Virus record (IMG/VR): IMGVR_UViG_3300037307_000307
Length of the DNA: 64,000 nucleotides
Source of the DNA: a virus
Lineage: Duplodnaviria; Heunggongvirae; Uroviricota; Caudoviricetes
Strand: one strand, 5' to 3'
Shown: positions 1-64,000 of the stretch, one piece after another
How positions within the stretch are numbered: the first letter of the stretch is position 1
Layout: every line of letters starts with the position of its first letter
The notes under the pieces: model-generated
Database searches by the model: none
What the model was told of the DNA's origin: nothing
The model's input: the letters and a program-made list of their open reading frames with translations, nothing else
Made by a program: the position numbers and the translations under genes

Positions 1-105
1 AAAATATAACTATAAGAAGTCTTATTTCACAAGAGATTAAAGCATATTTTGATGAAGAGAAAAGAATAAAAGCTCAAATTCGCTTACAAAAATTAAATAA
101 AATGA

Positions 106-399
106 ATGAAAATGAAAATGAAAGAAAAGAAAATTGAAATAGGAGAGATAATTACATTAAACGGTAAAGAGTATATATCGTATAATTATCATAAAGAACA
201 AATGGCCGCAAAGCCAAATGAAGTTATAAAAAAGGTCATAAAACCAAAAATAATAAGACATCCTTTAGATAAAAAGATAGCTAAAATGATTGATGAATTA
301 AGAAAATATTCTTCTAAAAGGTCAACTCCTTTATATGGAGTTGATGTTGAATGGATAGTTCTAGACGCAAAGATTAAATTATTGGAGAGCTTACAATGA
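106..399 (+). CDS. hypothetical small basic protein
   Basis: 97-aa ORF, K-rich, AT-rich codon usage consistent with neighbours; no recognisable domain. Confidence 0.4.
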   Translation: MKMKMKEKKIEIGEIITLNGKEYISYNYHKEQMAAKPNEVIKKVIKPKIIRHPLDKKIAKMIDELRKYSSKRSTPLYGVDVEWIVLDAKIKLLESLQ

Positions 400-472
400 A
401 TACTCAAGGCGCAATGCAGCGTGGGGCGGGGCCAGGTTTGGTTATGAACGGCCCGGTCGGGAGAGGCGTGGC
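397..472 (+). repeat. GC/G-rich island, family copy 1 (degenerate 5' box, G-rich body, ...ggcgtggcatgg end)
   Basis: Abrupt GC jump in AT-rich context; GGGGCGGGGCC G-runs; shares architecture with copies at 1071, 1326, 1630, 3122 and the array at 25.0-25.8 kb; abuts ATG of next gene. Confidence 0.5.
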
Positions 473-871
473 ATGGAATTAAACTTTGTTACCGACGTTA
501 TGTTAGTAATGCTTGTATCTCTATGGACTTGCATGATAATATTAATACAGATAATGAATTTTATGAGTTGGATGAAAGTTCCATATGAAATGTTTAGCAA
601 ATTATTGAATTTGTTTATTCATTCAATTTTAATATTTACTATGTGGCTTAATATAATTGTTCCAGGAACAATAGTAAGTTGGATTTTAATTGGATTTAGT
701 GCATTATTATTAATAATATATTTTATTTTATCTGGTTATCAGAGAAAGTATATTGATAGAAGAATTGACAAATTAAAAAAAGAAATCGAAAAAGAGATTG
801 AGGAACTTAGAAGATTTGAAGAATTAAATAAAATGTCAAAGAGAATAACAAAAAAATGGAAGAAGAAATAA
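473..871 (+). CDS. membrane protein (3 predicted TM helices) with charged coiled-coil C-terminus
   Basis: Hydrophobic stretches MLVMLVSLWTCMIILIQI, ILIFTMWLNIIVPGTIV, ILIGFSALLLIIYFIL, then KKEIEKEIEELRRFEEL. Confidence 0.45.
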   Translation: MELNFVTDVMLVMLVSLWTCMIILIQIMNFMSWMKVPYEMFSKLLNLFIHSILIFTMWLNIIVPGTIVSWILIGFSALLLIIYFILSGYQRKYIDRRIDKLKKEIEKEIEELRRFEELNKMSKRITKKWKKK

Positions 872-1167
872 ACATATCAGAATTGAAGCCAATAGATTCA
901 GAAGATTCGTATAGTGGTTACATTAACGAGAAATATGGTAGTAAAAGAAAATATGAAATAGATTATAAAAATTTAATATGTTGCGATTGTAAAAAGAATA
1001 AAGCAGAATTGATAAGAGGAACTTCAGATTATTTATGTGTTGATTGTTTTAAAAAATGGCTTGAAACTAGAAAGAATCCTATGGTAGGGCAAATATCCGG
1101 CCCGGTGTTGCCCGGTCAGGCGCCGTGGGGTTCGGCAAGTCAAGGTAAGGAGAAAATAAATGGATAA
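856..1167 (+). CDS. zinc-ribbon protein (CCDC...CVDC); C-terminal 28 aa are encoded by GC-island copy 2
   Basis: Two CxxC pairs; the G/P/A-rich tail (PMVGQISGPVLPGQAPWGSASQG) coincides with the GC-rich element at 1071-1150. Confidence 0.45.
   Translation: MEEEINISELKPIDSEDSYSGYINEKYGSKRKYEIDYKNLICCDCKKNKAELIRGTSDYLCVDCFKKWLETRKNPMVGQISGPVLPGQAPWGSASQGKEKING
1071..1150 (+). repeat. GC/G-rich island, family copy 2 (ends ...ggttcggcaagtcaaggtaagg)
   Basis: GC-rich, G-rich, C-poor 80-nt block with conserved GGyAAGG 3' end; lies inside the 3' end of CDS 856..1167. Confidence 0.5.
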
Positions 1168-1327
1168 AAAATTAGAAGATAGATTGGAAATTATGAAGAG
1201 AGAATTAAAGGAAAGAGAGAAAGTTTTGCAAACAATGGATAAAAATAGTCCTTTTTACGATGTGCTTTATTTAGGATATCTTGAAAGAAAAGAAAAATAT
1301 GATTTGATGAGAGGTGAAAGAAAATGA
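1160..1327 (+). CDS. small charged coiled-coil protein (55 aa; below ORF-track cutoff)
   Basis: ATG at 1160 overlaps the previous stop (ATGGATAA); uninterrupted frame to TGA 1325-1327; bracketed by GC islands 2 and 3. Confidence 0.35.
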   Translation: MDKKLEDRLEIMKRELKEREKVLQTMDKNSPFYDVLYLGYLERKEKYDLMRGERK

Positions 1328-1418
1328 TATTATATTTCCGGTGCGGCATATCGACTGGTAAGGCCGGTTGGGTCAGGCGGGGTAGCGTCCGGTCCGGAAC
1401 GGAAAGGCAAGGTATCAA
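1326..1418 (+). repeat. GC/G-rich island, family copy 3 (ends ...ggtccggaacggaaaggcaaggta)
   Basis: atattatatttccggtg box, G-rich body, then the conserved cggtccggaa...ggaaaggcaaggt terminus. Confidence 0.55.
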
Positions 1419-1448
1419 ATTAACTAAATATTCAAGGAGGAATAAATA

Positions 1449-1571
1449 ATGGCAGAAATATTAGTCAAAAACGCAGTTACGCGTGAACCTGGCTATTTGT
1501 ATTTTGTCGATGCAAAAGGAAATGTTTGCAGAGCCAAAATGTCTAGAGGCAGAAAGAAAAGTAAAAAGTAA
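1449..1571 (+). CDS. small basic protein (40 aa), AGGAGG Shine-Dalgarno
   Basis: aggaggaataaataATG; MAEILVKNAVTREPGYLYFVDAKGNVCRAKMSRGRKKSKK; resembles the 49-aa MAE... ORF at 63488..63637. Confidence 0.35.
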   Translation: MAEILVKNAVTREPGYLYFVDAKGNVCRAKMSRGRKKSKK

Positions 1572-1629
1572 TTATACAAATTGCTTACTACTTACTAAAT
1601 AATTATTAACTTTATTTTATTTATTTTAT

Positions 1630-1716
1630 TCATATTCACGGTGGTTACGGCAGCGTATTGCTCGGTGCTGTCTGGCGCTGGGGGTCGGCGGGGCAAGGCA
1701 CTGAAAGGTAAGGAAA
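1630..1716 (+). repeat. GC/G-rich island, family copy 4 (TCATATTCAcggtgg...ggggcaaggcactgaaaggtaagg)
   Basis: Exact TCATATTCA box at 1630-1638 as in array units; G-runs; conserved 3' end; forms the spurious N-terminus of track ORF 1641..1868. Confidence 0.6.
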
Positions 1717-1727
1717 CATACAACAAA

Positions 1728-1868
1728 ATGATAAAAGAAATATTAGAAAAAATATTCGGTAAAGAAAAGAAATGTATATGTGGTCATTATAGAGACAAAC
1801 ATCATCCAATTGCTGAAAGATGTTTAATCGCTGATTGTGATTGCGGAGATTATGAGGAGTTAGAATGA
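1728..1868 (+). CDS. small Cys/His-rich zinc-binding protein (true start probably ATG at 1728, not 1641)
   Basis: MIKEILEKIFGKEKKCICGHYRDKHHPIAERCLIADCDCGDYEELE; the upstream part of track ORF 1641..1868 is the translated GC island. Confidence 0.35.
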   Translation: MIKEILEKIFGKEKKCICGHYRDKHHPIAERCLIADCDCGDYEELE

Positions 1869-2236
1869 AAAAACAAATAACAATGTTGAGAAACAAAATA
1901 TTAGCGGCAAAAGTGTATATCGGTAGAAGTGCGAGTTATGTTTCATTGTTAAATATGGGAATGATTATGTTTTTAACATTTTCAAAGTTGAGAGAAAAGA
2001 ATTTGATAGATTTAGATATGGGCGCTTATTTCATACCGCTTTATTTCGCAACTTTATTTTTATTCATATTATTTGGATATATAGATATAAAATTATTGAA
2101 AGGTCATAAAACTGAAACTGACATATTTAACAGTGTAACTCCTTTACACCCAGAATTAGCCGACCTAAAGAAAAAAGTGGATTATCTATATCAAAAGGAA
2201 ATGGAGGTAAAAAATGAAAACAAAAATAAAGAATAA
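1865..2236 (+). CDS. membrane protein
   Basis: Start overlaps previous stop; TM segments LLNMGMIMFLTF and FIPLYFATLFLFILFGYI. Confidence 0.4.
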   Translation: MKKQITMLRNKILAAKVYIGRSASYVSLLNMGMIMFLTFSKLREKNLIDLDMGAYFIPLYFATLFLFILFGYIDIKLLKGHKTETDIFNSVTPLHPELADLKKKVDYLYQKEMEVKNENKNKE

Positions 2237-2326
2237 GAAAATGAAAAAGAAATCTTGGTTGATAAGATTTAGAGATTATATGTTTAAATGGGCAGATGAA
2301 GCCGATAAAGGATGGGGTAGTCCACC

Positions 2327-2554
2327 ATGAACACTCATAAATTAAAACTAAAACTAAATGCAAGACTAATTCAATTAGAAAGCGAAAAGAAAATGATAAT
2401 GGATATTTTAGAAGAAATTACAAATATAAATTTACCTAGATGCCCATATTGCAATGTTTCAAATTTAAGATTTAATAAAGACAATACTTGTTTTTGTAGG
2501 TCATGTGGTCAATGGTCAGAAAAGATAGGAGATAGAATAATAAAACATGAATGA
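2327..2554 (+). CDS. zinc-ribbon protein
   Basis: CPYCN...CFCRSCGQW motif pair. Confidence 0.4.
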   Translation: MNTHKLKLKLNARLIQLESEKKMIMDILEEITNINLPRCPYCNVSNLRFNKDNTCFCRSCGQWSEKIGDRIIKHE

Positions 2555-2871
2555 AAAAGTAAAACAGCTTTGGGAAATATCAAAAGAACAAGAAGAAGTT
2601 TTTATAAAAAGTTTGCCTAGATTAGTCGAAAAAGATGATATTCCATTAGAAGAGTTATTGAAATTGATTAGAGCCGCGGAATATAGAAGAGGAAAAAGTG
2701 ATGGGCAGGAGGAAAAAAGATGAAAGAATTAGCTTATGTTTTTATCGGTTTGAGTATAGGAATGTTGTCTCCTTTAGAAGAGGCAAGTAAATTATATGCA
2801 CTGATTCCTTTGTTTGTTGGAATATTTCTATATTTCTTTGAAGTTTATGATAATTATAAAGGAGGAGAAAG

Positions 2872-3126
2872 ATGATACAAACAGTTCAGACATTAGACGT
2901 GTTCGATAGAAGTAGATGTTTAGAAGTGAAATTCTTCTATGTAGAGAATACAGAAAGACAAATGAATTTTGATTCAAGTGGAATGACTTATAAAAGTGCT
3001 AGAGAATATCTAAAACAAGACGGAGAAGTCATGGGTTTAGATACACTTCCATTAAATATGGAAAGATTTGGAGTTCCGAATAACTTGAATGAATGGCTTA
3101 GAGACAGGACATATCAAATTAGATAA
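2872..3126 (+). CDS. hypothetical protein
   Basis: Preceded by aaaggaggagaaag SD; 84-aa ORF. Confidence 0.4.
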   Translation: MIQTVQTLDVFDRSRCLEVKFFYVENTERQMNFDSSGMTYKSAREYLKQDGEVMGLDTLPLNMERFGVPNNLNEWLRDRTYQIR

Positions 3127-3198
3127 TATTCGTGGTTATGCGGGGTGGAGTTCGGTAATAGTTAGGTATCGTAAGCTTCGGTCCGGAAAGGCAAGGTT
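3122..3198 (+). repeat. GC/G-rich island, family copy 5 (aatattcgtggttatgcgggg...cttcggtccggaaaggcaaggtt)
   Basis: Same box/body/terminus architecture; sits between CDS 2872..3126 and CDS 3227..3475. Confidence 0.6.
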
Positions 3199-3226
3199 TA
3201 AATAAATAAAAAACATTATAAAAACA

Positions 3227-3475
3227 ATGAAAATGATAATGAAAAAAATGAAATATATTTTTGAAATAATAACGCTAATAATAATTATTTTAGCATTTTT
3301 CTCTTTAATATTTAATTGGTCTTGGAGATATTATCCTATTGGATATGTTATAGGATATGCTCTTGCAGTTGTAATAGAAAGATTGACAAGTCCAATGATA
3401 AAAGGTTTTGTGAAAGATATGAATAAACTCGAAGAGAAAAGAATGGAGGAAGAGACTTACTATGCGTTCAGATGA
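3227..3475 (+). CDS. membrane protein
   Basis: IFEIITLIIIILAFFSLIF and IGYVIGYALAVVI hydrophobic helices. Confidence 0.4.
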   Translation: MKMIMKKMKYIFEIITLIIIILAFFSLIFNWSWRYYPIGYVIGYALAVVIERLTSPMIKGFVKDMNKLEEKRMEEETYYAFR

Positions 3476-3713
3476 GATTAGAATGAATAAATACGATTAT
3501 TATATTATAGCTATTGTTGTAATATGTGTATTATTATTTATGTTTTATATATTTTCAAAACCATCAGTCGGAGAAGTTAACGACAATTATTATCATATGG
3601 GCTATGTTGATTGTGAGAGAAACTATAATTTTACTTCAGATGAGATGATGTTACTAAATACTTACAGAATATATAAAATTGAAAACAAAACAATAGAGGT
3701 TGTAGTAAAATGA
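3462..3713 (+). CDS. membrane protein
   Basis: YYIIAIVVICVLLFMFYIF TM helix; overlapping start with upstream gene. Confidence 0.4.
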   Translation: MRSDEIRMNKYDYYIIAIVVICVLLFMFYIFSKPSVGEVNDNYYHMGYVDCERNYNFTSDEMMLLNTYRIYKIENKTIEVVVK

Positions 3714-3889
3714 AGAAGAATGAATTAAAAGTTACAATTGAATGTGAGATATGTAAAAATCGAGCTAATTCAAAAGATGTTTTAATATTTTCTCGTTATT
3801 GTGATAATTGTAAGGAAAGAGAGTTTTATTATTTTTGTTCAGATGGATGCTTTGCGCATTTCATAGAACATATAAGGAGAATGAAATGA
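3710..3889 (+). CDS. Cys-rich zinc-binding small protein (59 aa, not in ORF track)
   Basis: ATG 3710 overlaps previous stop; MKKNELKVTIECEICKNRANSKDVLIFSRYCDNCKEREFYYFCSDGCFAHFIEHIRRMK; stop TGA 3887-3889 overlaps the next ATG. Confidence 0.35.
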   Translation: MKKNELKVTIECEICKNRANSKDVLIFSRYCDNCKEREFYYFCSDGCFAHFIEHIRRMK

Positions 3890-4110
3890 TATTGAAAGGA
3901 ATAAAATTAGAAGGAAGAGTTAGAATATACATAATGTCTTTTGTTATGTTAGGTTTCGGAACCGCTGCATTTGAATTACCAAAACTTTGGATGAAATTTA
4001 TCGGAGTTGGAGTTTTATCTGGAACATATATTTATGCAACAACTTATGTTGCCAAGAAATTCGCTTATAAAAGAAATACTCAACACAAATGTAAGGAGGT
4101 AAAAACATAA
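3886..4110 (+). CDS. membrane protein (start at MILKGIK rather than track start 3835)
   Basis: ATGA overlap with upstream stop; IMSFVMLGFGTAAF and IGVGVLSGTYIYATTYV helices. Confidence 0.4.
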   Translation: MILKGIKLEGRVRIYIMSFVMLGFGTAAFELPKLWMKFIGVGVLSGTYIYATTYVAKKFAYKRNTQHKCKEVKT

Positions 4111-4274
4111 TGACAGACGAATTTACAGATGAATTTGTAGAAGATGTCTCCCAAGATGCTGAAGTTGACGACGAAGATTTTGACGAAGAATACGAAGATG
4201 AAGAAGAAGTATTCGACGAAGAAGTTTCCGACGATGGCAAAGTAGATTGGTGGGGCACTCCTTTTGCTTGGTAG
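4110..4274 (+). CDS. small highly acidic protein (54 aa)
   Basis: aaggaggtaaaaacataATG SD; MTDEFTDEFVEDVSQDAEVDDEDFDEEYEDEEEVFDEEVSDDGKVDWWGTPFAW. Confidence 0.4.
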   Translation: MTDEFTDEFVEDVSQDAEVDDEDFDEEYEDEEEVFDEEVSDDGKVDWWGTPFAW

Positions 4275-4591
4275 AAGACCATTATTTTTGTATCTGTCCA
4301 GAAGACGGACAGATTGAATGGTATGAATTAAATGAGGAAGAAGAACATAGTTTAGACCCTAGCAGAGTTAACTATCTAAAATCTGATGGAAATATAGCTT
4401 ATAGCAACGCCTATAAAAGATTGAAAGACAAAGAATATTTAGATATTGTATGTAGATTTTGTGAATGTCCTGTTATTCTCATACCTTTCAGTGTCTGTAA
4501 TTTGGAAGATAGAAAAAAAGTATTTAAAATGACGAAGGAAGAAAGAATAAAATACGCTGAAAGATTCGAATTACTAGATAATTTAGATTAA
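4247..4591 (+). CDS. zinc-binding protein
   Basis: CLVEDHYFCICPEDG...CRFCECP cysteine pairs. Confidence 0.4.
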   Translation: MVGHSFCLVEDHYFCICPEDGQIEWYELNEEEEHSLDPSRVNYLKSDGNIAYSNAYKRLKDKEYLDIVCRFCECPVILIPFSVCNLEDRKKVFKMTKEERIKYAERFELLDNLD

Positions 4592-4592
4592 A

Positions 4593-4952
4593 ATGAGTTA
4601 TAAAAAATACGGAATAAGCTTTGAGAAAAAAATTCATAACGGATGGGAAGAGCATCAACGTTTATTGAAAAGTAAAGACCCGAAAGCGATTACTTATGTG
4701 AAAATGTTAAAAAGTAATAGTTTCGGTCATCCTCATCCAATGGGATATTTCTATAAATGGCACTATGTTTTTACATCAAAGAAGGGAACTGTGTCTTTAA
4801 TAAAATTATTAGATTACCATCGGACCGGTGAGCATATCTGGGAGATTTTAATAGGAGATTGTAAAGATGGTAATATTGAAAGGTTTTATAAACATGAAGA
4901 TGCTTCTAAAAGAATAATAGAGATATTGAGGAATGATAGAGATGAAAAATAA
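4593..4952 (+). CDS. hypothetical protein
   Basis: 119-aa ORF, tightly coupled to neighbours. Confidence 0.4.
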   Translation: MSYKKYGISFEKKIHNGWEEHQRLLKSKDPKAITYVKMLKSNSFGHPHPMGYFYKWHYVFTSKKGTVSLIKLLDYHRTGEHIWEILIGDCKDGNIERFYKHEDASKRIIEILRNDRDEK

Positions 4953-5622
4953 AAAAGCCGAATTAAACCCGATAGCAATTGTTGTTATTATAGTATTTCT
5001 TGGTTTGATAGTGTTCTTTGCAATAAAATACGCTACATCAGAAGATGAAACTGAATTAAATGTTACTAAAATAAATGGTTCAATTTCTTCAACTGCAACT
5101 AAATATGTAAATCCTTCAACGGGAGCGGTTAATATCACTGGCGGAAAAGATTTGACAGTAAAAAGTATTGATGATATAAATTACACATTAGACCCAACGA
5201 ATAAATCTCAAGTTCTTGTTAGAGTTGTATATCCTAATAGTTCTATGACTCCGGGAGATATAATGTCTTCAAATGTAACTGAGATATGTGTGAGTGGATA
5301 TTCTGATAGTGTAAGAAGTGTCTCGGATTCATTAAGAACGCAAGTTTATGAACAATACAAATTATCTCCAGACCAACCCGAAGGAACATTTGAAGTCGAC
5401 CATTTGATACCTTTATCAATCGGTGGAAGTAACGATATTAAGAATCTATGGCCTCAGCCTAGAGACCCTAGACCTGGATATAAAGAGAAAGATGTTTTAG
5501 AGAATTATTATCATAGACAAGTATGTGCCGGTAAAATGGATTTAAGAGAGGCGCAGGCTATGATGGCACAGAATTGGTTCCAAGGATATGTAAATGCTAG
5601 AGCCGAAGGTGGAATAAAATGA
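4933..5622 (+). CDS. membrane-anchored HNH-family nuclease with sequon-rich extracytoplasmic region
   Basis: N-terminal TM IAIVVIIVFLGLIVFFAI; motif FEVDHLIPLSIGGSNDIKNLWPQP (DH..P..GG.N..NL = HNH core) and VCAGK; many N-x-T/S. Confidence 0.5.
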   Translation: MIEMKNKKAELNPIAIVVIIVFLGLIVFFAIKYATSEDETELNVTKINGSISSTATKYVNPSTGAVNITGGKDLTVKSIDDINYTLDPTNKSQVLVRVVYPNSSMTPGDIMSSNVTEICVSGYSDSVRSVSDSLRTQVYEQYKLSPDQPEGTFEVDHLIPLSIGGSNDIKNLWPQPRDPRPGYKEKDVLENYYHRQVCAGKMDLREAQAMMAQNWFQGYVNARAEGGIK

Positions 5623-5771
5623 CATTTGCAGAAACATTTGGTGCTATCGGTAAAATAATAGATGAAGTATTGGATTGGCATTTGAATTTACCATGGTATG
5701 TTTTAATTCCAGTAATTATAATATATTTCGTAGCTTTTTGGGCACTAAATAAATATATAATGCCTAAATAG
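5619..5771 (+). CDS. small membrane protein (50 aa, not in track)
   Basis: ATG overlaps upstream TGA; LPWYVLIPVIIIYFVAFWAL helix. Confidence 0.3.
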   Translation: MTFAETFGAIGKIIDEVLDWHLNLPWYVLIPVIIIYFVAFWALNKYIMPK

Positions 5772-5782
5772 TATAAATTAAA

Positions 5783-5986
5783 ATGACAGCAAGAAAAATA
5801 GATAAGTTAGAGCAAAGATTGTATAGAACAATCAAAGATATAAGAGAAGCTTCAACTCCTAGAGAAGTGACAGAATATATCAGACAGTTTGGAAGATTAG
5901 AACATCAATATGTAAAACTCACTGGTTCCAGGTTTAGCCCTGTTAAAGACCATGAGGAATTACAAGATGTTGAGTGGAGATATTGA
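5783..5986 (+). CDS. hypothetical protein
   Basis: 67-aa ORF. Confidence 0.35.
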   Translation: MTARKIDKLEQRLYRTIKDIREASTPREVTEYIRQFGRLEHQYVKLTGSRFSPVKDHEELQDVEWRY

Positions 5987-6127
5987 ATTACCTACAAAAG
6001 AAGAAATGGAATATTTAGATAGATATTTTCCTAAAGGAGATAAACGTAGAGGAGATGCTTTAGTTATATATGCTTACATGAAAAACAAATTAGTTAATGC
6101 TCAAAAAAAGTATAAGGAGGTGAAAAG

Positions 6128-6520
6128 ATGAAAGTTATAGTCAACGAGACAATGAGAGTTGAAATCGATTTGCCTGCAGGAGATGTGACTTTTGAGGACT
6201 TCAAATTATTGGTCAAAAAACTGAACGTTGTAGTATCCACGTTTTCAGGGGATACTAGCGCAAAACAAATCAGTCATGGCAAGAAACCATTTGTTCAAAG
6301 GAACAGGTCGGATATAATATCTTTAATGAAAGATACTCTTGCTTTGGGGCCATATCCAGAAGAAACAAAACTGGATGAAGTTCTTCAAAAGCACAGTGTA
6401 GGCAAATCTGTTTATAATCAATTCAAATGGAGATGGCTTGAAAAATACCAAATCACTCCACAAGAAGTAGGATTGACGGAATTTCCTGCCAAAGCTCCCG
6501 GAAGACCTAAAGTGAATTAA
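6128..6520 (+). CDS. hypothetical protein
   Basis: Strong SD aaggaggtgaaaagATG; 130 aa. Confidence 0.45.
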   Translation: MKVIVNETMRVEIDLPAGDVTFEDFKLLVKKLNVVVSTFSGDTSAKQISHGKKPFVQRNRSDIISLMKDTLALGPYPEETKLDEVLQKHSVGKSVYNQFKWRWLEKYQITPQEVGLTEFPAKAPGRPKVN

Positions 6521-6521
6521 A

Positions 6522-7007
6522 ATGGGATTCTGGAAATTTACTTTTTTTATGTTATTATTAATTATTTCAATAACACTATATTCTATACAATCAACAATGA
6601 CGCACGAATATTTGCATCAATTAATATTTGCAAAATATGGCATTGAATCTAATGTAACTTATAACTTTGGACCGGCGTTTAAAGAGCAGCTCCAGGACGT
6701 TATACACTTTAGAATTATCGATGATAATATGTCATTACTTGATAAACAACCAATGGCGTGGACGACACCTGCATGGAACACAACTGGTGAATGCACGGAA
6801 ACATGTAGATTATTACATACTCAAGTAGAGATATCAGATAATCAAACAGAAAACATAGTTCAAGTTCTTTTTCTTTTCGCCATATTATGGTTAGCGTATC
6901 AATATTTTTCTGAACAAAATATAAAAAGGGTATATGTATATGAAAAAAAAGATAAAGAAGATGAAGAAGATGAAGAGCCTAGATTTAATATAGAAACAAG
7001 AGATTAA
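6522..7007 (+). CDS. membrane protein with acidic C-terminus
   Basis: Start coupled to upstream stop; FWKFTFFMLLLIISITLY and VQVLFLFAILWLAY helices; DKEDEEDEE tail. Confidence 0.45.
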   Translation: MGFWKFTFFMLLLIISITLYSIQSTMTHEYLHQLIFAKYGIESNVTYNFGPAFKEQLQDVIHFRIIDDNMSLLDKQPMAWTTPAWNTTGECTETCRLLHTQVEISDNQTENIVQVLFLFAILWLAYQYFSEQNIKRVYVYEKKDKEDEEDEEPRFNIETRD

Positions 7008-7714
7008 GGCCTGCCCCAAGTATCTGAATATAAGCTATCATTATCAGATTCTTCTGAATAGAACAATCCACCTTCCGCAATTGCGGCATATGCTGCTGCA
7101 ATCATAAACAATATTCCTAAGCCCAAGAAAATCCATCCTATTCCTGTTGTATACATATCAGATAAGAAGTTTCCTACTCCATAGATAAGAACATATAATC
7201 CTGTAAGTATAAATAAAGTTGAGGCTATAAATCCAATATAATTATTTTTCAATAATATTGCGAGAATTAAAAGTACTATAGAGGCGATAGATAAAATAAT
7301 AAAAAGTGATTGACTACCTCCAGTTCCAATATCTAAATAAAATCTTTGAGAACCACTGGTTCCTGAATATGTGCACACCATATCACATTTGTAAGAACCT
7401 ATAGAATAATTTGCATATGGTAAAGTGTAATTAAAAAAAGAAGCTCCATAAGTCATTGGTTGATTATTTACAATAACCTGATTGTCCGGGTCATAAACCG
7501 TAATTGAACAATTTGTTCCAACTGGACAATTAGCGCCATTATAATAACAAGGATTCATAATATCAATAACCGAACCTTGTTTGTAATCATAAGCAACTCT
7601 TGAGATTGAAATGTCTGCCGCAGAAACAAAACTAGAAGCTCCTAAAAATAATAATAAAGTTATTAGTAAATCAATAGCTAACAAGATAAATATCTTTTTA
7701 ATATTCTTTGTCAT
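7004..7714 (-). CDS. secreted/membrane protein, 2nd gene of the minus-strand operon (start taken at MTKNIKK)
   Basis: Signal peptide IFILLAIDLLITLLLFLGASSFVSA|AD; Cys-rich sequon-rich ectodomain; 4 C-terminal TM helices. Confidence 0.5.
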   Translation of the reverse strand: MTKNIKKIFILLAIDLLITLLLFLGASSFVSAADISISRVAYDYKQGSVIDIMNPCYYNGANCPVGTNCSITVYDPDNQVIVNNQPMTYGASFFNYTLPYANYSIGSYKCDMVCTYSGTSGSQRFYLDIGTGGSQSLFIILSIASIVLLILAILLKNNYIGFIASTLFILTGLYVLIYGVGNFLSDMYTTGIGWIFLGLGILFMIAAAYAAIAEGGLFYSEESDNDSLYSDTWGRP

Positions 7715-7752
7715 GTTATTACCACGCTGCTCTGGTTTATAAATTTGGTTAG

Positions 7753-10700
7753 TCAGCATGATACTAGTTGCACTCCTGCCTTTAGATTAATTTCTGACTG
7801 TAATTTCTGTATTGTACAAGTTACTGAATCAGCAAATTGTGTTAATATATTCGAACTTATTGTTCCATCATACTGCCAAACAGCGTCTCCTAATTCTTGT
7901 ATACTTTCATTTGATAAAGTCAAATTAGCAGTTGGATAATAAGTTAATTCTCTTGTTGAATAACTCCATACATCACTTGCAGTTATATCATTCCCATTAT
8001 CAGTTAATGTTCTAGTTGTTGCATTCCATACTGAAGTTGGTATAGAAGAATAATCATTCTGATAAACATGGAAGTCATTTAAGCTGAAGTATTTTCTATC
8101 TTCAACTATACAATTTGTATAATAAGCATATATTCCAAGTTGTGCCGGAACTGTAAAGTCATAGATATATGCACCATCTCCTATCTCAGTCATTGACTGA
8201 TTAAATATGAATGTAGTTGAATTTGGATATAATAAAGTTACAGTACAATTCGCTCCTGTTTCAACTTCTGCTAATGCACCAGTACCTTTAACCAATCTAA
8301 TTGCTATTTTACCTGCATCTCCATCAAGATATTCAGTACCTCCAACATATGTGTGTCCTATATTTGCAATATCTTCAACTGTACTTACATTTTGAGTAGT
8401 TCCAGTTGTTGCGAAATCAACTGTTTTATTTGAATAACTCCATACAGCATTCGCAACATCGCTATTATTTACGGTAGCTTCAACTGTGAAATTGAAATCA
8501 GTCAGTGTTCTAACCGCATTGGTCCACACTACTTCTTGTATCAAAGTATAATTTGTAAGGTCTGCCCATTCAGGATAATAACTTAATGTTCTATTTGTTG
8601 AGGCCCATACCGCATCAGCAATAGCCGTTGTATTTACATCAATTGTAAAGTTAAATTCAGTAAGAGTTCTTTGTGTTGCATTCCAAACCATATCAGATAT
8701 TAAAGTATAATTCACGACATTATCTAATTGTGTTTGGTTTACATTCACTGTGAAGTCAAAGCTTGTCAATGTTCTGTTTGTAGCTTCCCATACAACTTGT
8801 TGTATCAAAGTGTAGTTGGTTAAGTCATATTGATTTGGATATTCAGTTAATGTTCTATTTACAGAAGTCCATACTGCTTCTGCAATTGCAGTGTTGTTTA
8901 CATTAACATCAAATCCAAATTCAGTCAAACTTCTATTAGTTGCATCCCATACCATTTCTTGTATCAATGTGTAATTGATTGGAGTCGAGTAATTGGAAAC
9001 TATATTTTCTATTTCAGTATAGTTAGTTTGGTCACCGAAGTTCTCGTAGTAAGTCAAGTTTCTATCTGTTGCGTTCCACACCATTTGTTGTATCTTATTA
9101 TAATCAGTCAAATCAGTTGGTGCTGTATGGTTGTAATCAGTAAGACTTCTATTCACAGCAGTCCAAACTGCATCAGCTATTGCTGTGTTATTAACTTCTG
9201 CATTCACGGTGAAGTTAAAGCTTGTTAATGTTCTATCAACCGCAGTCCATACTGCATTAGATATTTCTGTTTCATTTACATCAACTGTAAAGTCAAAGTC
9301 AGTTAATGTTCTATTCAAATTCTCCCATACAACTTGTTGTATCAAAGTATAATTAGTCATATCAATATGTTCATAGTATGTCAAGTTTCTATCTGAATAT
9401 AACCATACTCCGGCGGCAGTATCTTCAGCTATCTTGGTATAATTAGTCAAATCAACTTGTGCAGGATAGAATGTCAAGTTTCTATCTGTTGCATTCCATA
9501 CTCCAACTATTATTCTGTCATAATCAGTTACGTCTTCGGTGTAAGTTAAGTTTCTATTTCCAGCATTCCAGACTACATCAGCAATTTGTGAATAGTTTGT
9601 AAGGTCTATTTGTTGAGGATAGTAAGTCAAGTTTCTGTCTGTTGCATTCCAGACTCCTCCAACTACATTCTCTGTTATTTCAGTGTAGTTAGTTAAATCA
9701 ACTTGTGCAGGATAGTATGTAAGATTTCTTGTAGTTGCATTCCATACTCCAACTATTATTTCAGTATAATTAGTCATATCAATATGTTCATAATATGTAA
9801 GGTTTCTACTTGCAGCATTCCAAACATAATCTGCTATTTGAGTGTAGTTAGTTAAATCAACTTGTGCAGGATAGTATGTAAGATTTCTATCAGTTACGTT
9901 CCATACAGCTTGAGATGTTCCTTCAATTATTAATGTGTAATTAGTCTGGTCTACCTGTGCTGGATAGTAAGTCAAGTTTCTATCAGTGTTATTCCATACT
10001 CCGACTATTATTCTGTCATAATCAGTTACGTCTTGGTAGAATGTAAGATTTCTATCAGTTCTTGTCCAAACATAATCTCCAACCAAAGTATAATTAGTTA
10101 GGTCTATTTGTTGAGGATAGTAAGTCAAGTTTCTTATTGCTGCATTCCACACTGATTCTGCAACTTGTGTATAATTGGTCAAATCAATTTGTTCATAGTA
10201 AGTTAAGTTTCTATCGGGCGCTGTCCATACTGCTGTTGCGATTTGGTCAAGAAGATTTACAGAGATTGTTGCAGTTGAGCCCCAAACTGTTTCGGCCAAG
10301 AATGTATAATTTGTGACATCAGCATAGAATGTAAGACTTCTATTTGACGCGCTCCAAACTGTGTCAGATATTAATGTATAATTTGTAAGGTCTACTTGAG
10401 CAGGATAGAATGTCAAGTTTCTATCTGTTGCGTTCCAGACACCTACAATTATTTGATTATAATCAGTTACATCTTGATAATAAGTTAAGTTTCTGTTGGC
10501 TGCATTCCAGACTACTTCAGCAACTTGCGAGTAATTTGTTAAATCCATTTGTTGAGGATAATATGTTAAATTTCTATCAGTTGCGTTCCACACAGCGTTT
10601 GCTGTTTCGCCAATTATAAGAGAGTAATTTGTTAAATCAACTTGTGCAGGATAGTATGTAAGATTTCTTGTAGTTGCATTCCATACACCAAGAATGATTC

Positions 10701-13086
10701 TATCATAATCTGTTTGGTCTCCAAAGTTTTGATAATATGTTAAATTCCTGTCTGTGTAATTCCAAACAGCAGGAGGAACTTGATTGAAGTACAATTCAAG
10801 TAATGTGTAATTAGTTTGGTCTCCAAAGTTCTGATAATAAGTTAAGTTTCTATTTGCCGAGTTCCATACAGTTTCCGCAATTAAAGTATAGTTTGTAAGG
10901 TCAACTTGTGTTGGATAATATGTTAGATTTCTATCTGGTGCGGACCATATTGCAGCCGCGATTTGATTAAGAAGTCCGACTGATATTGTTGCAGATGAAG
11001 TCCAAACACTTTCTCCGACTAGAGTATAATTTGTAACATCGGCATAATAAGTTAAGTTTCTATCTGAATTATTCCACACAGCAGCGGCAACAGCTGAAGT
11101 ATCAATTGATGCGGTTATATTTGGATAAGCAGTTAAAGTTCTTGTTGGATAATTCCATGTTGCTCCTGGAATATTATTAACGTGAATTTCTCCTCCTCCT
11201 CTTATTTGATTTATCGGAACTTCAACAAAATTAATTTGGTCTAATCTAACTTGATTCAATCTCAGAGTTCCAGCTGTATAATGATTGGGGTCACTATCAT
11301 TATATCTTACAATCATATTTCCTCCGCTAACAAATGAAGATATATTTGTAAGGGCTGAACTTACAGTTCCATCTGAAACTACATTATAAGATAAACTGTT
11401 TGCTAATTTATACCATGAACTACCTGTGTAATTCCATAAATATACATCAACTAATTCTCCAAAATCACTCCAAGTATATCTTGTAACTATGTCCGCTTGA
11501 TGATATTCCGGTACAAGAGTTATTCCTGAAATAGTTGTGTTTACATCTAAATTATATTTAGGAGTACCACATTGTTTGTAAGTATTATAATTTGTTGCTA
11601 ATGTAGATGGAGAAGGACTTGCAAAATTTGCATCAGTTCCCTTAATATAACAAACTTCATCCATTACAGTATTCTCGATGTCATTTCCACCACCCAATAC
11701 TGCTCCAATTGTAAATCCATTTGAAAGAGTTAATGTTCCAGATTGAGTTTTCGCTTCATCTAATAATAAACTTCCATCTATATATAATCGCATTCTTGTA
11801 AAGTTTGCAAAACCGCAAACTGTATGAAATTGAGAATCTATATATGTTCCAGTTGTCTCTATTGTCTGAGCTCCTGTACCACTTCTATCAGAAACAAATC
11901 TAATATGATTTCCTCCATCATATGAAAATCTTATAACATCTCCAGATTCTGCTGAAATTAATCTATTACCATTAGCATTACTTGCAGATTGATTGAAACT
12001 AAAACAAACCATGTAAGCTTCATTTGAAGCTAAATTTAACTTAGTAGCTGCTGCAAAATTTGTATAATCATTAGTTCCAACTCCATATCTAACTCCTGCG
12101 CTTCCAACTTGTCCTGGAACTCCGATTGTTGGACTGTTGAAATGAGTACCTGTTGTTGGAGACGCACTTGAATCGAGAGTTGATGTTCCAGAATATTCAT
12201 CAAGATGGGCCATAAGTAAAGTTGTAACATTTGAATGAGCACCTGTGTTTGAGTTCTTTTCAACTATTGTGAGATAATTAGAATCGATATTTGTCAGACT
12301 TGCACCAGTTCCATTAACATACCAACCGTATGTTAAAGCGTATGCTGAGGCATTCGTGCTTGTTGTTAAAGTGTAATATTCGCAAAAGATTTCAGTCATA
12401 TAAACACCAAGTGAAGAAGGAGCTGTAAAATCATAATAATATAATCCTGTACTTCCAGTTTGATAAGTCATAATAGATTCATCAACCCATTTAACTCCAT
12501 TTGGATAATAAACTGAAATATAACAAGAAGCATTGTTTATCGGAGTTAATTGATTTTCTAAAAGTTGAACGAAAACTTTACCATTATCTCCAATGGTATA
12601 TTCAGTTCCGAAGATATCTATTTTCTTAGCAGCTTTGTTCATATATGTTAAATCAAGCCAAGCTGTTGTTGAACCTATATTACCACCAGAAACTGAAATT
12701 TTAACTTCATATGTTCCTGTTCGAGTTATTCTATTAGAACAATCAAAATAAACGGTTGATTTACCAGCGCCGGAATAAGTTGTTGAAACTGTATATGTTG
12801 GGTTGTTACAAGTTTGATTATTAATTAAAACAGTAAATGTTCTGGTAGGATTAATATAAGCATCTATAACTATTATAGCGGAACTAACTTGACTAATACC
12901 GTCTGGAGGATTAACTGTTAAATTATAAGAATAGTTAAGATTTTGAGTTAAAGATGGTTGATAAAATGGGCTAAGAAATATTTTATTAAATTGTTGGGTT
13001 TGTTGTTCTGCACTAACAAATGACGTGAAACTAATAAATAATATCAGAAACATCACCGATACTATTATTTTCATTTTATTTTTCAT
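7753..13086 (-). CDS. giant (1777 aa) secreted repeat protein with N-terminal LamG/ConA-like domain and about 35 tandem 22-aa NLTYY repeats
   Basis: SD AAGGAGAT 12 nt upstream; signal peptide ...FTSFVSA|EQ; jelly-roll-like segment MVCFSFNQSASNANGNRLISAESGDVIRFSYDGGNHIRF...MRLYIDGSLLLD; repeat VWNATDRNLTYYPAQVDLTNYT. Confidence 0.7.
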   Translation of the reverse strand: MKNKMKIIVSVMFLILFISFTSFVSAEQQTQQFNKIFLSPFYQPSLTQNLNYSYNLTVNPPDGISQVSSAIIVIDAYINPTRTFTVLINNQTCNNPTYTVSTTYSGAGKSTVYFDCSNRITRTGTYEVKISVSGGNIGSTTAWLDLTYMNKAAKKIDIFGTEYTIGDNGKVFVQLLENQLTPINNASCYISVYYPNGVKWVDESIMTYQTGSTGLYYYDFTAPSSLGVYMTEIFCEYYTLTTSTNASAYALTYGWYVNGTGASLTNIDSNYLTIVEKNSNTGAHSNVTTLLMAHLDEYSGTSTLDSSASPTTGTHFNSPTIGVPGQVGSAGVRYGVGTNDYTNFAAATKLNLASNEAYMVCFSFNQSASNANGNRLISAESGDVIRFSYDGGNHIRFVSDRSGTGAQTIETTGTYIDSQFHTVCGFANFTRMRLYIDGSLLLDEAKTQSGTLTLSNGFTIGAVLGGGNDIENTVMDEVCYIKGTDANFASPSPSTLATNYNTYKQCGTPKYNLDVNTTISGITLVPEYHQADIVTRYTWSDFGELVDVYLWNYTGSSWYKLANSLSYNVVSDGTVSSALTNISSFVSGGNMIVRYNDSDPNHYTAGTLRLNQVRLDQINFVEVPINQIRGGGEIHVNNIPGATWNYPTRTLTAYPNITASIDTSAVAAAVWNNSDRNLTYYADVTNYTLVGESVWTSSATISVGLLNQIAAAIWSAPDRNLTYYPTQVDLTNYTLIAETVWNSANRNLTYYQNFGDQTNYTLLELYFNQVPPAVWNYTDRNLTYYQNFGDQTDYDRIILGVWNATTRNLTYYPAQVDLTNYSLIIGETANAVWNATDRNLTYYPQQMDLTNYSQVAEVVWNAANRNLTYYQDVTDYNQIIVGVWNATDRNLTFYPAQVDLTNYTLISDTVWSASNRSLTFYADVTNYTFLAETVWGSTATISVNLLDQIATAVWTAPDRNLTYYEQIDLTNYTQVAESVWNAAIRNLTYYPQQIDLTNYTLVGDYVWTRTDRNLTFYQDVTDYDRIIVGVWNNTDRNLTYYPAQVDQTNYTLIIEGTSQAVWNVTDRNLTYYPAQVDLTNYTQIADYVWNAASRNLTYYEHIDMTNYTEIIVGVWNATTRNLTYYPAQVDLTNYTEITENVVGGVWNATDRNLTYYPQQIDLTNYSQIADVVWNAGNRNLTYTEDVTDYDRIIVGVWNATDRNLTFYPAQVDLTNYTKIAEDTAAGVWLYSDRNLTYYEHIDMTNYTLIQQVVWENLNRTLTDFDFTVDVNETEISNAVWTAVDRTLTSFNFTVNAEVNNTAIADAVWTAVNRSLTDYNHTAPTDLTDYNKIQQMVWNATDRNLTYYENFGDQTNYTEIENIVSNYSTPINYTLIQEMVWDATNRSLTEFGFDVNVNNTAIAEAVWTSVNRTLTEYPNQYDLTNYTLIQQVVWEATNRTLTSFDFTVNVNQTQLDNVVNYTLISDMVWNATQRTLTEFNFTIDVNTTAIADAVWASTNRTLSYYPEWADLTNYTLIQEVVWTNAVRTLTDFNFTVEATVNNSDVANAVWSYSNKTVDFATTGTTQNVSTVEDIANIGHTYVGGTEYLDGDAGKIAIRLVKGTGALAEVETGANCTVTLLYPNSTTFIFNQSMTEIGDGAYIYDFTVPAQLGIYAYYTNCIVEDRKYFSLNDFHVYQNDYSSIPTSVWNATTRTLTDNGNDITASDVWSYSTRELTYYPTANLTLSNESIQELGDAVWQYDGTISSNILTQFADSVTCTIQKLQSEINLKAGVQLVSC
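8500..11100 (-). repeat. intragenic tandem repeats (~66 nt, 22 aa) within CDS 7753..13086
   Basis: Periodic recurrence of ...gttccatac...aagtttctatc... on + strand corresponding to VWN(A/T)xxRNLTYY units. Confidence 0.6.
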
Positions 13087-13421
13087 TATAATTAGAATAT
13101 CTCCTTACTTATAAACATGGTTTTATTGCTCCTCTCGGTAACTCTTTTGGAAAAATGACTATATGTTTTATATGTGAACCATATTTATAAAGTATTCTAT
13201 TAGCCAAAAAGATTAAATACTACCTTATCCTTAATAAAATATGGAAGTTTGCTACAGTTTAAGTAACAGAATTATGACAACCGTAGCTGCGCCACAATAT
13301 CAGCCGGAAAAACTATCTGGCGGATTTAATTGGGTCGCATAAACTCCCATCGTTTAATTTTAAGACAGATTTTCTATCTCGGCTGACCCGAGTGGGAGAA
13401 CACACTCATTTTCGTTAACAT

Positions 13422-13450
13422 TTGCATGCGCTAATTAATAACGCATGCAA
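13422..13450. promoter_or_regulatory. perfect 9-bp inverted repeat TTGCATGCG-(11 nt AT loop)-CGCATGCAA
   Basis: Read directly; shares the CATGCGC core with the iteron-like cluster at 18180-18300. Confidence 0.4.
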
Positions 13451-13610
13451 TTTATTTTGGGCTCATAGTATAATAGTAGTATATCCGCCTTGCACGCGGA
13501 AGGCAAGAGAGCATAACTCTTTGGGTCCATTCGTCCTCAAACTTCTGTTGCGGGAAGAAGTCAGTTGCTGCAATAACTGCTGGTTAGTTCTGTTTTTGAG
13601 GACATTTTAT

Positions 13611-13682
13611 GAGTCTATAGTTTAATGGCAAAAATATCTCTCTTGTAAAGAGATGATTCCAGTTCAATTCTGGGTAGACTCT
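13611..13682 (+). tRNA. tRNA-Tyr (anticodon GTA)
   Basis: Acceptor GAGTCTA/TAGACTC 7 bp, U8, anticodon stem CTCTC/GAGAG with loop TTGTAAA, T-arm CCAG-TTCAATT-CTGG. Confidence 0.6.
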
Positions 13683-13684
13683 TC

Positions 13685-13755
13685 GGGGTGTTAAGATAAT
13701 GGCAGTCTCCGCCGTTTGGAACGGCGTTGCCCTGGTTCGATTCCAGGATATCCCA
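13685..13755 (+). tRNA. tRNA-Pro (anticodon TGG)
   Basis: Acceptor GGGGTGT/ATATCCC with 2 G-U pairs, anticodon stem CGCCG/CGGCG loop TTTGGAA, T-arm CCTGG-TTCGATT-CCAGG. Confidence 0.55.
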
Positions 13756-13757
13756 TC

Positions 13758-13824
13758 GGGTTGAGGACAGGAGAGTAAGGCGCGACTCGGCGCTGTGGGC
13801 TCCGCGAGTCTTGGCTTCAACCCA
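13758..13824 (+). other. tRNA-like 67-nt element (acceptor-like GGGTTGA...TCAACCC) lacking a canonical T-arm; possible tRNA remnant or atypical structured RNA
   Basis: Perfect 7-bp terminal complement, internal GACTCG...CGAGTC hairpin, GC-rich, sits between tRNA-Pro and tRNA-Gln. Confidence 0.2.
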
Positions 13825-13826
13825 AT

Positions 13827-13899
13827 AGCCTTGTAGTCTAGCGGCCAAGGACTGCGGACTTTGACTCCGCGAACCCAGGTTCGAATCCTGGCGAGGCTA
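13827..13899 (+). tRNA. tRNA-Gln (anticodon TTG)
   Basis: Acceptor AGCCTTG/CGAGGCT, anticodon stem GCGGA/TCCGC loop CTTTGAC, T-arm CAGG-TTCGAAT-CCTG. Confidence 0.6.
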
Positions 13900-13911
13900 T
13901 CGGCTCATAAG

Positions 13912-13980
13912 TTTATCAGGTGAACAGTCCCCTGAAGCGGGAAAGGTACTTTGTGCAATTCAAAGATGAGCCATTTTTAT
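13912..13980 (+). ncRNA. stem-loop element: perfect 7-bp IR GGCTCAT...ATGAGCC enclosing 55 nt, followed by ATTTTTAT
   Basis: Read directly downstream of tRNA-Gln; contains GGGAAAGG; no canonical tRNA arms. Confidence 0.2.
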
Positions 13981-14089
13981 AGCGAGAGATGGTTATGCTC
14001 CATATCTTCTTGCTCATGAGGCAAGTATGCTTCTATTACATCACTCTCGCTGTAGATAGATTTATATGCTGTGAGTGCATAAATAGTTT

Positions 14090-14254
14090 ATGGATAAAGG
14101 CGGTAATAGACCGAAGTGTATAAATTGTCAAAGTGGATGGGTCTATACAAGAGAGGATGGAATGAGAATTTGTAGAACGTGTGGACATAGAGAACAATTA
14201 AAAATACTTCCAAATAAAAATAAATTTAATTCTAATTATAAAAAAAGAAGATGA
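14090..14254 (+). CDS. zinc-ribbon small protein (54 aa, not in track)
   Basis: TTTATATG box ~25 nt upstream of ATG; MDKGGNRPKCINCQSGWVYTREDGMRICRTCGHREQ...; stop overlaps next ATG. Confidence 0.3.
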   Translation: MDKGGNRPKCINCQSGWVYTREDGMRICRTCGHREQLKILPNKNKFNSNYKKRR

Positions 14255-14379
14255 GTGAAATATGCGAGTGTGGACATTCAATAGATTCACATGATTCTGA
14301 TGATTACGAAGAATTAGGATGTTTAGAATGCAGTTGTCCTGGATATATAGAAAAAGAAGAAGATGAACTAGAAGAGTAA
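14251..14379 (+). CDS. small acidic Cys-rich protein (42 aa, not in track)
   Basis: MSEICECGHSIDSHDSDDYEELGCLECSCPGYIEKEEDELEE. Confidence 0.3.
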   Translation: MSEICECGHSIDSHDSDDYEELGCLECSCPGYIEKEEDELEE

Positions 14380-14413
14380 GATTTATAAGTACGAACTAAT
14401 TATATAAAATACA

Positions 14414-14764
14414 ATGAGCGAGTCACAATCTAGATATAGTATCGTTGAACGTTTGACGCAAACCAAACTAGAAATTATTTCTGCAAAATCACAACTAGAC
14501 GCTGATATTACTTCTAAACAACAAGCCACCGATGAAGCTGAACAAGATTTGAAAGATTGGGAAGCTACTGTTAAACAAGAAGTAGAAAGACAAAGAAGAG
14601 AGAAAAAAAGAAATATTGAAAAACTGGGCAGAGAGGCTAAAAATGCATTACAGAGGAAAAAAATAAAAGAGGCGACTTATGATAAAAAAATTGAAGCAAT
14701 AGATACAGCTTTGAATCAAATACAAAAGATTTCTGAAACAAGTTCGTCCGTAACCTCGATTTAA
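14414..14764 (+). CDS. coiled-coil protein
   Basis: Heptad-like charged sequence QLDADITSKQQATDEAEQDLKDWEATVKQEVERQRREKKRNIEKLGREAKN. Confidence 0.45.
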   Translation: MSESQSRYSIVERLTQTKLEIISAKSQLDADITSKQQATDEAEQDLKDWEATVKQEVERQRREKKRNIEKLGREAKNALQRKKIKEATYDKKIEAIDTALNQIQKISETSSSVTSI

Positions 14765-14925
14765 TCTCCATCTCCTACTCATTCATATCGCATAACTAAC
14801 GGATGAGCGTCGACAGTGCACCTAGAAAAAAATGGATGCCATGTGCGCCATGGTGCTACTAATGGTAAAAAAAATACAAAGCCATGTGCTGTATAATATA
14901 GCCGGTTCAATTCCGGTAATCTAAC

Positions 14926-14952
14926 GGGCTGGGCGACCAGCCCTTTTTATTT
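14926..14952 (+). terminator. intrinsic terminator: GGGCTGG-GCGA-CCAGCCC + TTTTTATTT
   Basis: 7-bp GC stem, tetraloop, T-run, read directly; closes the 14.4-14.9 kb transcription unit. Confidence 0.55.
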
Positions 14953-15136
14953 CAAACCATCTTTTTAAACTTTAAACACTATACTTTTTTGGAGATTGAC
15001 TTAAAGGTTGCGGGCGGCGAAGTTTACCTCTTTTCTTCGCCGTCCACTTCAATCAACAATATTCATTGAGAGGAACTTGGTTGCCATTTAAATGAATCCG
15101 AGAAGCGAAAGCAAATGGCCGTTTGGAAAACCTTAA

Positions 15137-15586
15137 ATGGACCAAGTGTTTATCATATTCATGTCCAAGAGAACGAAGTTGATAGAAAGATTACTTCAAG
15201 CTTTAAGAGAAAAAGCTCCTCTGAGCACGAACAAAGGAAAATTTATTTCAACACCACATTATATTTCTAGAAAAGATAAAAGACATAGTGGTTGGGTTAC
15301 TCCTGGATTTCCTAAAAATCCTGGAATGAAATATCAAGAAGCTGTTGCTAATGCAATGGAGCCTCAAGATTTTTATGATGATTGGAAGGATTGGCGCGAT
15401 GGACAAAGAAATTATTTCAAAGATGCCTCTCATTTTAAAAAAGGAATGTCGAAGAAAAAGTTTGATAGTCCATACATGAAAGAATGGATGAAGCCAGAAC
15501 ACGTAAATAAAAAATTGAGAAAAGAATTATACATTAGAAGAGCTAGTAAGCTTAAGAGAACAGAAAATATCTCAAACGAACAATAA
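15137..15586 (+). CDS. basic hypothetical protein
   Basis: 149-aa ORF, K/R-rich, W-rich (DWKDWRDGQRNYF). Confidence 0.4.
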   Translation: MDQVFIIFMSKRTKLIERLLQALREKAPLSTNKGKFISTPHYISRKDKRHSGWVTPGFPKNPGMKYQEAVANAMEPQDFYDDWKDWRDGQRNYFKDASHFKKGMSKKKFDSPYMKEWMKPEHVNKKLRKELYIRRASKLKRTENISNEQ

Positions 15587-15653
15587 TGTTTTTAAACTAC
15601 GGAAAGTAAAATAATTCTATAGCACTTTTTCACTTCGAAAAAGAGGATAGACA

Positions 15654-15929
15654 ATGACTATGACAACAAATGATGAATCAAAACAAATAGACCAGAATCT
15701 CCGTTCTACTAAAGACACTTTACAATATTATAAAGATGCTAATAAAATTGTTCACATTGTTTTGAAGAATAGAAGATTTTACAATGGCTCTATATTGGAT
15801 ATTAGAGATTACATTTTAATTTTTCAAGATAATAAAATAGGTGAGGTTCCGATTCCTATTAAGGACGTTTACCTGGTCGAAATCTTCCAAGAACCCAATA
15901 GGGGCGGTGAAGAGGATGGAGACAATTAA
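15654..15929 (+). CDS. hypothetical protein
   Basis: 91-aa ORF ending 14 nt inside the next gene. Confidence 0.35.
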   Translation: MTMTTNDESKQIDQNLRSTKDTLQYYKDANKIVHIVLKNRRFYNGSILDIRDYILIFQDNKIGEVPIPIKDVYLVEIFQEPNRGGEEDGDN

Positions 15930-18708
15930 GAATTCATATCGCATCACTAAAGAAGAAAGAGATAAGATAAATAGTTTAGAAGATATTAAAAAAGATGATT
16001 ATATTTACGAGATATGTAAAAGAGAAGGAACGACATATACAAAAATTCTAGCACAATTACAAGAACCACAAGAGCTTATTGAAAAAGAGAAAATTGAAGA
16101 AGATAGAAAAGAAGAGTCTGAACATGAAATAGATATTGAAGATTTGCAACCAGTTGATTATGATAAAAGAACTTTGAAGGTAAATATACTCGACATATTT
16201 AAACCAGGAGTAGATGATATGACTTTAACTTCTAGCGGAAATTATAAAATGATATGTCCTGATTGTGGTTTACAAGGCGGAAGAACTGAAGGTTTTATTG
16301 TATATCCTGAATCTAATCAAGCTTCTTGTCACTCATCTGGAAAATGGTTTAAAGTTTTAGAAGCCTATGCTTTGAAAAAGAAATTGATTAGATGTTTAGA
16401 TGGAAGAGAACCAGGTGAAAAAGATAAAAAAGTTTTAGGTGGAGAATTATGGACGCAAACATTACTTGAATTCAAGGATGAATATGGTGTAGATAGATTT
16501 AATGATTTATGTGAAGATTGGGGAATTAAAAAAAGATTACAAATACCTGGTAAGTTCAGACTTCAATCAGCATTTGCCGATGATGCTGCAAAAATATTCT
16601 GTAGTAGAAATTTATTATTTTTAAGAGCTGAATCCGGAAATATAATAAAAATAAAAGTTACTAAAAAAGTTGATAAAGATAATGATGAAAAAATGCTTAC
16701 AATAGAGAGAGGAATTGAGGAATTAACTCCTGAAGAATTTGTGACTCTTTTAGAATTATATGTAGACCCTTATATGAAAACATATTACAAAGACGGAACA
16801 TTTCAAGAGGCTCCATATTCTATAAATAAGGAAACTGCTGGAATAACATTAGCTAGTCCTAATTTTAGATTTAAAATGCCTCCATTGGAAAGAATATTTG
16901 ATATTCAAATTCCGATTGTTCATAAAGGTAAATTAACATTTCCTAAGAAAGGATATGATAGAAGATTTGCAAGTTATCTTCCACCAAATGCTCCTAAAAT
17001 AAGGCCGAATGTATATACAGTTCAAGATGCAAAAGACTTCATTGAAGGAATATTTCAAGAATTTTGTTTTAAGGATAGAAAAGATTTCATGCACGCTCTT
17101 GCTGCATTCATAACTCCGTTCTGCAGAGGTTTATTCTCAAAGTTCTCTGTGAGAACTCCGGTATTTATCTATATGGCAAATAGAGAAAGAGCCGGTAAAG
17201 ATTATTTGGCCGGATGTACTGGTATGTTATATGAAGGAGTCGCGACAGAACAACCGCCAATATCAACAGATGAAAAGGGTGGATTTGGTAATAGTAACGA
17301 AGAATTGAGAAAGAAAATAACATCTTGTATGATTGAAGGGAAGAAAAGATTTCACTCTAGTAATAATAAAGGATTGTTAAATAATAGCGTACTAGAAAGC
17401 GCAACCACTTTGGATACATGGGAAGATAGAGTTCTTGGAAGAAATAAAACAATAAATTATCCAAATGAAATGGAATATAGTTTGTCTGGAAATATAGGTA
17501 TGAGTTTGACACCAGACCTTGTTAATAGAGCGAGAGTTATAGATTTAGAGTTGACCATAGAAGATGCTAATTCAAGAGTTTTTAAGAATCCAAGATTGCA
17601 CGCATGGATTCTTGATAATAGAGAAAGTATAATTTCTGCATTATATGCAATAGTCAAACACTGGTGGGAAAATGGGGCTAAACCTGGAAAGGTTCCTTTC
17701 ACTAGTTTTCCTGAATGGTCTGAAGTTGTTGGAGGAATAATGGAATCAGTTGGATGGGACAATCCTTGCACCAAAGATGAAGTTACAGTTATTGCGCTTG
17801 ACCAGGAAACTGATGAAATGAAAATATTGTTTGAAACAGCATATGAACAGAAACCAAATACATGGTTGAATCTTGGAGAATTGCAAGAGATAGTTGAAAA
17901 AGATGATATAATGCCGGATTTGGATTTAAAGAATAAGTCAGACCAGATAAAGTTTGGCAAATTAATTGCAAAATATGGTAATAGAATTCTATCTGATATT
18001 ACTATGTATGTTAAAGATAATAAACAAAGTCAAAGAAGAAAATACAAATTTAATAAGTCTCTACTGGCCCAAGAAGCTGATAAAGAAACTATAATTGATA
18101 AAGATAATAAAGAAAGTATAATTGATAAAAAGAATGAAGAAGTTAAAGAAAATTTGACAGAAAGTGAAAAAACTGACCAAAAAGTGCGCATGTTGCCCAT
18201 GTTTGCGCATGTTTCTACTCCGTCACATGATAGAAAATTGGAATTCATACCATACAGCGATACAAAAACATGCGCAGATATGCGCAACATGCGCACCCCC
18301 CTCACCCAGCCTGAAACATCAATTAAAACAACTATACTGAGCAAAGATGTTGTCCGGGAAGACTTGGAAAACATCCCCAAACATCCCCACCCCTCCACTT
18401 CCACTGGAAAGCCATTGGATTACTATACAAAGAAGATGGCTGTGGCCAAACAAGAAGAAATTGATAAAAGACTCAAAAAGGTCAGAAGCGAAAGAGAGCT
18501 CCAATTCTGGGAAGACCCACAGTGCGCAAGTATTGTAGCGCAATGTACAAGAGAGCAAACGCTTGAGTATGTTAAAGCCAATCCAAAGTCTTCCTATGAA
18601 AAGATTAGACTTGCACTTGGACTTGGAAGTTCAAAATGGCTGGTAGAACTTGCAAACGAAGGTTTAATAAAAAGAAACGATGATGAAAGTTGGGAGATAG
18701 TTATATAA
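15916..18708 (+). CDS. large replication protein, putative primase/helicase-like (zinc-binding N-region, degenerate P-loop-like region, C-terminal wH-like domain)
   Basis: ATG at 15916 (METIKNSY...) after ggtgaagagg; CPDCG...CHSSG zinc motif; VFIYMANRERAGKDYLAGCTG P-loop-like; stop overlaps PolB start (TAATG). Confidence 0.45.
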   Translation: METIKNSYRITKEERDKINSLEDIKKDDYIYEICKREGTTYTKILAQLQEPQELIEKEKIEEDRKEESEHEIDIEDLQPVDYDKRTLKVNILDIFKPGVDDMTLTSSGNYKMICPDCGLQGGRTEGFIVYPESNQASCHSSGKWFKVLEAYALKKKLIRCLDGREPGEKDKKVLGGELWTQTLLEFKDEYGVDRFNDLCEDWGIKKRLQIPGKFRLQSAFADDAAKIFCSRNLLFLRAESGNIIKIKVTKKVDKDNDEKMLTIERGIEELTPEEFVTLLELYVDPYMKTYYKDGTFQEAPYSINKETAGITLASPNFRFKMPPLERIFDIQIPIVHKGKLTFPKKGYDRRFASYLPPNAPKIRPNVYTVQDAKDFIEGIFQEFCFKDRKDFMHALAAFITPFCRGLFSKFSVRTPVFIYMANRERAGKDYLAGCTGMLYEGVATEQPPISTDEKGGFGNSNEELRKKITSCMIEGKKRFHSSNNKGLLNNSVLESATTLDTWEDRVLGRNKTINYPNEMEYSLSGNIGMSLTPDLVNRARVIDLELTIEDANSRVFKNPRLHAWILDNRESIISALYAIVKHWWENGAKPGKVPFTSFPEWSEVVGGIMESVGWDNPCTKDEVTVIALDQETDEMKILFETAYEQKPNTWLNLGELQEIVEKDDIMPDLDLKNKSDQIKFGKLIAKYGNRILSDITMYVKDNKQSQRRKYKFNKSLLAQEADKETIIDKDNKESIIDKKNEEVKENLTESEKTDQKVRMLPMFAHVSTPSHDRKLEFIPYSDTKTCADMRNMRTPLTQPETSIKTTILSKDVVREDLENIPKHPHPSTSTGKPLDYYTKKMAVAKQEEIDKRLKKVRSERELQFWEDPQCASIVAQCTREQTLEYVKANPKSSYEKIRLALGLGSSKWLVELANEGLIKRNDDESWEIVI
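18180..18300. promoter_or_regulatory. clustered GC-rich iteron-like repeats: 2x GCGCATGTT, then ~60 bp later inverted 2-3x (A)ACATGCGC(A)
   Basis: gtgcgcatgttgcccatgtttgcgcatgttt ... aacatgcgcagatatgcgcaacatgcgcac read directly inside the 3' part of the replication gene. Confidence 0.45.
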
Positions 18709-20549
18709 TGGCAAACTTTAATAAAAAATCCATATTAATTTATGATATCGAGACGGATTCTTTAGATATTCAAACCGCAAATATGAAATGGTTTGGAGCT
18801 TACAGTTATTTGAAAGATAAATATTATTGGTATCAATTTCCACAAGATAAGAAAGAAATTATAAGTTTGATAGAGAGTCATAAGGTTCTTGTAGGATTTA
18901 ACATAAAAGATTTCGATAATGAAATAATCGAAGCAAACCTTAAACTAGAGGAAAACATATTTGAGTATAAAGTTTTAGTCGACTTGTTAGAAATATCCGC
19001 TCCAAAGGCAGGTAAGAATTATGGAGCCCATAGAAAGAATAGATTGACTATGATGGGTTATAAGTTAAAAAATTATACTCTTAAAAATATAATAGAGCTT
19101 TTGAAATTGGATAAGGATATAGGAAGTAAAGGAGATATAGATTATAATATATTCAAGAAAGAAACGTTGACAAAAGAAGAAATAGATGAAATAATAAAAT
19201 ATCTCAAACAAGATATTGATTTAACAAAATTACTTTTTGAATGGTATGAAGAACAATATGAGCCATTAAAGAAACTTCTTCCTACAAAAGAACAAAACAA
19301 TTTCCTATATCTAAAATCAAGTTTAGCAGTTCTTGCTTATAATATAATATGTAATAAAGCAGGACTTCCTGTCGTATATACTGATAAAACAAAGAGTAAC
19401 GAATCTTATTCAGGAGGACATCATATTGAACCCGCCCATGAATTGGTTAAAGGTAATATAATAGAAGTAGATTTTACTAGTGCATATCCTCACGCAATTA
19501 TGATGGGTAATTTGTGTTCACCTGCAAAGGAAAATGAAAAATATTGGGATGGAAATAATTATTACAAACTTGATGGCAAATATAATAAAGACACACAAGG
19601 AAAAATTGAAACAGCTCTAAAGGAAATATTTCTTGAAAGATTGAAAGCTAAGAAAGAGAAAGACATTCCAAAAGATAAATCATATAAAATAGTTATCAAC
19701 AGTTTCTATGGTGCACTTGGTAATCCAGTATTCAAATCAATATATAATAGAAACAGTGCGTCTGACACAACTTCAATTGTTAGAACTTGGATGAAGAAAC
19801 TTGCTAAGAGTTTGGCTGAAGCAGGTTATGAATGTTTATACGGATTTACAGATTCTATCTTCATAAAAATACCAGATAAATTAAATAAAAAAGATGCTAT
19901 GAAAGAGATTGACTTATTCTTAAAAGAAGCTTTGGATAATATGCCTTTTCCAATGGATACTTTCAAAATGGGAATTGAAGAAGAAATTAAAATGATTTGG
20001 TTTGTAGCAAAGAACTGTTATTTGTTCGTAACTCAAGATGATAAGGTAAAATACAAATCTACTCTTTTGAATACAAATACTCCAGCGGCAGTTATGAAAT
20101 TGTTTGAAGAATATATGAAGCCTATAATTATACAGAAACTTGACATTCCTTTTACATATAAAGAACTTGAGCAACAATTAAAATTAGTTATTGAAAAAGA
20201 TATTTCTTTGGCAGCACAGGAACATAAAGTAACAGAACTGAGTGAATATAAATCTCACACATCTTTACAATATCAAATATCTGAAAAACATGGTGAAGGA
20301 AGACACTTATTAATACCTAACAGAAAAGGAGTTGGAGTCGGTCTTAGTAAACATACTAAAAAGAAAGCAGGAGTAAGACATTGCACTATAAAAGAATTCA
20401 AGGACAATAATCTAACAATATCAGATATTGATTTAACTCATCTTCTATCTCACCTCAAACCTTTCTATGAACGTAATGATGAAGCAAAGAAACAACAGAA
20501 AATACAAAGACAAACGTTGTTGCGAGAAATGCAAACAATATATGGATGA
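18708..20549 (+). CDS. polB: family-B DNA polymerase with 3'-5' exonuclease domain
   Basis: ExoI LIYDIETDS, ExoII FNIKDFDNEII, ExoIII YLKQDID; pol motif A DFTSAYPHAIM, motif B KIVINSFYGALGN, motif C YGFTDSIFI. Confidence 0.8.
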   Translation: MANFNKKSILIYDIETDSLDIQTANMKWFGAYSYLKDKYYWYQFPQDKKEIISLIESHKVLVGFNIKDFDNEIIEANLKLEENIFEYKVLVDLLEISAPKAGKNYGAHRKNRLTMMGYKLKNYTLKNIIELLKLDKDIGSKGDIDYNIFKKETLTKEEIDEIIKYLKQDIDLTKLLFEWYEEQYEPLKKLLPTKEQNNFLYLKSSLAVLAYNIICNKAGLPVVYTDKTKSNESYSGGHHIEPAHELVKGNIIEVDFTSAYPHAIMMGNLCSPAKENEKYWDGNNYYKLDGKYNKDTQGKIETALKEIFLERLKAKKEKDIPKDKSYKIVINSFYGALGNPVFKSIYNRNSASDTTSIVRTWMKKLAKSLAEAGYECLYGFTDSIFIKIPDKLNKKDAMKEIDLFLKEALDNMPFPMDTFKMGIEEEIKMIWFVAKNCYLFVTQDDKVKYKSTLLNTNTPAAVMKLFEEYMKPIIIQKLDIPFTYKELEQQLKLVIEKDISLAAQEHKVTELSEYKSHTSLQYQISEKHGEGRHLLIPNRKGVGVGLSKHTKKKAGVRHCTIKEFKDNNLTISDIDLTHLLSHLKPFYERNDEAKKQQKIQRQTLLREMQTIYG

Positions 20550-21003
20550 AGAAGATTTAGATATAGTTGAAGATATGTGGATTTGTAGAGAATGTGAAAA
20601 TAAATTATAATTTCTTTAGATAGAACATCGTTACATCTAAGCTGCAGTCTTTGCGCCGGAGTATGTTTTACATCTTCAAGATGATAAACCATGGAAAAGG
20701 AGGTTTCTAAACCAATCCTGGAAACGCCGGTTTACTTACCTCACTTACCTCACTACCACTAAAATCAAAACTACTACTAAACCGCGCACGCCATACAATC
20801 TTTCTACATTAAGGATATTTCACACAGGAAATTACCCGCCCAGAACATGTCTGAAGATAATCCAAACGCCGGTGAAACCAGCAATAGTAATACTGAAAAG
20901 TATTACTATTGTAATAAATCCTCTGTAAGAATTGATAACATTAGCCGATTATTAATCCCGTTCCGGGATTATACAGCGCCGGATAATTGGTTCGGAGAAC
21001 CGA

Positions 21004-21297
21004 TTATCTGGAAGAACTTATAAGTTTATCATATAAATCATGGAATGTCATCCCTTCCGTATAAACCTCCGCAAAACGATTTGCAAGGCCTACAGTGACC
21101 CAAAGTTCCCAAGCCTCTTGCCAATCAACCTCTCTGCGTTGTCGCACGCTTTCTTCATATTTCCACTTTTCAACTGCTTTCATTTGTAGAACAAGGCGGT
21201 CAGAATACTTTGCATCGTGAAGTAGAATTTCTTTTAATGTGCAATATCTTCCCGGGTCGCAACCATCACATATCTCACGCAATAGCTTTCTATTCAT
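21004..21297 (-). CDS. hypothetical protein (isolated minus-strand gene, higher GC)
   Basis: 97-aa ORF with CDGCDPGRYC; divergent from the + gene at 21353. Confidence 0.4.
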   Translation of the reverse strand: MNRKLLREICDGCDPGRYCTLKEILLHDAKYSDRLVLQMKAVEKWKYEESVRQRREVDWQEAWELWVTVGLANRFAEVYTEGMTFHDLYDKLISSSR

Positions 21298-21352
21298 CTT
21301 ATGAAATAATTAAAATAGCAAAGTTAATAAATATGGTTGTTATAATCATTTT

Positions 21353-21610
21353 ATGAATAAACAGAGCGTATTACAAACAGTCGAGATATATGATTCTTTT
21401 AGACCTGAAGTTTTACTAGAGATAAGATTCCAGAGAGGAGATGTTCCTCTCTTGAAAACAAACAGAAGTTCTTATTTTTCAATTAGACAAATTTATGAAG
21501 GTTCTCTTACAAGACTTGTGCAACCAGAACTTCCATTATCTTATAAACCTAAAGAAAAAGAAACTACGGAGGCCGAGACTGTCTTTTGGGAAAGAGCTCA
21601 TTCTTGTTAA
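21353..21610 (+). CDS. hypothetical protein
   Basis: 85-aa ORF. Confidence 0.3.
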   Translation: MNKQSVLQTVEIYDSFRPEVLLEIRFQRGDVPLLKTNRSSYFSIRQIYEGSLTRLVQPELPLSYKPKEKETTEAETVFWERAHSC

Positions 21611-21804
21611 TGGAACACAATTATAATAATTTACATTTAGAAGGAGATTATGAACTTCAGAAAAAAATGGTTCATAACAAAGAGAAAGTGAAACATTCAC
21701 AAAATTTACTTGGAAATTTAGTTGGAGCTTTTTTGACACTTGCTATCGGAGCAACAGTTATGAGCGCAGTAACATCAAATTTGCGAAAGCAGGGAGTTAT
21801 CTAA
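21586..21804 (+). CDS. small membrane protein (possibly starting at internal Met ~21664)
   Basis: C-terminal hydrophobic LLGNLVGAFLTLAIGATVMSAVTSNL. Confidence 0.3.
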   Translation: MGKSSFLLMEHNYNNLHLEGDYELQKKMVHNKEKVKHSQNLLGNLVGAFLTLAIGATVMSAVTSNLRKQGVI

Positions 21805-21806
21805 TC

Positions 21807-22160
21807 TTGAATCAAAGACAAAAAAGATATTTAGCACATAAGAAAGAAGAAAAAGAATATGCAAGAGAATATAGAAAAAACCATCCTTGGGTTAGATTTT
21901 ATACTAATGCAAAACAAAGATGTACAAATCCAAAAATAGAAACTTTCAAAAAATATGGTGCTAAAGGAATTAAATTTAATATGACTAGTGAAGATGTCAA
22001 AAAAATATGGATGAGGGACGAAGCACATAAATTAATAAGACCAAGTATTGATAGAATTGATTCAAAGAAAGGATATTCCTTAAATAATTGTCAATTCATT
22101 GAATTAAGTATTAACAGTTCTAAAAGAAAATATGGAGGTGGCCACTATTGGTATGTTTGA
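21807..22160 (+). CDS. phage-type HNH-associated endonuclease-like protein
   Basis: RCTNPKIETFKKYGAKGIKF ... SIDRIDSKKGYSLNNCQFI resembles the ..YG.RGI....sLDRID..g.Y.pgNcrw signature of small phage HNH homing-endonuclease relatives; TTG start in track. Confidence 0.45.
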   Translation: MNQRQKRYLAHKKEEKEYAREYRKNHPWVRFYTNAKQRCTNPKIETFKKYGAKGIKFNMTSEDVKKIWMRDEAHKLIRPSIDRIDSKKGYSLNNCQFIELSINSSKRKYGGGHYWYV

Positions 22161-22476
22161 TAGTTTCATAGTGAAATGTCCTAAGTGTAATCACGATTTA
22201 GAATTTCAATCTAAATCAGGACCGTGCGCATTGTATGTTTACAGAGATTTTTGCCCACCGGATATAGCAATAGGAATAGATGGCGATATTGTAGAATGTC
22301 AATTCTGTGAAAGAAGATACAAACTAGATTTTTCTATTCCGAAAACACTTACTCCAAAAATCACTTCAACTAAAAAAGAAGCAGATTATTCTGGTAACTA
22401 TAATCCAGATTTACCAAAGAATAAAAAAAGAATTAAAGAATTAATAAAAATAATACATGGAAAAAATAAAAAATAA
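22132..22476 (+). CDS. zinc-ribbon protein
   Basis: CPKCNHD...CQFCERRY. Confidence 0.4.
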   Translation: MEVATIGMFDSFIVKCPKCNHDLEFQSKSGPCALYVYRDFCPPDIAIGIDGDIVECQFCERRYKLDFSIPKTLTPKITSTKKEADYSGNYNPDLPKNKKRIKELIKIIHGKNKK

Positions 22477-22577
22477 TTCAAATGATTTATGGAATTATAA
22501 AACAATAATGATAATCGTAGCTTTGATGATTGTGATTTTTGTTTTAGGATTTATGTTAGGAGCTATGTTTTTGTAAT

Positions 22578-22955
22578 ATGAGATTGAAAAAGAGAAAAGA
22601 CATTTTAAAAACAAGAGCTATAATTTTATTAATTTTCATAAACATTTTTTTAATCGGAGCCGTAATCAATCTACTAACTATTTCTGAAAATGGAGGGAAG
22701 ATGCCGGTTTATACAAACAGAACGGTTGATACAGATGAAAGACATTTTCTTTTTAATGAATCAGAGCAAGTTGAGATGTTCATATTTACCGATATATTGC
22801 ACATGTCATTTACCAATCTTGGATTTGAAATATTCTTTTCAATAGGAGATGTGATAATATATATAAGCGGCTTAGCCTTTTTTATTTCAGGTTGCATATT
22901 TTTATTTTTAGATATAAGATATTTATATAAGGATTTTATGAAATGCAGGCAATAA
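22578..22955 (+). CDS. membrane protein
   Basis: AIILLIFINIFLIGAVINLLTI and ISGLAFFISGCIFLFL helices. Confidence 0.4.
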   Translation: MRLKKRKDILKTRAIILLIFINIFLIGAVINLLTISENGGKMPVYTNRTVDTDERHFLFNESEQVEMFIFTDILHMSFTNLGFEIFFSIGDVIIYISGLAFFISGCIFLFLDIRYLYKDFMKCRQ

Positions 22956-23090
22956 AACATGAAATGTCAATGAATAAAATGTTGATTCCATTTTTATTCT
23001 TTCCATGGATAATTACGGAATTAATTGAAACCATATGGTATATAATAAAACCATCAGATAATTTTAACAAGCCATCCTTTGAGAATTCTT

Positions 23091-24692
23091 TCAATTGGAT
23101 TTAGACATTCCATTTATAATTTGTTTTGCAACATAATGTGCACTTCCAAATATTATTATTCCTGGAATAACCGCAATTCCCGCCCCAACAAGTACTGCTG
23201 GAGCCAACAATGTAGATGATATCGTGGCAAGAGAACCAAATCCTAATGATTCAAGCATACTGGCTGCTTCGTGGGTTTTCTTTTCAATTCCTTTTTCAAG
23301 AGCATCTATTTGCATAACTATTTTTCCGTTTTGCCATATTCTAACTTTTTTATCTTCTTCTGAAGTTAGAAAAACTTTGTTTCCATTTAGAGAAGCAGTG
23401 TATGCTGCCGAATTACCTGTAATAAATATTTTATTTTTTCTTCTAGCTATAACTGTATTATTATTATTAGTTGTTGGACAGAATACTATTCCATTGTATT
23501 TTTTCTCCTTTATCTCATTTCTAAAAACGTTACATTCATTGAATCTATTAATATTTGTTTTATAATATCCTTTTGAATCAATATATGTATTTGAATTTCT
23601 ATTTAATAAGATACAAAGTGTTTTAAAAAAATCTAGTCTTTTTTTGTTTTGAGTTCTTATATCTCCTTCCCAATTTTTATTACGTTTGTGCCCATCTCCT
23701 AACATCATTGAATTATATATCTCTTGTAATTCCTCTCCTTTTAATTCAAATATAGAATGTTTAGGTGTTCTATCAATATTAATAAAATCAAAAATCCATT
23801 TAGAATCTTTTGAGAATATTCTAAATTTACAATATCTTTTTAATTTACCATCGTAAGGTGAAAGTTGATTATATATATTCTTTGAAAATGTTAAGCCACT
23901 GGATACCAAAGTATCTTCTATTATTTTACATTTGTTTTTATTTGCTGTAAAACTTTGAACTATTTCTATAGATTTATCTCTTTTACTAATATAAGCATCA
24001 GATAAAACCCATCCTAAAATAGAAGCTTTTATTTTCCCAATACTTTTACCATTTTTTTTAAAAGAAGATAATTTATGTTTTGTTTTAATTTTTTCGGATA
24101 TTTGATTATAAGGAATTAATTTGTAATTATTATAGATAATTTTTCTGGAGTCTCCTTTTCCAATTCTCTTTCCAATCTTAACGAGCCCTTTATGTTCATT
24201 TGTTACAATGAAATCTAAAAATCTATTTTTAATATGAAAAACCTTTTCATTGATTTTATCAATGAAAATATCTTTAATCTTATCTTCCTCTATAATATCT
24301 TTTTTTAAATTATAGTTTAAGATTATATCTCCTTTGTTCAAATCTTTATATCTCTTCCAACCTTTTATTGTCAATATTTCAGTATCAGAACTTAAACAAT
24401 GTCTTGTACCATATCCTGTAAGAGTTTGAACATTTTTAATATTCATTCCATATCCAATCATTTCTCCTTGAGGATTAACAATACAAGCACCGTCGAGTAA
24501 CGCAAGTGCTTCAGCTCTTCTTTCAGAACCAATTATATTAAACTTAACAACATCTTGAGGAAACAAAGGTTCATATTCAATCGGTTTGTCCATTAGAACA
24601 ATTAAACAACCTTTGTTATTCTTTGCTATTTTTAAGCAGATATCAATTAAAGTTTTTTCAATTTCATTTGTCATAGTATATGTAAATAACAT
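23091..24692 (-). CDS. diadenylate cyclase (DAC/DisA_N domain, c-di-AMP synthase-like) interrupted by an intein; C-terminal membrane anchor
   Basis: N-extein LLDGACIVNPQGEMIGYG...LTGYGTRH | C-extein SAAYTASLNGNKVFLTSEEDKKVRIWQNG matches the DGA and GTRHRAA...VSEETG DAC signatures; C-terminal TM LATISSTLLAPAVLVGAGIAVIPGIIIFG. Confidence 0.65.
   Translation of the reverse strand: MLFTYTMTNEIEKTLIDICLKIAKNNKGCLIVLMDKPIEYEPLFPQDVVKFNIIGSERRAEALALLDGACIVNPQGEMIGYGMNIKNVQTLTGYGTRHCLSSDTEILTIKGWKRYKDLNKGDIILNYNLKKDIIEEDKIKDIFIDKINEKVFHIKNRFLDFIVTNEHKGLVKIGKRIGKGDSRKIIYNNYKLIPYNQISEKIKTKHKLSSFKKNGKSIGKIKASILGWVLSDAYISKRDKSIEIVQSFTANKNKCKIIEDTLVSSGLTFSKNIYNQLSPYDGKLKRYCKFRIFSKDSKWIFDFINIDRTPKHSIFELKGEELQEIYNSMMLGDGHKRNKNWEGDIRTQNKKRLDFFKTLCILLNRNSNTYIDSKGYYKTNINRFNECNVFRNEIKEKKYNGIVFCPTTNNNNTVIARRKNKIFITGNSAAYTASLNGNKVFLTSEEDKKVRIWQNGKIVMQIDALEKGIEKKTHEAASMLESLGFGSLATISSTLLAPAVLVGAGIAVIPGIIIFGSAHYVAKQIINGMSKSN
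23412..24398 (-). mobile_element. intein (~329 aa) with LAGLIDADG-type homing-endonuclease motifs, inserted after GTRH of the DAC motif
   Basis: Block A CLSSDTEILTIKGW directly after extein His; LAGLIDADG-like ILGWVLSDAYISKRDKS and MMLGDGHKRNKNWEGD; ends ...IFITGN followed by +1 Ser. Confidence 0.55.
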
Positions 24693-25023
24693 TTTTATAA
24701 AAAAGACAAAGTTTATATATTTAATGCTCTACATTGAAAAATGAACAAAAACAGAGCATATTTCTTATATCCTAGGCAATACCAGGTCGGGCCCTCTAGT
24801 AATATGGCCAATGGTTTCGGTAATTTCTTTGGAAATTACGCTCTGCCATCATTGAGCATCCCTGGTATTGCCACCTTCTATTCCATCAAACGTAATGGGT
24901 TTGAACACCAATTTATTCCCATAAGCGGTCACTAACTTAAAGCTACGATGCCACTGAGGTGTACGTGTTAGTGCATCACCTTATTGATGGATAAATCGCA
25001 AGTCGCTTTGCGGTTTTGTACAA

Positions 25024-25790
25024 TCATATTCAAAGCAAAGCATGGCGCGTTTAGGCAAATGTCTTGTGAGGCGATGTGAGGCAAGGTAATCATATTCACT
25101 TGGCTATCTCTGGCGGGGCAGATTCAGGATAGGACAGGCCAGGCGACGTAAGGTAAGGATTTCATATTCATTGGCGCGGCTATTTTAGGCGTGGCGCGGA
25201 CTCGTCTTGTTGGGTCTGGTAATGTAGCGCTGGGCGGAGTAAGGTTTGGTTTAAGGTTTGGCAAGGAATCATATTTATGTGGTTCGTTTTGGTCGTTCAG
25301 TGCGAGGCGCAGTCAGGAATGGTGGGGCAAGGATTCATAGTCATTCGTGACGACAGGTACTATTCGGTCCCGGACTCTTTGCGACTCTTCGGAGTGGAGA
25401 GAAATGATGGTGACCACTTAACCTGTTTCAATATCATATTTATTTGGTTAGGTAAATCTCGGAGTGGGCCTTGTCGGGCGTTGTTGGGTCGGGCAGTTGT
25501 ATCGCTAGGAGGGGTTAGGTATGCTGGGCACGGTTCAAGGTTTGGCAAGGAAATTAATTTCATATTCCTTGGTCCGTTTTGGTAAGGTCAATTTTGGTGA
25601 GGCCGCGTAATGTTTGGTGCGGGATTGCGAGGTTCTGCACGGCGGGGTTTGTTGGGGCCGAAGAAGGAAAGGTTTGAGCTAAGGCAAGGAACTCAAATTC
25701 ATATTCATTTGGTACGGTCCGGAGCCGGCGAGTTTCGGTCAGGTTAGTTGAAGTACGGAAAGGTAAGGAAATCGTATTCAAACCATGTTT
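25024..25790 (+). repeat. tandem array of ~8 GC/G-rich island units (box TCATATTCAyTTGG; variable 50-125 nt GG-periodic body; 3' (A)AGGyAAGG(A)A), same family as the 5 dispersed copies at 0.4-3.2 kb
   Basis: Boxes at 25024, 25090, 25162, 25269, 25335, 25434, 25560, 25699, 25772 (spacings 66-139 nt); GGCAAGG/GGTAAGG immediately before each box; strong G-over-C strand bias; no ORF conservation. Confidence 0.65.
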
Positions 25791-25816
25791 ATAAACATCA
25801 AAACACTAATGTTTTT

Positions 25817-26401
25817 ATGAAAACATTTTGGAAACCAAAAACGAAATCAAAATCATTTTTTAATGAAAGTAAATATCCATCACGTTCAGTATCCGAAAAT
25901 AAATTAATTTCTAAACATCCCTATAAAGATTCAGATAAAGATGGTGTTATGAATTGGTATGATTGTAAACCAAAAATGAGAAAGAAACAGGACGTTATGA
26001 TGAGGCCCACGCCTAAACCTCCAATCGTGACTCAACCAGTTCCTGTGGCTCCTCCAAAGGTAAGGCCTCCACAGCCGGCACCATCAGCTCCAGTAACACC
26101 TCCTAGAGTTCCGACAATGCCTCCACAAAAAACACCTTTACCTGTTCCAAAAAATCCAGAACCAAAATATAAAGCAGTTCCTTTACCTGTAACTCCAGAA
26201 ACAAAATATAAAGTTCAACCAATGCCCGCTCAACCATTCAAAGGTGTGCCTAGAGGAAATTTACCAGGACGACAAATTCCTTTAGCTCCAAAAGGAACTC
26301 ACTGGGAAACAATCACAAGTTCAAAAGGTGGAGTTGAAAGAAAATTCAGAGTTCTCGTTGATAACACAACAGGAAAATTTGTTCCGGGATATAAAAAATG
26401 A
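25817..26401 (+). CDS. proline-rich (PxP/PVP repeats) protein; start taken at MKTFWKPK because the track N-terminus is the last array unit
   Basis: PTPKPPIVTQPVPVAPPKVRPPQPAPSAPVTPPRVPTMPPQKTPLPVPKNPEPKYKAVPLPV. Confidence 0.45.
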   Translation: MKTFWKPKTKSKSFFNESKYPSRSVSENKLISKHPYKDSDKDGVMNWYDCKPKMRKKQDVMMRPTPKPPIVTQPVPVAPPKVRPPQPAPSAPVTPPRVPTMPPQKTPLPVPKNPEPKYKAVPLPVTPETKYKVQPMPAQPFKGVPRGNLPGRQIPLAPKGTHWETITSSKGGVERKFRVLVDNTTGKFVPGYKK

Positions 26402-26762
26402 GCCACAAAACATTTGAATTTTATTATGAAAAAGAAAGTCCTTTTAAGAAAGGAAAATATTATTCTCCAGGTTCTATAAAAGACTTATATCCTAAAAAAA
26501 ATAAAAATAAATCCTCTAAAAATATAAAAATTAAAAACATTTATAAAGTTCTTTCACAATTGTAATTTGATGAAAATGAAAAATGATTTAATTCTGAAGA
26601 GAAATAGAAAGTTGAAAGGAGGCATAACAAATGGCAGATAATAATTCCGAGGAAGCTAAAAAGAAAAAATCGAAAAAGAAAGGAAAAACTTTAGGCGACC
26701 CAGTTGTTCAATTAGAACAATAGTTAAACCATATTTATAAAGTCGAATTCACTCTTGGTATT

Positions 26763-26963
26763 ATGCACAAACATAAACTAAAACCAGGGTGTTTCCCTTA
26801 TGAATGTGAAGAGAAAGAACTTACAAGAAAGCGCCAGGAGTATGCTGAAGATGTTCTGGAAGACTATGACGAACATGCAGCACGTGTTGTAACAAAACAC
26901 AAAGTAAATCCAAAGGTGAAGAATGTAAGTTTATGGACACTTCACGGTAAAAGACCAAGATAA
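26763..26963 (+). CDS. hypothetical protein
   Basis: 66-aa ORF with CFPYEC. Confidence 0.35.
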   Translation: MHKHKLKPGCFPYECEEKELTRKRQEYAEDVLEDYDEHAARVVTKHKVNPKVKNVSLWTLHGKRPR

Positions 26964-27011
26964 TAATTCATTCTGATTTCGATTATTATATATATTTAGT
27001 TAGATATTGAT

Positions 27012-27614
27012 ATGACAGAGAAACAATATATTTGTAAAGTATGTGGATATGAATGGAATACTAAAACTTCCATGGGTAGTAAAAAACCCAAAATGTGCGC
27101 TAATCGTAAATGCAGGTCTATTTTATGGAATAGAGGGTTGGCTGATTGTAGATTTTATGTAAATAAAAGGTACCAACAACAACCTATAAAAGCGAGATAT
27201 CTAAAAAATGGTTGTTTTATTGCATTAGGAAATCCTAGAAGTAAAGGACAAAATTATCATTCAATTAGAAGAGATGGAAAATCATGGCTTCTTCATAGAT
27301 GGATTTTTTATATTAATCATGGTTATGCCCCTATTAGTGAAGTAATGCACATATGTAATAATACAGATTGTATAAATCCTTTACATCTCAAAGCGGGCAC
27401 TCGTGAAGAAAATGAAGCTCATAAAATTATTTCTGGAAGAAGCTTAAAAGGAGAAAAAAATCCAATGTCAAAATTATCTTTTAGAGATGTCTCTAAAATA
27501 AAAAATTTATTATATAATTGTAAACGAGGGGATATTATTAAACTTGCAAAAGAATATGATGTATCTTCTGCTACAATTTCATTAATTAAATATGGAAAAA
27601 ATTGGAATGGATAA
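27012..27614 (+). CDS. HNH homing endonuclease (HNH_3-like) with N-terminal zinc ribbon and C-terminal HTH-like tail
   Basis: CKVCGYEW...C; WLLHRWIFYINHGYAPISEVMHICNNTDCINPLHLKAGTREENEAHK (H..H...N..C.NP.HL....EN). Confidence 0.6.
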   Translation: MTEKQYICKVCGYEWNTKTSMGSKKPKMCANRKCRSILWNRGLADCRFYVNKRYQQQPIKARYLKNGCFIALGNPRSKGQNYHSIRRDGKSWLLHRWIFYINHGYAPISEVMHICNNTDCINPLHLKAGTREENEAHKIISGRSLKGEKNPMSKLSFRDVSKIKNLLYNCKRGDIIKLAKEYDVSSATISLIKYGKNWNG

Positions 27615-28416
27615 AATAAAAAAAGTCGGAGATTTTCCTACAAATAGTCGTATACATATAAAATATCAAGAAGGAGATAAACCTAAAATTGATTTTGAAT
27701 ATCCAGATAATAAAAGACAAATAAAAGATTTATGGAAGAGTTCCGGTATAGGACTTCCTGCCATTATACTTTCTATTATCACTGTTATGATTTTATCTAT
27801 GATTTGGATGCTAAATATGCCAGCAGACTATCCAAAGAATTGTGATGGAACTATACTTACATCAAACACCACATTTGAAACTACAGGGATTAATTTATTC
27901 TGTGACAATATAACACGATATTATTTCTTCTCTTATGAGAGAACAATGTATGGATACAATTGGGTTATTGATGGACCAGAGACTAGAGTTATGCCATTTA
28001 AAGTATTAATATTTGGAGTTGTAGTAGTCATTCTGTACCTGTTATTTATTCTTATATATGGTAAAATATTTTCATTCTTTGTTAGAAAAACAGAATGGGG
28101 AAAGAATAAATATCCTCTATGGAATAAACATATTCACAATAAACATTGGCAAGCAATGTTCACAGAATGTCCTGATTCATTAAAAATAGAGATTCCATTA
28201 TTCTCAAATATATATCTAGATTATGAAGCGGAAGAAGAATTCGCAGATTATTTAACTGAAGTCGAAATAAAAGAACACGATGTAAAATATATCAAAACAA
28301 AGAAAGGTTTGTTCAAAAGAAAGAAAGAACTTATTCCAAATGTTTATCTATGGAAAGCTATATTTACATTCAAGAAGAAACCAACCAAGGGTTTTCTTAA
28401 AGTGGAGTTTACATGA
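27592..28416 (+). CDS. membrane protein
   Basis: LPAIILSIITVMILSMIWML and VLIFGVVVVILYLLFILIYG helices. Confidence 0.4.
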   Translation: MEKIGMDKIKKVGDFPTNSRIHIKYQEGDKPKIDFEYPDNKRQIKDLWKSSGIGLPAIILSIITVMILSMIWMLNMPADYPKNCDGTILTSNTTFETTGINLFCDNITRYYFFSYERTMYGYNWVIDGPETRVMPFKVLIFGVVVVILYLLFILIYGKIFSFFVRKTEWGKNKYPLWNKHIHNKHWQAMFTECPDSLKIEIPLFSNIYLDYEAEEEFADYLTEVEIKEHDVKYIKTKKGLFKRKKELIPNVYLWKAIFTFKKKPTKGFLKVEFT

Positions 28417-28784
28417 TAGAAGAGAATGAAATATGTTCATGTGGTCATGGAAAGATGTATCACGTAATGGAAAGAAAGAATAAATTATGTAATTTCATTG
28501 GATGCAGATGTCCAAACTATAATATAAATAAGAAGAAAAAGAAGTCAGATACTTTCTTAGGGGCGTTCACTTACACTGAAGATGAGATATGTAAATGTAG
28601 ACATGGAATATGGGACCATGGTTGGAATAATAAGAAAGAGTGCGGTCATTATGTTTTGAAATCTGGAGAGTGGGAGAGATGTTCTTGTAAAAAATTCGTA
28701 TCTAAAGTAAAAACAAACAGGAGGTTAAATAAATGGAAGAAGAAAAAGACTACAAAATCTGTTCCACGTGTAAAAAGAAGATAG
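28413..28784 (+). CDS. Cys/His-rich zinc-binding protein
   Basis: CSCGHGKMYH...CRCPNY...CKCRHGIWDHGW...CGHYV...CSCKKF. Confidence 0.4.
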   Translation: MIEENEICSCGHGKMYHVMERKNKLCNFIGCRCPNYNINKKKKKSDTFLGAFTYTEDEICKCRHGIWDHGWNNKKECGHYVLKSGEWERCSCKKFVSKVKTNRRLNKWKKKKTTKSVPRVKRR

Positions 28785-29134
28785 GATTTTTTAGAAAGAG
28801 GGCTGCTAAAAAGCAAGACAAGTCTGGAAAGTTTCCTATAATTCAATCACAGTTTTGTTCTCCTAAATGTGCTTACATAGGCTATCAAATATTTTTAGAA
28901 ATCAATGATGTCAAGAATCGTGAAAGAGCAAGAGCTTGCAAAATAATTGATTCAGCATTAGAACATATATCTCATAAGAGAGTTACTATGTTAAGAAAGT
29001 ATGGTTCTGTTGACAATGTTCCTGCACATGAATTACCATTATTATATTCTGGAGCATATAATTTACTAGAAATGATAAAGGAGCAAATAGAGAATGGGAG
29101 TAAGAAGAAAGCAAGTAAACAAAGAAATTCGTAA
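28733..29134 (+). CDS. zinc-ribbon protein
   Basis: CSTCKKK...CSPKCAY. Confidence 0.4.
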   Translation: MEEEKDYKICSTCKKKIGFFRKRAAKKQDKSGKFPIIQSQFCSPKCAYIGYQIFLEINDVKNRERARACKIIDSALEHISHKRVTMLRKYGSVDNVPAHELPLLYSGAYNLLEMIKEQIENGSKKKASKQRNS

Positions 29135-29435
29135 AGATATCGCCGAATATTGGAACGATAGTAAAAAACTAGAAATAGTAAAAGGTATGAGAGGAAAAAT
29201 ACAACATTATTACCAATCATTTGAAAAAATTCAGGATGAAAAGGTTCAAAGATGGGCTCACAGAATGGTTCCTAAATTAGAACTTCATGCTGATAGACAA
29301 GACATAAAAAGGTCAATAAGAAGATTCATGTTTAAAGAAACACTGATACATTTAAATCTACAAAAGTATTATCCAGAATTATTCGAAGATGAAAAAGAAA
29401 AAAATAATGAAGAAGTTAAACAAACAATTAGTTGA
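29094..29435 (+). CDS. hypothetical charged protein
   Basis: 113-aa ORF. Confidence 0.35.
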   Translation: MGVRRKQVNKEIRKDIAEYWNDSKKLEIVKGMRGKIQHYYQSFEKIQDEKVQRWAHRMVPKLELHADRQDIKRSIRRFMFKETLIHLNLQKYYPELFEDEKEKNNEEVKQTIS

Positions 29436-29649
29436 AATAGATGACGAGATAAAAGAAGAAATGACTAAGAATCAAATTGCTAGATTGTTCACTATTAGAG
29501 TATGTAAACATTTCACTTCAGCCGTTGAAATGGATAAAGAAGACTTCTTCAAATATCTTCAAGAGGCAAATAATGAAATGAAAGTATATATAGAAAATGA
29601 AATGAAAAAGGAAAATGAAAATGAAAACAAAAATAGAAATAGAAAATGA
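29389..29649 (+). CDS. hypothetical protein
   Basis: 86-aa ORF. Confidence 0.3.
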   Translation: MKKKKIMKKLNKQLVEIDDEIKEEMTKNQIARLFTIRVCKHFTSAVEMDKEDFFKYLQEANNEMKVYIENEMKKENENENKNRNRK

Positions 29650-29875
29650 GATAAAGAAATTGCGAGATAAGTATTATAGAGGTATACCTTGCGGTAAAAA
29701 TCATTCTAACTGGTATCGTGATTCTGAAAATAAATTATGTAAAAGAGAGATACCTTGTGATTTTGAAAATATGTGTGGAACATGTAAAGCGTATCTTACT
29801 CAAAGAATAGAAAGAAGATTAATCAATCAATTGAATTGGGTCCTGGAGGGAGAAGATGAAACCAAAGGAAACTGA
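29615..29875 (+). CDS. zinc-binding protein
   Basis: CGKNHSNWY...CKREIPCDFENMCGTCKAY. Confidence 0.35.
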   Translation: MKMKTKIEIENEIKKLRDKYYRGIPCGKNHSNWYRDSENKLCKREIPCDFENMCGTCKAYLTQRIERRLINQLNWVLEGEDETKGN

Positions 29876-30365
29876 CGAGATTTGTGATAAATGTAAAGAT
29901 AGACTTGCTAAATATAAATGCATGGGATGTGAATGTGCAATATGTCAAGGATGTTCACATTTATTTAGACTTGAGATGTATACTTTAGATTTTGATAATG
30001 ATATCAAGAATAGTGAGATTCAGGCGCAAAGTCTGGCATATCGCAGTTTCTTTTCATCAGGACTAGGAAGAGAAAAAACTTCCAAACCAACATCTGTTGG
30101 AGTAACTGATTGGGCTATATGTGCAAACTGTAGAAAAGGATTGAATAAAAAGAATGCTATAGATGAAATACAAAGTTCTGAAGAATTTAAAAAATTTGTA
30201 GATAAAGTAAGAAAGGTGAGCCTAGCTTCTACAATAATATCTGGATTAGAGGAAAGTGAAGTTAAGGCCGATGTCGATAATAAAACATATATTCCTAATT
30301 CTTTTCTAAATAAATATTCAAACAAGAAAAGAACATTATTTGGAAAACTTTTAGGGACCAAATAA
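29856..30365 (+). CDS. zinc-finger (B-box/treble-clef-like) protein
   Basis: CDKCKDRLAKYKCMGCECAICQGCSH ... CANCRK. Confidence 0.4.
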   Translation: MKPKETDEICDKCKDRLAKYKCMGCECAICQGCSHLFRLEMYTLDFDNDIKNSEIQAQSLAYRSFFSSGLGREKTSKPTSVGVTDWAICANCRKGLNKKNAIDEIQSSEEFKKFVDKVRKVSLASTIISGLEESEVKADVDNKTYIPNSFLNKYSNKKRTLFGKLLGTK

Positions 30366-30433
30366 AAGCAAAGGTATATATACCACCTAAACAGTATTAT
30401 TTAGTCCTGTATGGATTAGCGAGATATATAGAT

Positions 30434-31423
30434 ATGGAAACTGATAAAAATCAGAATAAGATGATGGGTAGAATTATAGCTTCTATACTAATAGCATTTC
30501 TGACTGTGTTAATTACACATATTAAATTAGGAATCGGTTATTATGGATTAATGGATATGATGGGTTCTACCTGGGCATATCTAGCTTTACTTGCTGCCAT
30601 ATTTCTAGCTTCATTTGTTGCGATGTTTTCTCTTATAAGAAGTAGTCCCAAGATAAAAATAGAAATATCAGATGAAGAAAAAAAGAAAAGAAGAGAGGGA
30701 CGTATAGATATAATATTATTAGCAGTAGATTTATTGATGACTGGTACATTCGTGAAATTGAACTGGGAACAATTAAATGCCGCTGGATTATTCTTAGCAG
30801 TGGCCCAAGTAGCTGCATTTTTTGCTATCGTATGGATGATATTCCAATTCTTTAATCGTTTCAAATTCTTTCCAGAAAGAATATTCAAATTTGTATTTGA
30901 TTTTATAGTAACTGTGTGTATTCCAATGTTATTCTTGCTTGTAATATTATTAGGAGCATATCAAGCTAAATATGGATATGATGATATTTTTAGGTCACAA
31001 ATAAGTGCAAATGCTGATAAATTCGCGAATGTAATGAGAGATGCTTATGAAAAATTAATAACAGCATTTTATGATATAGGACAGTCAAATCCAAATTTAT
31101 GGATATGGTTGCCAATAGCAGCATTCTTTGTTATGACTCTTATATTATTATATACAACTTTCACTCGACCTATAAAGAAAGAAGAAGACAAAAGTGCACA
31201 AGAAATAATAAATGAAGCCATTAAAGAGGATATTGAAGAGAATGAATATGAAACAGGTAAGAAACAAAGAAGCCCAGCACAACGCTTTTTCAAAAGAATA
31301 AATGATTTTATGAAATCAAAGAAAGAGAAAGAAAAGGAAGAACAAGAAAAAATAGCTGAAAAGAATGCCGTATATAATATATACGATATCACACTTACAA
31401 AAATGAAAGGAGGTAAAGGATAA
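30434..31423 (+). CDS. polytopic membrane protein (first gene of membrane-acidic-SPFH module)
   Basis: At least 6 hydrophobic helices; KKKRREGR loop; stop overlaps next ATG (TAATG). Confidence 0.5.
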   Translation: METDKNQNKMMGRIIASILIAFLTVLITHIKLGIGYYGLMDMMGSTWAYLALLAAIFLASFVAMFSLIRSSPKIKIEISDEEKKKRREGRIDIILLAVDLLMTGTFVKLNWEQLNAAGLFLAVAQVAAFFAIVWMIFQFFNRFKFFPERIFKFVFDFIVTVCIPMLFLLVILLGAYQAKYGYDDIFRSQISANADKFANVMRDAYEKLITAFYDIGQSNPNLWIWLPIAAFFVMTLILLYTTFTRPIKKEEDKSAQEIINEAIKEDIEENEYETGKKQRSPAQRFFKRINDFMKSKKEKEKEEQEKIAEKNAVYNIYDITLTKMKGGKG

Positions 31424-31626
31424 TGATTACGGTCGTGTACATAGACGGTACAAGTGACGAATTTAAGTCAAGTAGTTACCTTTTCACAGACTTTGAAGAA
31501 TCAGATGATTGGATTTCTATAAAAGAAAATACTCGAGATTCTGATGATGATGAGTATGACAGTGATGAGGATAAAACTATCGCTGAGATTCGAAGAGACC
31601 AAATCAGAAAAATACAATATGATTGA
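31423..31626 (+). CDS. small highly acidic protein
   Basis: MITVVYIDGTSDEFKSSSYLFTDFEESDDWISIKENTRDSDDDEYDSDED; stop overlaps SPFH start (ATGATTGA). Confidence 0.4.
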   Translation: MITVVYIDGTSDEFKSSSYLFTDFEESDDWISIKENTRDSDDDEYDSDEDKTIAEIRRDQIRKIQYD

Positions 31627-32482
31627 ATTAGTATTATTAGTAATTTTAGGATTTGTAGTTCTATTTCTATTATCTGGAATAAGAATTATAAGACCTACTC
31701 AAAGAGGCCTAGTGGAAACACTTGGTAGATATACTAGCTTTAGAACTCCTGGTTTTAACTTTATAATACCTATATTTCAAAGTATGACTAAAGTTAATAT
31801 TACAGAACAGATGACTGACATTGAGCCTCAAGAAATAATTACAAAGGACAACCTTAACGCAAAAGTTGACCTTGTCGTATATTTCAAGATAAAAGCAGAT
31901 GAACAGAATGTATGTAATTCAGAATATAAAGTACAAAACGTATATTCTCAGATTGATACTCTAGCTAGAACAACTGCAAGAAATGTCATTGGAACTATGG
32001 CATTCAGAGATGTGAATAGTAAGAGAAACGAATTGAATGACAAACTCAAGACGATTCTTATTAAAGAAACTAGAGATTGGGGAGTTGAAGTTCTTAAAGT
32101 GGAAATGAAAGAAATTGTTCCACCAAAGGATGTTCAAGATACAATGAACAAGGTTATTAAAGCTGAAAATGAAAAAGATGCAGCAATCGACTTCGCAACT
32201 GCAAGGGAAACTGAAGCAGACGGTAAGAAGAGAGCAGCAATCAAAGAAGCAGAAGGACTTGCTCAAGGTAAAATTATAGTTGCTAAAGCAGAAGCTGAAA
32301 GAATAAAGTTGGTCAACGAATCAGCTAATAAATATTTCAAAGGTAATGCACAATTACTTAGAAAATATGATGTAACTGAAAACTCTTTGAAGGATAATGC
32401 AAAAATTATTCTAACAGAGAAAGGTGTCAATCCTCAACTAATAGTTGGAGAATTACCGCTTAAGAGGTCAACAGAAGCCTAA
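31619..32482 (+). CDS. SPFH/band-7 (stomatin/prohibitin-like) membrane protein
   Basis: N-terminal TM IELVLLVILGFVVLFLLSGI; RIIRPTQRGLVETLGRYTSFRTPGFNFIIP...DVQDTMNKVIKAENEKDAAIDFATARETEADGKKRAAIKEAEG matches SPFH core plus the Ala/Glu coiled-coil tail. Confidence 0.65.
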   Translation: MIELVLLVILGFVVLFLLSGIRIIRPTQRGLVETLGRYTSFRTPGFNFIIPIFQSMTKVNITEQMTDIEPQEIITKDNLNAKVDLVVYFKIKADEQNVCNSEYKVQNVYSQIDTLARTTARNVIGTMAFRDVNSKRNELNDKLKTILIKETRDWGVEVLKVEMKEIVPPKDVQDTMNKVIKAENEKDAAIDFATARETEADGKKRAAIKEAEGLAQGKIIVAKAEAERIKLVNESANKYFKGNAQLLRKYDVTENSLKDNAKIILTEKGVNPQLIVGELPLKRSTEA

Positions 32483-32528
32483 ACAAAAGATTTATTATTT
32501 TTATTTTATTTAATTTCTGTGTGGCAAG

Positions 32529-32795
32529 ATGCTGCCGAGATATAGCATCGGAGAAATAATGAGAAAGTTAACAAACAAACAGATAGATAAAGAGATAGCA
32601 CTCGAATTAGAGAATGAGTTTACTAAAAAGGATTTGATAAAACTACTTGTAGGTTTTAATAGAAATCATATAGATTTAACAAAATGGCTTTATGATAATC
32701 ATTTAGAGATATTAAGAGAATATGAAAAGAGTAAAGGTGATACAAAAATATATTTTGTTGGAGGCAAAAATGTTCGGAAGAAAGAAAAAAGATAA
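32529..32795 (+). CDS. hypothetical protein
   Basis: 88-aa ORF. Confidence 0.35.
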   Translation: MLPRYSIGEIMRKLTNKQIDKEIALELENEFTKKDLIKLLVGFNRNHIDLTKWLYDNHLEILREYEKSKGDTKIYFVGGKNVRKKEKR

Positions 32796-32946
32796 AATCA
32801 ATCGTTGGAAAGTTACAATTCAAAAACAAAGTAGAACATTTAAGAGTGAAGACTCTGCTAGGGAATGGGCTAACAAACTCGGTAAGACGGATATTAATTA
32901 TATTGATGTTAAGGGCGTGTTCGTGGAGGACGAAGATTTTCCATAA
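32770..32946 (+). CDS. small basic protein (start at MFGRKKK after GGAGG)
   Basis: ttggaggcaaaaATG; track ORF 32722..32946 trimmed to this Met. Confidence 0.3.
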   Translation: MFGRKKKDKINRWKVTIQKQSRTFKSEDSAREWANKLGKTDINYIDVKGVFVEDEDFP

Positions 32947-33188
32947 TGGTACAAAAGATAGTTAGAACTTGGCTTGTAGTGGATGTAAGAACTGGAAATT
33001 GCAGATGTGTTAAGAAGATAAGGCCTTTATCGAAGGCGACTGAACTTGCGATAGATTTGAAATTGAATATAGATGTTCCAGAACAACCAGTGTTGAAAGC
33101 AGAAGGTAATATCACATTAAGTAAAACACAATTAAATAATATGGTAATAGAAGGACTTACTGACCAATCACAGGAGGAAGTGAAATGA
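32946..33188 (+). CDS. hypothetical protein
   Basis: 80-aa ORF coupled at both ends. Confidence 0.35.
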   Translation: MVQKIVRTWLVVDVRTGNCRCVKKIRPLSKATELAIDLKLNIDVPEQPVLKAEGNITLSKTQLNNMVIEGLTDQSQEEVK

Positions 33189-34126
33189 AGAATAAGATAT
33201 ACTTTGCCGGTAAGATAGGATTTAATGATTGGAGACATGATATAGTCGGTATGGGATTGAGAAATGCCGGACAATGGAATAGAGATGTTTGGCAATCCGA
33301 TGGACCAGATTATATAAATTTAGACAATGGTGATATATATTGTGGTCCATTTTTTGTTTCAGATGACCATGGTTGTGGTCACGGACCAAATTCACATGGC
33401 ACTGGAAATGAAAATACAAATTGTTTCACTCCTCCAAGTAGAAAAGAAGTATTCAATAGATGTATAAAACAAATAAGTGAAAGCGACTATGTATTTTGTT
33501 GGCTTAGTTCTAAAGAAGCATATGGCACATTATTTGAATTAGGCGTGGCCTTTGAAAAGAAAAAGAAAATATTTCTAGCAATAGATGAAAGTCTGAGAAA
33601 AACAGATGATAAGAGTTTGAAAGAAGCAAATGATTTTTGGTTTTCTCGAATTGGATGCTGGTATACAGAATATTATAATAATCACTATGAAGCATGGAAT
33701 AAATTTTTAGAATTAACAAATCCTAATTTTGAATCCGAGAAAAAGGACTTTGATAAATTAATGAGCACTCTCAAAGAATATGAAAAAGACGATTATATAG
33801 AATTGGCCAAGCGACAGCCAATGTCAAAAGTTATAACATATTTTAAAAGAAATAAAGACCATGTTAATTATTTAAAAGAAATGTATGATGGAAAATGTCA
33901 AGTTAAAAATTGTGGATATACTTTTAAGAAAAGTAATGGAGATAATTATTGTGAAACACATCATCTATTAGAACTGTTCAAATATAGAATAGACGACCCG
34001 AAAGTAATGGTATGTGTTTGTCCAAATCATCACAAACTTTTGCATTTTGGAACAGATGAAGAGAAATCTAAATTAGAGTTTGAATACAAGGATGAGCATT
34101 TAAAATTATTAGAGGTGTATAAATGA
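33185..34126 (+). CDS. fusion of nucleoside 2-deoxyribosyltransferase/DNPH1-like domain with C-terminal HNH nuclease
   Basis: KIYFAGKIGF...YVFCWLSSKEAYGTLFELGVAFEKKKKIFLAIDE (NDT-like YFAG + GT.FE.G.A...K signature); CGYTFKKSNGDNYCETHHLLELFKY...CVCPNHHKLLHFG HNH. Confidence 0.5.
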   Translation: MKNKIYFAGKIGFNDWRHDIVGMGLRNAGQWNRDVWQSDGPDYINLDNGDIYCGPFFVSDDHGCGHGPNSHGTGNENTNCFTPPSRKEVFNRCIKQISESDYVFCWLSSKEAYGTLFELGVAFEKKKKIFLAIDESLRKTDDKSLKEANDFWFSRIGCWYTEYYNNHYEAWNKFLELTNPNFESEKKDFDKLMSTLKEYEKDDYIELAKRQPMSKVITYFKRNKDHVNYLKEMYDGKCQVKNCGYTFKKSNGDNYCETHHLLELFKYRIDDPKVMVCVCPNHHKLLHFGTDEEKSKLEFEYKDEHLKLLEVYK

Positions 34127-34374
34127 AAACAATTTGGATTGTCGGAATAGCTATGATATTTTTTATATTTGGAATATTTGTAGGTTATGTTTACGGATAT
34201 CAAGCCGGGGCAAGAGATGTTGTTGAATATGCTTCAGAACTTGTAGATAAAATGAAGGTTGATACATTTAATATTGAAGTGAATGGACAAAAGATTGGAG
34301 ACATAATTGACAAACTTCAAAATATGACTGATAGAGTGAATGACCAATTAAATAATATTTCACCAGTAAAATGA
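34123..34374 (+). CDS. membrane-anchored small protein
   Basis: IWIVGIAMIFFIFGIFVGYVYG helix. Confidence 0.4.
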   Translation: MKTIWIVGIAMIFFIFGIFVGYVYGYQAGARDVVEYASELVDKMKVDTFNIEVNGQKIGDIIDKLQNMTDRVNDQLNNISPVK

Positions 34375-34541
34375 CAAGAGTTAGAAGTTGTGACCACTGC
34401 GGTGAACCAATTGCTCCAAAAGAGAAATATGTAAAATGTGTAGAAGTTGGAGACATAACTGATAAGTATAATCATTCTAGAAGAATGAATGGTGTCGGAG
34501 ACCTTTGTATGAAATGCGCAAAAGAGGTTTTGAAAATATGA
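34371..34541 (+). CDS. zinc-ribbon small protein (56 aa, not in track)
   Basis: MTRVRSCDHCGEPIAPKEKYVKCVEV...GDLCMKCAKEV; ATGA overlaps at both ends. Confidence 0.35.
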   Translation: MTRVRSCDHCGEPIAPKEKYVKCVEVGDITDKYNHSRRMNGVGDLCMKCAKEVLKI

Positions 34542-34723
34542 TTTCAACCGCCATCATAGGAGCTATAGTTGAATTGATTGGTGCGATAATTATGATTTAT
34601 AATTTAGCTCAAGTTTCTCTTGAGGGCTGGGGAGATGTTTGGCCTTGGTCTTTATTAGGAGCCATATTGATGATTGCCGGTCTTATACTTCTTTATGCCG
34701 CGTTCAGGCCGGTGGTGATGTAA
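34538..34723 (+). CDS. small membrane protein
   Basis: MISTAIIGAIVELIGAIIMIY and LLGAILMIAGLILLYAAF helices. Confidence 0.4.
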   Translation: MISTAIIGAIVELIGAIIMIYNLAQVSLEGWGDVWPWSLLGAILMIAGLILLYAAFRPVVM

Positions 34724-35238
34724 TGTTAGCTAGAATGATAACTGCTTTTGTTATGATAGCCACAGCAGTTGCAATATTTCCTGTTGTATCAAATACAATA
34801 CAGGAAGCTCAACAAAACATAACATCAACTCCTTCTCCTATTAGTGAACAAATGGTTCAGATGTTAAATTGGATGCCTTGGTTATTTGCAGGTGGAATTT
34901 TATTAATAGCGATTATGGTTATATTCAATGCACTTAGAAGTGGAGGACTGACTGATGATGATTATGTTCCTATGAAAGGTGATTATAATGATGAAGATGA
35001 TGAAGATGAAGAAAGCGATGAAAATGAAGATGAACCTGATAATACAACTACTCCTCCCAAAGAAGAGAAAAAGAAAATACATAGAACTGTTGTTACAACA
35101 ACAAAGAAAACAGGAGAAAGGAAAATGAATGTTACTGTTGGCCCAGGATATAACGTAGATAAGTATGCTCTAGATGCTCCTTCGGATACCAAACTTACAA
35201 TGAAAGAAAAAGAATTCACTAAAACGAGGTTTGATTAA
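34723..35238 (+). CDS. membrane protein with acidic DE-rich segment
   Basis: Start MLARMITAFVMIATAVAIF (TAATG coupling); WMPWLFAGGILLIAIMVIF; DEDDEDEESDENEDEPD. Confidence 0.4.
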   Translation: MLARMITAFVMIATAVAIFPVVSNTIQEAQQNITSTPSPISEQMVQMLNWMPWLFAGGILLIAIMVIFNALRSGGLTDDDYVPMKGDYNDEDDEDEESDENEDEPDNTTTPPKEEKKKIHRTVVTTTKKTGERKMNVTVGPGYNVDKYALDAPSDTKLTMKEKEFTKTRFD

Positions 35239-35282
35239 ATGTTAATAGATAGTTTAATAAAGCTAAAAGGAGGTATAAAATA

Positions 35283-35495
35283 ATGGATATATTTAGAGTT
35301 ATAAGTGTTATTCTTAGAATACCGTTGCATTTATTTCTTGTAGGTTCTTTCGGAGCAAGTATATATGCCGCTGCAAACAATATACAAGGAATAAGCTGGG
35401 GAACTCCAATTCTATTTGGTTTAATTCTTGCTGCTTGGTATATAGGCGTATGGATGAGCAGAAGTGAAGGTTCACCAGAAGTTTCATATGGTTAA
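35283..35495 (+). CDS. small membrane protein
   Basis: aaaggaggtataaaataATG SD; two hydrophobic helices. Confidence 0.4.
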   Translation: MDIFRVISVILRIPLHLFLVGSFGASIYAAANNIQGISWGTPILFGLILAAWYIGVWMSRSEGSPEVSYG

Positions 35496-35865
35496 TAGAG
35501 TAATTTTTAGAGGTAGAGATGTAGGTTATGTAGATGGAAATGTATATTATACTGAGAGACATCCTCAACATGTCATGCAAAAATTTAGAGCATTTGGTAT
35601 AAGTGTTGGAGTTTTAGATTTAGTTATAGGACAATTAGGAGTTGATACGGTGAAATTTTTATACAAGAATGGAGAATATAAAAAAATATTTGAATACGAT
35701 ATAAAAAGATTTTTACATAGTAATCAGATATTTATTGATAAAACAACTGATGGAAAGGAGGACCCACAGAAGTTTGTAACTATGGAAGAGCAAGATTGGG
35801 ATGAGATAAAAACAGGACTTCCAAAGTTATTCCCTAAAAAGAAGGATGAACTTGTCAGAGTTTAG
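35488..35865 (+). CDS. hypothetical protein (start at MVNRVIF)
   Basis: Track ORF 35464..35865 trimmed to ATG overlapping upstream stop. Confidence 0.35.
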   Translation: MVNRVIFRGRDVGYVDGNVYYTERHPQHVMQKFRAFGISVGVLDLVIGQLGVDTVKFLYKNGEYKKIFEYDIKRFLHSNQIFIDKTTDGKEDPQKFVTMEEQDWDEIKTGLPKLFPKKKDELVRV

Positions 35866-36016
35866 AAGTAAGTGCTGTAATGCAAGAGTAATACCTGACT
35901 ATACTGAGTTCAACGAAGATAATAAAGACTATACTCCTGAGAGATTAAAATGTGTAAGATGCGGGAAACCTGTTACTGAAGTTATAATTTCTCGACGTAA
36001 AACACGATTAAGATAA
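35846..36016 (+). CDS. zinc-ribbon small protein (56 aa, not in track)
   Basis: MNLSEFRSKCCNARVIPDYT...LKCVRCGKPVTEV. Confidence 0.3.
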   Translation: MNLSEFRSKCCNARVIPDYTEFNEDNKDYTPERLKCVRCGKPVTEVIISRRKTRLR

Positions 36017-36090
36017 ACAATATAATAAAACATATGAAAGTTTAAATACTGAATCCACTTTCATATAATAATCCAAAATGAGGATGGAAA

Positions 36091-36393
36091 ATGAAAATGA
36101 GCGCGGTTAAATCAGGTCAAACAGGAAAAACAGGAATGGAAGAAAAAATAGTGGAATGGGCTGAAAAATATAAAAAAGATTTGTTTAATTCTTATACCCA
36201 TGATGCTTGGAAATATTTTGATTATGAAGATTTGAAAATGCATCCAATGTGGAATGGCTACAAATGTTCTAAATGTAAATCAATGTGTGCTCTAAAAAAT
36301 AAAGAAGGACTATGTGTTAAATGTCTTGTTATTAAAGAGAAGATTGATGTTATCGAAAAAATGCTTAAACAAATGAAAGGAGGTAATAATTAG
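36091..36393 (+). CDS. zinc-binding protein
   Basis: CSKCKSMCALKNKEGLCVKC. Confidence 0.4.
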   Translation: MKMSAVKSGQTGKTGMEEKIVEWAEKYKKDLFNSYTHDAWKYFDYEDLKMHPMWNGYKCSKCKSMCALKNKEGLCVKCLVIKEKIDVIEKMLKQMKGGNN

Positions 36394-36395
36394 AA

Positions 36396-36857
36396 ATGGA
36401 AACACTTACTGGAATGCCAGAACCAAATATTGATATTTCATCATTGAAGCCTGTAAAGAGTGGAGAGCCTATAGATTTAAAGAGATTTCATAACACTCAA
36501 GTAGAAATAAGTGAAATGAAAGTACTTCAAGTTAATTCTAGCTTTACTCAAAAAGGACCTGATGGTCAAAATCTAAAGCAATGGGTATTGAAAGTTTCTT
36601 CGCCAGTTCTTCTTACTGTAGGAGAGGGCGATACAAAGATAGAGATTAGAGCTAGCGAGTTATTTAATCTTTCACAAGACAAAGAAGGAAAGCTCACCGG
36701 ATATCCTCAAAATAAAGATTCAAATCTTGTTAAATTTATGAAGGATGTTGGAGCTACAACATTGGAAGATTTAAAAGGAAAAAAGGCCACAGTTAAACAC
36801 TATGAGAAAGATATTGGTGAAGGCCAAACTAGAGGATATTTGAAATTCAAATATTGA
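36396..36857 (+). CDS. hypothetical beta-rich protein
   Basis: 153-aa ORF, SD gaaaggaggtaataattagaaATG. Confidence 0.4.
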   Translation: METLTGMPEPNIDISSLKPVKSGEPIDLKRFHNTQVEISEMKVLQVNSSFTQKGPDGQNLKQWVLKVSSPVLLTVGEGDTKIEIRASELFNLSQDKEGKLTGYPQNKDSNLVKFMKDVGATTLEDLKGKKATVKHYEKDIGEGQTRGYLKFKY

Positions 36858-36911
36858 TAAACAAAATTTATTATTTTTTTTTTTATTTATTATTTTAACA
36901 TATAACATATT

Positions 36912-37265
36912 ATGAAATTAGAAAAAATTAGCATAGCAAATGTAATAACTTCGATTATATTAATCATAGTCGGAGTTCTATTATTGAACGCGGGATGTAA
37001 ATATACAAATCATATTTTAAATGAATTAGATAAGAATTGTAAGACTTGTTCTATATTTGATAAGGACTGTCCATATACAGATGAAGAATTGTTGGAGCAA
37101 GAATATGGAGATAATCCTTATTGTAGAGATATGGGAGTATATGAAATGAGATTCAAAGTATTCGGAGGAGGAATGTTAGGAGTTGGAATGATGTTTATGA
37201 TAATGGGCATGATTATGTTCTATAAAGAATTTAATAAACCCACGAAGAGAGGTCCAGCAGTATAG
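36912..37265 (+). CDS. membrane protein
   Basis: VITSIILIIVGVLLLNAG and GGGMLGVGMMFMIMGMIMFY helices. Confidence 0.45.
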   Translation: MKLEKISIANVITSIILIIVGVLLLNAGCKYTNHILNELDKNCKTCSIFDKDCPYTDEELLEQEYGDNPYCRDMGVYEMRFKVFGGGMLGVGMMFMIMGMIMFYKEFNKPTKRGPAV

Positions 37266-37741
37266 ACCACCAAACGTCCCTTCCTGGGAAAAAAGAGGTG
37301 ATACTATATTATAGTAATACTATTATTTATATCTTTCGTTTAAAGGAAATATATTCAAAATAATGTCATATTTATTTGTCGTCGACAAATTATTCTAATA
37401 AGGTCATAGTAAATCATTACTCGACGTTAAATCGTTGATTATAGGGCATTTGTGAGGGCCGAAAAATCTAAATAGCCTTATTTCTTAGCAAAAACACTCA
37501 TATTTTATAAAAAGTGTGCTTACCCCTATGACCACTTTGCGGACCCGAGCTTGATTCGTTAATGAATCTTTTTCATCGGCGTACTGTGATTGTAAGCACA
37601 CTTTTTAAACATCATTTATCCTTATAAAGATGGTTAGCATTTTTTCCTGACTGGCACAAAATAATAATATTTATTAACCTAGACTTTGTTCATAACTAAT
37701 GCGTCGCCGACGCACACACATAAATATTGAGATATAAAGAG
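37266..37741. promoter_or_regulatory. 460-bp non-coding palindrome-rich region (candidate replication origin / control region)
   Basis: TTTGTCG-T-CGACAAA (37375-37389); 15-bp IR AAAAAGTGTGCTTAC (37509-37523) / GTAAGCACACTTTTT (37593-37607); GCGTCGcCGACGC (37701-37713); TCATATTTATTTG box at 37366. Confidence 0.4.
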
Positions 37742-38257
37742 ATGACTAATTTAATATTCGACACAGAGACTACAGGACTTATGGATAATCTTATTGAAAG
37801 AATAATATGTATCTGTGTTCATAATACTGAAACGAAAGAAAACAAATGTTTTATAGGTGAAGATGAATCTCAAGTGTTAAAAGATTTCTTTGACTATATA
37901 TCAAAAATACAATCTCCAAATTTAATAGGATATAATATCGACTCCTTTGACCTCCCTTTCGTGGTTAGGAGAGCCGTTGTCCACAAGAAAAGAATTCCGT
38001 GGTTTACTTCCACTGACCTTAGAAAAGTGGCCAATGGTTTCAAATATTCATGGAATAGACAAGAAAAAGGAAGATTGAGAGATTGGGCAAATATACTTGG
38101 AATGCAAGTAGATACTTCTCCCGGTTCTGAAATGTTCAAATTATATTCTGAGAAAAAGTTTGCTGAAATAGAAAGGCATTGTATAGAAGATATCGAGATA
38201 ACTAAAAAATTATACGAGCATGTAGAAGCAACCGGATTATTGAACGGTGGCAGATAG
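37742..38257 (+). CDS. DnaQ-like DEDDh 3'-5' exonuclease
   Basis: ExoI LIFDTETTGL, ExoII IGYNIDSFDLPFV, ExoIII HCIEDIEITKKLY; track start 37727 is TTG, ATG at 37742 preferred. Confidence 0.65.
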   Translation: MTNLIFDTETTGLMDNLIERIICICVHNTETKENKCFIGEDESQVLKDFFDYISKIQSPNLIGYNIDSFDLPFVVRRAVVHKKRIPWFTSTDLRKVANGFKYSWNRQEKGRLRDWANILGMQVDTSPGSEMFKLYSEKKFAEIERHCIEDIEITKKLYEHVEATGLLNGGR

Positions 38258-38323
38258 ACCACCATATTTAAAAATACGAAGTCTCTAATAGATTTGAGTG
38301 AGGTAATTTATAATTAGCTAAAT

Positions 38324-38536
38324 ATGAAATTTGAAAAGATAATAGGAAAAAAAATAATTCTGTATACTAAAAAGAATTTTAGATTTCAAGGAGAGGTAAA
38401 AGATTTTGATGGACAGTTCATAGAGATTTTTGATGAATTAAAAAATAAACCAAAGATGATAAACATAAATGAAATAACTGAATATGAAATAGATGAACCG
38501 AATGATAATAGGTATAACAGCTTATATAAACAATGA
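38324..38536 (+). CDS. hypothetical protein
   Basis: 70-aa ORF. Confidence 0.35.
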   Translation: MKFEKIIGKKIILYTKKNFRFQGEVKDFDGQFIEIFDELKNKPKMININEITEYEIDEPNDNRYNSLYKQ

Positions 38537-38554
38537 AAATGAAGGAAATGAAAG

Positions 38555-38854
38555 ATGGCAAGATATTATAGGTTTAATAAAATAGACCCAAGAAAAAAAC
38601 ATCTCTACATTAGATGTTGCAGAAGATGCGGGCTATATTATAAAACAGAAACAAAAAATTCGAAAGTATGCTGGGAATGTAACCAGGGATACGGGATGGA
38701 CTATTGGAGAAAAAAATATCGAAATCAACAATTGGGAAAAAAGGTAGGGCTGCCGGAAAAAGATTTGAAGCGCAAGTCCGTAAAGACCTCGAAAAAGATA
38801 ATTGGATTGTTGTCAAATGGACGAACCAAATCGACTTCACAACGAATAAAATAA
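38555..38854 (+). CDS. zinc-ribbon protein; only the first ~54 codons likely genuine, probably fused by -1 frameshift to the Hjc ORF
   Basis: CCRRCG...CWECNQGYG; K-rich low-complexity tail overlaps 38704..39111 by 150 nt; A AAA AAA slippery heptamer at 38710-38716. Confidence 0.35.
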   Translation: MARYYRFNKIDPRKKHLYIRCCRRCGLYYKTETKNSKVCWECNQGYGMDYWRKKYRNQQLGKKVGLPEKDLKRKSVKTSKKIIGLLSNGRTKSTSQRIK

Positions 38855-39111
38855 TTCCAGCTAAAAATAAATTTAACCCATTTCTAGGAAGAGTTATGTC
38901 GGAAGGTTCCGGCTTTCCAGATTTCTTAGCTTACAAACTTCTTAACATTGGAACATATGAAATAATTGGAGTGGAAAGTAAACTTGGTAAATATCTAGAT
39001 ACTGAGGAAAAAAAGAAAGCACAATGGCTTGTTGACCATAAAATATTCAAGAAAATACTCGTAGCATATAAACCCCAAAGAGGTGAAATCAAATATGAAG
39101 CAGTCTGCTAA
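38704..39111 (+). CDS. hjc: Holliday-junction resolvase, Hjc/RecU-like PD-(D/E)xK nuclease
   Basis: GKRFEAQVRKDLEKDNWIVVKW (G..ERel...L...Gf.v.R) then GFPDFLAY ... IIGVESKLGKYLDTEEKKKAQWL (PD ... E.K ... Q.L); track start is TTG. Confidence 0.55.
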   Translation: MEKKISKSTIGKKGRAAGKRFEAQVRKDLEKDNWIVVKWTNQIDFTTNKIIPAKNKFNPFLGRVMSEGSGFPDFLAYKLLNIGTYEIIGVESKLGKYLDTEEKKKAQWLVDHKIFKKILVAYKPQRGEIKYEAVC

Positions 39112-39409
39112 AAATATCATAGTAAGGAATTGGATTCGAGAACAAGGATGTGATGGATTTGCCGCTTTTGATTTTAAAAATAAAGAAGTTATATTATATG
39201 ACGGAAGTTTCTTCTCTATAAAAAAGAAAATAAAAATTCATAGAAAAAGAAGAAAGGCTGAGTTTGGAAAGGATATCAAGGTTAACAAATTAGCTTGTAC
39301 ATTTTTATTTGATTCTATCGACGAGACAATAGATTATTTGAAAAAGACTAAATCTTTTTTAAACAAGTTAGGTTATAAAACTTCAGGTATTAAAACAAAA
39401 GGTTTATAA
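39083..39409 (+). CDS. hypothetical basic protein
   Basis: 108-aa ORF. Confidence 0.35.
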   Translation: MKSNMKQSAKNIIVRNWIREQGCDGFAAFDFKNKEVILYDGSFFSIKKKIKIHRKRRKAEFGKDIKVNKLACTFLFDSIDETIDYLKKTKSFLNKLGYKTSGIKTKGL

Positions 39410-39448
39410 TATGGATATACTTGAAATTAATAAGGTAGATAATTAGAT

Positions 39449-39754
39449 ATGGTAACACTTTGTAATCCGATGAGTTGCGCAGGTTTTGGAACAGACTTTC
39501 TTGGAGGATGTTCAATGTTCTGGATTGCTATGGTTATTCTTTTTTTCGTAATAGTTCTTTCTAGAAGATGGGTTGCAGAAGCTATAGGCATGCCATGGTC
39601 AAATATAGGAGCCTTTGGTTTAGGATTCTTAGCTATGATTGTCGTTGGAGTATTAACATGCTCCCATAAATTTGCTCTAGGAGCCGGAATAATCGGAGCT
39701 TATGTTGGAGCTTATTTCGGAGGCTTCATTGATGGAAGCGGGAGCGGATACTAA
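39449..39754 (+). CDS. membrane protein with Gly-rich C-terminus
   Basis: FWIAMVILFFVIVL and LGFLAMIVVGVL helices; GAGIIGAYVGAYFGGFIDGSGSGY. Confidence 0.45.
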   Translation: MVTLCNPMSCAGFGTDFLGGCSMFWIAMVILFFVIVLSRRWVAEAIGMPWSNIGAFGLGFLAMIVVGVLTCSHKFALGAGIIGAYVGAYFGGFIDGSGSGY

Positions 39755-39903
39755 TGTTGGAATATGTTTGTCTTGAAATAAGACCCGAAGGTGAGGATAC
39801 AGAAAATATGTTAAATATATATGCCAGAAAAGGATGGAGATTGGTTTGTTCTTATGCTTCTGATAATAGATGGTTAATAATGGAAAGAGAGGTAAAGAAA
39901 TAA
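39754..39903 (+). CDS. small protein (49 aa, not in track)
   Basis: TAATG coupling at both ends; MLEYVCLEIRPEGEDTENMLNIYARKGWRLVCSYASDNRWLIMEREVKK. Confidence 0.3.
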   Translation: MLEYVCLEIRPEGEDTENMLNIYARKGWRLVCSYASDNRWLIMEREVKK

Positions 39904-40403
39904 TGGCTTTCTTTGATAGATTTAAAAAATGGTATCTGGTAAAGGTTAGATGTTATAATTGTGGACATACACAAGATTGTAAAGTTCCGAAAGGAATGAC
40001 TATTGATTCTCATTTGAAAACAGAAGCAGCACAATGTGAGAACTGTGGAAATCCAACTTTAAGAAGAATTGAAATGGTCAGAGTTCCTCCAGCAGTTCGT
40101 GGCCCATTGAAAGAACCTCAATTACCAGAATTGCCTCCATTGAGAAGGCCTGTTAGACCTATGCCTCGTCAGCAACCATCCGTAGTACCTAGAAGACCTA
40201 TGCTTTCACAAAGGCCAAGACCGAGACCAAGACCAAGACCGCCTGTCAGACAAGATTATGATGATATGTCAAATGAAGTGGAATATCCTGTTGATAGACC
40301 GGTAGCAACGCAAGAAGAAGAGGGAAGACCAGGGTTTGAAAGACCTGAATGGACTCCCAAACCAAAAAAAATTAACTTTTGGACTGGGAGGGAAGACTTC
40401 TAA
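39903..40403 (+). CDS. zinc-ribbon protein with Pro/Arg-rich tail (start at MAFFDRF)
   Basis: CYNCGHTQDCK ... CENCGNP; RPRPRPRPRPP. Confidence 0.45.
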   Translation: MAFFDRFKKWYLVKVRCYNCGHTQDCKVPKGMTIDSHLKTEAAQCENCGNPTLRRIEMVRVPPAVRGPLKEPQLPELPPLRRPVRPMPRQQPSVVPRRPMLSQRPRPRPRPRPPVRQDYDDMSNEVEYPVDRPVATQEEEGRPGFERPEWTPKPKKINFWTGREDF

Positions 40404-40405
40404 TA

Positions 40406-41026
40406 ATGAAAATATATATTATAATAGCTGCTCTATTTTATTTAATAATGGGTTACACAGCTAATTTCTTTTTATTCAAATTTACTACATTACCATTTAT
40501 TGGATTTATGTTATTAGGATTGATAGTTATAGGTATAGCAACAACTATAATCGGCAAGACCAATCGAAAGAGAAAGGGTATTCAAGGCGAACCTGATGCT
40601 TTTATATTCCCGGACAAGGCCGCTAAAAAAATGAAGAAGATAGATTTGGGAACACAATATGAAGCTTCTGTTCTTTCTACAACTTTACTTATGATAGGAA
40701 TAGTTGTATTTTTAATATATTTTGTATTCTTTACTTCAAGTTCATGGATGATGAAAGGACTTGTTATATTCAATAGTATTTGTGGTTTAGGTCTTATGGG
40801 AGGTATGCTTGTGACATATTATCAACAACTTATATCTTACAGAGAATCAACCAAATTCTTAAATACTTTCGCTACTAAACAAAATCAATCAAATAGGCTT
40901 TTATCGAAACAAGAGCCTGTACAACCAGAGGAATTATATGACGAATACGATGATGAATACGGAGAAGAAGAATATTATGACGAACCATCTTATGATTATA
41001 GAAATGAAAGGAGGACTACTAGATAA
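40406..41026 (+). CDS. membrane protein with acidic Tyr-rich tail (start at MKIYIII)
   Basis: Four hydrophobic helices; EELYDEYDDEYGEEEYYDEPSYDY. Confidence 0.45.
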   Translation: MKIYIIIAALFYLIMGYTANFFLFKFTTLPFIGFMLLGLIVIGIATTIIGKTNRKRKGIQGEPDAFIFPDKAAKKMKKIDLGTQYEASVLSTTLLMIGIVVFLIYFVFFTSSSWMMKGLVIFNSICGLGLMGGMLVTYYQQLISYRESTKFLNTFATKQNQSNRLLSKQEPVQPEELYDEYDDEYGEEEYYDEPSYDYRNERRTTR

Positions 41027-41451
41027 TGGCTGAAGAAAACTACGAAGAGTTCGATAGTAATGTCAACTTTGAAGATGATATGGGCCAAGCTCCAGCTGAA
41101 GAAGAGATGGCAGATGAAATGCCACAACCTCAACAACCAGTACAAAGAGCTAGACCAAGACCACCTCAAAGAAGAAGACAACCTCAACCTGTTACACCTC
41201 AAATGGCAGTAGCTCAGGCAGCACCAATGCCACAGCAAATGCCAGCACAGCAGCAAGCTATACAACAAGCAAATCCTACAGCAGCACCTCAAGCAAGGTA
41301 TATACCTTATGAGATGCCTAAGAGAATAGGATTACTTGATAGAGCTTCTGGGAAACCTGTAATTGAAGATGAAGACATGTTAAGAGTTGTAATGGCTCAA
41401 TTGGCAGATATTAAGAACGACTTAGAAGAAATCAAGTCTTATTACAGTTAA
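41026..41451 (+). CDS. acidic / Pro-Gln-rich protein
   Basis: PQPQQPVQRARPRPPQRRRQPQPVTPQMAVAQAAPMPQQMPAQQQAIQQA. Confidence 0.45.
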   Translation: MAEENYEEFDSNVNFEDDMGQAPAEEEMADEMPQPQQPVQRARPRPPQRRRQPQPVTPQMAVAQAAPMPQQMPAQQQAIQQANPTAAPQARYIPYEMPKRIGLLDRASGKPVIEDEDMLRVVMAQLADIKNDLEEIKSYYS

Positions 41452-41452
41452 T

Positions 41453-41656
41453 ATGGCGAACACAACAGAAGAGCTTAAACCTAAGAAGGATAAACGAATG
41501 TTTACACTTTTTTTTGTAATTGTCTTTTCATTGTTGATAGCTATGACACGTGCTATAGATAACACGCTTATAGCGCTTTTCTTTCAGGTTGTATTAATCT
41601 TCTCTCAAATTGTCATTGTTAAGAATCTAATCGACTCTTATATGGGCGAAGATTAA
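41453..41656 (+). CDS. small membrane protein
   Basis: FTLFFVIVFSLLIAM and IALFFQVVLIFSQIVIV. Confidence 0.4.
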   Translation: MANTTEELKPKKDKRMFTLFFVIVFSLLIAMTRAIDNTLIALFFQVVLIFSQIVIVKNLIDSYMGED

Positions 41657-41703
41657 ATTTTATTTTTTTATTTTTTTATTTAATTAAATTTCATAAATCA
41701 AAT

Positions 41704-42075
41704 ATGGAAAAGAGAATAATAAGAAAGATTGTCATGTCTATCAATAGAGAGATTTTGACATTCCTAATAATTGAAAAGAGAATCTATTATACAGATAGAA
41801 AATTCGGAGCTTTAATTAGAGTTCTACCTAAACCGAAGAATCTTCTTTTAACAATACAAAGAAGCCGAAATCGTATTCCTATGTTTATAGCACAATTATT
41901 TAATCTGTCTGCATCTGAAATGGATGAATACAATAATGCACAGACAGTTGATGAACTAGCAGAGATAATAATAAGAGATGGTAAGAAGAATGGTTGCATA
42001 CTTGTAGCAAACGGCGATATGGAAGCGGACTCTGAAATTATAAATAAAATAGAAGGCCAGGAGGTAGTAGTCTAA
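41704..42075 (+). CDS. hypothetical protein
   Basis: 123-aa ORF. Confidence 0.4.
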   Translation: MEKRIIRKIVMSINREILTFLIIEKRIYYTDRKFGALIRVLPKPKNLLLTIQRSRNRIPMFIAQLFNLSASEMDEYNNAQTVDELAEIIIRDGKKNGCILVANGDMEADSEIINKIEGQEVVV

Positions 42076-42263
42076 TGTCCGATACATTAAATACAATTGT
42101 TCCTATCGTTCTAGTAATAATAGGAGTGATATGGATATGGGCAACATTCAGCGAACCTATAAAAAGATTTTATGAATGGATAAAGGGCTTCGCTGGTTCA
42201 AACAGAGATAGATTCCAACCAGCAAATCCAGCTAATGTCGTAAAGGAGTTTACATATAGTTAA
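42075..42263 (+). CDS. small membrane protein
   Basis: IVPIVLVIIGVIWIWATF helix. Confidence 0.4.
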   Translation: MSDTLNTIVPIVLVIIGVIWIWATFSEPIKRFYEWIKGFAGSNRDRFQPANPANVVKEFTYS

Positions 42264-42264
42264 C

Positions 42265-42621
42265 ATGGAAGAAACACAACAATCACCACAACAACCAATA
42301 GAACAGAAAGTTCCAGAAGTTAAGACTAGACAATGTCCTCATTGTGGACAACAAATGCCAATCAAAGATATATGGAAACAATTATGGAGATGGCCAACTC
42401 TTAATGAATGGCTTATTCTATTTATGATGGCAATGATGATATTTGCAGCCTGGGCTTACAAACATGATATTCAAGTCTGTAGAGATTTTATAGAAAATGG
42501 AACAGGAATGTTCGTTGGTAATTTATCTGCTGGTAACGGGAATACTCAAACATATACTTTTCCAAATATAACTTTAATACTTAATGATACGGTATCTAAC
42601 GTATCTAATATAACTAGATGA
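42265..42621 (+). CDS. membrane protein with zinc-ribbon-like CPHCGQQ
   Basis: LILFMMAMMIFAAWAY helix; sequons in C-terminal part. Confidence 0.4.
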   Translation: MEETQQSPQQPIEQKVPEVKTRQCPHCGQQMPIKDIWKQLWRWPTLNEWLILFMMAMMIFAAWAYKHDIQVCRDFIENGTGMFVGNLSAGNGNTQTYTFPNITLILNDTVSNVSNITR

Positions 42622-42622
42622 C

Positions 42623-43201
42623 ATGGCAAAATATGTATTCAATGAAAATACAAAGTTCAATTGGAAAAATATGCCACTTTTGTATATATACATCTTTCAA
42701 TTCATAGCAGAAAAAGCAGGTAAGTTTGACCAGGAGATAAGTTCTAAATTAATTCTAGAGATATGGCATAGACATATATATCATGTTCCAAGATTATATG
42801 ACTCATTCTTCTTAGAAGAAATGCAACATTTTGGTTTAATAAAAAAACAACAGTCTCAAAGATATCTTTTTTATGGCTCTTTAATATTCAAAGCCGAAGA
42901 TAAATTATCTTTAGGAGTAACTAAATTAAATAAGATAATAGACGCTCCACTTCTTTATGTTTACATATTTTCTCGTATGTTAGAAATATTTGGTAGAAAG
43001 ACGCAGAGAACTACAGGCAAAGATTTGATAAATGTCTGGAGATATTATATCCCAAACGTTCCTAGAATATATGATTATGATATTCTAACTGAGATGTGCA
43101 ATTACGGTTTGATAAGAAGAGTCGATAGTCAGAAATATGTATTCTATGGCGGTAAAGGTATTGTCAAACTAAGAAAGATGAACAATTTAAGATTGTGGTA
43201 A
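42623..43201 (+). CDS. hypothetical protein composed of two tandem homologous ~85-aa domains
   Basis: LLYIYIFQFIAEKAGK...IWHRHIYHVPRLYD...EMQHFGLIKKQQSQRYLFYG parallels LLYVYIFSRMLEIFGR...VWRYYIPNVPRIYD...EMCNYGLIRRVDSQKYVFYG. Confidence 0.45.
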   Translation: MAKYVFNENTKFNWKNMPLLYIYIFQFIAEKAGKFDQEISSKLILEIWHRHIYHVPRLYDSFFLEEMQHFGLIKKQQSQRYLFYGSLIFKAEDKLSLGVTKLNKIIDAPLLYVYIFSRMLEIFGRKTQRTTGKDLINVWRYYIPNVPRIYDYDILTEMCNYGLIRRVDSQKYVFYGGKGIVKLRKMNNLRLW

Positions 43202-43205
43202 TACT

Positions 43206-46200
43206 TTAAGGATAGAAGAATTGCATTACATACCTACCAAGTACTAGGAATAATACAAGGAAGATTGTGTTCCATATCATCATTATTATGAAGTATTTCC
43301 AGATGTCAGCGACTGATTCACCATTTCTCATCTTCACTATGAAGAATCCTGTCGATGCCGCAAGTCCTATTAATAATATCATAGCCATCAATATCAATCC
43401 AACTTGTCTACTCAACAATGTAGACCTGACCTGTTGAGCAAATGTTAAATCAACTTGAGTTTGGTCATCTACTGTAGTTATTTGAGTATCGGTGAATATG
43501 CTGTTTCCATAGTCAGTAAGTACTCCAAATATTTCATAAGGATTGAATACTGTAACAGTTCCGTTGTTTACATATTGATTCACTGGCGTGACAACGCTTC
43601 CGGATGGATTTGTATAAACTGTCTTGTTAGAACCATCGTTTATATGTACTGTGCTTCCTCCGACAGTATTTCCTTGGTTATCTCTTGTAGTAATTGTTGT
43701 TGTCCATGACCTATACAATACCGAGCTTGAATCAACTGATTCAGTTCCACTATAAGTTGTATCGTGGAATGTATTTTGTTTAGATGATGATGTCAATACA
43801 ACTCCTCCAGTTCCAAGAGCACTTGAACTCATATAGTTGTTCGAGCTATTTGAATATCTAACTTCTCCTCCAGTAGTGCTTCCTATTGTTGTAAACTTGT
43901 TATAATCTGAATAAAGAAGAGTTATTATATCAGTAGTTGTTCCAGTGAAGTTTACATTTGTATAAGTCGACCCACTTGGTCCCCATACTTGTGAACCTGA
44001 ACTTCCACCAGGAGCTGGGCCAGTATGATTCTGATATATTCCATAAGTATTGCTTGAGAATAGAACATTATTCAAATTAGCAAATGTATTCGAAGCATCC
44101 ATTTGATAAGTATAACTTATCTTTACATTATTGTAAGTTTGGCTAGTTGTATTCAATATTGTTCCATTTGAAGTTACTGTGTAATTTCCAGTTCCAATAA
44201 GTGAACCAGTTGAATTGTAAACACTTAATATTACTGGGTTTCTGAAATGATAAGCATTCGACATTGCCAATCTATATGGATTAGATGAGTTTACTCTTCC
44301 AGTTTCATTTATAACTGTCAAAGTGGATTCTGAAGTCATATACAATCCATAAACATTATTAGCTATTGTATCATTACTCATTGTCAAAGAACCATGTTGC
44401 AAGAATATACCATAGAATCCATCAATCCAACTATTTCTGATATTTGTATTTCCTCCAGTTATTCTAACTCCAGTTCCATTTGAAGTTGAAGTATAAACAT
44501 TACAATTTATTATTTGTGTATTTGGATATGATGTTGCTATGCTTATTCCATTAGCTCCGGTTGTAATAGAATGTCCTTTACAATCTATTGTAACTCCAGA
44601 AGTCTTAACATCCAAGCATACACCAGTACTCTTGTTTAGGTCTCTAATCAATGAATAAGTTCCAGGGAATGAAAGTTCTTTACATATAGAAGTATTTCCT
44701 GCACCATATTCTTTGTAGACTAATCTAGTTGGTAGGTCAGTTCTATGGTCATAAATATCCCAAGCAGTAGCATTATATGTATAAGTTCCATCAGGTACTG
44801 TAAATGCATTATAGAAGTTTTGTACATAAGAACCAGAAGTTGCTGTATAATTCTGTGTTCCATACAATCTTATAGTGATGTTCTTTATATTTGGTTCAGA
44901 CAAACTTACATTTATTGGAATATAATTAGTTGTTACTCCTCCAGCATCTTCAGGTGTTGGCGAAGTATAAGTCATATTGATTGGGGCGTTTCCAGTTATA
45001 TGTATAACTCTTGAAATCTGTGAACTTATTCTTCCAACTTTATCATAAGCCAATGCAGTTATATTATATTCTCCATCTGCCAATCCAGTCCAATTATAGA
45101 ATGAAGAAACTGTTGGAGCCCCAATAGTAACATACTCATCGTTCAAGGTTAATTGGCCATAATTCAAACCACCAGGGAAGAATGATTGACTCAAATATCC
45201 AGTATCAATCCATTGAGAAGTTGCTTTATTCTTACACTCAAGTCTGTAATTTACACTTCCAGGTGATGTGAATTGCATTAAGTATTTGAATTCCATTGTC
45301 TTACTGGTAAGATTTATACAACTTTGATTAACTATAACTACGCTAGATATTCCTCCAGAACCACTTCCTCCTGGGCCTGATACTGATTGTCCTCCAACAA
45401 GATGCATTCTTATCTCATCGTTAGTTCCGGTATAACCCGAAACAGTGTAATTTGAATAAGCAGTGTAATTAGCAGTACTAGATAATGTAGCGTTTAATGT
45501 AGCATATGTTGTTGTGTTTCCAGGATAATAGATTCCGCTTTGGCCATCATAAGTCATTCCATTATTCACTGTCCAACCAGAAGTTGCAGTTGGAGAATAG
45601 AATAGATATCCAAGTACGAAGTTCTGTGTATTACTATATCCATTATTTCCTATATTCAATATTGTAAGATTTGGATAAGTATCTTGAACTGTGACATTGG
45701 CCCATAATGCAGTATAATCATAAGCAGTTGTTAAGTTGTTTGCTGCAGGTGTTGGATTAGTGAAGCTTATCACTGGAGTTATCAAGTCTATGAATATCAA
45801 TCTTGAAGTATTAGTGCACCAGTTGTAATTATCACAAGATGTTGCGACTATTGTATGATTTCCGTCTGATAAACCAGATAATGTTCCTGCTATTGTGAAA
45901 TTACTTCCTGAAGTTACAGGATAACTTGATGCGACAGCAGCGCCAGTTACATTATAAGCTATTATTGAAAGATTCTTCAAATTAGCATCATATGTTGTAA
46001 CATTGTAGACTATGTAACTTCTATTTTGATAAGACAAATCTCCATCACTATTTGGTATGAATGATATTGTTGGAACTACGCTATCAACAAAGAAAACAAC
46101 TTCTCCTTCTGATATTCTATTAGCCAAATCAGTATAAACCAATCTCCAAGTATTTGTTCCCTGTTCTGCTGCTAGATTACTTATTCTTACAGTTCCGTTC

Positions 46201-49200
46201 AATGGATTGAATGCCAAATAAGTTGAATTATACCATGTTAAATTAGCAAGGAAGATTGTTCTATTCGTTACCCCATACATATTCAAAGTAAGATTTGCGG
46301 GATTGACATCGTATATTGTCGCATTCAATTGTGTTGGAATGTAAGTATAATCTACATAGTTTGGATAGTCTATAAATATAGTTCCGTTCACAGTGTCTAT
46401 TGTAGTTGTATAAGTATCGGTAGTGAACAAATTATTAGCCCAATCATAAACTCTCCAGAACCAGCTGTATACTCCGTCAGCCAAGCTTACAGGTATTGAG
46501 ACTACTGTTGTAACAAGTGCTCCCAAATCTACAGTTGTTGAATTAGTATAATATAAAGTTCCATATTCTTTGATAGTGATTGATTGAACAGTTCTATGTC
46601 CTACATCTTGTATTCCGCCACTATATATTTGGTTTGTGATATTACCATATGAAGTATTAAGTCCAGTAAATGTCGCAGGATTGTAACCCATTGTTGCTCC
46701 TCCTCCTCCGCACACGATTCTATATGGAACACCAGATGTTAAATTATAATCGAAGTTAGCAACTCCTCCTGAAACAGAAGATGAATTTAAGATATTATTA
46801 GAATCATTATTTACTCTACACTCACTTGAAGTATCTCCAGTCATTAATGTTACATTTGTTAAAGTCATATTCCTAGCAGGTATAAATCTAAATCCTTTAT
46901 ACAATGGGTCTCCAATAGTATTTGTTCCGTTCAATGGAAGTGATATAGTAGCTGTTGTTACGTTTACTCCCAAAACTATATTTGATGAAATATATAATGT
47001 TGCATTTCTCAAAGCAATATTATCAGTAGCATTCAATATAAATGTCTGATTTTCTGAATCCAAGTAAGTATTGTTTATTATCGTTTGATAAGGTAAAGTT
47101 GTGTAACTCAAATTTCCTTCATAATAATACAAGTTATATCCGCTTCCTGTAGGCCTCATAAATTCTGTTCTGACTGAAACAACTCCATTATTAATACTTG
47201 TAGTTGGAACAACGACTGTTCTAGTTAGAGTCTGACTTCCTCCAACTCCAAATGTGTCAGTGCAACCTTGCCCAGTGTAACCAAGGCAGTAAAGTTTAGT
47301 CCATGTGCTATCACTATAGTTATAAGTATAGACACTAATATTTTGATTTGATTGGAAGTTACTCATAGCAACTTTGAATGTTACATTCACTGTTGAACTA
47401 TTATAATTAGAAAGAGTGTAATTCTCATAGAAGTTTGCATTAATACTTGCGTGAGCAGCTCCAGTCCAAGCAGCGGTTGACCAATCTCCATCAAACGCAT
47501 ATTGTGGAGTATTATCTATTCTTCCGGTATAGTTAGTTGAAGTAGCGTTCCATAATTCAATTCTAGAAGTTGTAGATATATTATTAGGAGCAATTATTGT
47601 AGCGTTTGGATTAACAATATCTAAAGTTATCAATCTCGATTCAGTTGTGTTGAAATGACCTACTAAATCAGTAGTTGTTGCGTTATAATAATATCTTCCA
47701 CTAGCTGGAGCAGTCATTGATGAAGGTAAGGCAAGTCCAGCACTATAAGTTGTTCCGACATTACTATTATACAAAGATTGTATTTCACTGGCTGTTAGTA
47801 ATCTATTCCAGAATCCGAGTTCATCTATTCCACCAACTAGATAGCTTCCAAAAGTATTCCTTGCCAAATAAAGAGCAGCAGTTGTAGATGCTAATGTTCC
47901 AGTGCAAGTAGACATGTATTGACCATTTCTATATGTATTAGTAGTTGTACCATTCTTAACTAAAGTTACCATTGTCCAGTTATTTGCAGTTACAGAACCT
48001 GCTGGCCATGAACAATCTCCGCCGCCATTATTAAAGTATGCAAATTCCAAGAAACCAGTATTAGTTACTTCAATATAATAACCATTTCCTCCACCGTCAT
48101 ATTTAGTTAATAATTGATTATTACCTTGTGACAAATCTGACTTAAACCAGAAGTTCACAGATGTAGTGCTTCCAGTAAGTTCAATTGTTGGTGCTCCATC
48201 TGCAATTGATAATCCATCAGCACTTGTGAATATCATTGATTTACCTAATTTTGCTCCAGTTGCAGTATAACTTGGAGAACCATAAGAAGTACTTAAGTTG
48301 TATATTCTATTTACCATTTCCAATGAATCATTTCCATTATAATATAATGATAATGAATTCCAAACACTTGCTGGATTCAAAGTAGTTATATTATATGTTG
48401 TGCTATTAGTCCATGTAGAATTGTAGATATTCAATGTTAATGATACTGGATTAGTTTCAGTTATATTCAATCCTATTGGGAATGTAAGAGACGAAATATT
48501 TACTCCACTATCATATGTCGGACTTACAAATGATATTAAAGGAGTTGTTGTATCTATAAGAGTCTCATAAGATTGAGTACTCAATAAGTTTGCTGCCCAG
48601 TCATATGCTTTCCAGAACCAGTTGTAAACTCCATCGGCTAATACTAATGGTATTGACACTGTCGATGTTAATGTTCCAGGAGAGTATGTTGTAGTATTTG
48701 TATAACTAAATGATTGATTGGTGGATGAATTTATTGTCAATGTTGTATTTTGTATTCCAAGATTATCGGTTATATCTGCAATGAATGTTTGATTAGAATA
48801 ATTATAATTAGTTGAATTAGATATAGTAATACTAGGCTCTAACGATAATCCGGTTCCATTATTGTATAATGTATTTATTTCCGAAAGACTTAATGTTCTA
48901 TTCCAAATAGCGACATTATCTATAGCTCCATTAAATGCTGAAAATGCACTTTTAGCTCCGTCTCCACATGCTGAATTTTCTCCTCCCAACATAAAACAAG
49001 CATCTCCTTCTATAGTATTTAAGGCGACTGTATGAGGACCATAACTCTGATTATTCATATAATATCTTAATGCCGTTCCGTCATATGTAAGAGTAATCAT
49101 AACCCATTGTCCGTTAGGAACTGTGAATACATTATCCCAATCAGCTGAGTCGCCAGAGAATCCCATATTTGGACTTGATAAATATCTCATTCTCCAAGTT

Positions 49201-52200
49201 GAAGCGCCTCCATATCCGTTATCTCCAAAGAATAATGGTATTCCGTAATTATTCGGAGATGTGGTATGATATACCCAATAACTAATAGTTCTATTAGAAG
49301 TTCCTAAAGGTAAATCTGATTGGCCGTTCAAATCAATTGCATAACTATTTGTATTTAATGTAAAGTTATATGCATTTCCAAATTTACCCGGAACTAAAGA
49401 CATTCCTGGACCACTATATAAATTGTGAACTCCATATAAAGATTCTGTATTATTGTATGAATCAAGAGTGTAATATCTTATAAATCCATCACTGAATAAA
49501 GATACTGTTTCATTATTTGGAGATAATACAGTTATATTTGGATTGGCAGTATCTATTGTAACTTGAATATTATCGCTGTAACCTATATGACCTACTGCGT
49601 CAACAACTGTTGCATTATAATAATAAGTTCCATCCGTAGGAGCTGTCAAAGTTTGATATGTCTGGAATCTTCCTGTATAATTTGATATTGATGTAGTATT
49701 GGAATAGCTATAATTGTTGTTGTACAAATTATAAGTTATACTTACTGGATTAACTTCATTTATAATTGCGCTAGTATTTATTGAACGACTCGAAACATTT
49801 AATCCACTAGTTTGAGGAACTAAAGAACTCCACTGTATTTCATATAATCTATGCGCACTATAACCATACAAACTTACATAAATACTTGCTTGATTATTTA
49901 CTCTACATTGACTTGGAAGAGTATAGGTTACATTCATACTTCCTTGTCCAACTGTATTTATCTCTGCTATTTGTATATAAGAGCCACTCGTATAATTATA
50001 ACATCCAGTTCTAACATATTGATTTCCTCCTCCGATAAAGAAGTAATTAGTAAAATTATTAGAAGTTAAATCTGTCAATGTGAAATTATAATAATCAGTT
50101 GGACCAAAACTTTCAGCATTAGATTGTATCCAAGTAGAGAAGTTATTATCATTGCCATAATAACAAGGATATCCTGGTGCAGCAAGGCTAACTGCAGTAC
50201 AAGATGTTGCATTAATATATTCATCTTGATAATTTGGAGATACTAATGTAACTATTGGAGTTACTGTATCAGTAACCAAAGTAGAATTTTGTGTTGAAGC
50301 TTGATTTCCTGATAAGTCAAATAATCTCCAGAACCAGTTGTAAACTCCGTCTGCTAATGTAACTGGTATGGATACAACTGTTTGCAATACTCCACCAAGA
50401 CTTGTAGTTGTAGTATTTGTATAAGCTGTTCCAGTAGTTGTTGTTCCTGATATTGTCAATGTAGCATTTGATAATCCTGAAGAATATGAATCTACAAAGT
50501 TATCATTACTATAGTATATTCCATTACCAGAATTATAAAGTAAGCTAACTTCTGATGAAGATAAACTTCTATTCCATACTCCGAGTTCATCCATAGTCAA
50601 ATTATTTATATTCGGAGAAGGTAAATAATAATTATGATTTATAGATATTGGTGTGTCTGTTGTTGCATAAGCATGAACAAATGTTCCAGTTAAAACTCCA
50701 TTGATATACCATAGAGCTGTAGTAGTGTTGTAAGTTATAACATGATGATTCCAATTTGTATTTGAAGTTCCAAATTGATAATCATTACCACCAACATTGC
50801 CCTGTAAAAGCCATTGATTATTATTCACAGTAGTGGAGAAGGCGTTATTCCCGCTTTGATAACCTAATTGAGCCATTACTTTATAGACCGATGTTTCTCT
50901 CACCTGTGACCAGAAGCTTAAAGTTCTCTCGCCACTTCCACTTATTCCAGTATTACTAAAAGATACTAATCCTGTATCTGTTAAGTTCACTCTCTTTGTT
51001 CCACCAATTCCTCCAGAGATATATTGGACATTATTTGCGCTTGTGAAGTTTGTAAGATTATTTCCAGAAACTGAATCTACTAGATTATCATTAAAGGTAT
51101 AATAATATCTTAAGTCTGTTTTAAGAGAAGCTAGACTTGGATTATTATCATATGCATTTATTGAGAAGTTTGTCAAACTTGTATTTGTATATATATTATT
51201 TGAATAAATGCTTTCACTACCAAATGTTGTAGTTGGTTCAGATGTTGAATATTCTCTTACAAACATCCAATCCATTTTCCCAACTTGAGAGGCCTGATAT
51301 GATAAGAAGCAAACATAGCCTGAATATCCAAACATAGTCCCTGTATTAACTGCGCTAAATCTAGTTCCATTCTTTCCATCATTCCATACACTGAAATTAA
51401 CATTTCCAATTCCACTAGAAGGTATTTTCATATTCCATATTTGATATGTACTGTATAATGGAGTTCCTCCGAATGTAGTGCCTCCGCCATAGAAGTCTAG
51501 GCGATAAGCTCCACTGTTAATATCCATGAATGGGCCTGAATAAGTAGGAGTAGGAGTAGCAGGTAGATGATAGAAAGAATCTCCTCCACCTACAAAAGTT
51601 TGATAATCTCTGCTCTCTAATACATATCCGTTTGAGAAAGACATATTTGTACAAATTAATTGACTTGATGTAGATGTACCACTTGCAGTTAATATTCCTC
51701 CAGCAGTAGAATATAATCCTTGATTAGTAGATTGCCATTTACTTGTCCAATTTATAGCTGTGTTGAAGTCATCTGCAAATATAAATGCATTATTAATATT
51801 TGAAGTTGTAGTAACAGTAGAATTTCCATAATACATATAGATTGTTCTGCTAGTTGTGCTATTCAATCCTTGAGGAAGTTTAACATAAACATTTACTGAA
51901 TTATTAGCGATGTAGGTGTTATTATAAAACCAATATCCTAATTCATTATTATTTATATCTGTAAATCTCAAATCATCGAAGTCTGATTGCATATCTGAAT
52001 CATAAGCGACATTAAGATATATAGACTGATTTACTATATATTCAGTGTCTAAAGTTGTTACAGTTATTTCCTTTCTCTTGCTCCATCCAGAATTAAACCA
52101 ATTTGAACTTGGAGAAGATGAGCTTATCACTGGAGATACTATATCAATTCTTATTGTTCTTACTTCAGTTGAATTTGTATAATACATATCAGATACATTT

Positions 52201-55200
52201 GCGTATAAGCTATACACCCCAGGATTCAAAGTTGAAAAGTTAGCATAATAATATCCTGATGTTGCGTTTATGATTGTTGAAACTATTTGAGACGATGTAG
52301 CTCCGTCTAAATGTATTGTTACATTCATTGGTCCAATCGCATCACTAACACTAACATTTGCTAATATAGTAGTTGTGTTTTGGTATCCTGTTGAAGTTGT
52401 AGGTGAAACAAATGATATTGTCGGAGCAGTAGTGTCTACATAAAGAGTTTGATTATTGAATTCGGCTTGATTATCAGTCCAATCAAATATTGACCAGAAC
52501 CAGGTGTAGATTCCATCTAGTAATCCTACTGGAATTGAAACTATTGTTGTTACAACTCCTGGAGAGTATGTTGTTGTGTTTCTATAGACATTTCCAACTT
52601 CTTCTGTTCCAAATGAATATATAGTATTGTTTACTCTCAAATCTTCATAGCTTCTATTCAACCAAGCACTTGACCTTTGAACATTTGACATTCTAACTTC
52701 ATCGTAAACTGCATTACCCCAGTATTGAGTACCATCATAATATGATAAGGCCCAGCTTCCACTTTGAGATATGCTTCCTCCGCTACCGCCACTACCTGTT
52801 CTTATTCCTGTTGCTATTAAATTAGTAAATCCAAAAGTTGAATCAACAACTCCATTTATAGAATAACAATTTTGTACATTCCATTGACTAGTAGAATCAT
52901 TCATCCACATTTGAGAATTCCATACGCTATTACCAAAGAAGCATGCGAATTGATTTGCGCTAGGACCTTGTCCAGTACTAAATCCATAATTAGAAACTCC
53001 TCTGCCTGATAATTTACTAAAGAACATTCTATTTGCTCCACTAGCTCCGTTAGGATAAATACTTGTTTCAGTCGTCCAGGTATTTGGTATATCATATCCT
53101 GCACCAGAGCCTAATGCATAACTTGATGTTGAAAGATTAATAGCATTACCAAGTCTTCCAGAAACTCTTGTTGGAGTTCCATATAATTGTAAGAAGTTTG
53201 TTCCGTCTTTTGAATTTATAAGATAATTACCTGCGCTCACATTAACTTCATTGAAGTGCATAACTATTGTATAATTTCCATCCCATGCATTCACTGGGTC
53301 GCTACCACTTGTTGCCGTAGAATTACCATAATACATACACAATGTGTTTGTTCCAGTTGTAAGTGTTGGCACTTTAACCCAAACTCCTGCATAACTTGAA
53401 TTTACTCTATTATCAAGTTCATAACTTAATGCAGTTGCTCCGGCATAACAACCATTGTAGAATCTCAAATCATCGAAATCTGCTTGCATACCTGAAGAAT
53501 AAGATATATTCAAATAAACTGTAAAGTTATTTAATGTTTCAGCTCCGCCTTCTACATAAACAGGTTTTCTATATAACCATCCACTTAAAGACCAATTTGA
53601 ATAATTTATAAAATTATTTGATTGATTATTATTGGCTATGATTGTTAATGTTGCATTCTTTATTCCAAGATTATCAGTTGTATTCACTGTAAAGTTGGTT
53701 GTGCTATTTTGTATATAAGTCACTCCAACTGAAGATGTTTCATTTCCGAATGCATAACCTGTATCAGTTATATTATACATTTGAGCAGCTTGTGTAGAAG
53801 TTAAAGCAGTTGTAATCACCATCATATCATCGAGTTGACCAAGATATTCTCCAGTTCCTAAATCAGCTCCAGCGATTTGCCAATCCCAAGAGGTGCTACC
53901 ATAATCATTATCAGATATTGCAGTTACCTTATCTAATGTTCCGTTTATGTAAATATACATATTTGTTCCTTGTTTAACGGCTGTCAATTGCAACCAATTA
54001 TTTGTAGCAAGTGAAATTGTTGTAAAGTCTGCTAAAGGTGAAGTCTTATAGAATCCAAGTTTTCCTGGAGAACCGCCATTATTGTTTCCAATTGGGAATG
54101 CGAGAGTTGCTTCACCAGAACCGCTCCCATCTTGTCTGTTAGTTATCCAGTGTGAATTAGTATCTATTGTTTTTATCCAACCAGTCATTGTCCAGTTGCT
54201 CTTTCCAAATACAAATTGAGGTATCTGATTATTTTGATAATACTGTGATGGATTACTTGTTATATTTGCTGCTTTACCTATTCTTCCAGTATTGTAAGGA
54301 ATATTTCCCATGTTTGTAAAGTTAATTCCGTTACCAGAATAGTCTGTAAGATTTCCTCCATTAGGTTCGTCAAAAGTCCAGAATGCTAAAACTGGAACTC
54401 CATATACTTGACTTACGTTTCCAGTATATGTTGCATTTGAATTTCCATAATACATTCTTATAGTTGTTTGGCCATTAGCATTTACTCTAAATATTGCAGA
54501 TGAGCCTGATACATAAGATATTCTAGCATAGCCCAAATTTGTTCCAGAAGTTGTTCTGAATAATACATCGTCAAAGTCTGTTTGCATATCGCTATCATAA
54601 GTTACATTTAATACAACATAGGTTGAAGTTATTCCAGATACTGTTTTATATTTAGTTCTGTAATTACTTTCTTGAGGAGTGAATGAGTTTATTACTGGAG
54701 CTTGTGTATCAACTACAATATTTCTAGTTTCAGTCCAGTTAGTTAATCCGCCACCATTTGTGGCACTTGCATTAAATGAATAACTTCCATCAGATGGAAC
54801 TCCAAGATTGATATAATTTGTTCCCACTACTGGAGTAATTGTTGTTGAGTTTATTAAACCTATAACTGTTGTGTAATCATACATATCACTATAAGCTAGA
54901 CCGTTACCACTATTGTATAATTGAGATATCTCTGATGCAGATAAGCTCTTGTTCCATATACCATATTCATCTGCGCTTTCAGAAGTTCCACCCTGTAATT
55001 GAGCAAGCAACATAACTTGTAATGTTGAATAATCAGGAGAACTTGATGCTGCTGCATTTCCTACATAATTACCATCGACATATGCAGTTAAATGAGTTTT
55101 GTTCCATGTTGCTGAAATCATATGCCATTCTCCTACAGGTAAGTCTCCACCAGCACTAATTAAGTTAGCAGAAGTATCCCACCCCCAAGCTCTTTGGCCT

Positions 55201-58200
55201 CCACCTAAATCATCTAGATAATTGAACACCGTTGTTTTACCAGTTGCATACCAATGATTTGTATTACAGCTTGCTCCACAATTTGTATCTTCTCTTAACC
55301 AGAAGTTCAATGTGAATCCATCCCAATTCGATAGATTCATATATCCTGCAGGAATTGTTGTTGCGACATAATTTCCAGCTCCTCCATCAGTGCTCCATCC
55401 TCCACCTATTTTACCAGTATCTGAAGTATTTCCTGTTCCAGTCAATGTCGCATTCAATACTCCACGCACAACATCTAATCCACCAGTACTTGAATTGTCA
55501 AAGTTCCAATATGCCACTATACTTGTTGTTAAATTAGTTTGAACAGGTATTGTCACATCTCCATAAACATATACACTCAAATTATCAGCATATTGGTCTG
55601 TATCAATTTCAAAGTATATTGGATTGTTAGAATAATTTTCTCCGTTTGTTGGAGTGCCACCTACAAAACTTATTTGTGGATAAGTTGCTTGTAAATCAAA
55701 TTCATTTAAAGGTGTTACGACTTGTTGATTATTTATTCCAAATAACGACCAGAACCAGTTATATATTCCATCAACAAGAGCTACTGGAACAGAAACAGTT
55801 GTTGTAATCAAACCGTTTAAATCCAATGTATTTGTATAAACATTAACATAAGTAGAATTTCCTAAATTCCAATATATTGCTTCATCATAAAGATAATCAG
55901 AAGTAGATACTCTATTTATTTCAATAAATGATGAACCGTCCCAACATCTAGCAAGAAGTCCGCCACCGATTGCTTGAGTTCCTAATATAAAGTCTCCGCC
56001 TCCTCCTCCAGAATTATGCACCAAATATCCGTTTACATAATATGTGTGAGTATTATTTACTTCAAATGAATAAATAGGAACCGCATTTGTTGGAATATCA
56101 TAAGTTATACTTGTAACCAAGACACCATTGAATGTCGAATCTATCATATAATCTCCAACTTTCAAATCTGCCACTTGTATCCATTTACCATCAACAAATA
56201 CCCAATGATTTGGAGTGACATTTAGATTTCCATTTATATGGAATATAGGGTCAGAAACTGTTGGATTCGTTGTTAGTTCTTCAACATATGTGACTACATT
56301 AACGACATTTTGATTTGTTTCTTCATCCCAAGATAATACTTCATCTCCAATTTCAATTTCACTTATTTCTTTATATGTACCATCACCCATGGTAACAAGA
56401 CCGTTAGGGAAACATCCTGCACTCCAGGTTTCAGAAGCTATTTTCAATTGTAACTTTGTCTTTCCTTGTATACAGGCAACTGGTATAGTATCATTTCTAA
56501 TTCCTTGGTCAGTTTTCCATTGTAAAATATTAGATGTGTTTTGTACTCCAACTGGTAATGTATAATTAACATAATAATATTTACTCGTGTCTCCATTAAA
56601 TATTGCAAATGTATTGTAATTGCCATCATAAGAATTTGAAGTGTTAGTTGTAATATTAGCAGAATAAACTCCAGTGTTTAATCCTCCACAAGCTGTTGAA
56701 ACATTTGCAGTTTCTTGATAACAAGCTCCCTGTGTTAATCTATTTATATTAAGAGTAGCATTTGATAGACCAACATCATTACTTACACTTGCGGAGAAGT
56801 TTACATAATTACCAGTTTCATTTCTTATACTTACATTTGTTATAACTATAGGAGTTGCTGTATAATTTGGAAGACTTGCGTTTGTATAAACTTCTGAACC
56901 TATAGATATAGTTGGAGTTGTTATGGAATTTATAACTTGTGCCTGAGCTAATGATATTGAAGAATTGAATAACATTACATCATCAATCAATGAAGTATTA
57001 TATGGTAAGTTTAGACTTCCACCAGCTCCAAATAAATAAAATTGTTTTGTTGCGTCGCTACTTCCAGTATTTAAATCGGTTCCAACTTGAACACCATCAA
57101 GGAAGACTTGATATTTACTAGAAGTATAATTTACGCTAACGATTACATTGTGAAATCTTCCATCATTTATATTGCCATATGTTGGAGCACTTCCTCCAAA
57201 GAAAGCAGTATAGAACAATGTAGACCCACTATCACCTTGTGTTGTTATTCCCCACCCTCCAGCTTCCCAGGCAGATGATGCGGCAAACATTCTATAATAA
57301 TTAGCCCCCCAGTTTGAATTATTTTGATTCTTAAACCACATAGAAACTGAATGAGTTCCGGTTAAATTACCTCCATAAATTCCCAATGCTTTATTTTCAT
57401 TATTTGGATTATACGCATCACCTATTTTACCTGTTGTGAAATTACCTGTAAGAGATGTTAAATTATTTCCAGCTCCTATTGAAAGTGAAGTTGTAGAATT
57501 ATACTCCTCCAAAGTGTAAGTTGAGTATATATTATTACCATAGATAGAACTCAAACTAGATGTTGTTACATTTGTTGGTCCATCATACCACATTCTTATT
57601 TGATTATCATAATTTGTTAGAACTCTAAATTTAGCTTCTGTTGAATTATAACTTTCAAGATAATATGGTAATTGCACAGTTGGAACAGATGAAGAATTGT
57701 ATCCATTGTAAATTCCAAATGTAACATTGTAAAGATATGCTACATCTTGATTTGCTCCATAAGCTCTCATTAACATTCTTGTTACATTTTTATTTGGAGA
57801 TGGATTTGTCAAAGTTAATGTTCTCAAAGTTGAATCTGTATAAGTTGTAGTTTGATTTGAAGAAGATGTTGAATCTGTAAATTCCCAAGTTATATTCCAA
57901 CCGTAAGTATATGGGGCTATTCCATTTGTTAAGAATGTGACGCTAGGTATTGAACCATTAACATTTTGTAATGAATATGTTAAAGTATAATTTACAGCAG
58001 CTCCGGTTGCGTTTGCCAATATCAATCCGCTATAATAACTTTCACTAAGATTTGCAGTTGGCCAAGATATAACTCTTCCCCAATCTTTTGTACTATTTAT
58101 TGTTCTGTTAGCTATCTGTGTAAGTGTCCCACTATTTACAAATCTAACATCTCCAAAGTTAGAAGCCATTCCAGAATAATATGGAATAGTTATGTAAGAT

Positions 58201-61200
58201 ATAGCAGATGGGTTCGATATCGATATCGTTCTATATCTTTCCCAAGCTGTTTGAGATGGAGTTATTGTTTCTATTGTAGAAGGAGAAGTTGCGTCAATGA
58301 ATGTTCCGTTATAATTTACTAAACCATAACCACTATTATATAACATTGTGACCTCACTACCATTAAGAGCTCTGTTCCATATTCCAAGCTCATCAATTGT
58401 TTCGTTTTGAACTATTGCAGTATTAAAGCCATCATAATTTAAGAAAATCTTATTTACTGCAGTGTCATATGTGTGAGTGAAGTTTCCAAATACAGCACCA
58501 TCAACATACCATACGCTAAAGGTTCCATTATAAGTTATAACATGGTGATGCCAATTAGTATCCATGGTTGGACCAAACCAATCATTTCCACCGCCAAATC
58601 CTTGCATGAACCATTTATTTGTTGTCCAGTCGCTTGTCAAAGACCACATATAATTATTAGTTCCGGTTGTACCCATAGAAACTGCATACATACCAGGAAT
58701 ACTTGTTCCCGGAGACCTTACCCAAACGCTTAATGTTCTTGGAGCGCTCCCATTTATTGCATTGTTTGAAGTAGAGTTGAACCATGTTGTCTCAAAAGCC
58801 ATTCTATTAGTACCACCAATACCTCCAGAAATATATCTATATGTATTTGTACCATTTATAAAATCGTTTCCGCTCCATACATCTTGAAGATTATTATTGA
58901 AGCCGTAATAATAAAGAAGCCCGGCATTCAATCCAGATAATTCTCCTATTGTGTATGAACTAAAACCTGGAACAGAGAATGAAACATTTCCACTTCTTAA
59001 ATCAGTTAATGGAACACACACAACCGGTGGACAGACTTGACCATTTCTAAATATACCAGGATAAGTAAAGTTAGTTGGAACATTTAATAATGTAACTTGA
59101 GCGGGAACATTGAATTCTGGATTTGATGTTGTATTTACGAATATAAAGTTATTTGATGTTACTAAGACTTCTGATACATTTGCGAAGATTTCAACTGGGG
59201 TTGTAAAATTAACAATTACTTCTGAAGTTACAAATTCTTTAACTTGCATCGGCATTTTAAAACTTACAGAAGTTAAATTAAAGTTTCCGGCAGTGTCATT
59301 TGCATATGCATTAAGAGTATTTCCGTTTTCATTGAATTCTACAAGTGTTGGATTAACATAGGTTATATTCGTTCCATTGTAATTATACCAAACATTATCT
59401 CCGTTTGAAGTTATATTTAACAATTGTGTTCTATTCGTATAATTCTGTCCATTCACTGGATGATTTATTTGAATATTTGGAGCAATTGTATCAACTGTAA
59501 ATGTAACATTTGTTGTGCTAACTCCAGCACTATTATTTGCATATGCTACTATTGTATTCAATCCTTCTACAAATGTAATATTAAGAGGAGTCGTATAAGT
59601 ATTATTTGCTCCACCATTAATACTATACCATTTATAATCTCCGTTAGAAGTTAATTGAAATAGTATATTAGCGAAATTGTAGAAAATGCTTAATGGTGAG
59701 TCTATTGATATTGTTGGAACTGATGGAACATAAGTAGTATTTACAATGAAATTAACGCTTGTAGTATTTAAATTACCAACAGTATCATTTGCGTAAGCAT
59801 GAAGAGTGTAGCTACCATCACTCAAATTTAGATATGGACTAATAACTTGTTCTGTATTTTCTGTAATGAATGCGCCCGCTATGAAACTTCCAATTACAGA
59901 ATTCATATTGAAACTATATCCTGAATAATTATAGAATCCTACACCATCATAATCATATCTATAGATATAACCATCATCAGTTCCCATCCATAAACTTCCA
60001 TTATAATAATCAATACTTGTTTGCCAACCAGAACCTTCATTAACTATAACAGAATTTATTACAGAATAATCGTTTCCATTAACTTCTATTATTCTTGTAG
60101 TGTAGTCACTTGTAAATACACCAACAGTGTAGAATCTATTATTTGAAGGATTGTATGTTAAAGGAAGTAGTGAACCAATTGGACCGCCAGAATTAAGAAC
60201 TTTAAAATCTATATAAGTTCCATTTTCATCATATCTATATATTCCTGATGAACCTACGATATTGAAAATTCCATCTTTAACTGCTATTCCTCTAGGATTA
60301 TTAAATTGAGATGTTGTGCTAAAGTTGAATCCTGTATAAGTTCCATTTAAGTAATAACCATAAATCATATTTGTTTGCCATTCACTCATGTAAAGTATTT
60401 TTTCTCCGGTATGATTGCTCATAAATATTCCATCCATACTTCCTTGTGCTGATGTACTGAAACTAAATCCAGTTTCTGAAAAGTTAGTATAAAGTTTCTT
60501 TACCAAACTTCCTGCTGGTGGATATCTAACTGCATAGAAGTAAGTCTCCGCTGGTATAACAGTATTGCCATAAGTAATGTTAGTTCCATTATAATTATAC
60601 CAAATATTATCTCCATCACTTGAGATATTGATTAATATCAAAGAATTATTATAACTTGTATTTGTTGGGCTAATTATATCTATATTTGGTGGAGTTGTAT
60701 CTGTAACATTAATATTAAATGTAACGTAAGTTGAATTAATATTTCCTGGATAATCTTGTGAATATACATTTAAAGTATTATTTCCACTTGGGAAATCTAC
60801 ATATTCATTTTGATAGCCAGTTCCGCCTATATTAGCAAATGTGAAATCGGTAATCGTGGTTGCAGGTGTAGCAACACTTATATTTCCGGCATATTGATAG
60901 AAAGTGCCATTAAAATCATATTTATGCAAAATCTCAGTACTTACAATTACATATAAGGAATTATTATAATAATGCATGTTAGTGGAAGTTCCTTGTGTTG
61001 GAGTTTCATTTCCTGTGAAATATATAGGAACAGTTGGTCCAGAATCATTTATATCAAAAGAATATTGTTTTATATAGCCTCCAGTTGTAGTCGAATTTAA
61101 TACATATATATAACCATCATCTCCTAAAGTTGCTTTTCTAATTATCGAATTATCGGTTAGAGTTGTTGTAAGAGTTTTTAGATAAGCTAAACCATCATAA

Positions 61201-62846
61201 GAACGGGTATAAACATATATATTTTTATTAGTACTAGAAGTATCTGTTACTAAGAATCCAAGATTTTCATTATAATCTAAAGAAAATGGATTAGTTGTTT
61301 GTGAAGCTATGGACCATGACCTTCCAGTTTGAGTTCCATTTACATAAAATTCTTTAATAACATCTGTTGTTGTACCAGTCATATATAGTCTTGGTTCGCC
61401 AAAAATATCTCTAAAAATATTAGAGTAAGCCAATCCTTGAGATGCGCCATCCCATGATAAAATACTGGAAACTGTTGATTCATAAGTTCCGTTGGTATAG
61501 AGTCTGTAAAGATTGTCTGTTTGTGCACTTATTATATACATATAATCTAGAGGTTTTTCATAATAAGTAACATTTGTTCCATTGTAATTATAAGTCACTC
61601 TAAATGTATTGTCGGTTGAAATATTAATCAATTGAGTTGAGTTAGAATAAATTGCATTTTGTGGGCTAAATATTTGTACTAATGGAGAAACTGTATCTAT
61701 AAAAACAGTAACATTTGCGTAAGCTATATTTCCAAGAGTATCAGTTGCATTTATATAAACAGTATTTACACCTTCACTGCCTACTAAATAACCAGGACCA
61801 GAATAATAAGAAATAGATGAAACTATATCTCCAGTTGAATTTACAACCATTGCTTTTATATCTGTTTCATTAACACCAGAATCATCTGTTACATTTATAT
61901 CGAGATATATTTTAGGCACTCCTAAATCTTGATAAGTAATTTCATTTAAATATTGAAAGGATGGAACTGGAGATGTTATATTTATAGTTGGCGGAATAGT
62001 TTCAGTTCCAATATCTATATCTCCAACCCAACCACTTCCAACAGTATATCCAGGTAAAGTTGTATTAACGTCAAAATAGTCTTCTGAACTTCCTGTATAT
62101 GCATTCACGAATCCAGCTCCATTATCTCTATAAATAAAGACTCTTCTATTTGTTCCAGAACCCATAACGTAAATATCTCCTGATGTTCCATTATTATAAT
62201 AAGAAACCATTCTTGCATTTCCTTCTTGTGCTCCTATTGAAAGTGTATTGAGTTGAGTTGTGTAAGTATTATCACTCCATTGAACAATTGTATCAAGAGG
62301 AGCAACAGCAGGAGAGATTGTATATCTTTCTGGATAAATAGGTGGAGTTCCACCTATTGGAAATGGTGAACCTCCACCAACAAAAGAACCTGTTCCTATA
62401 AAAGTAGGAGAAGAAGTTGAATAATTCCAATAATAAACTGTATTATTTCCTAAACTTATTTCTATACTATCAGTTGGACTAATTAGATTATCTATATAAA
62501 ATCCTCTTATAGATAAAGTTCCAGCATATGGAGTCATATTTAAAACCCAACCTGTAGGAGTTCCATTCAAATAATATTCATAAATAGATTTTGTATTTCC
62601 ACCAACATAAATTCTATCTTCTCCAGAAATATCAGAAACTCCAACTGCTTGACAAGTAGGTTCTTGTCCTACTATTGAAAAAGAAGAAACTTGAGTTTGA
62701 GAATTCCAATCTATAATATTTACTGTATCTGATACACCTGAACAAAGAACTAAATGTTGAGATGGAGCTGCACTTACAAATCCTAAAGAGAGAATAAAAG
62801 TTATCGCTATTAGAATGAATAGATTCAATTGTTTAAATTTAGCCAT
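43206..62846 (-). CDS. giant (6546 aa) secreted surface protein: signal peptide, many LamG/ConA-like lectin modules, embedded mini-intein, parallel beta-helix region, C-terminal double TM anchor
   Basis: SD AAAGGAGAAAA upstream; SP ...SLGFVSA|AP; recurrent ...DE(L/V)G(I/V)WNR.LS.SE...LYNSG LamG signature (at least 8 times); beta-helix GVTIDCKGHSITTGANGISIA...NCNVYTSTSNGTGVRITGG; C-terminal LILMAMILLIGLAASTGFFIV + IWNTIFLVLFLVLG. Confidence 0.75.
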   Translation of the reverse strand: MAKFKQLNLFILIAITFILSLGFVSAAPSQHLVLCSGVSDTVNIIDWNSQTQVSSFSIVGQEPTCQAVGVSDISGEDRIYVGGNTKSIYEYYLNGTPTGWVLNMTPYAGTLSIRGFYIDNLISPTDSIEISLGNNTVYYWNYSTSSPTFIGTGSFVGGGSPFPIGGTPPIYPERYTISPAVAPLDTIVQWSDNTYTTQLNTLSIGAQEGNARMVSYYNNGTSGDIYVMGSGTNRRVFIYRDNGAGFVNAYTGSSEDYFDVNTTLPGYTVGSGWVGDIDIGTETIPPTINITSPVPSFQYLNEITYQDLGVPKIYLDINVTDDSGVNETDIKAMVVNSTGDIVSSISYYSGPGYLVGSEGVNTVYINATDTLGNIAYANVTVFIDTVSPLVQIFSPQNAIYSNSTQLINISTDNTFRVTYNYNGTNVTYYEKPLDYMYIISAQTDNLYRLYTNGTYESTVSSILSWDGASQGLAYSNIFRDIFGEPRLYMTGTTTDVIKEFYVNGTQTGRSWSIASQTTNPFSLDYNENLGFLVTDTSSTNKNIYVYTRSYDGLAYLKTLTTTLTDNSIIRKATLGDDGYIYVLNSTTTGGYIKQYSFDINDSGPTVPIYFTGNETPTQGTSTNMHYYNNSLYVIVSTEILHKYDFNGTFYQYAGNISVATPATTITDFTFANIGGTGYQNEYVDFPSGNNTLNVYSQDYPGNINSTYVTFNINVTDTTPPNIDIISPTNTSYNNSLILINISSDGDNIWYNYNGTNITYGNTVIPAETYFYAVRYPPAGSLVKKLYTNFSETGFSFSTSAQGSMDGIFMSNHTGEKILYMSEWQTNMIYGYYLNGTYTGFNFSTTSQFNNPRGIAVKDGIFNIVGSSGIYRYDENGTYIDFKVLNSGGPIGSLLPLTYNPSNNRFYTVGVFTSDYTTRIIEVNGNDYSVINSVIVNEGSGWQTSIDYYNGSLWMGTDDGYIYRYDYDGVGFYNYSGYSFNMNSVIGSFIAGAFITENTEQVISPYLNLSDGSYTLHAYANDTVGNLNTTSVNFIVNTTYVPSVPTISIDSPLSIFYNFANILFQLTSNGDYKWYSINGGANNTYTTPLNITFVEGLNTIVAYANNSAGVSTTNVTFTVDTIAPNIQINHPVNGQNYTNRTQLLNITSNGDNVWYNYNGTNITYVNPTLVEFNENGNTLNAYANDTAGNFNLTSVSFKMPMQVKEFVTSEVIVNFTTPVEIFANVSEVLVTSNNFIFVNTTSNPEFNVPAQVTLLNVPTNFTYPGIFRNGQVCPPVVCVPLTDLRSGNVSFSVPGFSSYTIGELSGLNAGLLYYYGFNNNLQDVWSGNDFINGTNTYRYISGGIGGTNRMAFETTWFNSTSNNAINGSAPRTLSVWVRSPGTSIPGMYAVSMGTTGTNNYMWSLTSDWTTNKWFMQGFGGGNDWFGPTMDTNWHHHVITYNGTFSVWYVDGAVFGNFTHTYDTAVNKIFLNYDGFNTAIVQNETIDELGIWNRALNGSEVTMLYNSGYGLVNYNGTFIDATSPSTIETITPSQTAWERYRTISISNPSAISYITIPYYSGMASNFGDVRFVNSGTLTQIANRTINSTKDWGRVISWPTANLSESYYSGLILANATGAAVNYTLTYSLQNVNGSIPSVTFLTNGIAPYTYGWNITWEFTDSTSSSNQTTTYTDSTLRTLTLTNPSPNKNVTRMLMRAYGANQDVAYLYNVTFGIYNGYNSSSVPTVQLPYYLESYNSTEAKFRVLTNYDNQIRMWYDGPTNVTTSSLSSIYGNNIYSTYTLEEYNSTTSLSIGAGNNLTSLTGNFTTGKIGDAYNPNNENKALGIYGGNLTGTHSVSMWFKNQNNSNWGANYYRMFAASSAWEAGGWGITTQGDSGSTLFYTAFFGGSAPTYGNINDGRFHNVIVSVNYTSSKYQVFLDGVQVGTDLNTGSSDATKQFYLFGAGGSLNLPYNTSLIDDVMLFNSSISLAQAQVINSITTPTISIGSEVYTNASLPNYTATPIVITNVSIRNETGNYVNFSASVSNDVGLSNATLNINRLTQGACYQETANVSTACGGLNTGVYSANITTNTSNSYDGNYNTFAIFNGDTSKYYYVNYTLPVGVQNTSNILQWKTDQGIRNDTIPVACIQGKTKLQLKIASETWSAGCFPNGLVTMGDGTYKEISEIEIGDEVLSWDEETNQNVVNVVTYVEELTTNPTVSDPIFHINGNLNVTPNHWVFVDGKWIQVADLKVGDYMIDSTFNGVLVTSITYDIPTNAVPIYSFEVNNTHTYYVNGYLVHNSGGGGGDFILGTQAIGGGLLARCWDGSSFIEINRVSTSDYLYDEAIYWNLGNSTYVNVYTNTLDLNGLITTTVSVPVALVDGIYNWFWSLFGINNQQVVTPLNEFDLQATYPQISFVGGTPTNGENYSNNPIYFEIDTDQYADNLSVYVYGDVTIPVQTNLTTSIVAYWNFDNSSTGGLDVVRGVLNATLTGTGNTSDTGKIGGGWSTDGGAGNYVATTIPAGYMNLSNWDGFTLNFWLREDTNCGASCNTNHWYATGKTTVFNYLDDLGGGQRAWGWDTSANLISAGGDLPVGEWHMISATWNKTHLTAYVDGNYVGNAAASSSPDYSTLQVMLLAQLQGGTSESADEYGIWNKSLSASEISQLYNSGNGLAYSDMYDYTTVIGLINSTTITPVVGTNYINLGVPSDGSYSFNASATNGGGLTNWTETRNIVVDTQAPVINSFTPQESNYRTKYKTVSGITSTYVVLNVTYDSDMQTDFDDVLFRTTSGTNLGYARISYVSGSSAIFRVNANGQTTIRMYYGNSNATYTGNVSQVYGVPVLAFWTFDEPNGGNLTDYSGNGINFTNMGNIPYNTGRIGKAANITSNPSQYYQNNQIPQFVFGKSNWTMTGWIKTIDTNSHWITNRQDGSGSGEATLAFPIGNNNGGSPGKLGFYKTSPLADFTTISLATNNWLQLTAVKQGTNMYIYINGTLDKVTAISDNDYGSTSWDWQIAGADLGTGEYLGQLDDMMVITTALTSTQAAQMYNITDTGYAFGNETSSVGVTYIQNSTTNFTVNTTDNLGIKNATLTIIANNNQSNNFINYSNWSLSGWLYRKPVYVEGGAETLNNFTVYLNISYSSGMQADFDDLRFYNGCYAGATALSYELDNRVNSSYAGVWVKVPTLTTGTNTLCMYYGNSTATSGSDPVNAWDGNYTIVMHFNEVNVSAGNYLINSKDGTNFLQLYGTPTRVSGRLGNAINLSTSSYALGSGAGYDIPNTWTTETSIYPNGASGANRMFFSKLSGRGVSNYGFSTGQGPSANQFACFFGNSVWNSQMWMNDSTSQWNVQNCYSINGVVDSTFGFTNLIATGIRTGSGGSGGSISQSGSWALSYYDGTQYWGNAVYDEVRMSNVQRSSAWLNRSYEDLRVNNTIYSFGTEEVGNVYRNTTTYSPGVVTTIVSIPVGLLDGIYTWFWSIFDWTDNQAEFNNQTLYVDTTAPTISFVSPTTSTGYQNTTTILANVSVSDAIGPMNVTIHLDGATSSQIVSTIINATSGYYYANFSTLNPGVYSLYANVSDMYYTNSTEVRTIRIDIVSPVISSSSPSSNWFNSGWSKRKEITVTTLDTEYIVNQSIYLNVAYDSDMQSDFDDLRFTDINNNELGYWFYNNTYIANNSVNVYVKLPQGLNSTTSRTIYMYYGNSTVTTTSNINNAFIFADDFNTAINWTSKWQSTNQGLYSTAGGILTASGTSTSSQLICTNMSFSNGYVLESRDYQTFVGGGDSFYHLPATPTPTYSGPFMDINSGAYRLDFYGGGTTFGGTPLYSTYQIWNMKIPSSGIGNVNFSVWNDGKNGTRFSAVNTGTMFGYSGYVCFLSYQASQVGKMDWMFVREYSTSEPTTTFGSESIYSNNIYTNTSLTNFSINAYDNNPSLASLKTDLRYYYTFNDNLVDSVSGNNLTNFTSANNVQYISGGIGGTKRVNLTDTGLVSFSNTGISGSGERTLSFWSQVRETSVYKVMAQLGYQSGNNAFSTTVNNNQWLLQGNVGGNDYQFGTSNTNWNHHVITYNTTTALWYINGVLTGTFVHAYATTDTPISINHNYYLPSPNINNLTMDELGVWNRSLSSSEVSLLYNSGNGIYYSNDNFVDSYSSGLSNATLTISGTTTTGTAYTNTTTTSLGGVLQTVVSIPVTLADGVYNWFWRLFDLSGNQASTQNSTLVTDTVTPIVTLVSPNYQDEYINATSCTAVSLAAPGYPCYYGNDNNFSTWIQSNAESFGPTDYYNFTLTDLTSNNFTNYFFIGGGNQYVRTGCYNYTSGSYIQIAEINTVGQGSMNVTYTLPSQCRVNNQASIYVSLYGYSAHRLYEIQWSSLVPQTSGLNVSSRSINTSAIINEVNPVSITYNLYNNNYSYSNTTSISNYTGRFQTYQTLTAPTDGTYYYNATVVDAVGHIGYSDNIQVTIDTANPNITVLSPNNETVSLFSDGFIRYYTLDSYNNTESLYGVHNLYSGPGMSLVPGKFGNAYNFTLNTNSYAIDLNGQSDLPLGTSNRTISYWVYHTTSPNNYGIPLFFGDNGYGGASTWRMRYLSSPNMGFSGDSADWDNVFTVPNGQWVMITLTYDGTALRYYMNNQSYGPHTVALNTIEGDACFMLGGENSACGDGAKSAFSAFNGAIDNVAIWNRTLSLSEINTLYNNGTGLSLEPSITISNSTNYNYSNQTFIADITDNLGIQNTTLTINSSTNQSFSYTNTTTYSPGTLTSTVSIPLVLADGVYNWFWKAYDWAANLLSTQSYETLIDTTTPLISFVSPTYDSGVNISSLTFPIGLNITETNPVSLTLNIYNSTWTNSTTYNITTLNPASVWNSLSLYYNGNDSLEMVNRIYNLSTSYGSPSYTATGAKLGKSMIFTSADGLSIADGAPTIELTGSTTSVNFWFKSDLSQGNNQLLTKYDGGGNGYYIEVTNTGFLEFAYFNNGGGDCSWPAGSVTANNWTMVTLVKNGTTTNTYRNGQYMSTCTGTLASTTAALYLARNTFGSYLVGGIDELGFWNRLLTASEIQSLYNSNVGTTYSAGLALPSSMTAPASGRYYYNATTTDLVGHFNTTESRLITLDIVNPNATIIAPNNISTTSRIELWNATSTNYTGRIDNTPQYAFDGDWSTAAWTGAAHASINANFYENYTLSNYNSSTVNVTFKVAMSNFQSNQNISVYTYNYSDSTWTKLYCLGYTGQGCTDTFGVGGSQTLTRTVVVPTTSINNGVVSVRTEFMRPTGSGYNLYYYEGNLSYTTLPYQTIINNTYLDSENQTFILNATDNIALRNATLYISSNIVLGVNVTTATISLPLNGTNTIGDPLYKGFRFIPARNMTLTNVTLMTGDTSSECRVNNDSNNILNSSSVSGGVANFDYNLTSGVPYRIVCGGGGATMGYNPATFTGLNTSYGNITNQIYSGGIQDVGHRTVQSITIKEYGTLYYTNSTTVDLGALVTTVVSIPVSLADGVYSWFWRVYDWANNLFTTDTYTTTIDTVNGTIFIDYPNYVDYTYIPTQLNATIYDVNPANLTLNMYGVTNRTIFLANLTWYNSTYLAFNPLNGTVRISNLAAEQGTNTWRLVYTDLANRISEGEVVFFVDSVVPTISFIPNSDGDLSYQNRSYIVYNVTTYDANLKNLSIIAYNVTGAAVASSYPVTSGSNFTIAGTLSGLSDGNHTIVATSCDNYNWCTNTSRLIFIDLITPVISFTNPTPAANNLTTAYDYTALWANVTVQDTYPNLTILNIGNNGYSNTQNFVLGYLFYSPTATSGWTVNNGMTYDGQSGIYYPGNTTTYATLNATLSSTANYTAYSNYTVSGYTGTNDEIRMHLVGGQSVSGPGGSGSGGISSVVIVNQSCINLTSKTMEFKYLMQFTSPGSVNYRLECKNKATSQWIDTGYLSQSFFPGGLNYGQLTLNDEYVTIGAPTVSSFYNWTGLADGEYNITALAYDKVGRISSQISRVIHITGNAPINMTYTSPTPEDAGGVTTNYIPINVSLSEPNIKNITIRLYGTQNYTATSGSYVQNFYNAFTVPDGTYTYNATAWDIYDHRTDLPTRLVYKEYGAGNTSICKELSFPGTYSLIRDLNKSTGVCLDVKTSGVTIDCKGHSITTGANGISIATSYPNTQIINCNVYTSTSNGTGVRITGGNTNIRNSWIDGFYGIFLQHGSLTMSNDTIANNVYGLYMTSESTLTVINETGRVNSSNPYRLAMSNAYHFRNPVILSVYNSTGSLIGTGNYTVTSNGTILNTTSQTYNNVKISYTYQMDASNTFANLNNVLFSSNTYGIYQNHTGPAPGGSSGSQVWGPSGSTYTNVNFTGTTTDIITLLYSDYNKFTTIGSTTGGEVRYSNSSNNYMSSSALGTGGVVLTSSSKQNTFHDTTYSGTESVDSSSVLYRSWTTTITTRDNQGNTVGGSTVHINDGSNKTVYTNPSGSVVTPVNQYVNNGTVTVFNPYEIFGVLTDYGNSIFTDTQITTVDDQTQVDLTFAQQVRSTLLSRQVGLILMAMILLIGLAASTGFFIVKMRNGESVADIWKYFIIMMIWNTIFLVLFLVLGRYVMQFFYP
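56013..56414 (-). mobile_element. 134-aa mini-intein / Hint domain inside the giant protein (aa 2145-2278)
   Basis: Starts CFPNGLVTMGDGTYKEISEIEIGDEVLS (block A C...D), NVTPNHWV (TxxH block B), ends VPIYSFEVNNTHTYYVNGYLVHN|S (blocks F/G with HN and +1 Ser); no endonuclease domain. Confidence 0.6.
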
Positions 62847-62891
62847 AATTACTAGTAGTTTTTCTCCTTTTTAAATATGGTTCAAGTCTTA

Positions 62892-63101
62892 TTATTTGAT
62901 AGATTTTGCTGCTGCGCCTAGCAACATTCCTCCAACGAGAAGTCTTGCTCCACTTTTGAATATTCTTTTATTAGATGCTGGTTTTATTCTAAAACCTTTT
63001 GTCTTAGTTCTAGTCACCTTTGGTAGCATTCTCGTCGATTCTAAAGCTAGAGCAGTGGCTCCGATTCCGATTGCTGTACCTACTATTGGTTTAATGTCCA
63101 T
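62892..63101 (-). CDS. small membrane protein
   Basis: IVGTAIGIGATALAL and LLVGGMLLGAAA helices. Confidence 0.4.
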   Translation of the reverse strand: MDIKPIVGTAIGIGATALALESTRMLPKVTRTKTKGFRIKPASNKRIFKSGARLLVGGMLLGAAAKSIK

Positions 63102-63117
63102 TTGTATTCACCTCCTT

Positions 63118-63289
63118 TTAGTATTTTGTTTTTAATTTTTTTAAACTTGCAAGCTCTTTTGATTTCCCTAATTTTAAACACTTTGTTTTACTCATTTTTA
63201 ATTGAGGGGATTTACCAAGAACTTTAACTTTACTATCTAGAAATTTACTTTTTCCTTCTAACAATTTTGTCTTGTTCATTTCAAAATAC
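63118..63289 (-). CDS. small Lys-rich protein (53 aa, not in track)
   Basis: MNKTKLLEGKSKFLDSKVKVLGKSPQLKMSKTKCLKLGKSKELASLKKLKTKY; clean frame between neighbours. Confidence 0.3.
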
Positions 63290-63512
63290 CTCCTTTTCGA
63301 TTATATCGTGTATTCGTCTTTTTCAAATGTTTAAAATACTCAACTTGCCGCTCTCGTGCTTTTACGGCCTTTAAAGAATGATATGTACCGAGATTTCTAT
63401 GAGTAGTCTTACTATACAATCTCCAAGTTTGTTTTCCGATTTTTCTTATAACCATATTGATATCCTCCCTTTCGTGGATTAATGTGTTTATTTCTTTGCA
63501 ACAACTCTCCAT
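63276..63512 (-). CDS. hypothetical basic protein
   Basis: 78-aa ORF. Confidence 0.35.
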   Translation of the reverse strand: MESCCKEINTLIHEREDINMVIRKIGKQTWRLYSKTTHRNLGTYHSLKAVKARERQVEYFKHLKKTNTRYNRKGGILK

Positions 63513-63637
63513 GACTGAACTCCACTAGGAGCTTTTGTCACAGCAAATCGTCTTCCTTTTTTAACTACAAATTTATAATCTCCCGAAGTAAATTTCTTCT
63601 TAGACTTTAAATCGTAGAAAGATAATTTCTCTGCCAT
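63488..63637 (-). CDS. small basic protein (49 aa, not in track), possible DNA-binding; resembles ORF 1449..1571
   Basis: MAEKLSFYDLKSKKKFTSGDYKFVVKKGRRFAVTKAPSGVQSWRVVAKK; overlaps 63276..63512 by 25 nt in another frame. Confidence 0.3.
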   Translation of the reverse strand: MAEKLSFYDLKSKKKFTSGDYKFVVKKGRRFAVTKAPSGVQSWRVVAKK

Positions 63638-63665
63638 TATTCCACCTCCCTTATATATTGATTAT

Positions 63666-63980
63666 TCATAGGTAATTATTTTTGCTATTACGCATCCTCC
63701 TATTTTTCTCCAATTGTTTTTTCTCCCAATTCACTGGAGGAAGAGGATAAGTCATTGTAGAAACATAACATCCTTTCTTATCTTTACTAATATCTCTATT
63801 TTCATCTTTTGCTGGATTTAATAAGTTTGGAGAAGTTCTTCTAGGTCTCAAAACTTCCTCTTGGCTTTGATAAGTTGGATAGCCTTCAGGTCTACTAACA
63901 TTCATTGGTTTCTTTTTAGGCGGAGCTATAAAACTCATTGCTGCTGATTTCATATAATCCATTATTCCCACGTTATTCAC
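63666..63980 (-). CDS. hypothetical protein
   Basis: 104-aa ORF, Pro/Arg-rich. Confidence 0.35.
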   Translation of the reverse strand: MNNVGIMDYMKSAAMSFIAPPKKKPMNVSRPEGYPTYQSQEEVLRPRRTSPNLLNPAKDENRDISKDKKGCYVSTMTYPLPPVNWEKKQLEKNRRMRNSKNNYL

Positions 63981-64000
63981 TCTCCATATGTAATTTATTA

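Follow-up and report, generated by a model that had tools for sequence, protein, structure and literature searches.

A diadenylate cyclase-type gene carrying a homing-endonuclease intein on a probable virus-like element of DPANN archaea

A single reading frame on the minus strand of the 64-kb stretch of DNA analysed here (the window) joins two parts of a diadenylate cyclase (DAC) domain to an intein that separates them, and so raises the questions of what the interrupted protein does, whether the interruption regulates it, and what kind of replicon carries the gene. We propose, with considerable confidence, that this is a DAC-type gene invaded by a selfish homing-endonuclease intein, and that its carrier is a large, virus-like extrachromosomal element of DPANN archaea (Pace-/Woesearchaeota group).

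The precursor gene (23091..24692, minus strand, as are all features described below) encodes the N-extein, intein and C-extein in one frame, with 533 aa predicted in the list of open reading frames from an ATG at 24692. The true start is probably M7 at 24674, giving 527 aa; this shorter form is the JGI gene call (protein P0121), homologues begin at the equivalent position, and a TATA-like TTTATAAAA lies ~20-27 nt upstream of 24674. AT-rich, TATA-like sequences at 24693..24730 may represent an archaeal promoter. No Rfam match to a c-di-AMP riboswitch or other known RNA was obtained, even at E ≤ 1, in the 1 kb of conserved spacer that precedes the gene. The N-extein (aa 1-98; 24399..24692), delimited by the Pfam DAC profile and a profile alignment to CdaA, contains the DGA motif within LDGAC (24483-24497) and the sequence GYGTRH (24399-24416). 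The C-extein (aa 428-533 plus stop; 23091..23411) comprises the S+1-AAYTASL helix and the remaining DAC domain according to Pfam, the CdaA alignment and an AF2 model, and includes a TSEED motif (23352-23366) and a C-terminal hydrophobic membrane anchor of ~40 residues with conserved Pro and Gly, which hydropathy suggests is a hairpin or one to two helices (23127..23246). Between the two lies the intein of 329 aa (precursor residues 99-427, from C1 to G328-N329; 23412..24398), defined by its absence from homologues and from the syntenic relative L001, by AF2 modelling and by a family alignment, and with a GC content of 22.7% compared with 30-36% in the exteins. An assembly artefact is excluded, as the same interrupted allele was recovered independently in a Logan assembly (L004; 9.3 kb, 100% identical) and occurs in the JGI protein P0121 (109.7-kb contig). 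An alternative genetic code was also considered and rejected, since coding is most compact and free of overlaps under the standard code.

When aa 1-98 are joined directly to aa 428-533, the resulting protein of 204 aa scores 38.3 bits against Pfam DAC (PF02457; gathering cut-off 27), with an alignment unbroken across the junction over profile positions 5-119 of 119; the uncut reading frame aligns to positions 5-87 only, at 21.1 bits and under the cut-off. The initial annotation had read the locus as an intein-interrupted DAC-domain gene and named this search on the joined exteins as a check, and its reading is upheld. A profile of the DAC family recovers CdaA, DisA and DAC structures from the PDB at 4e-6, with DGA, GTRH-AA and SEE aligned, and the AF2 model of the spliced protein (pLDDT 83; above 90 over residues 10-150) has exclusively DisA, CdaM, DacM or CdaA among its top 50 PDB matches. 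A WD40 match in a single-sequence phmmer search of the PDB was dismissed as spurious, being produced by a 'DKKVRIW' stretch; the family profile was required. The architecture of the spliced protein is a DAC domain plus a C-terminal hydrophobic anchor and nothing else. The hydrophobic stretch spans spliced residues 155-195 (maximum Kyte-Doolittle 2.39 over 19 residues), in agreement with the earlier observation that a C-terminal anchor distinguishes this protein from CdaA. All scores against curated NCBIfam equivalogs fall far below the respective cut-offs (CdaA 14.6/188.8, DisA 15.9/201, DacZ 26/430, CdaM 12.5/225).

The DGA motif is present as L-D67-G-A-C and aligns with that of CdaA; in place of RHR the protein has R97-H98-S99, and the intein borders lie exactly between His98 and Ser99 of the nucleotide-binding motif GTRH|SAAYTAS. 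The position within the catalytic motif given in the initial annotation is therefore accurate to the residue, but the motif itself is RH-S and not RH-R. In DacA of M. tuberculosis the whole RHR motif is needed for ATP binding, and the only mutant documented as inactive is the triple RHR-to-AAA replacement, in which the third Arg was not singled out (PMC3328451). Ser at this third position therefore means that cyclase activity is not guaranteed.

The substitution is a property of the family rather than of this copy. The best 120 of 499 DAC homologues are all 190-224 aa long with an uninterrupted GTRH-S-AAYTAS, and the residue after RH is Ser in 103, Ala in six, Gly in six, Gln in two and Cys in two (one has no motif match), and never Arg. 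DGA is retained in 112 and SEED in 114 of the 120, GTRH and the following Ala are conserved, and so are P169, G176, P181, G182 and G187 of the anchor, so that DGA, RH-S for RHR, SEED and a C-terminal hydrophobic anchor are the traits of the family. It is conceivable that these proteins keep the DAC fold without making c-di-AMP, serving as nucleotide-binding regulators or as cyclases with another product; the consistent lack of the third Arg, the low equivalog scores and the reported absence of dacZ from DPANN (PMC12699388) are in line with this. We nevertheless judge it unlikely given the conservation of the other catalytic motifs, a fold that matches DACs only, and the fact that the inactive mutant lost all three RHR residues. 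The most likely activity of the spliced protein is synthesis of c-di-AMP or, failing that, the binding of ATP known from DAC domains.

The DAC family is a core chromosomal gene of Pace-, Woese- and Nanoarchaeota. Its cellular homologues (≤58% identity to the window copy) are found inside a ribosomal operon in one genome or adjoining aminoacyl-tRNA synthetase and EF-2 genes, on contigs of up to 857 kb. The literature places archaeal c-di-AMP signalling in Euryarchaeota only (PMC12699388, PMC8646023). Uninterrupted homologues of ~200 aa are up to 89% identical to the spliced window protein, one of them belonging to a syntenic relative with an empty intein site, and the element-borne relatives as a whole share 63-89% identity and occur in ORFan-rich contexts with their own replication genes. 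The best 80 GTDB genome loci include no DAC of this element type (top identity 56%). The window DAC falls into a distinct clade borne by elements of this type.

The N-terminal HINT part of the intein (24048..24398), recognised from the family alignment and from a family profile compared with PDB inteins, includes block A (CLSSDTEILT, 24369-24398) and block B (VTNEHK, 24189-24206), and its C-terminal HINT part (23412..23528), recognised from the family alignment, includes block F (YNGIVFCPTT, with Cys for the usual Asp) and block G (IFITGN). Across 14 aligned related inserts, C1, T6, E7, L9, T10, G13 and H69 are invariant in the N-terminal part (T66 of the block B T66-N-E-H69 nearly so), as are Y301, G303, V305, C307, G328 and N329 in the C-terminal part. 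The intein ends in ...FITGN329|S; the +1 residue is Ser, Thr or Cys in all relatives and is here the native Ser of the DAC motif. The C-terminal splicing residues expected from the initial annotation, N329 and Ser+1, are accordingly both present on the alignment. The AF2 model of the intein has a pLDDT of 91.9, and its best PDB matches in Foldseek are PI-SceI, TliVMA, PhoVMA and PI-PkoII; many mini-inteins are matched as well. Taken by itself, the window intein scores below threshold in Pfam and NCBIfam/TIGRFAM intein models and has no match in a PDB sequence search; a search of the PDB with a profile of its family recovers inteins at 5e-6, among them AceL NrdHF, PolB, PI-PkoII and KlbA, and Pfam Intein_splicing matches 8 of the 14 family members.

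Two residues depart from the usual pattern. The penultimate His is replaced by Gly328, and block F reads VFC...N (Cys307, Asn313) in place of Asp and His. A penultimate His and a block F Asp/His are frequent in inteins and not obligatory, and inteins lacking the penultimate His are reportedly able to splice. Given Gly for the penultimate His and Cys for the block F Asp, the splicing chemistry may deviate from the textbook route. Assignment to the class 3 inteins, which are marked by a WCT triad, was tried and rejected: of the triad it has only the Cys at F:4, B:12 is occupied by Gly, Ile, Leu, Met or similar and G:5 by Gly, and Cys1, absent from class 3 inteins, is invariant. The best PDB sequence match of the family profile is nevertheless a class 3 intein, AceL NrdHF.

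The same departures, and the sub-threshold scores of the window intein in Pfam and TIGRFAM, could be taken as signs of a decayed intein that no longer splices and leaves its DAC copy a disabled passenger. The wider family makes this very improbable. The window intein and its relatives form a very large metagenomic family, with more than 3,600 members found at E ≤ 1e-30, in which a Gly-Asn end (GN|S in 93, GN|T in 35 and GN|C in 23) and a block F Cys are the norm; both features occur in essentially all members examined, including inteins of essential or enzymatic proteins, which argues for function. Cys1, the terminal Asn and the +1 nucleophile are moreover kept and TxxH nearly so, and the reading frame is intact over 1.6 kb at 23% GC, where stop codons arise easily.

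Nested in the splicing domain is a LAGLIDADG homing-endonuclease domain (intein residues ~112-290; 23529..24065), identified by Foldseek and by Pfam matches of relatives. It carries both motifs with their catalytic aspartates, ILGWVLSDAYI (residues 127-137, D134; 23988-24020) and MMLGDGHK (residues 231-238, D235; 23685-23708), and resembles I-DmoI (4e-5), I-SceI and the PI-SceI endonuclease domain in Foldseek, consistent with the duplicated alpha-beta-beta-alpha-beta-beta-alpha fold of these enzymes. Pfam LAGLIDADG_3 matches five of the 14 intein relatives (best 1e-8), and the domain is missing from a mini-intein relative of 156 aa (P0134). Empty sites are at hand: the syntenic relatives L001, L002 and L003 lack ~1 kb exactly at the intein position, with BLASTN alignments breaking at window positions 24409 and 23404 around the intein at 23412-24398. 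Of the intein-free alleles, L093 is 82% identical in DNA around the site (±36 nt) and L001 62% (±30 nt), making both candidate substrates for the endonuclease. A second intein-bearing DAC on another element (P0122) has its intein, 45% identical to that of the window, at the same site in a DAC that is also 45% identical; the two are the only intein-bearing DACs found among ~500 homologues. A sister element carries a GN-ended intein of the same type in its PolB, and the window PolB is free of inteins. The LAGLIDADG endonuclease noted in the initial annotation is thus supported, with both catalytic Asp residues present and intein-free alleles in existence, and the intein is probably mobile.

The initial annotation went further and saw in the intein a built-in post-translational switch. 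As far as the fold goes, its premise is sound: the insert splits the nucleotide-binding GTRH|S motif, and the precursor therefore has no intact DAC fold and should be inactive before splicing. A few inteins are known to splice conditionally, and the two invariant cysteines, C1 and block F C307, could in principle form a redox-sensitive pair, so that the intein might be kept to time c-di-AMP production by a cue such as redox state, temperature or infection stage. However, tyrosine recombinases (P0123-P0129, P0137 onwards) are common hosts of the family, which occurs in multi-intein proteins too, and its inteins interrupt catalytic motifs of unrelated proteins: the recombinases, M15 peptidases, ThyX, a metallophosphatase and PolB. 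We attribute this distribution to homing into conserved DNA and not to regulation. Most DAC alleles, including the closest (78-89% identity) and that of the syntenic sister element, are intein-free, with interruption confined to the two cases above. Unrelated hosts, mostly intein-free DACs, an apparently intact endonuclease and deviant GC together mark the intein as a selfish element rather than a conserved regulator. The switch thus finds no support here, and we consider it highly improbable.

The nature of the replicon was assessed from the remainder of the window, which contains zero housekeeping genes and instead a primase-helicase-like gene, a PolB, four tRNAs, HNH endonucleases, an SPFH gene, a giant adhesin-like gene (a 6546-aa ORF with Laminin_G/Ig-like domains) and ~60 ORFans, at a GC content of ~32%. 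The combination of DAC, SPFH, primase/PolB and a giant Laminin_G gene recurs on related elements, and at least three related contigs, which measure 29-172 kb and come from different samples, have like gene content with mosaic synteny and no core genes in the parts seen. The primase-helicase and PolB module is shared (45-58% amino acid identity) with an IMG/VR contig (L089) that carries TerL. A weak RNA ligase match lies within the 1.5 kb that adjoin the window on the left. No capsid, portal or terminase was matched by PHROGs or Pfam among the 62 ORFs and ORF pieces of the window, which covers 64 kb of the 109.7-kb contig; tblastn found no TerL in the window, and PHROGs found no virion genes among the large ORFs of L005. 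The spliced DAC has no relative in GenBank phages (tblastn), IMG/VR or PHROGs, the PolB has no match in GenBank phages (tblastn), and the primase-helicase-like protein, used as a query, has none in IMG/VR.

Giant Laminin_G/Ig-like surface proteins are typical of DPANN cells. Their occurrence here, together with the lack of virion genes in the window, a GC content that fits Pace-/Woesearchaeota names such as '30_14' and '32_35', and a tRNA cluster that could mark an integration site, would suit a piece of DPANN chromosome (a variable island or an integrated provirus) on which the DAC is a second cellular paralogue. This is quite unlikely in our view, as cellular DAC loci are packed with the housekeeping genes that are missing from all 64 kb here, and the replication module is common to a terminase-bearing contig. 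The related contigs with their element-type content and the absence of this DAC type from the best GTDB loci point the same way, and no integrase was found in the window. We therefore favour an extrachromosomal element: of the proposed virus- or plasmid-borne location, the part that stands is that the gene lies outside the core chromosome, on a replicon with its own primase-helicase and PolB, whereas a viral nature is less secure with no virion genes in the window. The replicon is best described as virus-like, with indirect support for a virus from the replication module shared with the TerL-bearing contig L089.

Based on these results, we propose a scheme in which the intein would excise itself after translation by the standard route: Cys1 undergoes an N-S acyl shift, the acyl group passes to Ser+1, Asn329 cyclises and an O-N shift completes the reaction, releasing a membrane-anchored DAC of ~200 aa and a separate endonuclease. 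Splicing would most likely be constitutive; the intein would lie in the catalytic motif because homing targets conserved DNA and splicing needs a native Ser as nucleophile, and not because it regulates the enzyme. The endonuclease could cut intein-free DAC alleles in co-resident genomes, and repair would then spread the intein. While resident in the host, the element may use the DAC to tilt the DAC-based signalling that the host itself possesses, affecting ion, osmotic or envelope homeostasis. A bolder version, in which a large DPANN virus or virus-like replicon uses a host-derived membrane-anchored diadenylate cyclase to seize c-di-AMP signalling in an ultra-small host, its maturation passing through a possibly redox-gated Cys1/Cys-F4/Gly-Asn intein, is in our opinion doubtful; if true, it would represent the first virus-encoded c-di-AMP synthase and evidence for c-di-AMP signalling as a core function of DPANN. 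A role of the DAC in counter-defence is pure speculation.

The locus extends the range of intein hosts and of replicons that carry DAC genes without introducing a new mechanism, the intein itself being ordinary selfish DNA. A DAC-domain protein joins the known intein hosts, with the RH|S nucleotide-binding motif as a new insertion site, and a literature search returned no paper pairing 'diadenylate cyclase' with 'intein'. The uninterrupted homologues reveal a conserved, uncharacterised DPANN DAC family outside the Euryarchaeota to which archaeal c-di-AMP signalling has been assigned. The diverged DAC copies of the ORFan-rich elements occur repeatedly in the company of SPFH and giant adhesin-like genes. 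Since no PHROG family or GenBank phage matched a DAC, a second-messenger synthase encoded by a replicon would add a type of auxiliary gene not seen before and provide a way into the biology of mobile elements in DPANN. The abundant intein family with its Gly-Asn end and block F Cys may also be of interest to protein engineers.

Comparison with known systems places both halves of the gene. The window intein shares with PI-SceI and the VMA inteins of Thermococcus and Pyrococcus a HINT domain with nested LAGLIDADG endonuclease (Foldseek E 4e-11 to 1e-8, query-normalised TM-scores 0.6-0.65), Cys1, the block B TxxH, the terminal Asn, the +1 nucleophile, two acidic LAGLIDADG motifs and an insertion site in a nucleotide-binding motif of the host protein. 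Unlike these inteins, to which it is 8-13% identical, it has Gly instead of the penultimate His and Cys and Asn instead of the block F Asp and His, and resides in a DAC rather than an ATPase, polymerase or helicase. Its closest counterparts are the GN-ended family members, with 38-46% identity over the full 329 aa and common signatures in block A (C-x-x-x-D/K-T-E-I-L-T), block F (YNGIVWC) and block G (F-I-T-G-N); from these it differs in host gene and insertion site, P0122 being the only other member in a DAC. The spliced protein, in turn, resembles bacterial CdaA/DacA (TIGR00159) in its DAC fold, DGA, GTRH-AA and SEE motifs and membrane tether, but is anchored at the C-terminus without the three N-terminal transmembrane helices, has RHS for RHR, and is seen with neither CdaR nor GlmM as a partner. 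DacZ of Haloferax volcanii, the characterised archaeal DAC (NF041371), is its top NCBIfam match (E 5e-6, over the C-terminal DAC-domain part), although the 26 bits stand against a cut-off of 430 and the window protein is only ~200 aa with a C-terminal anchor. Length, motifs and C-terminal anchor are shared with the uninterrupted DPANN DACs (among them P0032, annotated 'diadenylate cyclase [Candidatus Woesearchaeota archaeon]', P0059 and P0088), which are 44-58% identical to the window protein and, unlike the window copy, are chromosomal and without an intein.

The 533-aa ORF at 23091-24692 on the minus strand is a diadenylate cyclase (DAC)-domain gene interrupted by an intein. Its product opens with a DAC-like N-terminus (...LDGACIV...GYGTRH), continues with CLSSDTEILT..., re-enters the DAC sequence at ...IFITGN/SAAYTASL...TSEED... 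and ends in a hydrophobic tail, with 329 residues inserted between GYGTRH and SAAYTASL. Uncut, the ORF aligned to positions 5-87 of the Pfam DAC profile, the N-terminal two-thirds, with 21 bits (gathering score, 27). Joining residues 1-98 and 428-533 yielded an unbroken match to positions 5-119 of 119 with 38.3 bits, above this cut-off, as the initial annotation had anticipated for the concatenated exteins. The true start is probably Met7 at 24674, which is the form called by JGI and the position where homologue N-termini fall; a TTTATAAAA box lies ~20-27 nt upstream of 24674.

Comparison with uninterrupted alleles confirmed that the insertion is clean. Queried against 5.8 billion proteins, the spliced DAC matched 499, of which the best 120 are all 190-224 aa long, at most 89% identical to the query, and have the G-T-R-H-S-A-A-x-T-A-S segment unbroken; the Ser that serves as the +1 residue of the intein is native to the family (103 of these 120). 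An empty site is present in three syntenic relatives (L001-L003), which are collinear with the window over 14.4-36.3 kb at 67-80% nucleotide identity and encode a DAC of 199 aa. Their alignment stops at window position 24409 and restarts at 23404, flanking the intein (23412-24398, minus strand, 987 nt), whose GC content of 22.7% is lower than that of the exteins (30-36%) and of the window (32.6%). An assembly artefact was ruled out, since the same interrupted allele occurs in an independent Logan assembly (L004; 100% identity, 9.3 kb) and in P0121, a JGI protein encoded on a contig of 109.7 kb.

A profile of 45 DAC family members matched CdaA, DacA, DisA and other DAC structures in the PDB (E-values 4e-6 to 1e-3), aligning the DGA, G-T-R-H-x-A-A and S-E-E segments. 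The AlphaFold2 model of the spliced protein (pLDDT >90 for residues 10-150) had DisA, CdaM, DacM and CdaA as its only top 50 PDB matches. In this model the helix after the GTRH loop contains the insertion point in its first turn, and therefore the nucleotide site of the precursor cannot be intact, in agreement with the proposed disruption at the catalytic motif. The protein ends in ~40 strongly hydrophobic residues, among them conserved Pro and Gly, which upholds the suggested C-terminal anchor and distinguishes the protein from CdaA, CdaM and DisA, none of which is anchored at this end. The spliced DAC also scored far below the curated equivalog cut-offs for DacZ, DisA, CdaA and CdaM. The third position of the RHR motif is Ser in 103, Ala in 6, Gly in 6, Gln in 2 and Cys in 2 of the best 120 of 499 homologues, with one lacking a motif match and none carrying Arg. 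Mutating RHR to AAA in Mycobacterium tuberculosis DacA abolished ATP binding and activity, the third Arg not having been mutated singly (PMC3328451). The spliced DAC is predicted, as its most likely activity, to produce c-di-AMP. Two element-borne DAC relatives (P0006 and P0007; 78% identical) have GTRH-Q-AS in place of GTRH-S-AA; because they lack the +1 nucleophile that an intein would require at this site, productive invasion of these alleles may be precluded.

Relatives of the insert were found in a second DAC at the identical site (P0122, 45% identity), tyrosine recombinases, M15 peptidases, ThyX and a metallophosphatase. Invariant among the aligned relatives are Cys1, the block A TE-LT, block B His69, the block F Y-G-V-C and the terminal Gly-Asn; block B Thr66 is nearly so, and the residue after the terminal Asn is always Ser, Thr or Cys. 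The C-terminal splicing residues (terminal Asn, +1 Ser) are thus present. The metallophosphatase-borne relative is a 156-aa mini-intein without the central 180 residues, which delimits the endonuclease domain. Both predicted LAGLIDADG motifs were recovered, each retaining its catalytic Asp (ILGWVLSD-A and MMLGD-G). Pfam detected Intein_splicing in 8 and LAGLIDADG_3 in 5 of 14 relatives, and the family profile reached 5e-6 against intein sequences of the PDB. The AlphaFold2 model built on the family alignment (pLDDT 91.9) best matched PI-SceI, the Thermococcus litoralis and Pyrococcus horikoshii VMA inteins and PI-PkoII, followed by the free LAGLIDADG enzymes I-DmoI and I-SceI and many mini-inteins.

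Compared with textbook class 1 inteins, the penultimate residue is Gly instead of His, and block F has Cys307 and Asn313 instead of Asp and His. Decay was rejected as the cause of these deviations, which are the norm across a large family: 1.84 billion representatives, searched exhaustively with HMMER, yielded 3,648 proteins at E <= 1e-30 and 15,267 at E <= 1e-10, and among the members retrieved the block F residue is nearly always Cys and the ends are GN/S (93), GN/T (35) or GN/C (23). Assignment to class 3 was likewise rejected, as the Trp and Thr of the WCT motif are absent and Cys1 is invariant, although the best PDB sequence match of the family profile is a class 3 intein.

The initial annotation regarded the intein as a built-in switch, which the distribution of the family does not support. 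Only two of ~500 DACs bear an intein, the closest alleles have none, and members of the same family occupy the catalytic motifs of many unrelated proteins, because homing-site sequences are conserved there and a native Ser, Thr or Cys is required. Although scarcely described, the intein is a selfish element of an ordinary kind. We propose that the precursor would be translated from a leaderless-type mRNA and that the intein would excise itself via a Cys1 thioester, transfer to Ser+1 and cyclisation of Asn329. The ligated DAC (~200 aa) would insert its C-terminal anchor into the membrane and act on ATP as a dimer, while the released endonuclease could cut intein-free DAC alleles in co-resident elements, and possibly the host, with repair copying the intein into the cut allele. 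At the intein site, the nearest intein-free allele has 82% DNA identity. The PolB gene of L001 (12541-15381, minus strand, 946 aa) contains a ~300-aa intein ending in GN (KIIIN/CFAEDTQVMT...LSWSGN/SFYG) and its DAC gene has none, whereas the window PolB (18690-20549, 619 aa) is intein-free and its DAC is interrupted. This reciprocal pattern is the patchwork expected from active homing in a recombining element population.

Scanning one genome per GTDB species identified 163 relatives of the DAC. The best 80 are labelled nearly all Pace-, Woese- or Nanoarchaeota, are uninterrupted and 41-56% identical, and lie on contigs of up to 857 kb. One (P0059; L091, 6001-6588) sits within a ribosomal-protein operon, flanked by L18 and by an unannotated ORF following L32e, with S5, L30, L15 and SecY downstream. 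Another (P0088) adjoins HisRS, diphthamide synthesis genes, S27e/S24e, Spt4 and Rpb7, and the closest cellular type (P0010, 58% identity) adjoins EF-2, S10, PRPP synthetase and PheRS. These contexts are core chromosome, and the ribosomal-operon placement suggests an essential housekeeping role. On a contig of the probable host lineage (L095), inteins also occur in an AMP-binding enzyme and an MGMT-like protein. This DPANN family is uncharacterised, as archaeal c-di-AMP has been described as a euryarchaeal trait and dacZ reported absent from DPANN (PMC12699388, PMC8646023).

The element-borne DAC would most plausibly augment or override host DAC signalling; the suggestion that it counters nucleotide-based defence is unsupported. 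SPFH/Band 7 genes, or an NfeD protease partner in the 171.7-kb element carrying P0122 (L005), lie ~1-7 kb from the DAC in each related element (window, 31544-32482; L001, 3665-4534; L094, 7025-7900; L005 NfeD, 7751-8713) and could form a functional module of membrane proteins. SPFH beside or close to the DAC in several elements, with NfeD and LemA in one, hints at a membrane or ion-homeostasis module. The DAC fold is already known, and no DAC match was found among PHROG families or GenBank phages, nor a paper linking inteins to diadenylate cyclases in our literature search. Novelty lies in the combination of a new intein host and site, a DPANN DAC family that is conserved, has RHS and is anchored at its C-terminus, and the acquisition of this family by large mobile elements.

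DAC genes with 63-89% identity to the one in the window were confined to contigs of a similar type (L001-L003 and L094), to which the contig of P0122 also belongs. The window encodes a primase-helicase-like protein (955 aa) followed by PolB, a separate PolB-type exonuclease, a nucleoside deoxyribosyltransferase-like protein, an SPFH/Band 7 protein, at least two HNH endonucleases and ~60 ORFans, mostly on one strand. Four tRNA genes cluster at 13459-13901 (Thr-TGT, Pro-TGG and Gln-TTG by ARAGORN; a fourth, missed by it, at 13459-13529 by Rfam). A 6546-aa ORF (43206-62846, minus strand) contains several Laminin_G_3, Big_13 (Ig-like), DUF2341 and Pentaxin-like domains and, at about residues 2140-2280, a PT-HINT/Hint domain that may be an autoproteolytic or BIL-type module; a 1777-aa ORF (7753-13086, minus strand), with internal DNA repeats at ~8.5-10.4 kb, had zero Pfam and PHROG matches. 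Directly upstream of the DAC gene, a ~1-kb non-coding spacer (25020-25790) with GC above its surroundings has ~8-9 degenerate direct repeats, GG(C/T)AAGG(A/T)nnTCATATTCAyTTGG, spaced 66-139 nt apart. It had no Rfam match, its 25326-25448 part is the DNA best conserved with L001 (87%), and the repeats could be replication-origin iterons or a regulatory-site array.

Of the proposed virus or mobile-element location, the mobile, extrachromosomal part very probably holds, given an own replication module and no housekeeping gene in the 64-kb window; on the viral part, no virion gene was found in the window (the source contig is ~46 kb longer). The primase-helicase and PolB module is common to the window and an IMG/VR contig (L089, IMGVR_UViG_3300035698_011067) at 45-58% amino-acid identity, and L089 encodes a terminase large subunit (2799-5366, minus strand; phrog_36964, 3e-49) split by a LAGLIDADG intein that ends in the classical HN/S (GHGKN/CADSTPVLT...LIPTHN/S). 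By our subjective, uncomputed estimates, the replicon is very probably extrachromosomal or mobile and belongs to DPANN archaea of the Pace-/Woesearchaeota type; a large virus is marginally favoured, a plasmid-like element is a tentative alternative, and an integrated island is improbable. The related element L094 carries Prim-Pol/DUF5906, HNH, PolB exonuclease, Band 7 and a Laminin_G giant of >2060 aa, and L005 is ORFan-rich with NfeD, LemA and several free-standing homing endonucleases. Free-standing HNH-/DUF559-type homing endonucleases lie at 4933-5622 and 27012-27614 in the window and at 11622-12254 and 13122-13733 in L005, a load similar to that of large phages.

What the first reader, a model, noticed from the sequence alone, without database searches (positions are those of the whole stretch)
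25024..25790. Tandem array of ~8 G-rich units: a non-CRISPR repeat-spacer-like locus of unknown function
Each unit is TCATATTCAyTTGG, then a variable 50-125 nt GC-rich body with GG (often GGA/AGG) every 4-10 nt and very few CC, then (A)AGG(C/T)AAGG(A)A before the next box. The bodies differ completely in sequence but share composition and GG periodicity (for example gtGGGccttgtcGGGcgttgttGGGtcGGGcag). The conserved parts are identical to the termini of the 5 dispersed islands upstream of early genes, so the array looks like a battery of gene-less leader/sRNA modules. It is flanked by the intein-DAC gene and a proline-rich protein gene, and there are no cas genes. I favour a tandem sRNA or decoy array titrating a GG/GGA-binding regulator, CsrB/RsmZ-like in logic. 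Alternatives are a G-quadruplex-forming DNA element, promoter-like boxes each driving a short G-rich transcript, or a nested MITE cluster.
Basis: seen in the sequence. Interest (0 to 1): 0.85.

Follow-up and report, generated by a model that had tools for sequence, protein, structure and literature searches.

The report
Viral guide-RNA (VIPR vrRNA) array
The G-rich "repeat-spacer-like" block is an array of VIPR guide RNAs, a virus-encoded RNA-guided DNA-silencing system first described in 2026 preprints; what is unusual here is that the partner protein gene is not in the 64 kb window and that five more guide modules sit between early genes.

Summary
Window 25024-25780 holds seven G-rich units plus one unrelated structured element, separated by TCATATTCA boxes. 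Five single units lie at 398-3199. The "GG every 4-10 nt" is a strict 5-nt register. In 180 pentamers, position 1 is G in 70%, position 2 is G in 91%, position 3 is a pyrimidine in 83%, and positions 4-5 are nearly random, giving GGY/NN. The lag-5 G autocorrelation is 0.36, against 0±0.04 in shuffles.

Arrays with the same boxes occur in about 30 viral or metagenomic contigs. In most they follow a ~180-aa protein whose profile matches the solved "SUSP1 Vipr protein" (PDB 36pp, E=2e-16) and a ParB_N-like gene. Two 2026 preprints define VIPR: a Vipr filament binds vrRNAs made of GGY/NN repeats, and the NN dinucleotides pair with DNA, skipping every third base, to silence competing mobile elements.

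One unit (A1) keeps 22/22 NN bases but only 19/33 scaffold bases in a relative with about 77% protein identity, the signature of a guide.

Caveats: no vipr or accessory gene is detectable in the window, and no target was found. It is a new member of a known kind, probably from an archaeal virus.

The parts
24712..24719 (.). TTTATATA, an archaeal-type TATA box lying between the divergent DAC gene (ATG at 24692, - strand) and a rightward start at 24741. It is the probable promoter of the transcript that runs into the array. This is an inference.
   Evidence: Read from the sequence. It lies 21 nt upstream of ATG 24741. The same motif and spacing are conserved in relative L263.
24741..25020 (+). 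Leader region upstream of the array. It has 42% GC and is either a structured RNA or a 64-codon ORF (24741-24935). Its role is unknown.
   Evidence: The RNA fold has z = -3.9 on the + strand, with 0 of 200 shuffles as good. There is a perfect 12-bp stem, 24775-24786 with 24861-24872. A core segment, GG.CCTCTAGTAATATG.CCAA.GGTTT, is conserved in L263.
25024..25089 (+). vrRNA-like unit A0: 5' box TCATATTCA, then 11 pentamers, ending GGCAA GGTAA.
25090..25161 (+). vrRNA-like unit A1: box plus 12 GGY/NN pentamers with no register slip. The NN string is TA CT GG AG CA TA CA CA GA AA (AA TT). The guide is conserved in relative L263.
   Evidence: Against L263 13189: NN 22/22 identical, scaffold 19/33 identical, P = 1.9e-4.
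25162..25268 (+). vrRNA-like unit A2: box plus 19 pentamers. It is absent from L263.
25269..25334 (+). vrRNA-like unit A3: box plus 11 pentamers. It is absent from L263.
25335..25433 (+). Non-periodic structured element (A4) embedded in the array. It begins with a degenerate box, TCATAGTCA. Its function is unknown.
   Evidence: About 90% identical to L263 while the flanking units have diverged. The outer stem ACAGGT/ACCTGT in the window is replaced by GGCAG/CTGCC in L263, and GGTC/GACC by GGCC/GGCC. The fold has z = -1.5. There is no Rfam match.
25434..25559 (+). vrRNA-like unit A5: box TCATATTTA plus 21 pentamers with 4 register slips.
25560..25698 (+). vrRNA-like unit A6: box plus 24 pentamers.
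25699..25771 (+). vrRNA-like unit A7: box plus 12 pentamers.
25772..25780 (+). Terminal box TCGTATTCA that closes the array, so n units carry n+1 boxes.
   Evidence: family D9.
25788..25795 (+). TTTATAAA, the TATA box of the downstream operon, 21 nt upstream of ATG 25817. This is an inference.
   Evidence: Read from the sequence. The same arrangement follows the array in L263.
398..482 (+). Dispersed vrRNA-like unit D1: degenerate box GAATACTCAAGG plus 14 pentamers, between two early genes.
1081..1153 (+). Dispersed unit D2: 14 pentamers. It forms the 3' end of ORF 856-1167, and its AAGGTAAGGAG end serves as the Shine-Dalgarno sequence of the next gene.
1334..1415 (+). Dispersed unit D3: 15 pentamers.
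1629..1716 (+). Dispersed unit D4: full box TTCATATTCA plus 16 pentamers.
3124..3199 (+). Dispersed unit D5: box TAATATTCG overlapping the upstream stop codon, plus 13 pentamers.

Best explanation
The locus is an array of VIPR guide RNAs (vrRNAs). Each unit is transcribed on the + strand and is presumably cut out at the conserved boxes. Processing and expression are inferred, not shown.

The mechanism is taken from the 2026 preprints on phage SUSP1 and is not shown for this clade. One small RAMP-family Vipr protomer binds each GGYNN pentamer. It buries the GGY and exposes the two variable bases. The string of NN dinucleotides then pairs with double-stranded DNA while skipping every third target base, and the bound filament blocks transcription. 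The natural targets described so far are competing phages, satellites and prophages.

The seven array units and five early-region units would therefore be twelve different guides carried by this virus, which is probably an archaeal virus. The protein partner is not encoded in the 64 kb window. It is most likely elsewhere in the genome, which may be about 110 kb if the 109,720-bp contig listed for an identical window protein is this genome, or it is supplied in trans.
For: 1. The window units consist of 11-24 tandem pentamers: G at position 1 in 70%, G at position 2 in 91%, a pyrimidine at position 3 in 83%, and positions 4-5 at 1.96 and 1.93 bits of entropy. The periodicity lies far outside shuffles. 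This matches the published vrRNA definition of 9-16 YNNGG repeats with conserved GGY and hypervariable NN (bioRxiv 10.64898/2026.04.26.720920).

2. Arrays with the same 5' box and the same AAGGYAAGGA end occur in about 30 other contigs. In 17 of them the short stretch available also encodes a ~180-aa protein. A profile of that protein family hits PDB 36pp 'SUSP1 Vipr protein' at E=2e-16 over its full length. The match includes the G-loop (GxxD[FW]RP...FGRF) and the thumb arginine. The usual gene order is vipr, a ParB_N-like gene, then the array. This is the two-gene-plus-RNA layout of VIPR loci.

3. Unit A1 and its ortholog in relative L263 share all 22 NN bases, while 14 of 33 scaffold bases differ (P=1.9e-4). 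L263 is 77% identical to the window for the one protein compared. Other pairs of units from different loci show the same bias. Information therefore resides in the NN positions, as the VIPR code requires.

4. Units are gained, lost and diverge much faster than the flanking genes, as expected of a guide repertoire.

5. A contig whose SPFH protein is 65% identical to the window's (L087) carries vipr directly followed by three such units.

6. The units have no RNA fold of their own, consistent with an RNA held extended in a protein filament (10.64898/2026.04.26.720927).
Against: - No Vipr homolog is detectable among six-frame ORFs of at least 40-45 aa in the window, in the 1.9 kb to its left (L268), or in the 14 kb of relative L263. 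This holds for hmmsearch with a 13-sequence profile and with a profile of 120 homologs, and for hhalign of ORFs of 90-450 aa. No ParB-like accessory gene is present either.
- No DNA target was found. There were zero exact 1-nt-skip matches in IMG/VR for A1, for D1, or for a guide conserved in five loci. In 1.9 Mb of local sequence, skip 1 gave no more hits than skip 0 or 2.
- Three units have 19-24 repeats, above the published 9-16.
- The conserved flanks are a 9-nt 5' box and an AAGGYAAGGA end, not the structured 3' tail with a pseudoknot described for the SUSP1 clade.
- Expression, processing, protein binding and the skip rule are untested for this clade.
- The defining papers are preprints.
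Confidence: 0.85

Rival explanations
1. Orphan vrRNA modules that work without a vipr gene of their own. Either they load onto a Vipr made by a co-resident provirus, a competitor or the host (guide parasitism), or they act as decoys that soak up a competitor's Vipr, in the way phage anti-CRISPR RNAs mimic repeats.
For: No vipr or vap was found in 64 kb plus 1.9 kb, or in the 14 kb around the orthologous array of L263. In most other loci vipr lies within about 1 kb of the array. The published description places vrRNAs in the intergenic regions flanking vipr.
Against: Perhaps 40% of the genome is unseen: a 109,720-bp contig is listed for an identical window protein. In L155 vipr lies 3 kb from its array. 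In L012 a doublet of units lies about 2.5 kb upstream of vipr, so units at a distance from vipr do occur. Conservation of NN rather than GGY in A1 argues against a pure protein sponge, though it is compatible with guide parasitism.
Confidence: 0.12
2. A CsrB/RsmZ-like or TRAP-like sponge. The periodic GG motifs would titrate an RNA-binding regulator, with no sequence-specific targeting.
For: There are many closely spaced G-rich motifs on one strand in a non-coding array. A 5-nt register resembles the (G/U)AG-NN sites of TRAP. This resemblance comes from my own knowledge, not from a test.
Against: GGA makes up 19 of 180 triplets, and there is no hairpin presentation. The repeated triplet is GGY, not (G/U)AG. 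The NN positions are conserved while the scaffold drifts. The associated protein in relatives is a RAMP homologous to Vipr.
Confidence: 0.02
3. A DNA-level element: G-quadruplex-forming or R-loop-forming DNA, a replication origin, ParB-binding centromere repeats, or a cluster of small mobile elements.
For: The locus has strong G skew and sits at a divergent intergenic region. A ParB_N-like gene lies next to arrays in relatives. Units are gained and lost between relatives.
Against: Only one G per pentamer is near-invariant, so four runs of G3 are rare. All units are co-oriented with the neighbouring genes, and none lies on the - strand. There are no terminal inverted repeats or target duplications. 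The window has no ParB. The position-specific pattern of selection has no explanation at the DNA-structure level.
Confidence: 0.01

Closest known systems
VIPR (Viral Interference Programmable Repeat) systems, as in Escherichia phage SUSP1 and a Pseudomonas fulva prophage (bioRxiv 10.64898/2026.04.26.720920 and 10.64898/2026.04.26.720927)
   Same: Both have tandem GGY/NN pentamer tracts about 55-120 nt long, arranged head to tail in non-coding arrays of viral genomes, with single copies elsewhere in the genome. GGY is conserved and NN is hypervariable. In box-matched relatives the arrays sit beside a ~20-kDa RAMP homologous to SUSP1 Vipr and a DNA-binding-type accessory gene.
   Different: In the window no vipr or vap is detectable within 64 kb. 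The flanks are a 9-nt 5' box (TCATATTCA) and an AAGGYAAGGA end, not a structured 3' tail. Across the whole clade the first G is relaxed (G 50%, T 27%, A 18%). Some tracts have 19-24 repeats. Five modules lie between early genes, often starting at the upstream stop codon. The host is probably an archaeon. Which of the seven published types this clade belongs to could not be determined, because no supplementary tables were available.
CRISPR arrays and class 1 crRNAs
   Same: Conserved short sequences alternate with variable guide segments. There are n+1 boxes for n units. The guide is held by a filament of RAMP proteins with periodic flipped bases. This last point is from the preprints and from my own knowledge.
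   Different: There are no cas genes and no long identical repeats, and the spacing between the two half-boxes varies from 0 to 9 nt. The 'spacer' is itself a 5-nt periodic scaffold. The code is non-contiguous. No acquisition machinery is present.
CsrB/RsmZ sponge RNAs
   Same: Both are non-coding RNAs with many G-rich protein-binding motifs.
   Different: The motif is GGY, not GGA in hairpin loops. The spacing is a strict 5 nt. The variable bases, not the motifs, are what is conserved between orthologs.
TRAP-binding sites in Bacillus trp leaders
   Same: Both show a roughly 5-nt register of a conserved triplet plus a 2-nt spacer, with 9-11 or more repeats and one protein subunit per repeat.
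   Different: The triplet differs (GGY against (G/U)AG). The protein family differs. In TRAP sites the spacers carry no information.

Membership tests
VIPR vrRNA array | RNA-coding tracts made of tandem pentanucleotide GGY/NN (YNNGG) repeats, 9-16 per vrRNA | tested here: met
   There are 12 units with 11-24 pentamers each and few register slips. The lag-5 G autocorrelation is 0.36-0.39 against 0±0.04 in shuffles. Three units exceed 16 repeats.
VIPR vrRNA array | GGY positions conserved and NN positions hypervariable across units | tested here: met
   In the window alone, G is 0.70 at position 1 and 0.91 at position 2, and Y is 0.83 at position 3. The entropy of positions 4 and 5 is 1.96 and 1.93 bits. 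The same holds in 158 units from 30 loci.
VIPR vrRNA array | Specificity resides in the NN dinucleotides | tested here: met
   This was tested indirectly. Ortholog pair A1 and L263_13189 share NN at 22/22 and scaffold at 19/33, P=1.9e-4. Several pairs from different loci also have higher NN identity than scaffold identity. Only one orthologous pair involves the window.
VIPR vrRNA array | Invariant handle or tail attached to each repeat tract | tested here: met
   A 5' box T(C/T)ATA(T/A)T(C/T)A and a 3' AAGGYAAGGA are found in the window and in all related arrays. The form differs from the structured 3' tail of the SUSP1 clade.
VIPR system | A vipr gene (small RAMP with RRM core, G-loop and thumb) in the locus | tested here: not met
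   There is no hit in six-frame ORFs of at least 40-45 aa in the window, L267/L268 (1.9 kb to the left) or L263. The best hmmsearch E-value is 0.5. The highest hhalign probability, for ORFs of 90-450 aa, is 3.3%. The feature is met in 17 loci that carry the same boxes, where the profile hits PDB 36pp Vipr at E=2e-16. The rest of the window's genome could not be read.
VIPR system | An accessory vap gene next to vipr | tested here: not met
   No ParB_N-like gene is found in the window. Relatives have a ParB_N-like gene (phrog_1033) between vipr and the array.
VIPR system | Unit-length small RNAs that co-purify with Vipr | not testable with these tools
   This needs small-RNA sequencing or a pull-down.
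VIPR system | DNA targets matching the NN string with a 1-nt skip, typically in competing mobile elements | tested here: inconclusive
   There were zero exact matches in IMG/VR for A1, for D1 and for a guide shared by five loci. There was no excess of skip 1 in 1.9 Mb of local sequence. The relevant viruses are barely sampled, and only exact matches could be searched.
CRISPR array | Near-identical direct repeats of 23-50 nt separating unrelated spacers, with cas genes nearby | tested here: not met
   The conserved junction is two short half-boxes with a 0-9 nt variable gap. Rfam gave only a chance CRISPR-DR hit outside the array. No cas domains were found in the neighbouring ORFs scanned.
CsrB/RsmZ-type sponge RNA | Multiple GGA motifs presented in hairpin loops | tested here: not met
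   GGA makes up 19 of 180 triplets. Unit folds are no better than shuffles, with a mean z of about -0.4. There is no Rfam match.
G-quadruplex element | Four or more runs of at least 3 G within about 30 nt | tested here: not met
   The constraint is one near-invariant G per pentamer plus a preceding G in 70%. Canonical G3 x4 motifs occur in only a few units.

The most novel reading that the evidence does not exclude
The virus carries twelve guide modules but no Vipr of its own. It would use a Vipr filament protein supplied by another element in the same cell, or redirect a rival's Vipr. Alternatively, the five modules threaded through its early operon could be released from early mRNAs to time the virus's own or the host's gene expression. 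Either would be a guide-only lifestyle not described for VIPR.
Probability: 0.15. Interest if true: 0.8.

Novelty: new member of a known kind. Interest (0 to 1): 0.6.

Why it matters
VIPR is a newly reported mode of RNA-guided DNA recognition, proposed to be ancestral to CRISPR effector proteins. This window adds a divergent clade, probably from archaeal viruses, with a simple box-tract-box architecture. It contributes three things.
- An independent, purely comparative confirmation that the NN positions carry the information.
- A guide (A1) conserved across two viruses, whose predicted target pattern can be tested directly.
- Layouts not reported in the preprint text that was available: an array with no vipr within 64 kb, single modules placed between early genes, and, in relatives, tRNA genes embedded in the array.

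These bear on how vrRNAs are made, how far guides can be separated from their protein, and how repertoires turn over.

Tried and rejected
Searches that gave nothing:
- Rfam at gathering threshold gave only tRNAs, and at E≤10 only chance hits.
- Megablast of 12 kb against INPHARED phages found no match.
- Tandem Repeats Finder does not see the array, because the units are too divergent.

Explanations rejected:
- RNA structure of the units: z-scores are about 0.
- Coding: there is no continuous ORF, a 5-nt period is incompatible with codons, and box-to-box lengths show no preference modulo 3 or 5.
- Sigma-70 or archaeal TATA promoters at each box: in relatives the box abuts the 5' end of tRNA-Ile and upstream stop codons.
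- Archaeal histone positioning or 30-bp quantisation of unit length: the length distribution is unimodal at about 65-77 nt.
- Chi-like sites, Rho rut sites on the opposite strand, pause-site arrays and Shine-Dalgarno sponges: these were considered before the Vipr link and were dropped once the RAMP homology and NN conservation were found.
- The DAC-like neighbour as a hidden Vipr: it has the DGA and RH(R/S) motifs of diadenylate cyclases, plus an intein.

Attempts that failed:
- Target searches and a search for more copies of the A4 element found nothing.
- Attempts to reach the rest of the genome through exact-protein look-ups gave only 1.9 kb on the left and 0.5 kb on the right.

Full report
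OBSERVATION

Window 25024-25780 lies between a leftward DAC-like gene that carries an intein (23091-24692) and a rightward operon. Its GC content is 43-57% and its GC skew is +0.2 to +0.47, in a genome of about 30% GC.

Boxes of the form TCATATTCA start at 25024, 25090, 25162, 25269, 25335, 25434, 25560, 25699 and 25772. Most are preceded by AAGG(Y)AAGG(A). AAGGYAAGG occurs nine times in the window and never on the minus strand. The five islands in the early region (about 398-482, 1081-1153, 1334-1415, 1629-1716, 3124-3199) have the same two ends.

The bodies are not loosely G-rich. They are tandem pentamers. Spacings between successive G runs are 5, 10 or 15 nt far more often than any other value. 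When units are aligned from the 5' box, the G phase stays coherent for at least 50 nt.

In the window's 12 units there are 180 pentamers. Position 1 is G in 70%, position 2 is G in 91%, and position 3 is a pyrimidine in 83%. Positions 4 and 5 are almost random, at 1.96 and 1.93 bits.

The lag-5 autocorrelation of G is 0.36 in the array and 0.39 in the islands. In 1000 dinucleotide-preserving shuffles it is 0.00±0.04, with a maximum of 0.16. Control regions give about 0. A detector for such tracts finds them nowhere else in the window on either strand.

The units do not fold better than shuffled sequence. There is no continuous ORF. One "unit", 25335-25433, is not periodic. It is a separate structured element.

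RELATIVES

A pattern scan for the junction found the same architecture in two IMG/VR contigs. A two-box pattern found it in about 28 metagenome contigs and in one GTDB contig, binned as "archaeon isolate CSMAG_2753". The remaining hits were chance matches in coding DNA.

In these loci the units always point the same way as the neighbouring genes. The 5' box often starts at or overlaps the stop codon of the upstream gene. Genes, or in one virus tRNA-Asp and tRNA-Ile, can sit between units directly after a box.

Clustering of the ORFs showed that most arrays follow two conserved genes. One is ParB_N-like (phrog_1033). The other is a ~180-aa protein of phrog_4652 with no known function.

IDENTIFICATION

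A profile of the ~180-aa family (alignment A1) matches one solved structure, PDB 36pp "SUSP1 Vipr protein". The match has E=2e-16 over the full length and includes the C-terminal G-loop and the thumb arginine.

The literature search led to two 2026 bioRxiv preprints. [quoted passage not shown]
- They are encoded by phages and archaeal viruses.
- A ~20-kDa ancestral RAMP protein, Vipr, polymerises on vrRNAs, one protomer per repeat.
- vrRNAs are made of 9-16 YNNGG (GGY/NN) repeats and carry a conserved tail.
- Vipr sequesters the GGY and exposes the NN.
- The NN string pairs with double-stranded DNA while skipping every third base, and this represses transcription.
- Natural targets are satellites, prophages and other VIPR systems.
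- There are seven types, with variable array layouts and DNA-binding or nuclease accessory (vap) genes.

The window's units fit the RNA definition position by position. The box-matched relatives show the vipr, vap, array layout.

AN INDEPENDENT TEST OF THE CODE

A look-up by exact protein sequence gave a relative, L263, that is 77% identical for the protein used. It has the orthologous locus: DAC gene, TATA box, leader, array, TATA box, next gene.

Its array has different numbers of units, and most bodies are unrelated. The window has two units between A1 and A4 that L263 lacks, and two more at the end.

Window unit A1 has a clear ortholog in L263. All 22 NN bases are identical, while 14 of the 33 scaffold bases differ. 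If substitutions fell at random, the probability that all of them would land in the scaffold is 1.9e-4. Several pairs of units from unrelated loci show the same bias.

This is what a guide under selection for its target looks like. It argues against a mere protein sponge.

WHAT DOES NOT FIT

The window has no detectable vipr and no ParB-like gene. Searches used a 13-sequence profile, a profile of 120 homologs, and profile-sequence comparison with hhalign. The same negative result holds for the 1.9 kb to the left of the window and for the 14 kb of L263.

By contrast, a contig whose SPFH protein is 65% identical to the window's carries vipr immediately followed by three units (L087). The database lists a 109,720-bp contig for an identical window protein. 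If that contig is this genome, about 40% of it is unseen, and I could not reach it.

No target was found with the 1-nt-skip rule, neither in IMG/VR (exact matches only) nor in the 1.9 Mb of sequence held locally. Given how poorly these viruses are sampled, this is uninformative.

Differences from the SUSP1 clade are these:
- a short 5' box and an AAGGYAAGGA end, instead of a structured 3' tail;
- a relaxed first G across the clade as a whole;
- tracts of up to 24 repeats.

MECHANISM, SHOWN AND INFERRED

Shown here: the repeat grammar, its significance, its family-wide association with a Vipr homolog, and NN-specific conservation.

Taken from the preprints: filament assembly, the gapped pairing rule, and transcriptional silencing of rival elements.

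Inferred:
- The array is transcribed rightward from the TTTATATA box at 24712-24719, through the 24741-25020 leader.
- The dispersed units are released from early polycistronic mRNAs.
- Cleavage occurs in or near the boxes.
- The cognate Vipr is encoded outside the window.

HOST

TATA boxes lie 21 nt upstream of the first ATG on both sides of the array (24712-24719 and 25788-25795). The same is true in L263. One related contig is binned in an archaeal MAG. The tRNA-Gln D-arm looks archaeal to my eye; this is my own knowledge and was not tested. An archaeal virus is likely but not proven.

VERDICT

This is a genuine and striking element. It is a new member of the recently described VIPR kind. 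The open question specific to this genome is where its Vipr comes from.

Noticed in passing
window 25335-25433: A non-periodic element of about 99 nt sits inside the array. It is about 90% identical to relative L263 while the neighbouring units have diverged. Two stems are kept through different sequences (ACAGGT/ACCTGT against GGCAG/CTGCC, and GGTC/GACC against GGCC/GGCC), and there is a UUCG-capped hairpin. It has no Rfam match. It could be a processing element or an unrelated small RNA.
   Followed up: partly
window 24741-25020: The leader between the DAC gene and the array has 42% GC, a fold with z=-3.9 and a 12-bp perfect stem. It can also be read as a leaderless 64-codon ORF. Only a core of about 30 nt is conserved in L263. 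Whether it is RNA or protein was not resolved.
   Followed up: partly
L010 1-700 and L012 12430-12764 (IMGVR_UViG_3300017963_000309): Here the vrRNA-type units are interleaved with tRNA-Asp and tRNA-Ile genes. The 5' end of tRNA-Ile abuts a TCATATTCA box. This is a natural tRNA-guide array, so RNase P and RNase Z could release the guides. The contig breaks inside the array at both ends.
   Followed up: partly
L091 (Ga0255052_10001137), minus strand, about 900-4300 in reverse-complement coordinates: More than 20 units occur in several blocks, separated by a ParB_N-like gene, small ORFs and a tyrosine-recombinase-like gene. Guide modules and genes look shuffled like cassettes, each gene starting after a 5' box.
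   Followed up: no
window 24712-24719 and 25788-25795: TTTATATA and TTTATAAA each lie 21 nt upstream of an ATG, with no Shine-Dalgarno sequence in between. This is the pattern of archaeal leaderless promoters. Internal genes use AAGGAGG. It suggests an archaeal virus.
   Followed up: partly
window 15651-15926 (+): A 91-aa all-beta-looking protein lies just upstream of the primase-polymerase gene. It is one of the few proteins shared between the window and other array-bearing viruses (L013, L046, L068, L081, L091). Its sequence pattern resembles Sm/Hfq-like barrels, which is my own impression. It has no Pfam or PHROG hit.
   Followed up: partly
window 31544-32482; L087 1644-2501; L010 1060-2403: An SPFH/Band 7 protein gene lies just downstream of the VIPR array in two other viruses. 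It is present in the window, 65% identical to L087, but there it has no vipr or array upstream.
   Followed up: no
window 18185-18214 and 18267-18295; also 13415-13450: Three tandem copies of TGCGCATGT(T) face three copies of the reverse complement about 55 nt away, inside or at the end of the primase-polymerase ORF. A related GCATGCGC...GCGCATGC inverted repeat lies upstream of the tRNA cluster. These could be protein-binding sites or an origin.
   Followed up: no
window 13200-13530: A GC-richer non-coding stretch lies upstream of the tRNA genes. Rfam calls a fourth tRNA at 13459-13529 that ARAGORN does not report. The 13200-13450 part looks structured but was not analysed.
   Followed up: no
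window 43206-62846 (-): A single 6546-aa ORF has several Laminin_G_3, DUF2341 and Big_13 domains and a Hint/intein-like module at about residues 2140-2280. Together with the intein in the DAC gene, the genome is rich in Hint elements and HNH endonucleases (4933-5622, 27012-27614).
   Followed up: no
window 1081-1167: Unit D2 is read through by ORF 856-1167 and supplies its last ~29 codons. Its AAGGTAAGGAG end is placed as the Shine-Dalgarno sequence of the next gene (ATG at 1160). Guide modules can therefore overlap coding and translation signals.
   Followed up: no

Follow-up and report, generated by a model that had tools for sequence, protein, structure and literature searches.

A conserved structured element, probably encoding a small RNA, upstream of a PolB-type exonuclease gene in a tailed virus

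The locus lies in a 64,000-nt stretch of viral DNA (Caudoviricetes; IMG/VR record IMGVR_UViG_3300037307_000307), referred to here as the window, and consists of an intergenic gap followed by the gene for a stand-alone 3'-5' exonuclease. According to the ORF lists, the gap spans positions 37266-37741, between the gene of a 117-aa membrane protein and the exonuclease gene, and no ORF of at least 40 aa is present in 37266-37726 on either strand. A preliminary description had given its length as 460 bp; the gap is real, but it measures 476 nt up to the ATG at 37742. It had also been called the longest gap among + strand genes. With a crude, ATG-only gene call, it is exceeded only by 1328-1864 among gaps bounded by + strand genes, and mechanical ORFs (40-83 aa) from each strand overlap that gap. 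A gap at 13.1-14.1 kb is longer still, but contains tRNAs.

The palindromes, the box and the exonuclease motif listed in the preliminary description were all found at the locus, with some corrections in detail. The repeat pair described as 15 bp with arms 69 nt apart is a perfect 16-bp inverted repeat with a 68-nt spacer (TAAAAAGTGTGCTTAC at 37508-37523 and GTAAGCACACTTTTTA at 37592-37607), flanked by A5 and T5. It is the sole inverted repeat of at least 14 bp with a spacer of at most 150 nt in the 64 kb, and an inverted repeat of at least 16 bp appeared in 0/100 dinucleotide shuffles. The 13-bp palindrome, GCGTCGcCGACGC at 37701-37713, can be lengthened to TGCGTCGcCGACGCA (37700-37714). The window contains about nine short GC-rich palindromes, including this one, which ends 27 nt before the exonuclease ATG. 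The third palindrome, TTTGTCGtCGACAAA at 37376-37390, has no assigned strand and lies within a block (37374-37475) that is conserved only in the four closest genomes. This block was considered as a second structured RNA and rejected, as its consensus fold had no covariation support. The box said to resemble those of a G-rich array, TCATATTTATTTG, is located at 37366-37378; a second exact copy is found at 25434, and near-copies occur in the array at 25090, 25162, 25269 and 25699. Conservation is unevenly distributed along the gap. Over the first ~100 nt (37266-37355) there is essentially no conservation (mean identity 0.01-0.12). Identity peaks at ~0.8 over 37506-37595, where it equals the level of the exonuclease coding sequence and clearly exceeds that of the flanks.

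The exonuclease gene (37742-38257, + strand) encodes a product of 171 aa, in which the previously described FDTETTG motif occupies residues 6-12. Pfam matches were PF13482 (6e-14), PF10108 (3e-11) and PF03104 (1e-9). The PolB-type profiles of this group (PF10108, PF03104, PF13482) scored above their curated cut-offs, with 52.7 vs 22, 43.9 vs 24 and 38.7 vs 23 bits, and the NCBIfam epsilon model reached 15.5 bits against a cut-off of 245. Residues D7, E9, N65, F69, D70, H146 and D150 are invariant in 19 sequences. The acidic residues of Exo I (DxE), Exo II (NxxxFD) and Exo III are all present, and the Exo III tyrosine is replaced by His146. Motif III has the form H-x3-D (H146, D150) and not H-x4-D, and aligns to the Y-x3-D (YLKQD) of the window's own PolB. 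For the AlphaFold2 model (pLDDT 88), the top Foldseek matches were archaeal PolB exonuclease domains (TM 0.70-0.78; 5mdn with TM 0.78 and E 6e-8), to which the predicted fold appears closer than to DnaQ-domain structures (TM 0.53-0.54). The earlier designation “DnaQ-like DEDDh” is accordingly apt for the four acidic residues and the histidine, which are invariant, but the profiles, the spacing of motif III and the fold are those of a PolB exonuclease. With DnaQ (epsilon) and Orn, of the DEDDh RNase T family (PF00929), the protein has in common an RNase H-like DEDD fold and a histidine general base; it differs from them in its H-x3-D spacing, in being closer to the PolB fold and in the lack of a PF00929 match among its Pfam matches at E <=0.01. 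The idea that it might be an Orn-like enzyme acting on pApA found no support: in a sister clade the exonuclease gene directly follows PolB, and the supposed c-di-AMP enzyme of the window scored 21 bits with the DAC profile, under the cut-off of 27.

A closer parallel in gene organization is the stand-alone “DNA polymerase exonuclease subunit” of phages (PHROG 403, 192), likewise a separate gene for a DEDD 3'-5' exonuclease (~170-200 aa) in a virus that also encodes a DNA polymerase. The exonuclease is 25-28% identical to cyanophage proteins of this kind (split polymerases of T7-like cyanophages), and the PHROG matches agree. The difference is that the polymerase here belongs to family B and has an intact exonuclease domain (DIE, NIKDFD, YLKQD), with a tyrosine in motif III where the stand-alone protein has a histidine. 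Some homologues of this PolB also match PF03175. Since the viral PolB keeps its own exonuclease domain, the extra exonuclease does not simply supply a missing proofreader; most likely it serves DNA replication or repair alongside the polymerase. Upstream of the gene, a promoter-like box, TAATATTTATTAA, was identified as a conserved motif at 37665-37677 (+ strand), and TTTATTAA is conserved at this place in 10/14 genomes examined. The GC palindrome at 37700-37714 forms a hairpin at the predicted transcript start. In most box-bearing relatives a hairpin of differing sequence begins ~20-24 nt past the box; the variants include GCGCggtGCGC, GCGCaattgaaGCGC and TCTAAAAAttaTTTTTAGA, which fold, and GCCAAatTTGGC of relative L015, which was read by eye.

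The conserved part of the gap, hereafter the element, was found upstream of the exonuclease gene in 12 distinct relatives. A covariance model gave 12 matches (58-104 bits), one per genome and all upstream of the exonuclease gene, with none elsewhere in the window or in more distant relatives. The element is absent in L007/L008 and L013, whose exonucleases are 63-66% identical, and must therefore be dispensable or replaceable. No Rfam 15 family (cmscan, 4227 families) reached its gathering score over the element in the window or in six relatives, and the lowest E-values (0.84 for the gap of the window, 0.36 for the loci of the relatives) belonged to positions off the element. Searches of IMG/VR yielded no match to the exonuclease or to the RNA pattern, and annotated phages contained no DNA match to 36000-39500 and no match to PolB. 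In GTDB genomes, 19 matches to the RNA pattern were encountered in unrelated bacteria and were dismissed as chance, the best covariance-model score being 20 bits (E = 0.08). A tRNA cluster occupies the same intergenic zone in L108, L005 and L006. The host is probably an archaeon; this assignment draws on the promoter motifs and on the length of the tRNA-Tyr genes (73-75 nt), not on taxonomy.

Covariation was evaluated in an alignment of 11 distinct sequences over 25 pairs. Standard pairs made up 92.3% of cells, compared with 33-52% when the partners were slid by 1-3 columns, and 15 pairs had changed on both sides, compared with 2-5 in the slid controls. None of 500 shuffles attained any of the five observed measures. 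Three helices, P1, Pa and P2, were independently recovered by RNAalifold. The closing helix P1, supported by the repeat and by covariation, joins 37592-37601 (GUGUGCUUAC, the 5' side of a minus-strand RNA) to 37514-37523 (the 3' side). Its pairing is kept over alignment columns 10-18 / 97-105, with two-sided changes at 5/9 pairs, for example from C-G to U-A in 4/11 sequences and from A-U to G-C or U-A. Some two-sided changes are seen as well among the repeat's outer A-T pairs (columns 3-8); with a start at 37599, these pairs would not be included in the RNA. Helix Pa is formed by CAC at 37533-37535 (+ strand) and GTG at 37586-37588 and is paired in 100% of cells; two of its three pairs change on both sides, CAC/GTG being replaced by TAC/GTA, CAT/ATG or GAC/GTC. 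Helix P2, between CCCGAG at 37544-37549 (+ strand) and CATCGGCG at 37574-37581, is 93.9% paired, with changes on both sides at 3/6 pairs. It encloses a hairpin, P3 (37553-37557 / 37564-37568), whose sequence varies among the relatives and which is retained, as read from the alignment. The sequence ACTTTGC at 37534-37540 (+ strand; GCAAAGU in the RNA) stands out in the alignment of relatives by an invariant TTTGC and a nearly invariant leading AC, and 37536-37540 lie in a conserved internal loop. The power of the covariation analysis is modest, as the twelve sequences are closely related (effective sequence number 2.5) and several pairs are invariant.

The element has a conserved base-paired structure, occurs as a single copy per genome at a fixed place, contains no conserved ORF and shows promoter-like geometry. 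A minus-strand ORF of 38 codons (37485-37601) was rejected as a gene, because frame shifts or early stops interrupt it in relatives (LCLQS followed by a stop in L109, VYLHVTAH followed by a stop in L005). Its start codon varies (GTG, ATG, CTG, TTG), and no single reading frame is compatible with an element that measures 92, 93 or 94 nt in the closest genomes. A mini-ORF from the ATG of TAATGCG is not conserved either. By eye only, none of the K-turn, C/D-box and H/ACA layouts fits, and the CUGUGA motif is part of helix Pa.

The minus strand was assigned to the element from promoter geometry and T-runs. With a promoter matrix trained on 7 strong promoter-like boxes of this window, the best match outside the training set was the minus-strand site GCTAACCATCTTTATAAGGA, which at 15.9 bits ranks 8th among ~128,000 positions, and no + strand site in the gap scored >6 bits. 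The corresponding box, CCATCTTTATAAG, occupies 37621-37633 (20-mer 37619-37638). Its distance to the P1 hexamer is exactly 19 nt in 10/12 relatives (the distance in the window itself was counted by hand); the length of this spacer is fixed and its sequence unconserved. In four genes, the ATG lies exactly 22 nt past such a box. As these genes are taken to be leaderless, the RNA would start at the edge of P1. At the other side of the stem, a T-run of at least 4 within 12 nt is found on the minus strand in 8/11 relatives, compared with 4/11 on the plus strand. Archaeal RNA polymerase terminates at oligo-T and does not need a hairpin. A further conserved stretch, GAAAAATCTAAATA at 37461-37474 (minus-strand reading TATTTAGATTTTTC), is shared by the window, L002, L108, L005, L010, L014 and L109 and provides a second oligo-T downstream, which is likely a back-stop terminator. 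The same stretch, read as GAAAAATCTWWAAA, was considered as a promoter for a + strand RNA. This was dropped, since the motif stands anywhere from 33 to 70 nt from the stem and shows no enrichment in the window; a minus-strand oligo-T fits better. The counts of G-U wobbles favour neither strand (9 vs 9 overall, 7 vs 5 in the core). The putative RNA gene appears to possess promoter and terminator signals of its own, and we infer the minus strand, both ends and expression of the element at all from these signals, with a predicted 5' terminus at 37599-37601 and a predicted 3' terminus among the U's specified by 37509-37513.

Accounting for these observations, we propose, with somewhat better than even confidence, that the gap encodes a previously undescribed, minus-strand, structured small RNA of ~90 nt, divergent from the exonuclease promoter, and that it is not an origin. 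Directed by the box at 37621-37633, transcription would begin at about 37599-37601 and proceed to the left across the conserved element until it ends at the U-run encoded by 37509-37513. This would yield (37509-37601) a non-coding RNA of ~91-93 nt folded into one long rod, in which P1 (~9-10 bp) is followed by the 3-bp Pa, the conserved asymmetric internal loop, P2 and the variable terminal hairpin P3, with a single-stranded tail ending in U's after the rod. The 16-bp “palindrome” would then consist of P1 and the A/T runs on both of its sides, runs that may stop transcription coming from either side. The second box (37665-37677), about 45 nt further right, would drive the exonuclease gene on the + strand, with a transcript that starts at the GC hairpin (37700-37714) and has a leader of ~40 nt. 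“Regulatory hub”, as the region had been called, is in a loose sense right, as the gap combines two promoter-like boxes arranged back to back with a conserved structured element and with a hairpin where the exonuclease transcript is predicted to begin.

The element could instead be part of a + strand RNA, which we consider unlikely. It would then serve the upstream operon as its 3' end or terminator, or the exonuclease gene as a cis-acting leader (riboswitch-like or protein-binding). The neighbouring genes are all on the + strand, and a + strand RNA folds at -34.6 kcal/mol with z = -5.75, compared with z = -3.0 for the shorter minus-strand RNA; a T5 follows the stem on the + strand too in the window, L002, L108 and L109, and the wobble counts are neutral. 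Set against this, the gap offers no + strand promoter-like site above 6 bits, the candidate + strand boxes keep no fixed distance to P1 (33-70 nt or 0-33 nt), and a T-run after the stem is seen in just 4/11 relatives, L015 having an A-run there. Regulation by read-through is also unlikely, because the exonuclease gene has its own conserved box, preceded by T5 and T6 runs. That the repeat is only a bidirectional terminator or insulator between the upstream operon and the exonuclease unit, with no functional stable RNA, would suit a perfect repeat flanked by A5 and T5 and the T-runs on both strands in the closest relatives. It would, however, leave superfluous a 68-nt conserved interior with invariant loop motifs and two more covarying helices, as well as a promoter-like box at a fixed distance, and archaeal termination calls for oligo-T and not for a hairpin; we regard it as decidedly improbable. 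The terminal inverted repeats around ~70 nt recall a miniature mobile element or its remnant, and mobile genes do occur in the neighbourhood (IS200/605 in L109, HNH genes, integrases), but a sequence that is present once in the window and nowhere else in any locus searched, and that has kept the same syntenic place in 12 genomes while diverging together with them, makes such an origin barely credible.

The “origin-like” character that had been attributed to the gap found no support, in that there are no iterons and no skew turn, and the enclosed sequence is GC-rich and conserved. No tandem or iterated repeats occur in the gap, only short repeats in two copies, compared with the three or more boxes expected for initiator binding. 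The cumulative GC skew, which had been suggested as a check, climbs from ~24 to ~43 kb and turns where gene orientation flips, with no change at 37.5 kb; this test is weak, because skew here tracks the direction of transcription. The 68 nt between the repeat arms have 45.6% GC, compared with 32.6% for the window, and the element as a whole has 41%, compared with 30% in the remaining gap sequence. In AT-rich genomes, a raised GC content is typical of structural RNA genes. An unwinding element is unlikely, as the enclosed sequence is richer in GC than the window, conserved and marked by compensatory base-pair changes; the only very AT-rich stretch, 37300-37399 (19% GC), is unconserved. The element might still act as DNA, be it a replication origin, a single-strand initiation signal recognised by a primase-helicase or a protein-bound cruciform. 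A structured single-stranded DNA signal would show the same covariation in its stems, the 81% AT stretch and repeated TCGAC boxes are nearby, the replication exonuclease gene adjoins, and the virus encodes a primase/helicase-like protein together with a PolB that, among solved structures, is closest to replicative PolBs of archaea (Thermococcales), so that an internal origin may exist somewhere. Yet the fixed 19-nt distance to the promoter-like box and the T-runs are features of a transcription unit, iterons and a skew inflection are lacking, a GC-rich interior is ill suited to unwinding, the replication genes lie 17-22 kb away beside another structured gap (14764-15137), and close relatives retain the exonuclease without the element; action at the DNA level is in our view improbable. 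Archaeal and viral origins also have inverted repeats in long intergenic regions near replication-related genes, but there ORB inverted repeats surround an AT-rich unwinding element, or iterons are present, whereas here the interior is richer in GC, conserved and internally paired, with no repeated boxes and no change in skew. Protein-primed replication, with origins at the genome ends, was considered as well and is unsupported, given the archaeal (Thermococcales) family B affinity of the nearest solved polymerases and a primase/helicase-like gene upstream of PolB. Most likely, the gap is a divergent transcription unit, and its reading as a replication origin is not favoured.

Downstream of the exonuclease gene, a 70-aa protein with a predicted Sm/Hfq-like fold is encoded at 38324-38536 (+ strand), behind its own strong promoter-like box at 38262-38274. 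The model (pLDDT 82.8) comprises one helix (H3-6) and five strands, and the predicted fold was matched in the PDB mostly by Hfq (TM 0.65-0.68, rmsd 1.6-2.0 Å). Two homologues have been named snRNP-like by JGI. Matches to Pfam LSM14 and DUF6897 and to NCBIfam MM0924 were all under cut-off, and no PDB entry matched by sequence. The RNA and the Sm-like gene co-occur imperfectly, with both in 8 genomes, the RNA only in 2 and the Sm-like gene only in 1. It is possible that this protein, as modelled, is a partner of the RNA. Our best guess for the small RNA itself is a stable trans-acting molecule that would form part of a ribonucleoprotein by way of its conserved internal loop and U-tail, the viral Sm/Hfq-like protein being one candidate partner. 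Antisense targeting of the exonuclease start codon was rejected: a 10/12 match seen by eye in the window is lost in the relatives, and the start is average in a duplex-energy scan (-18 vs a mean of -18.7), a scan that found no target complementarity of the predicted RNA.

The predicted RNA resembles the Hfq/Sm-bound sRNAs of bacteria and archaea in its length of ~90 nt, a promoter of its own, a stable terminal helix and a U-run tail at the 3' end, all predicted here, and in having a gene of Sm/Hfq-like fold 0.7 kb away. It differs in that the viral protein is without an obvious canonical Sm1/Sm2 or Hfq sequence signature and in the imperfect co-occurrence, the pairing of RNA and protein being a candidate one. 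With phi29 pRNA and the phage Y-RNA-like RNAs, it would share the form of a ~100-nt rod closed by pairing of its own ends and present once per viral genome, and tRNA genes are nearby in some relatives of this virus; the Rfam families that include these RNAs, however, gave no match over the element.

For annotation, these results mean that the locus is not to be treated as an origin, and that the exonuclease is a paralogue of the PolB-type exonuclease, not DnaQ or Orn. To our knowledge, very few non-coding RNAs of archaeal viruses have been described. The element would represent a compact, covariation-backed RNA with a predicted promoter, start and stop, conserved in a dozen metagenomic genomes and unlike any Rfam family. 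The Sm/Hfq-like gene two genes off suggests that the virus may carry an RNA-protein pair, which would be unusual if true. More speculatively, and with doubt on our part, the ~90-nt U-tailed RNA and the Sm/Hfq-like protein around the replication exonuclease gene might constitute, in this lineage of uncultivated, probably archaeal viruses, a small-RNA system of their own that during infection would reprogram the stability or translation of host or viral RNAs.

In the AT-rich, virus-like window (32.6% GC), numerous small genes lie on the + strand, and an ORF of 6546 codons lies on the minus strand. A primase/helicase-like gene stands ahead of the gene for a family B DNA polymerase (PolB; 18708-20549), and several tRNA genes are found at 13.4-14.0 kb. 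No ORF of at least 40 aa was found in the gap between 37266 and the ATG at 37742. The features listed for this gap in a preliminary description were all recovered, with slightly corrected coordinates and lengths. These include the GC palindrome TGCGTCGcCGACGCA at 37700-37714, a third palindrome, TTTGTCGtCGACAAA, at 37376-37390, and the TCATATTTATTTG box at 37366, which has an exact twin at 25434 within the G-rich array. The inverted repeat, described as 15 bp with a separation of 69 nt, is present, but its perfect match extends to 16 bp (37508-37523 / 37592-37607) and its arms are 68 nt apart. Chance does not account for it: the 64 kb contain no other inverted repeat of at least 14 bp with a spacer of up to 150 nt, and a 16-bp repeat arose in none of 100 dinucleotide shuffles. 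The same TAGACCACCA follows the stop codons of a 117-aa gene (37263-37272) and of the exonuclease gene (38255-38264), where it continues into the next gene's promoter-like box.

Syntenic loci were gathered by fetching the contigs of homologues of the exonuclease (37742-38257, +; 171 aa) and by scanning metagenomes. One further assembly encodes the exact protein and matches the window at every position of the aligned stretch 37200-37800, and 19 homologues were found at 40-75% identity. In 12 distinct genomes, the gap upstream of the exonuclease gene holds the repeat-bounded element in recognisable form. Among the five closest genomes its nucleotide identity (~0.8) is at the level of the exonuclease coding sequence, and conservation is practically absent from the initial ~100 nt of the gap (37266-37355; 0.01-0.12). 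A covariance model detected one copy of the element per genome (58-104 bits), with no further copy elsewhere in the window and none in L007/L008, L013 and a more distant clade. Rfam returned no family match at the element, in the window or in the relatives. Instead of the predicted small RNA, L007/L008 carry a G-rich array upstream of the exonuclease gene (L007 5300-5620); it is of the same kind as the array at 25000-25800 of the window, which is punctuated by TCATATT(C/T)A(C/T)TTG boxes. A tRNA cluster (Tyr, Leu x3, Ser) shares the intergenic zone of the small RNA in L108 (822-1426), L005 (4599-5098) and L006 (4439-4937), and an IS200/605 element is inserted there in L109. Mobile genes cluster round the locus in the relatives (L109/L110 408-1945; L006 4887-5285; L007 6677-7453; L112 1469-2251): IS200/605 TnpA and TnpB inserted upstream, HNH endonuclease genes, and a tyrosine integrase gene directly 3' of the exonuclease gene.

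In an alignment of 11 closely related element sequences (effective number 2.5), we named a closing helix P1, a 3-bp helix Pa and an inner helix P2. Standard pairs occupied 92.3% of the helix cells, compared with 33-52% when the 3' partners were slid by 1-3 columns, and 15 pairs were altered on both sides, compared with 2-5 in the slid controls. None of the five observed pairing measures was reached by any of 500 shuffles. Compensatory variants were seen in the inner pairs of P1 (GCTTAC/GTAAGC, GCTTGC/GCAAGC, ACCTAC/GTAGGT, GCTCAC/GTGAGC), in Pa (CAC/GTG, TAC/GTA, CAT/ATG, GAC/GTC) and in P2 (CCGA/TCGG, CTGA/TCAG, CCAA/TTGG), and all three helices were independently recovered by RNAalifold. The terminal hairpin P3 is always present, with variable sequence and length. 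An asymmetric internal loop holds the invariant single-stranded motifs TTTGC, the last five bases of ACTTTGC, and GYGTNCT (+ strand). The evidence that the element is a base-paired structure, as opposed to two binding sites, is good though short of overwhelming. A small protein from the overlapping 38-codon minus-strand ORF (37485-37601) was rejected, as the relatives have frame breaks, early stops or changed start codons.

Counts of wobble pairs made no decision between the strands of the element. Within the window, the box CCAT(A/G)TTTA(A/T)(A/T)AA precedes genes that head gene runs; in four cases the ATG follows its end by exactly 22 nt, and these genes were therefore taken as leaderless. 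Internal genes have GGAGGT upstream. The arrangement as a whole matches archaeal promoters of the BRE/TATA type that give leaderless transcripts. tRNA-Tyr has a short arm in archaea and eukaryotes and a long arm in bacteria; the tRNA-Tyr genes in the clusters of L108, L005 and L006 measure 73-75 nt. Promoter pattern and short-arm tRNA-Tyr together indicate that the viral host is probably an archaeon. With a position matrix built from seven such boxes of the window, the minus-strand site 37619-37638 (GCTAACCATCTTTATAAGGA) was the top non-training match across the window, and no site above 6 bits was found on the + strand of the gap. The distance from this box to the conserved P1 hexamer is exactly 19 nt in 10 of 12 relatives (for the window itself it was counted by hand), across a spacer of unconserved sequence. 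Candidate + strand boxes beyond the opposite end of the element lie at widely varying distances. By the 22-nt rule, the RNA would start at about 37599, on a G at the P1 boundary. A run of at least four T within 12 nt after the stem was present on the minus strand in 8 of 11 relatives and on the plus strand in 4 of 11. Read on the minus strand, the conserved GAAAAATCTWWAAA (37461-37474) gives a second stretch of oligo-T. From these transcription signals, namely the promoter-like box, its fixed spacing and the T-runs, we infer that an RNA ending in a U-tail would be read from the minus strand, about 91-93 nt long here and 76-102 nt in relatives. Its predicted folding energy is -26.3 kcal/mol (z = -3.0).

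On the other side, a box with the core TTTATTAA (37665-37677) precedes the exonuclease gene and is conserved there. The two promoter-like boxes stand back to back, about 31 nt apart, and would form a divergent promoter region. Most relatives with the exonuclease box have a hairpin ~20-24 nt after it, differing in sequence among genomes; the GC palindrome is thus best read as a hairpin with which the exonuclease transcript begins, or as an operator that overlaps the start. The leader would span ~40 nt, with AAAGAG ahead of the ATG.

The label DnaQ-like DEDDh holds for the invariant acidic residues and histidine, but by Pfam and fold the exonuclease is of the PolB type. It scored above the cut-offs for PF13482, PF10108 and PF03104, with no match to PF00929, and its AlphaFold2 model (pLDDT 88) is nearest to archaeal PolB exonuclease domains (TM 0.70-0.78), compared with only about 0.54 for DnaQ-domain structures. 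Residues D7, E9, N65, D70, H146 and D150 are invariant, and H146-x3-D150 aligns to the Y-x3-D of the viral PolB, which retains intact exonuclease motifs of its own. Cyanophage polymerase exonuclease subunits encoded by stand-alone genes share 25-28% identity with the window's exonuclease. In a sister clade (L016 3-1690, L017 1-1580, L021 2-1064; 61-66% identity to the window for PolB, 44-47% for the exonuclease), the stand-alone gene lies immediately downstream of PolB, which supports a replication role; in L021 one small ORF may sit between the two. A role in DNA replication or repair is the natural reading. The idea of an Orn-like enzyme acting on pApA found no support, the supposed c-di-AMP enzyme being a 533-aa protein (23091-24692, -) with a weak DAC profile match below the cut-off (21 bits vs 27, residues 20-98). 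This protein also has a PHROG match annotated as thymidylate synthase.

The gap had further been described as origin-like, which the analysis did not bear out. It contains no iterons, and cumulative skew does not change at 37.5 kb; the sequence enclosed by the inverted repeat is GC-rich and structured, the sole very AT-rich stretch of the gap is unconserved, and the element is missing from close relatives retaining the exonuclease. The case for an origin at the gap is therefore weak. A single-stranded DNA priming signal is a less probable reading of the element. A better place to seek an origin, attachment site or further RNA is the gap 14764-15137, just upstream of the primase/PolB module. 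It holds a GC hairpin with a T5 run after it (GGGCTGGGCGACCAGCCC, about 14926-14948), a promoter-like site at 14952-14971 (+) that was the second-best non-training matrix match, and a tRNA T-arm-like GCCGGTTCAATTCCGG near 14901.

Another structured RNA may lie at 24775-24872 (+), where three hairpins lie within a long-range stem GGCAATACCAGG / CCTGGTATTGCC (-40 kcal/mol, z = -4.07), inside a doubtful 64-codon ORF and adjoining a divergent promoter region. At 13100-14050, a permissive Rfam search gave six tRNA-like matches, among them 13459-13529, 13902-13973 and 13981-14050 on the minus strand, compared with three called by ARAGORN; a strong promoter-like box (13179-13191) lies ahead of this cluster.

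The gene following the exonuclease (38324-38536, +; 70 aa) has its own strong promoter-like box at 38262-38274. Its product was modelled with an Sm/Hfq-like fold (pLDDT 82.8), with PDB matches dominated by Hfq (TM about 0.66) and weak, sub-threshold matches to LSM14, DUF6897 and the MM0924 family; JGI annotates two homologues as snRNP-like. Sm/Hfq-type proteins bind ligands such as U-tailed RNA closed by a stem. Co-occurrence of the small RNA with this gene is imperfect (both in 8 genomes, RNA only in 2, protein only in 1, neither in 3), and we regard a pairing of the RNA with the modelled protein as an unlikely hypothesis. On balance, we favor the view that the element represents a hitherto undescribed gene for a small structured RNA, read from the minus strand and diverging from the promoter and hairpin-bearing 5' leader that serve a PolB-type exonuclease gene.
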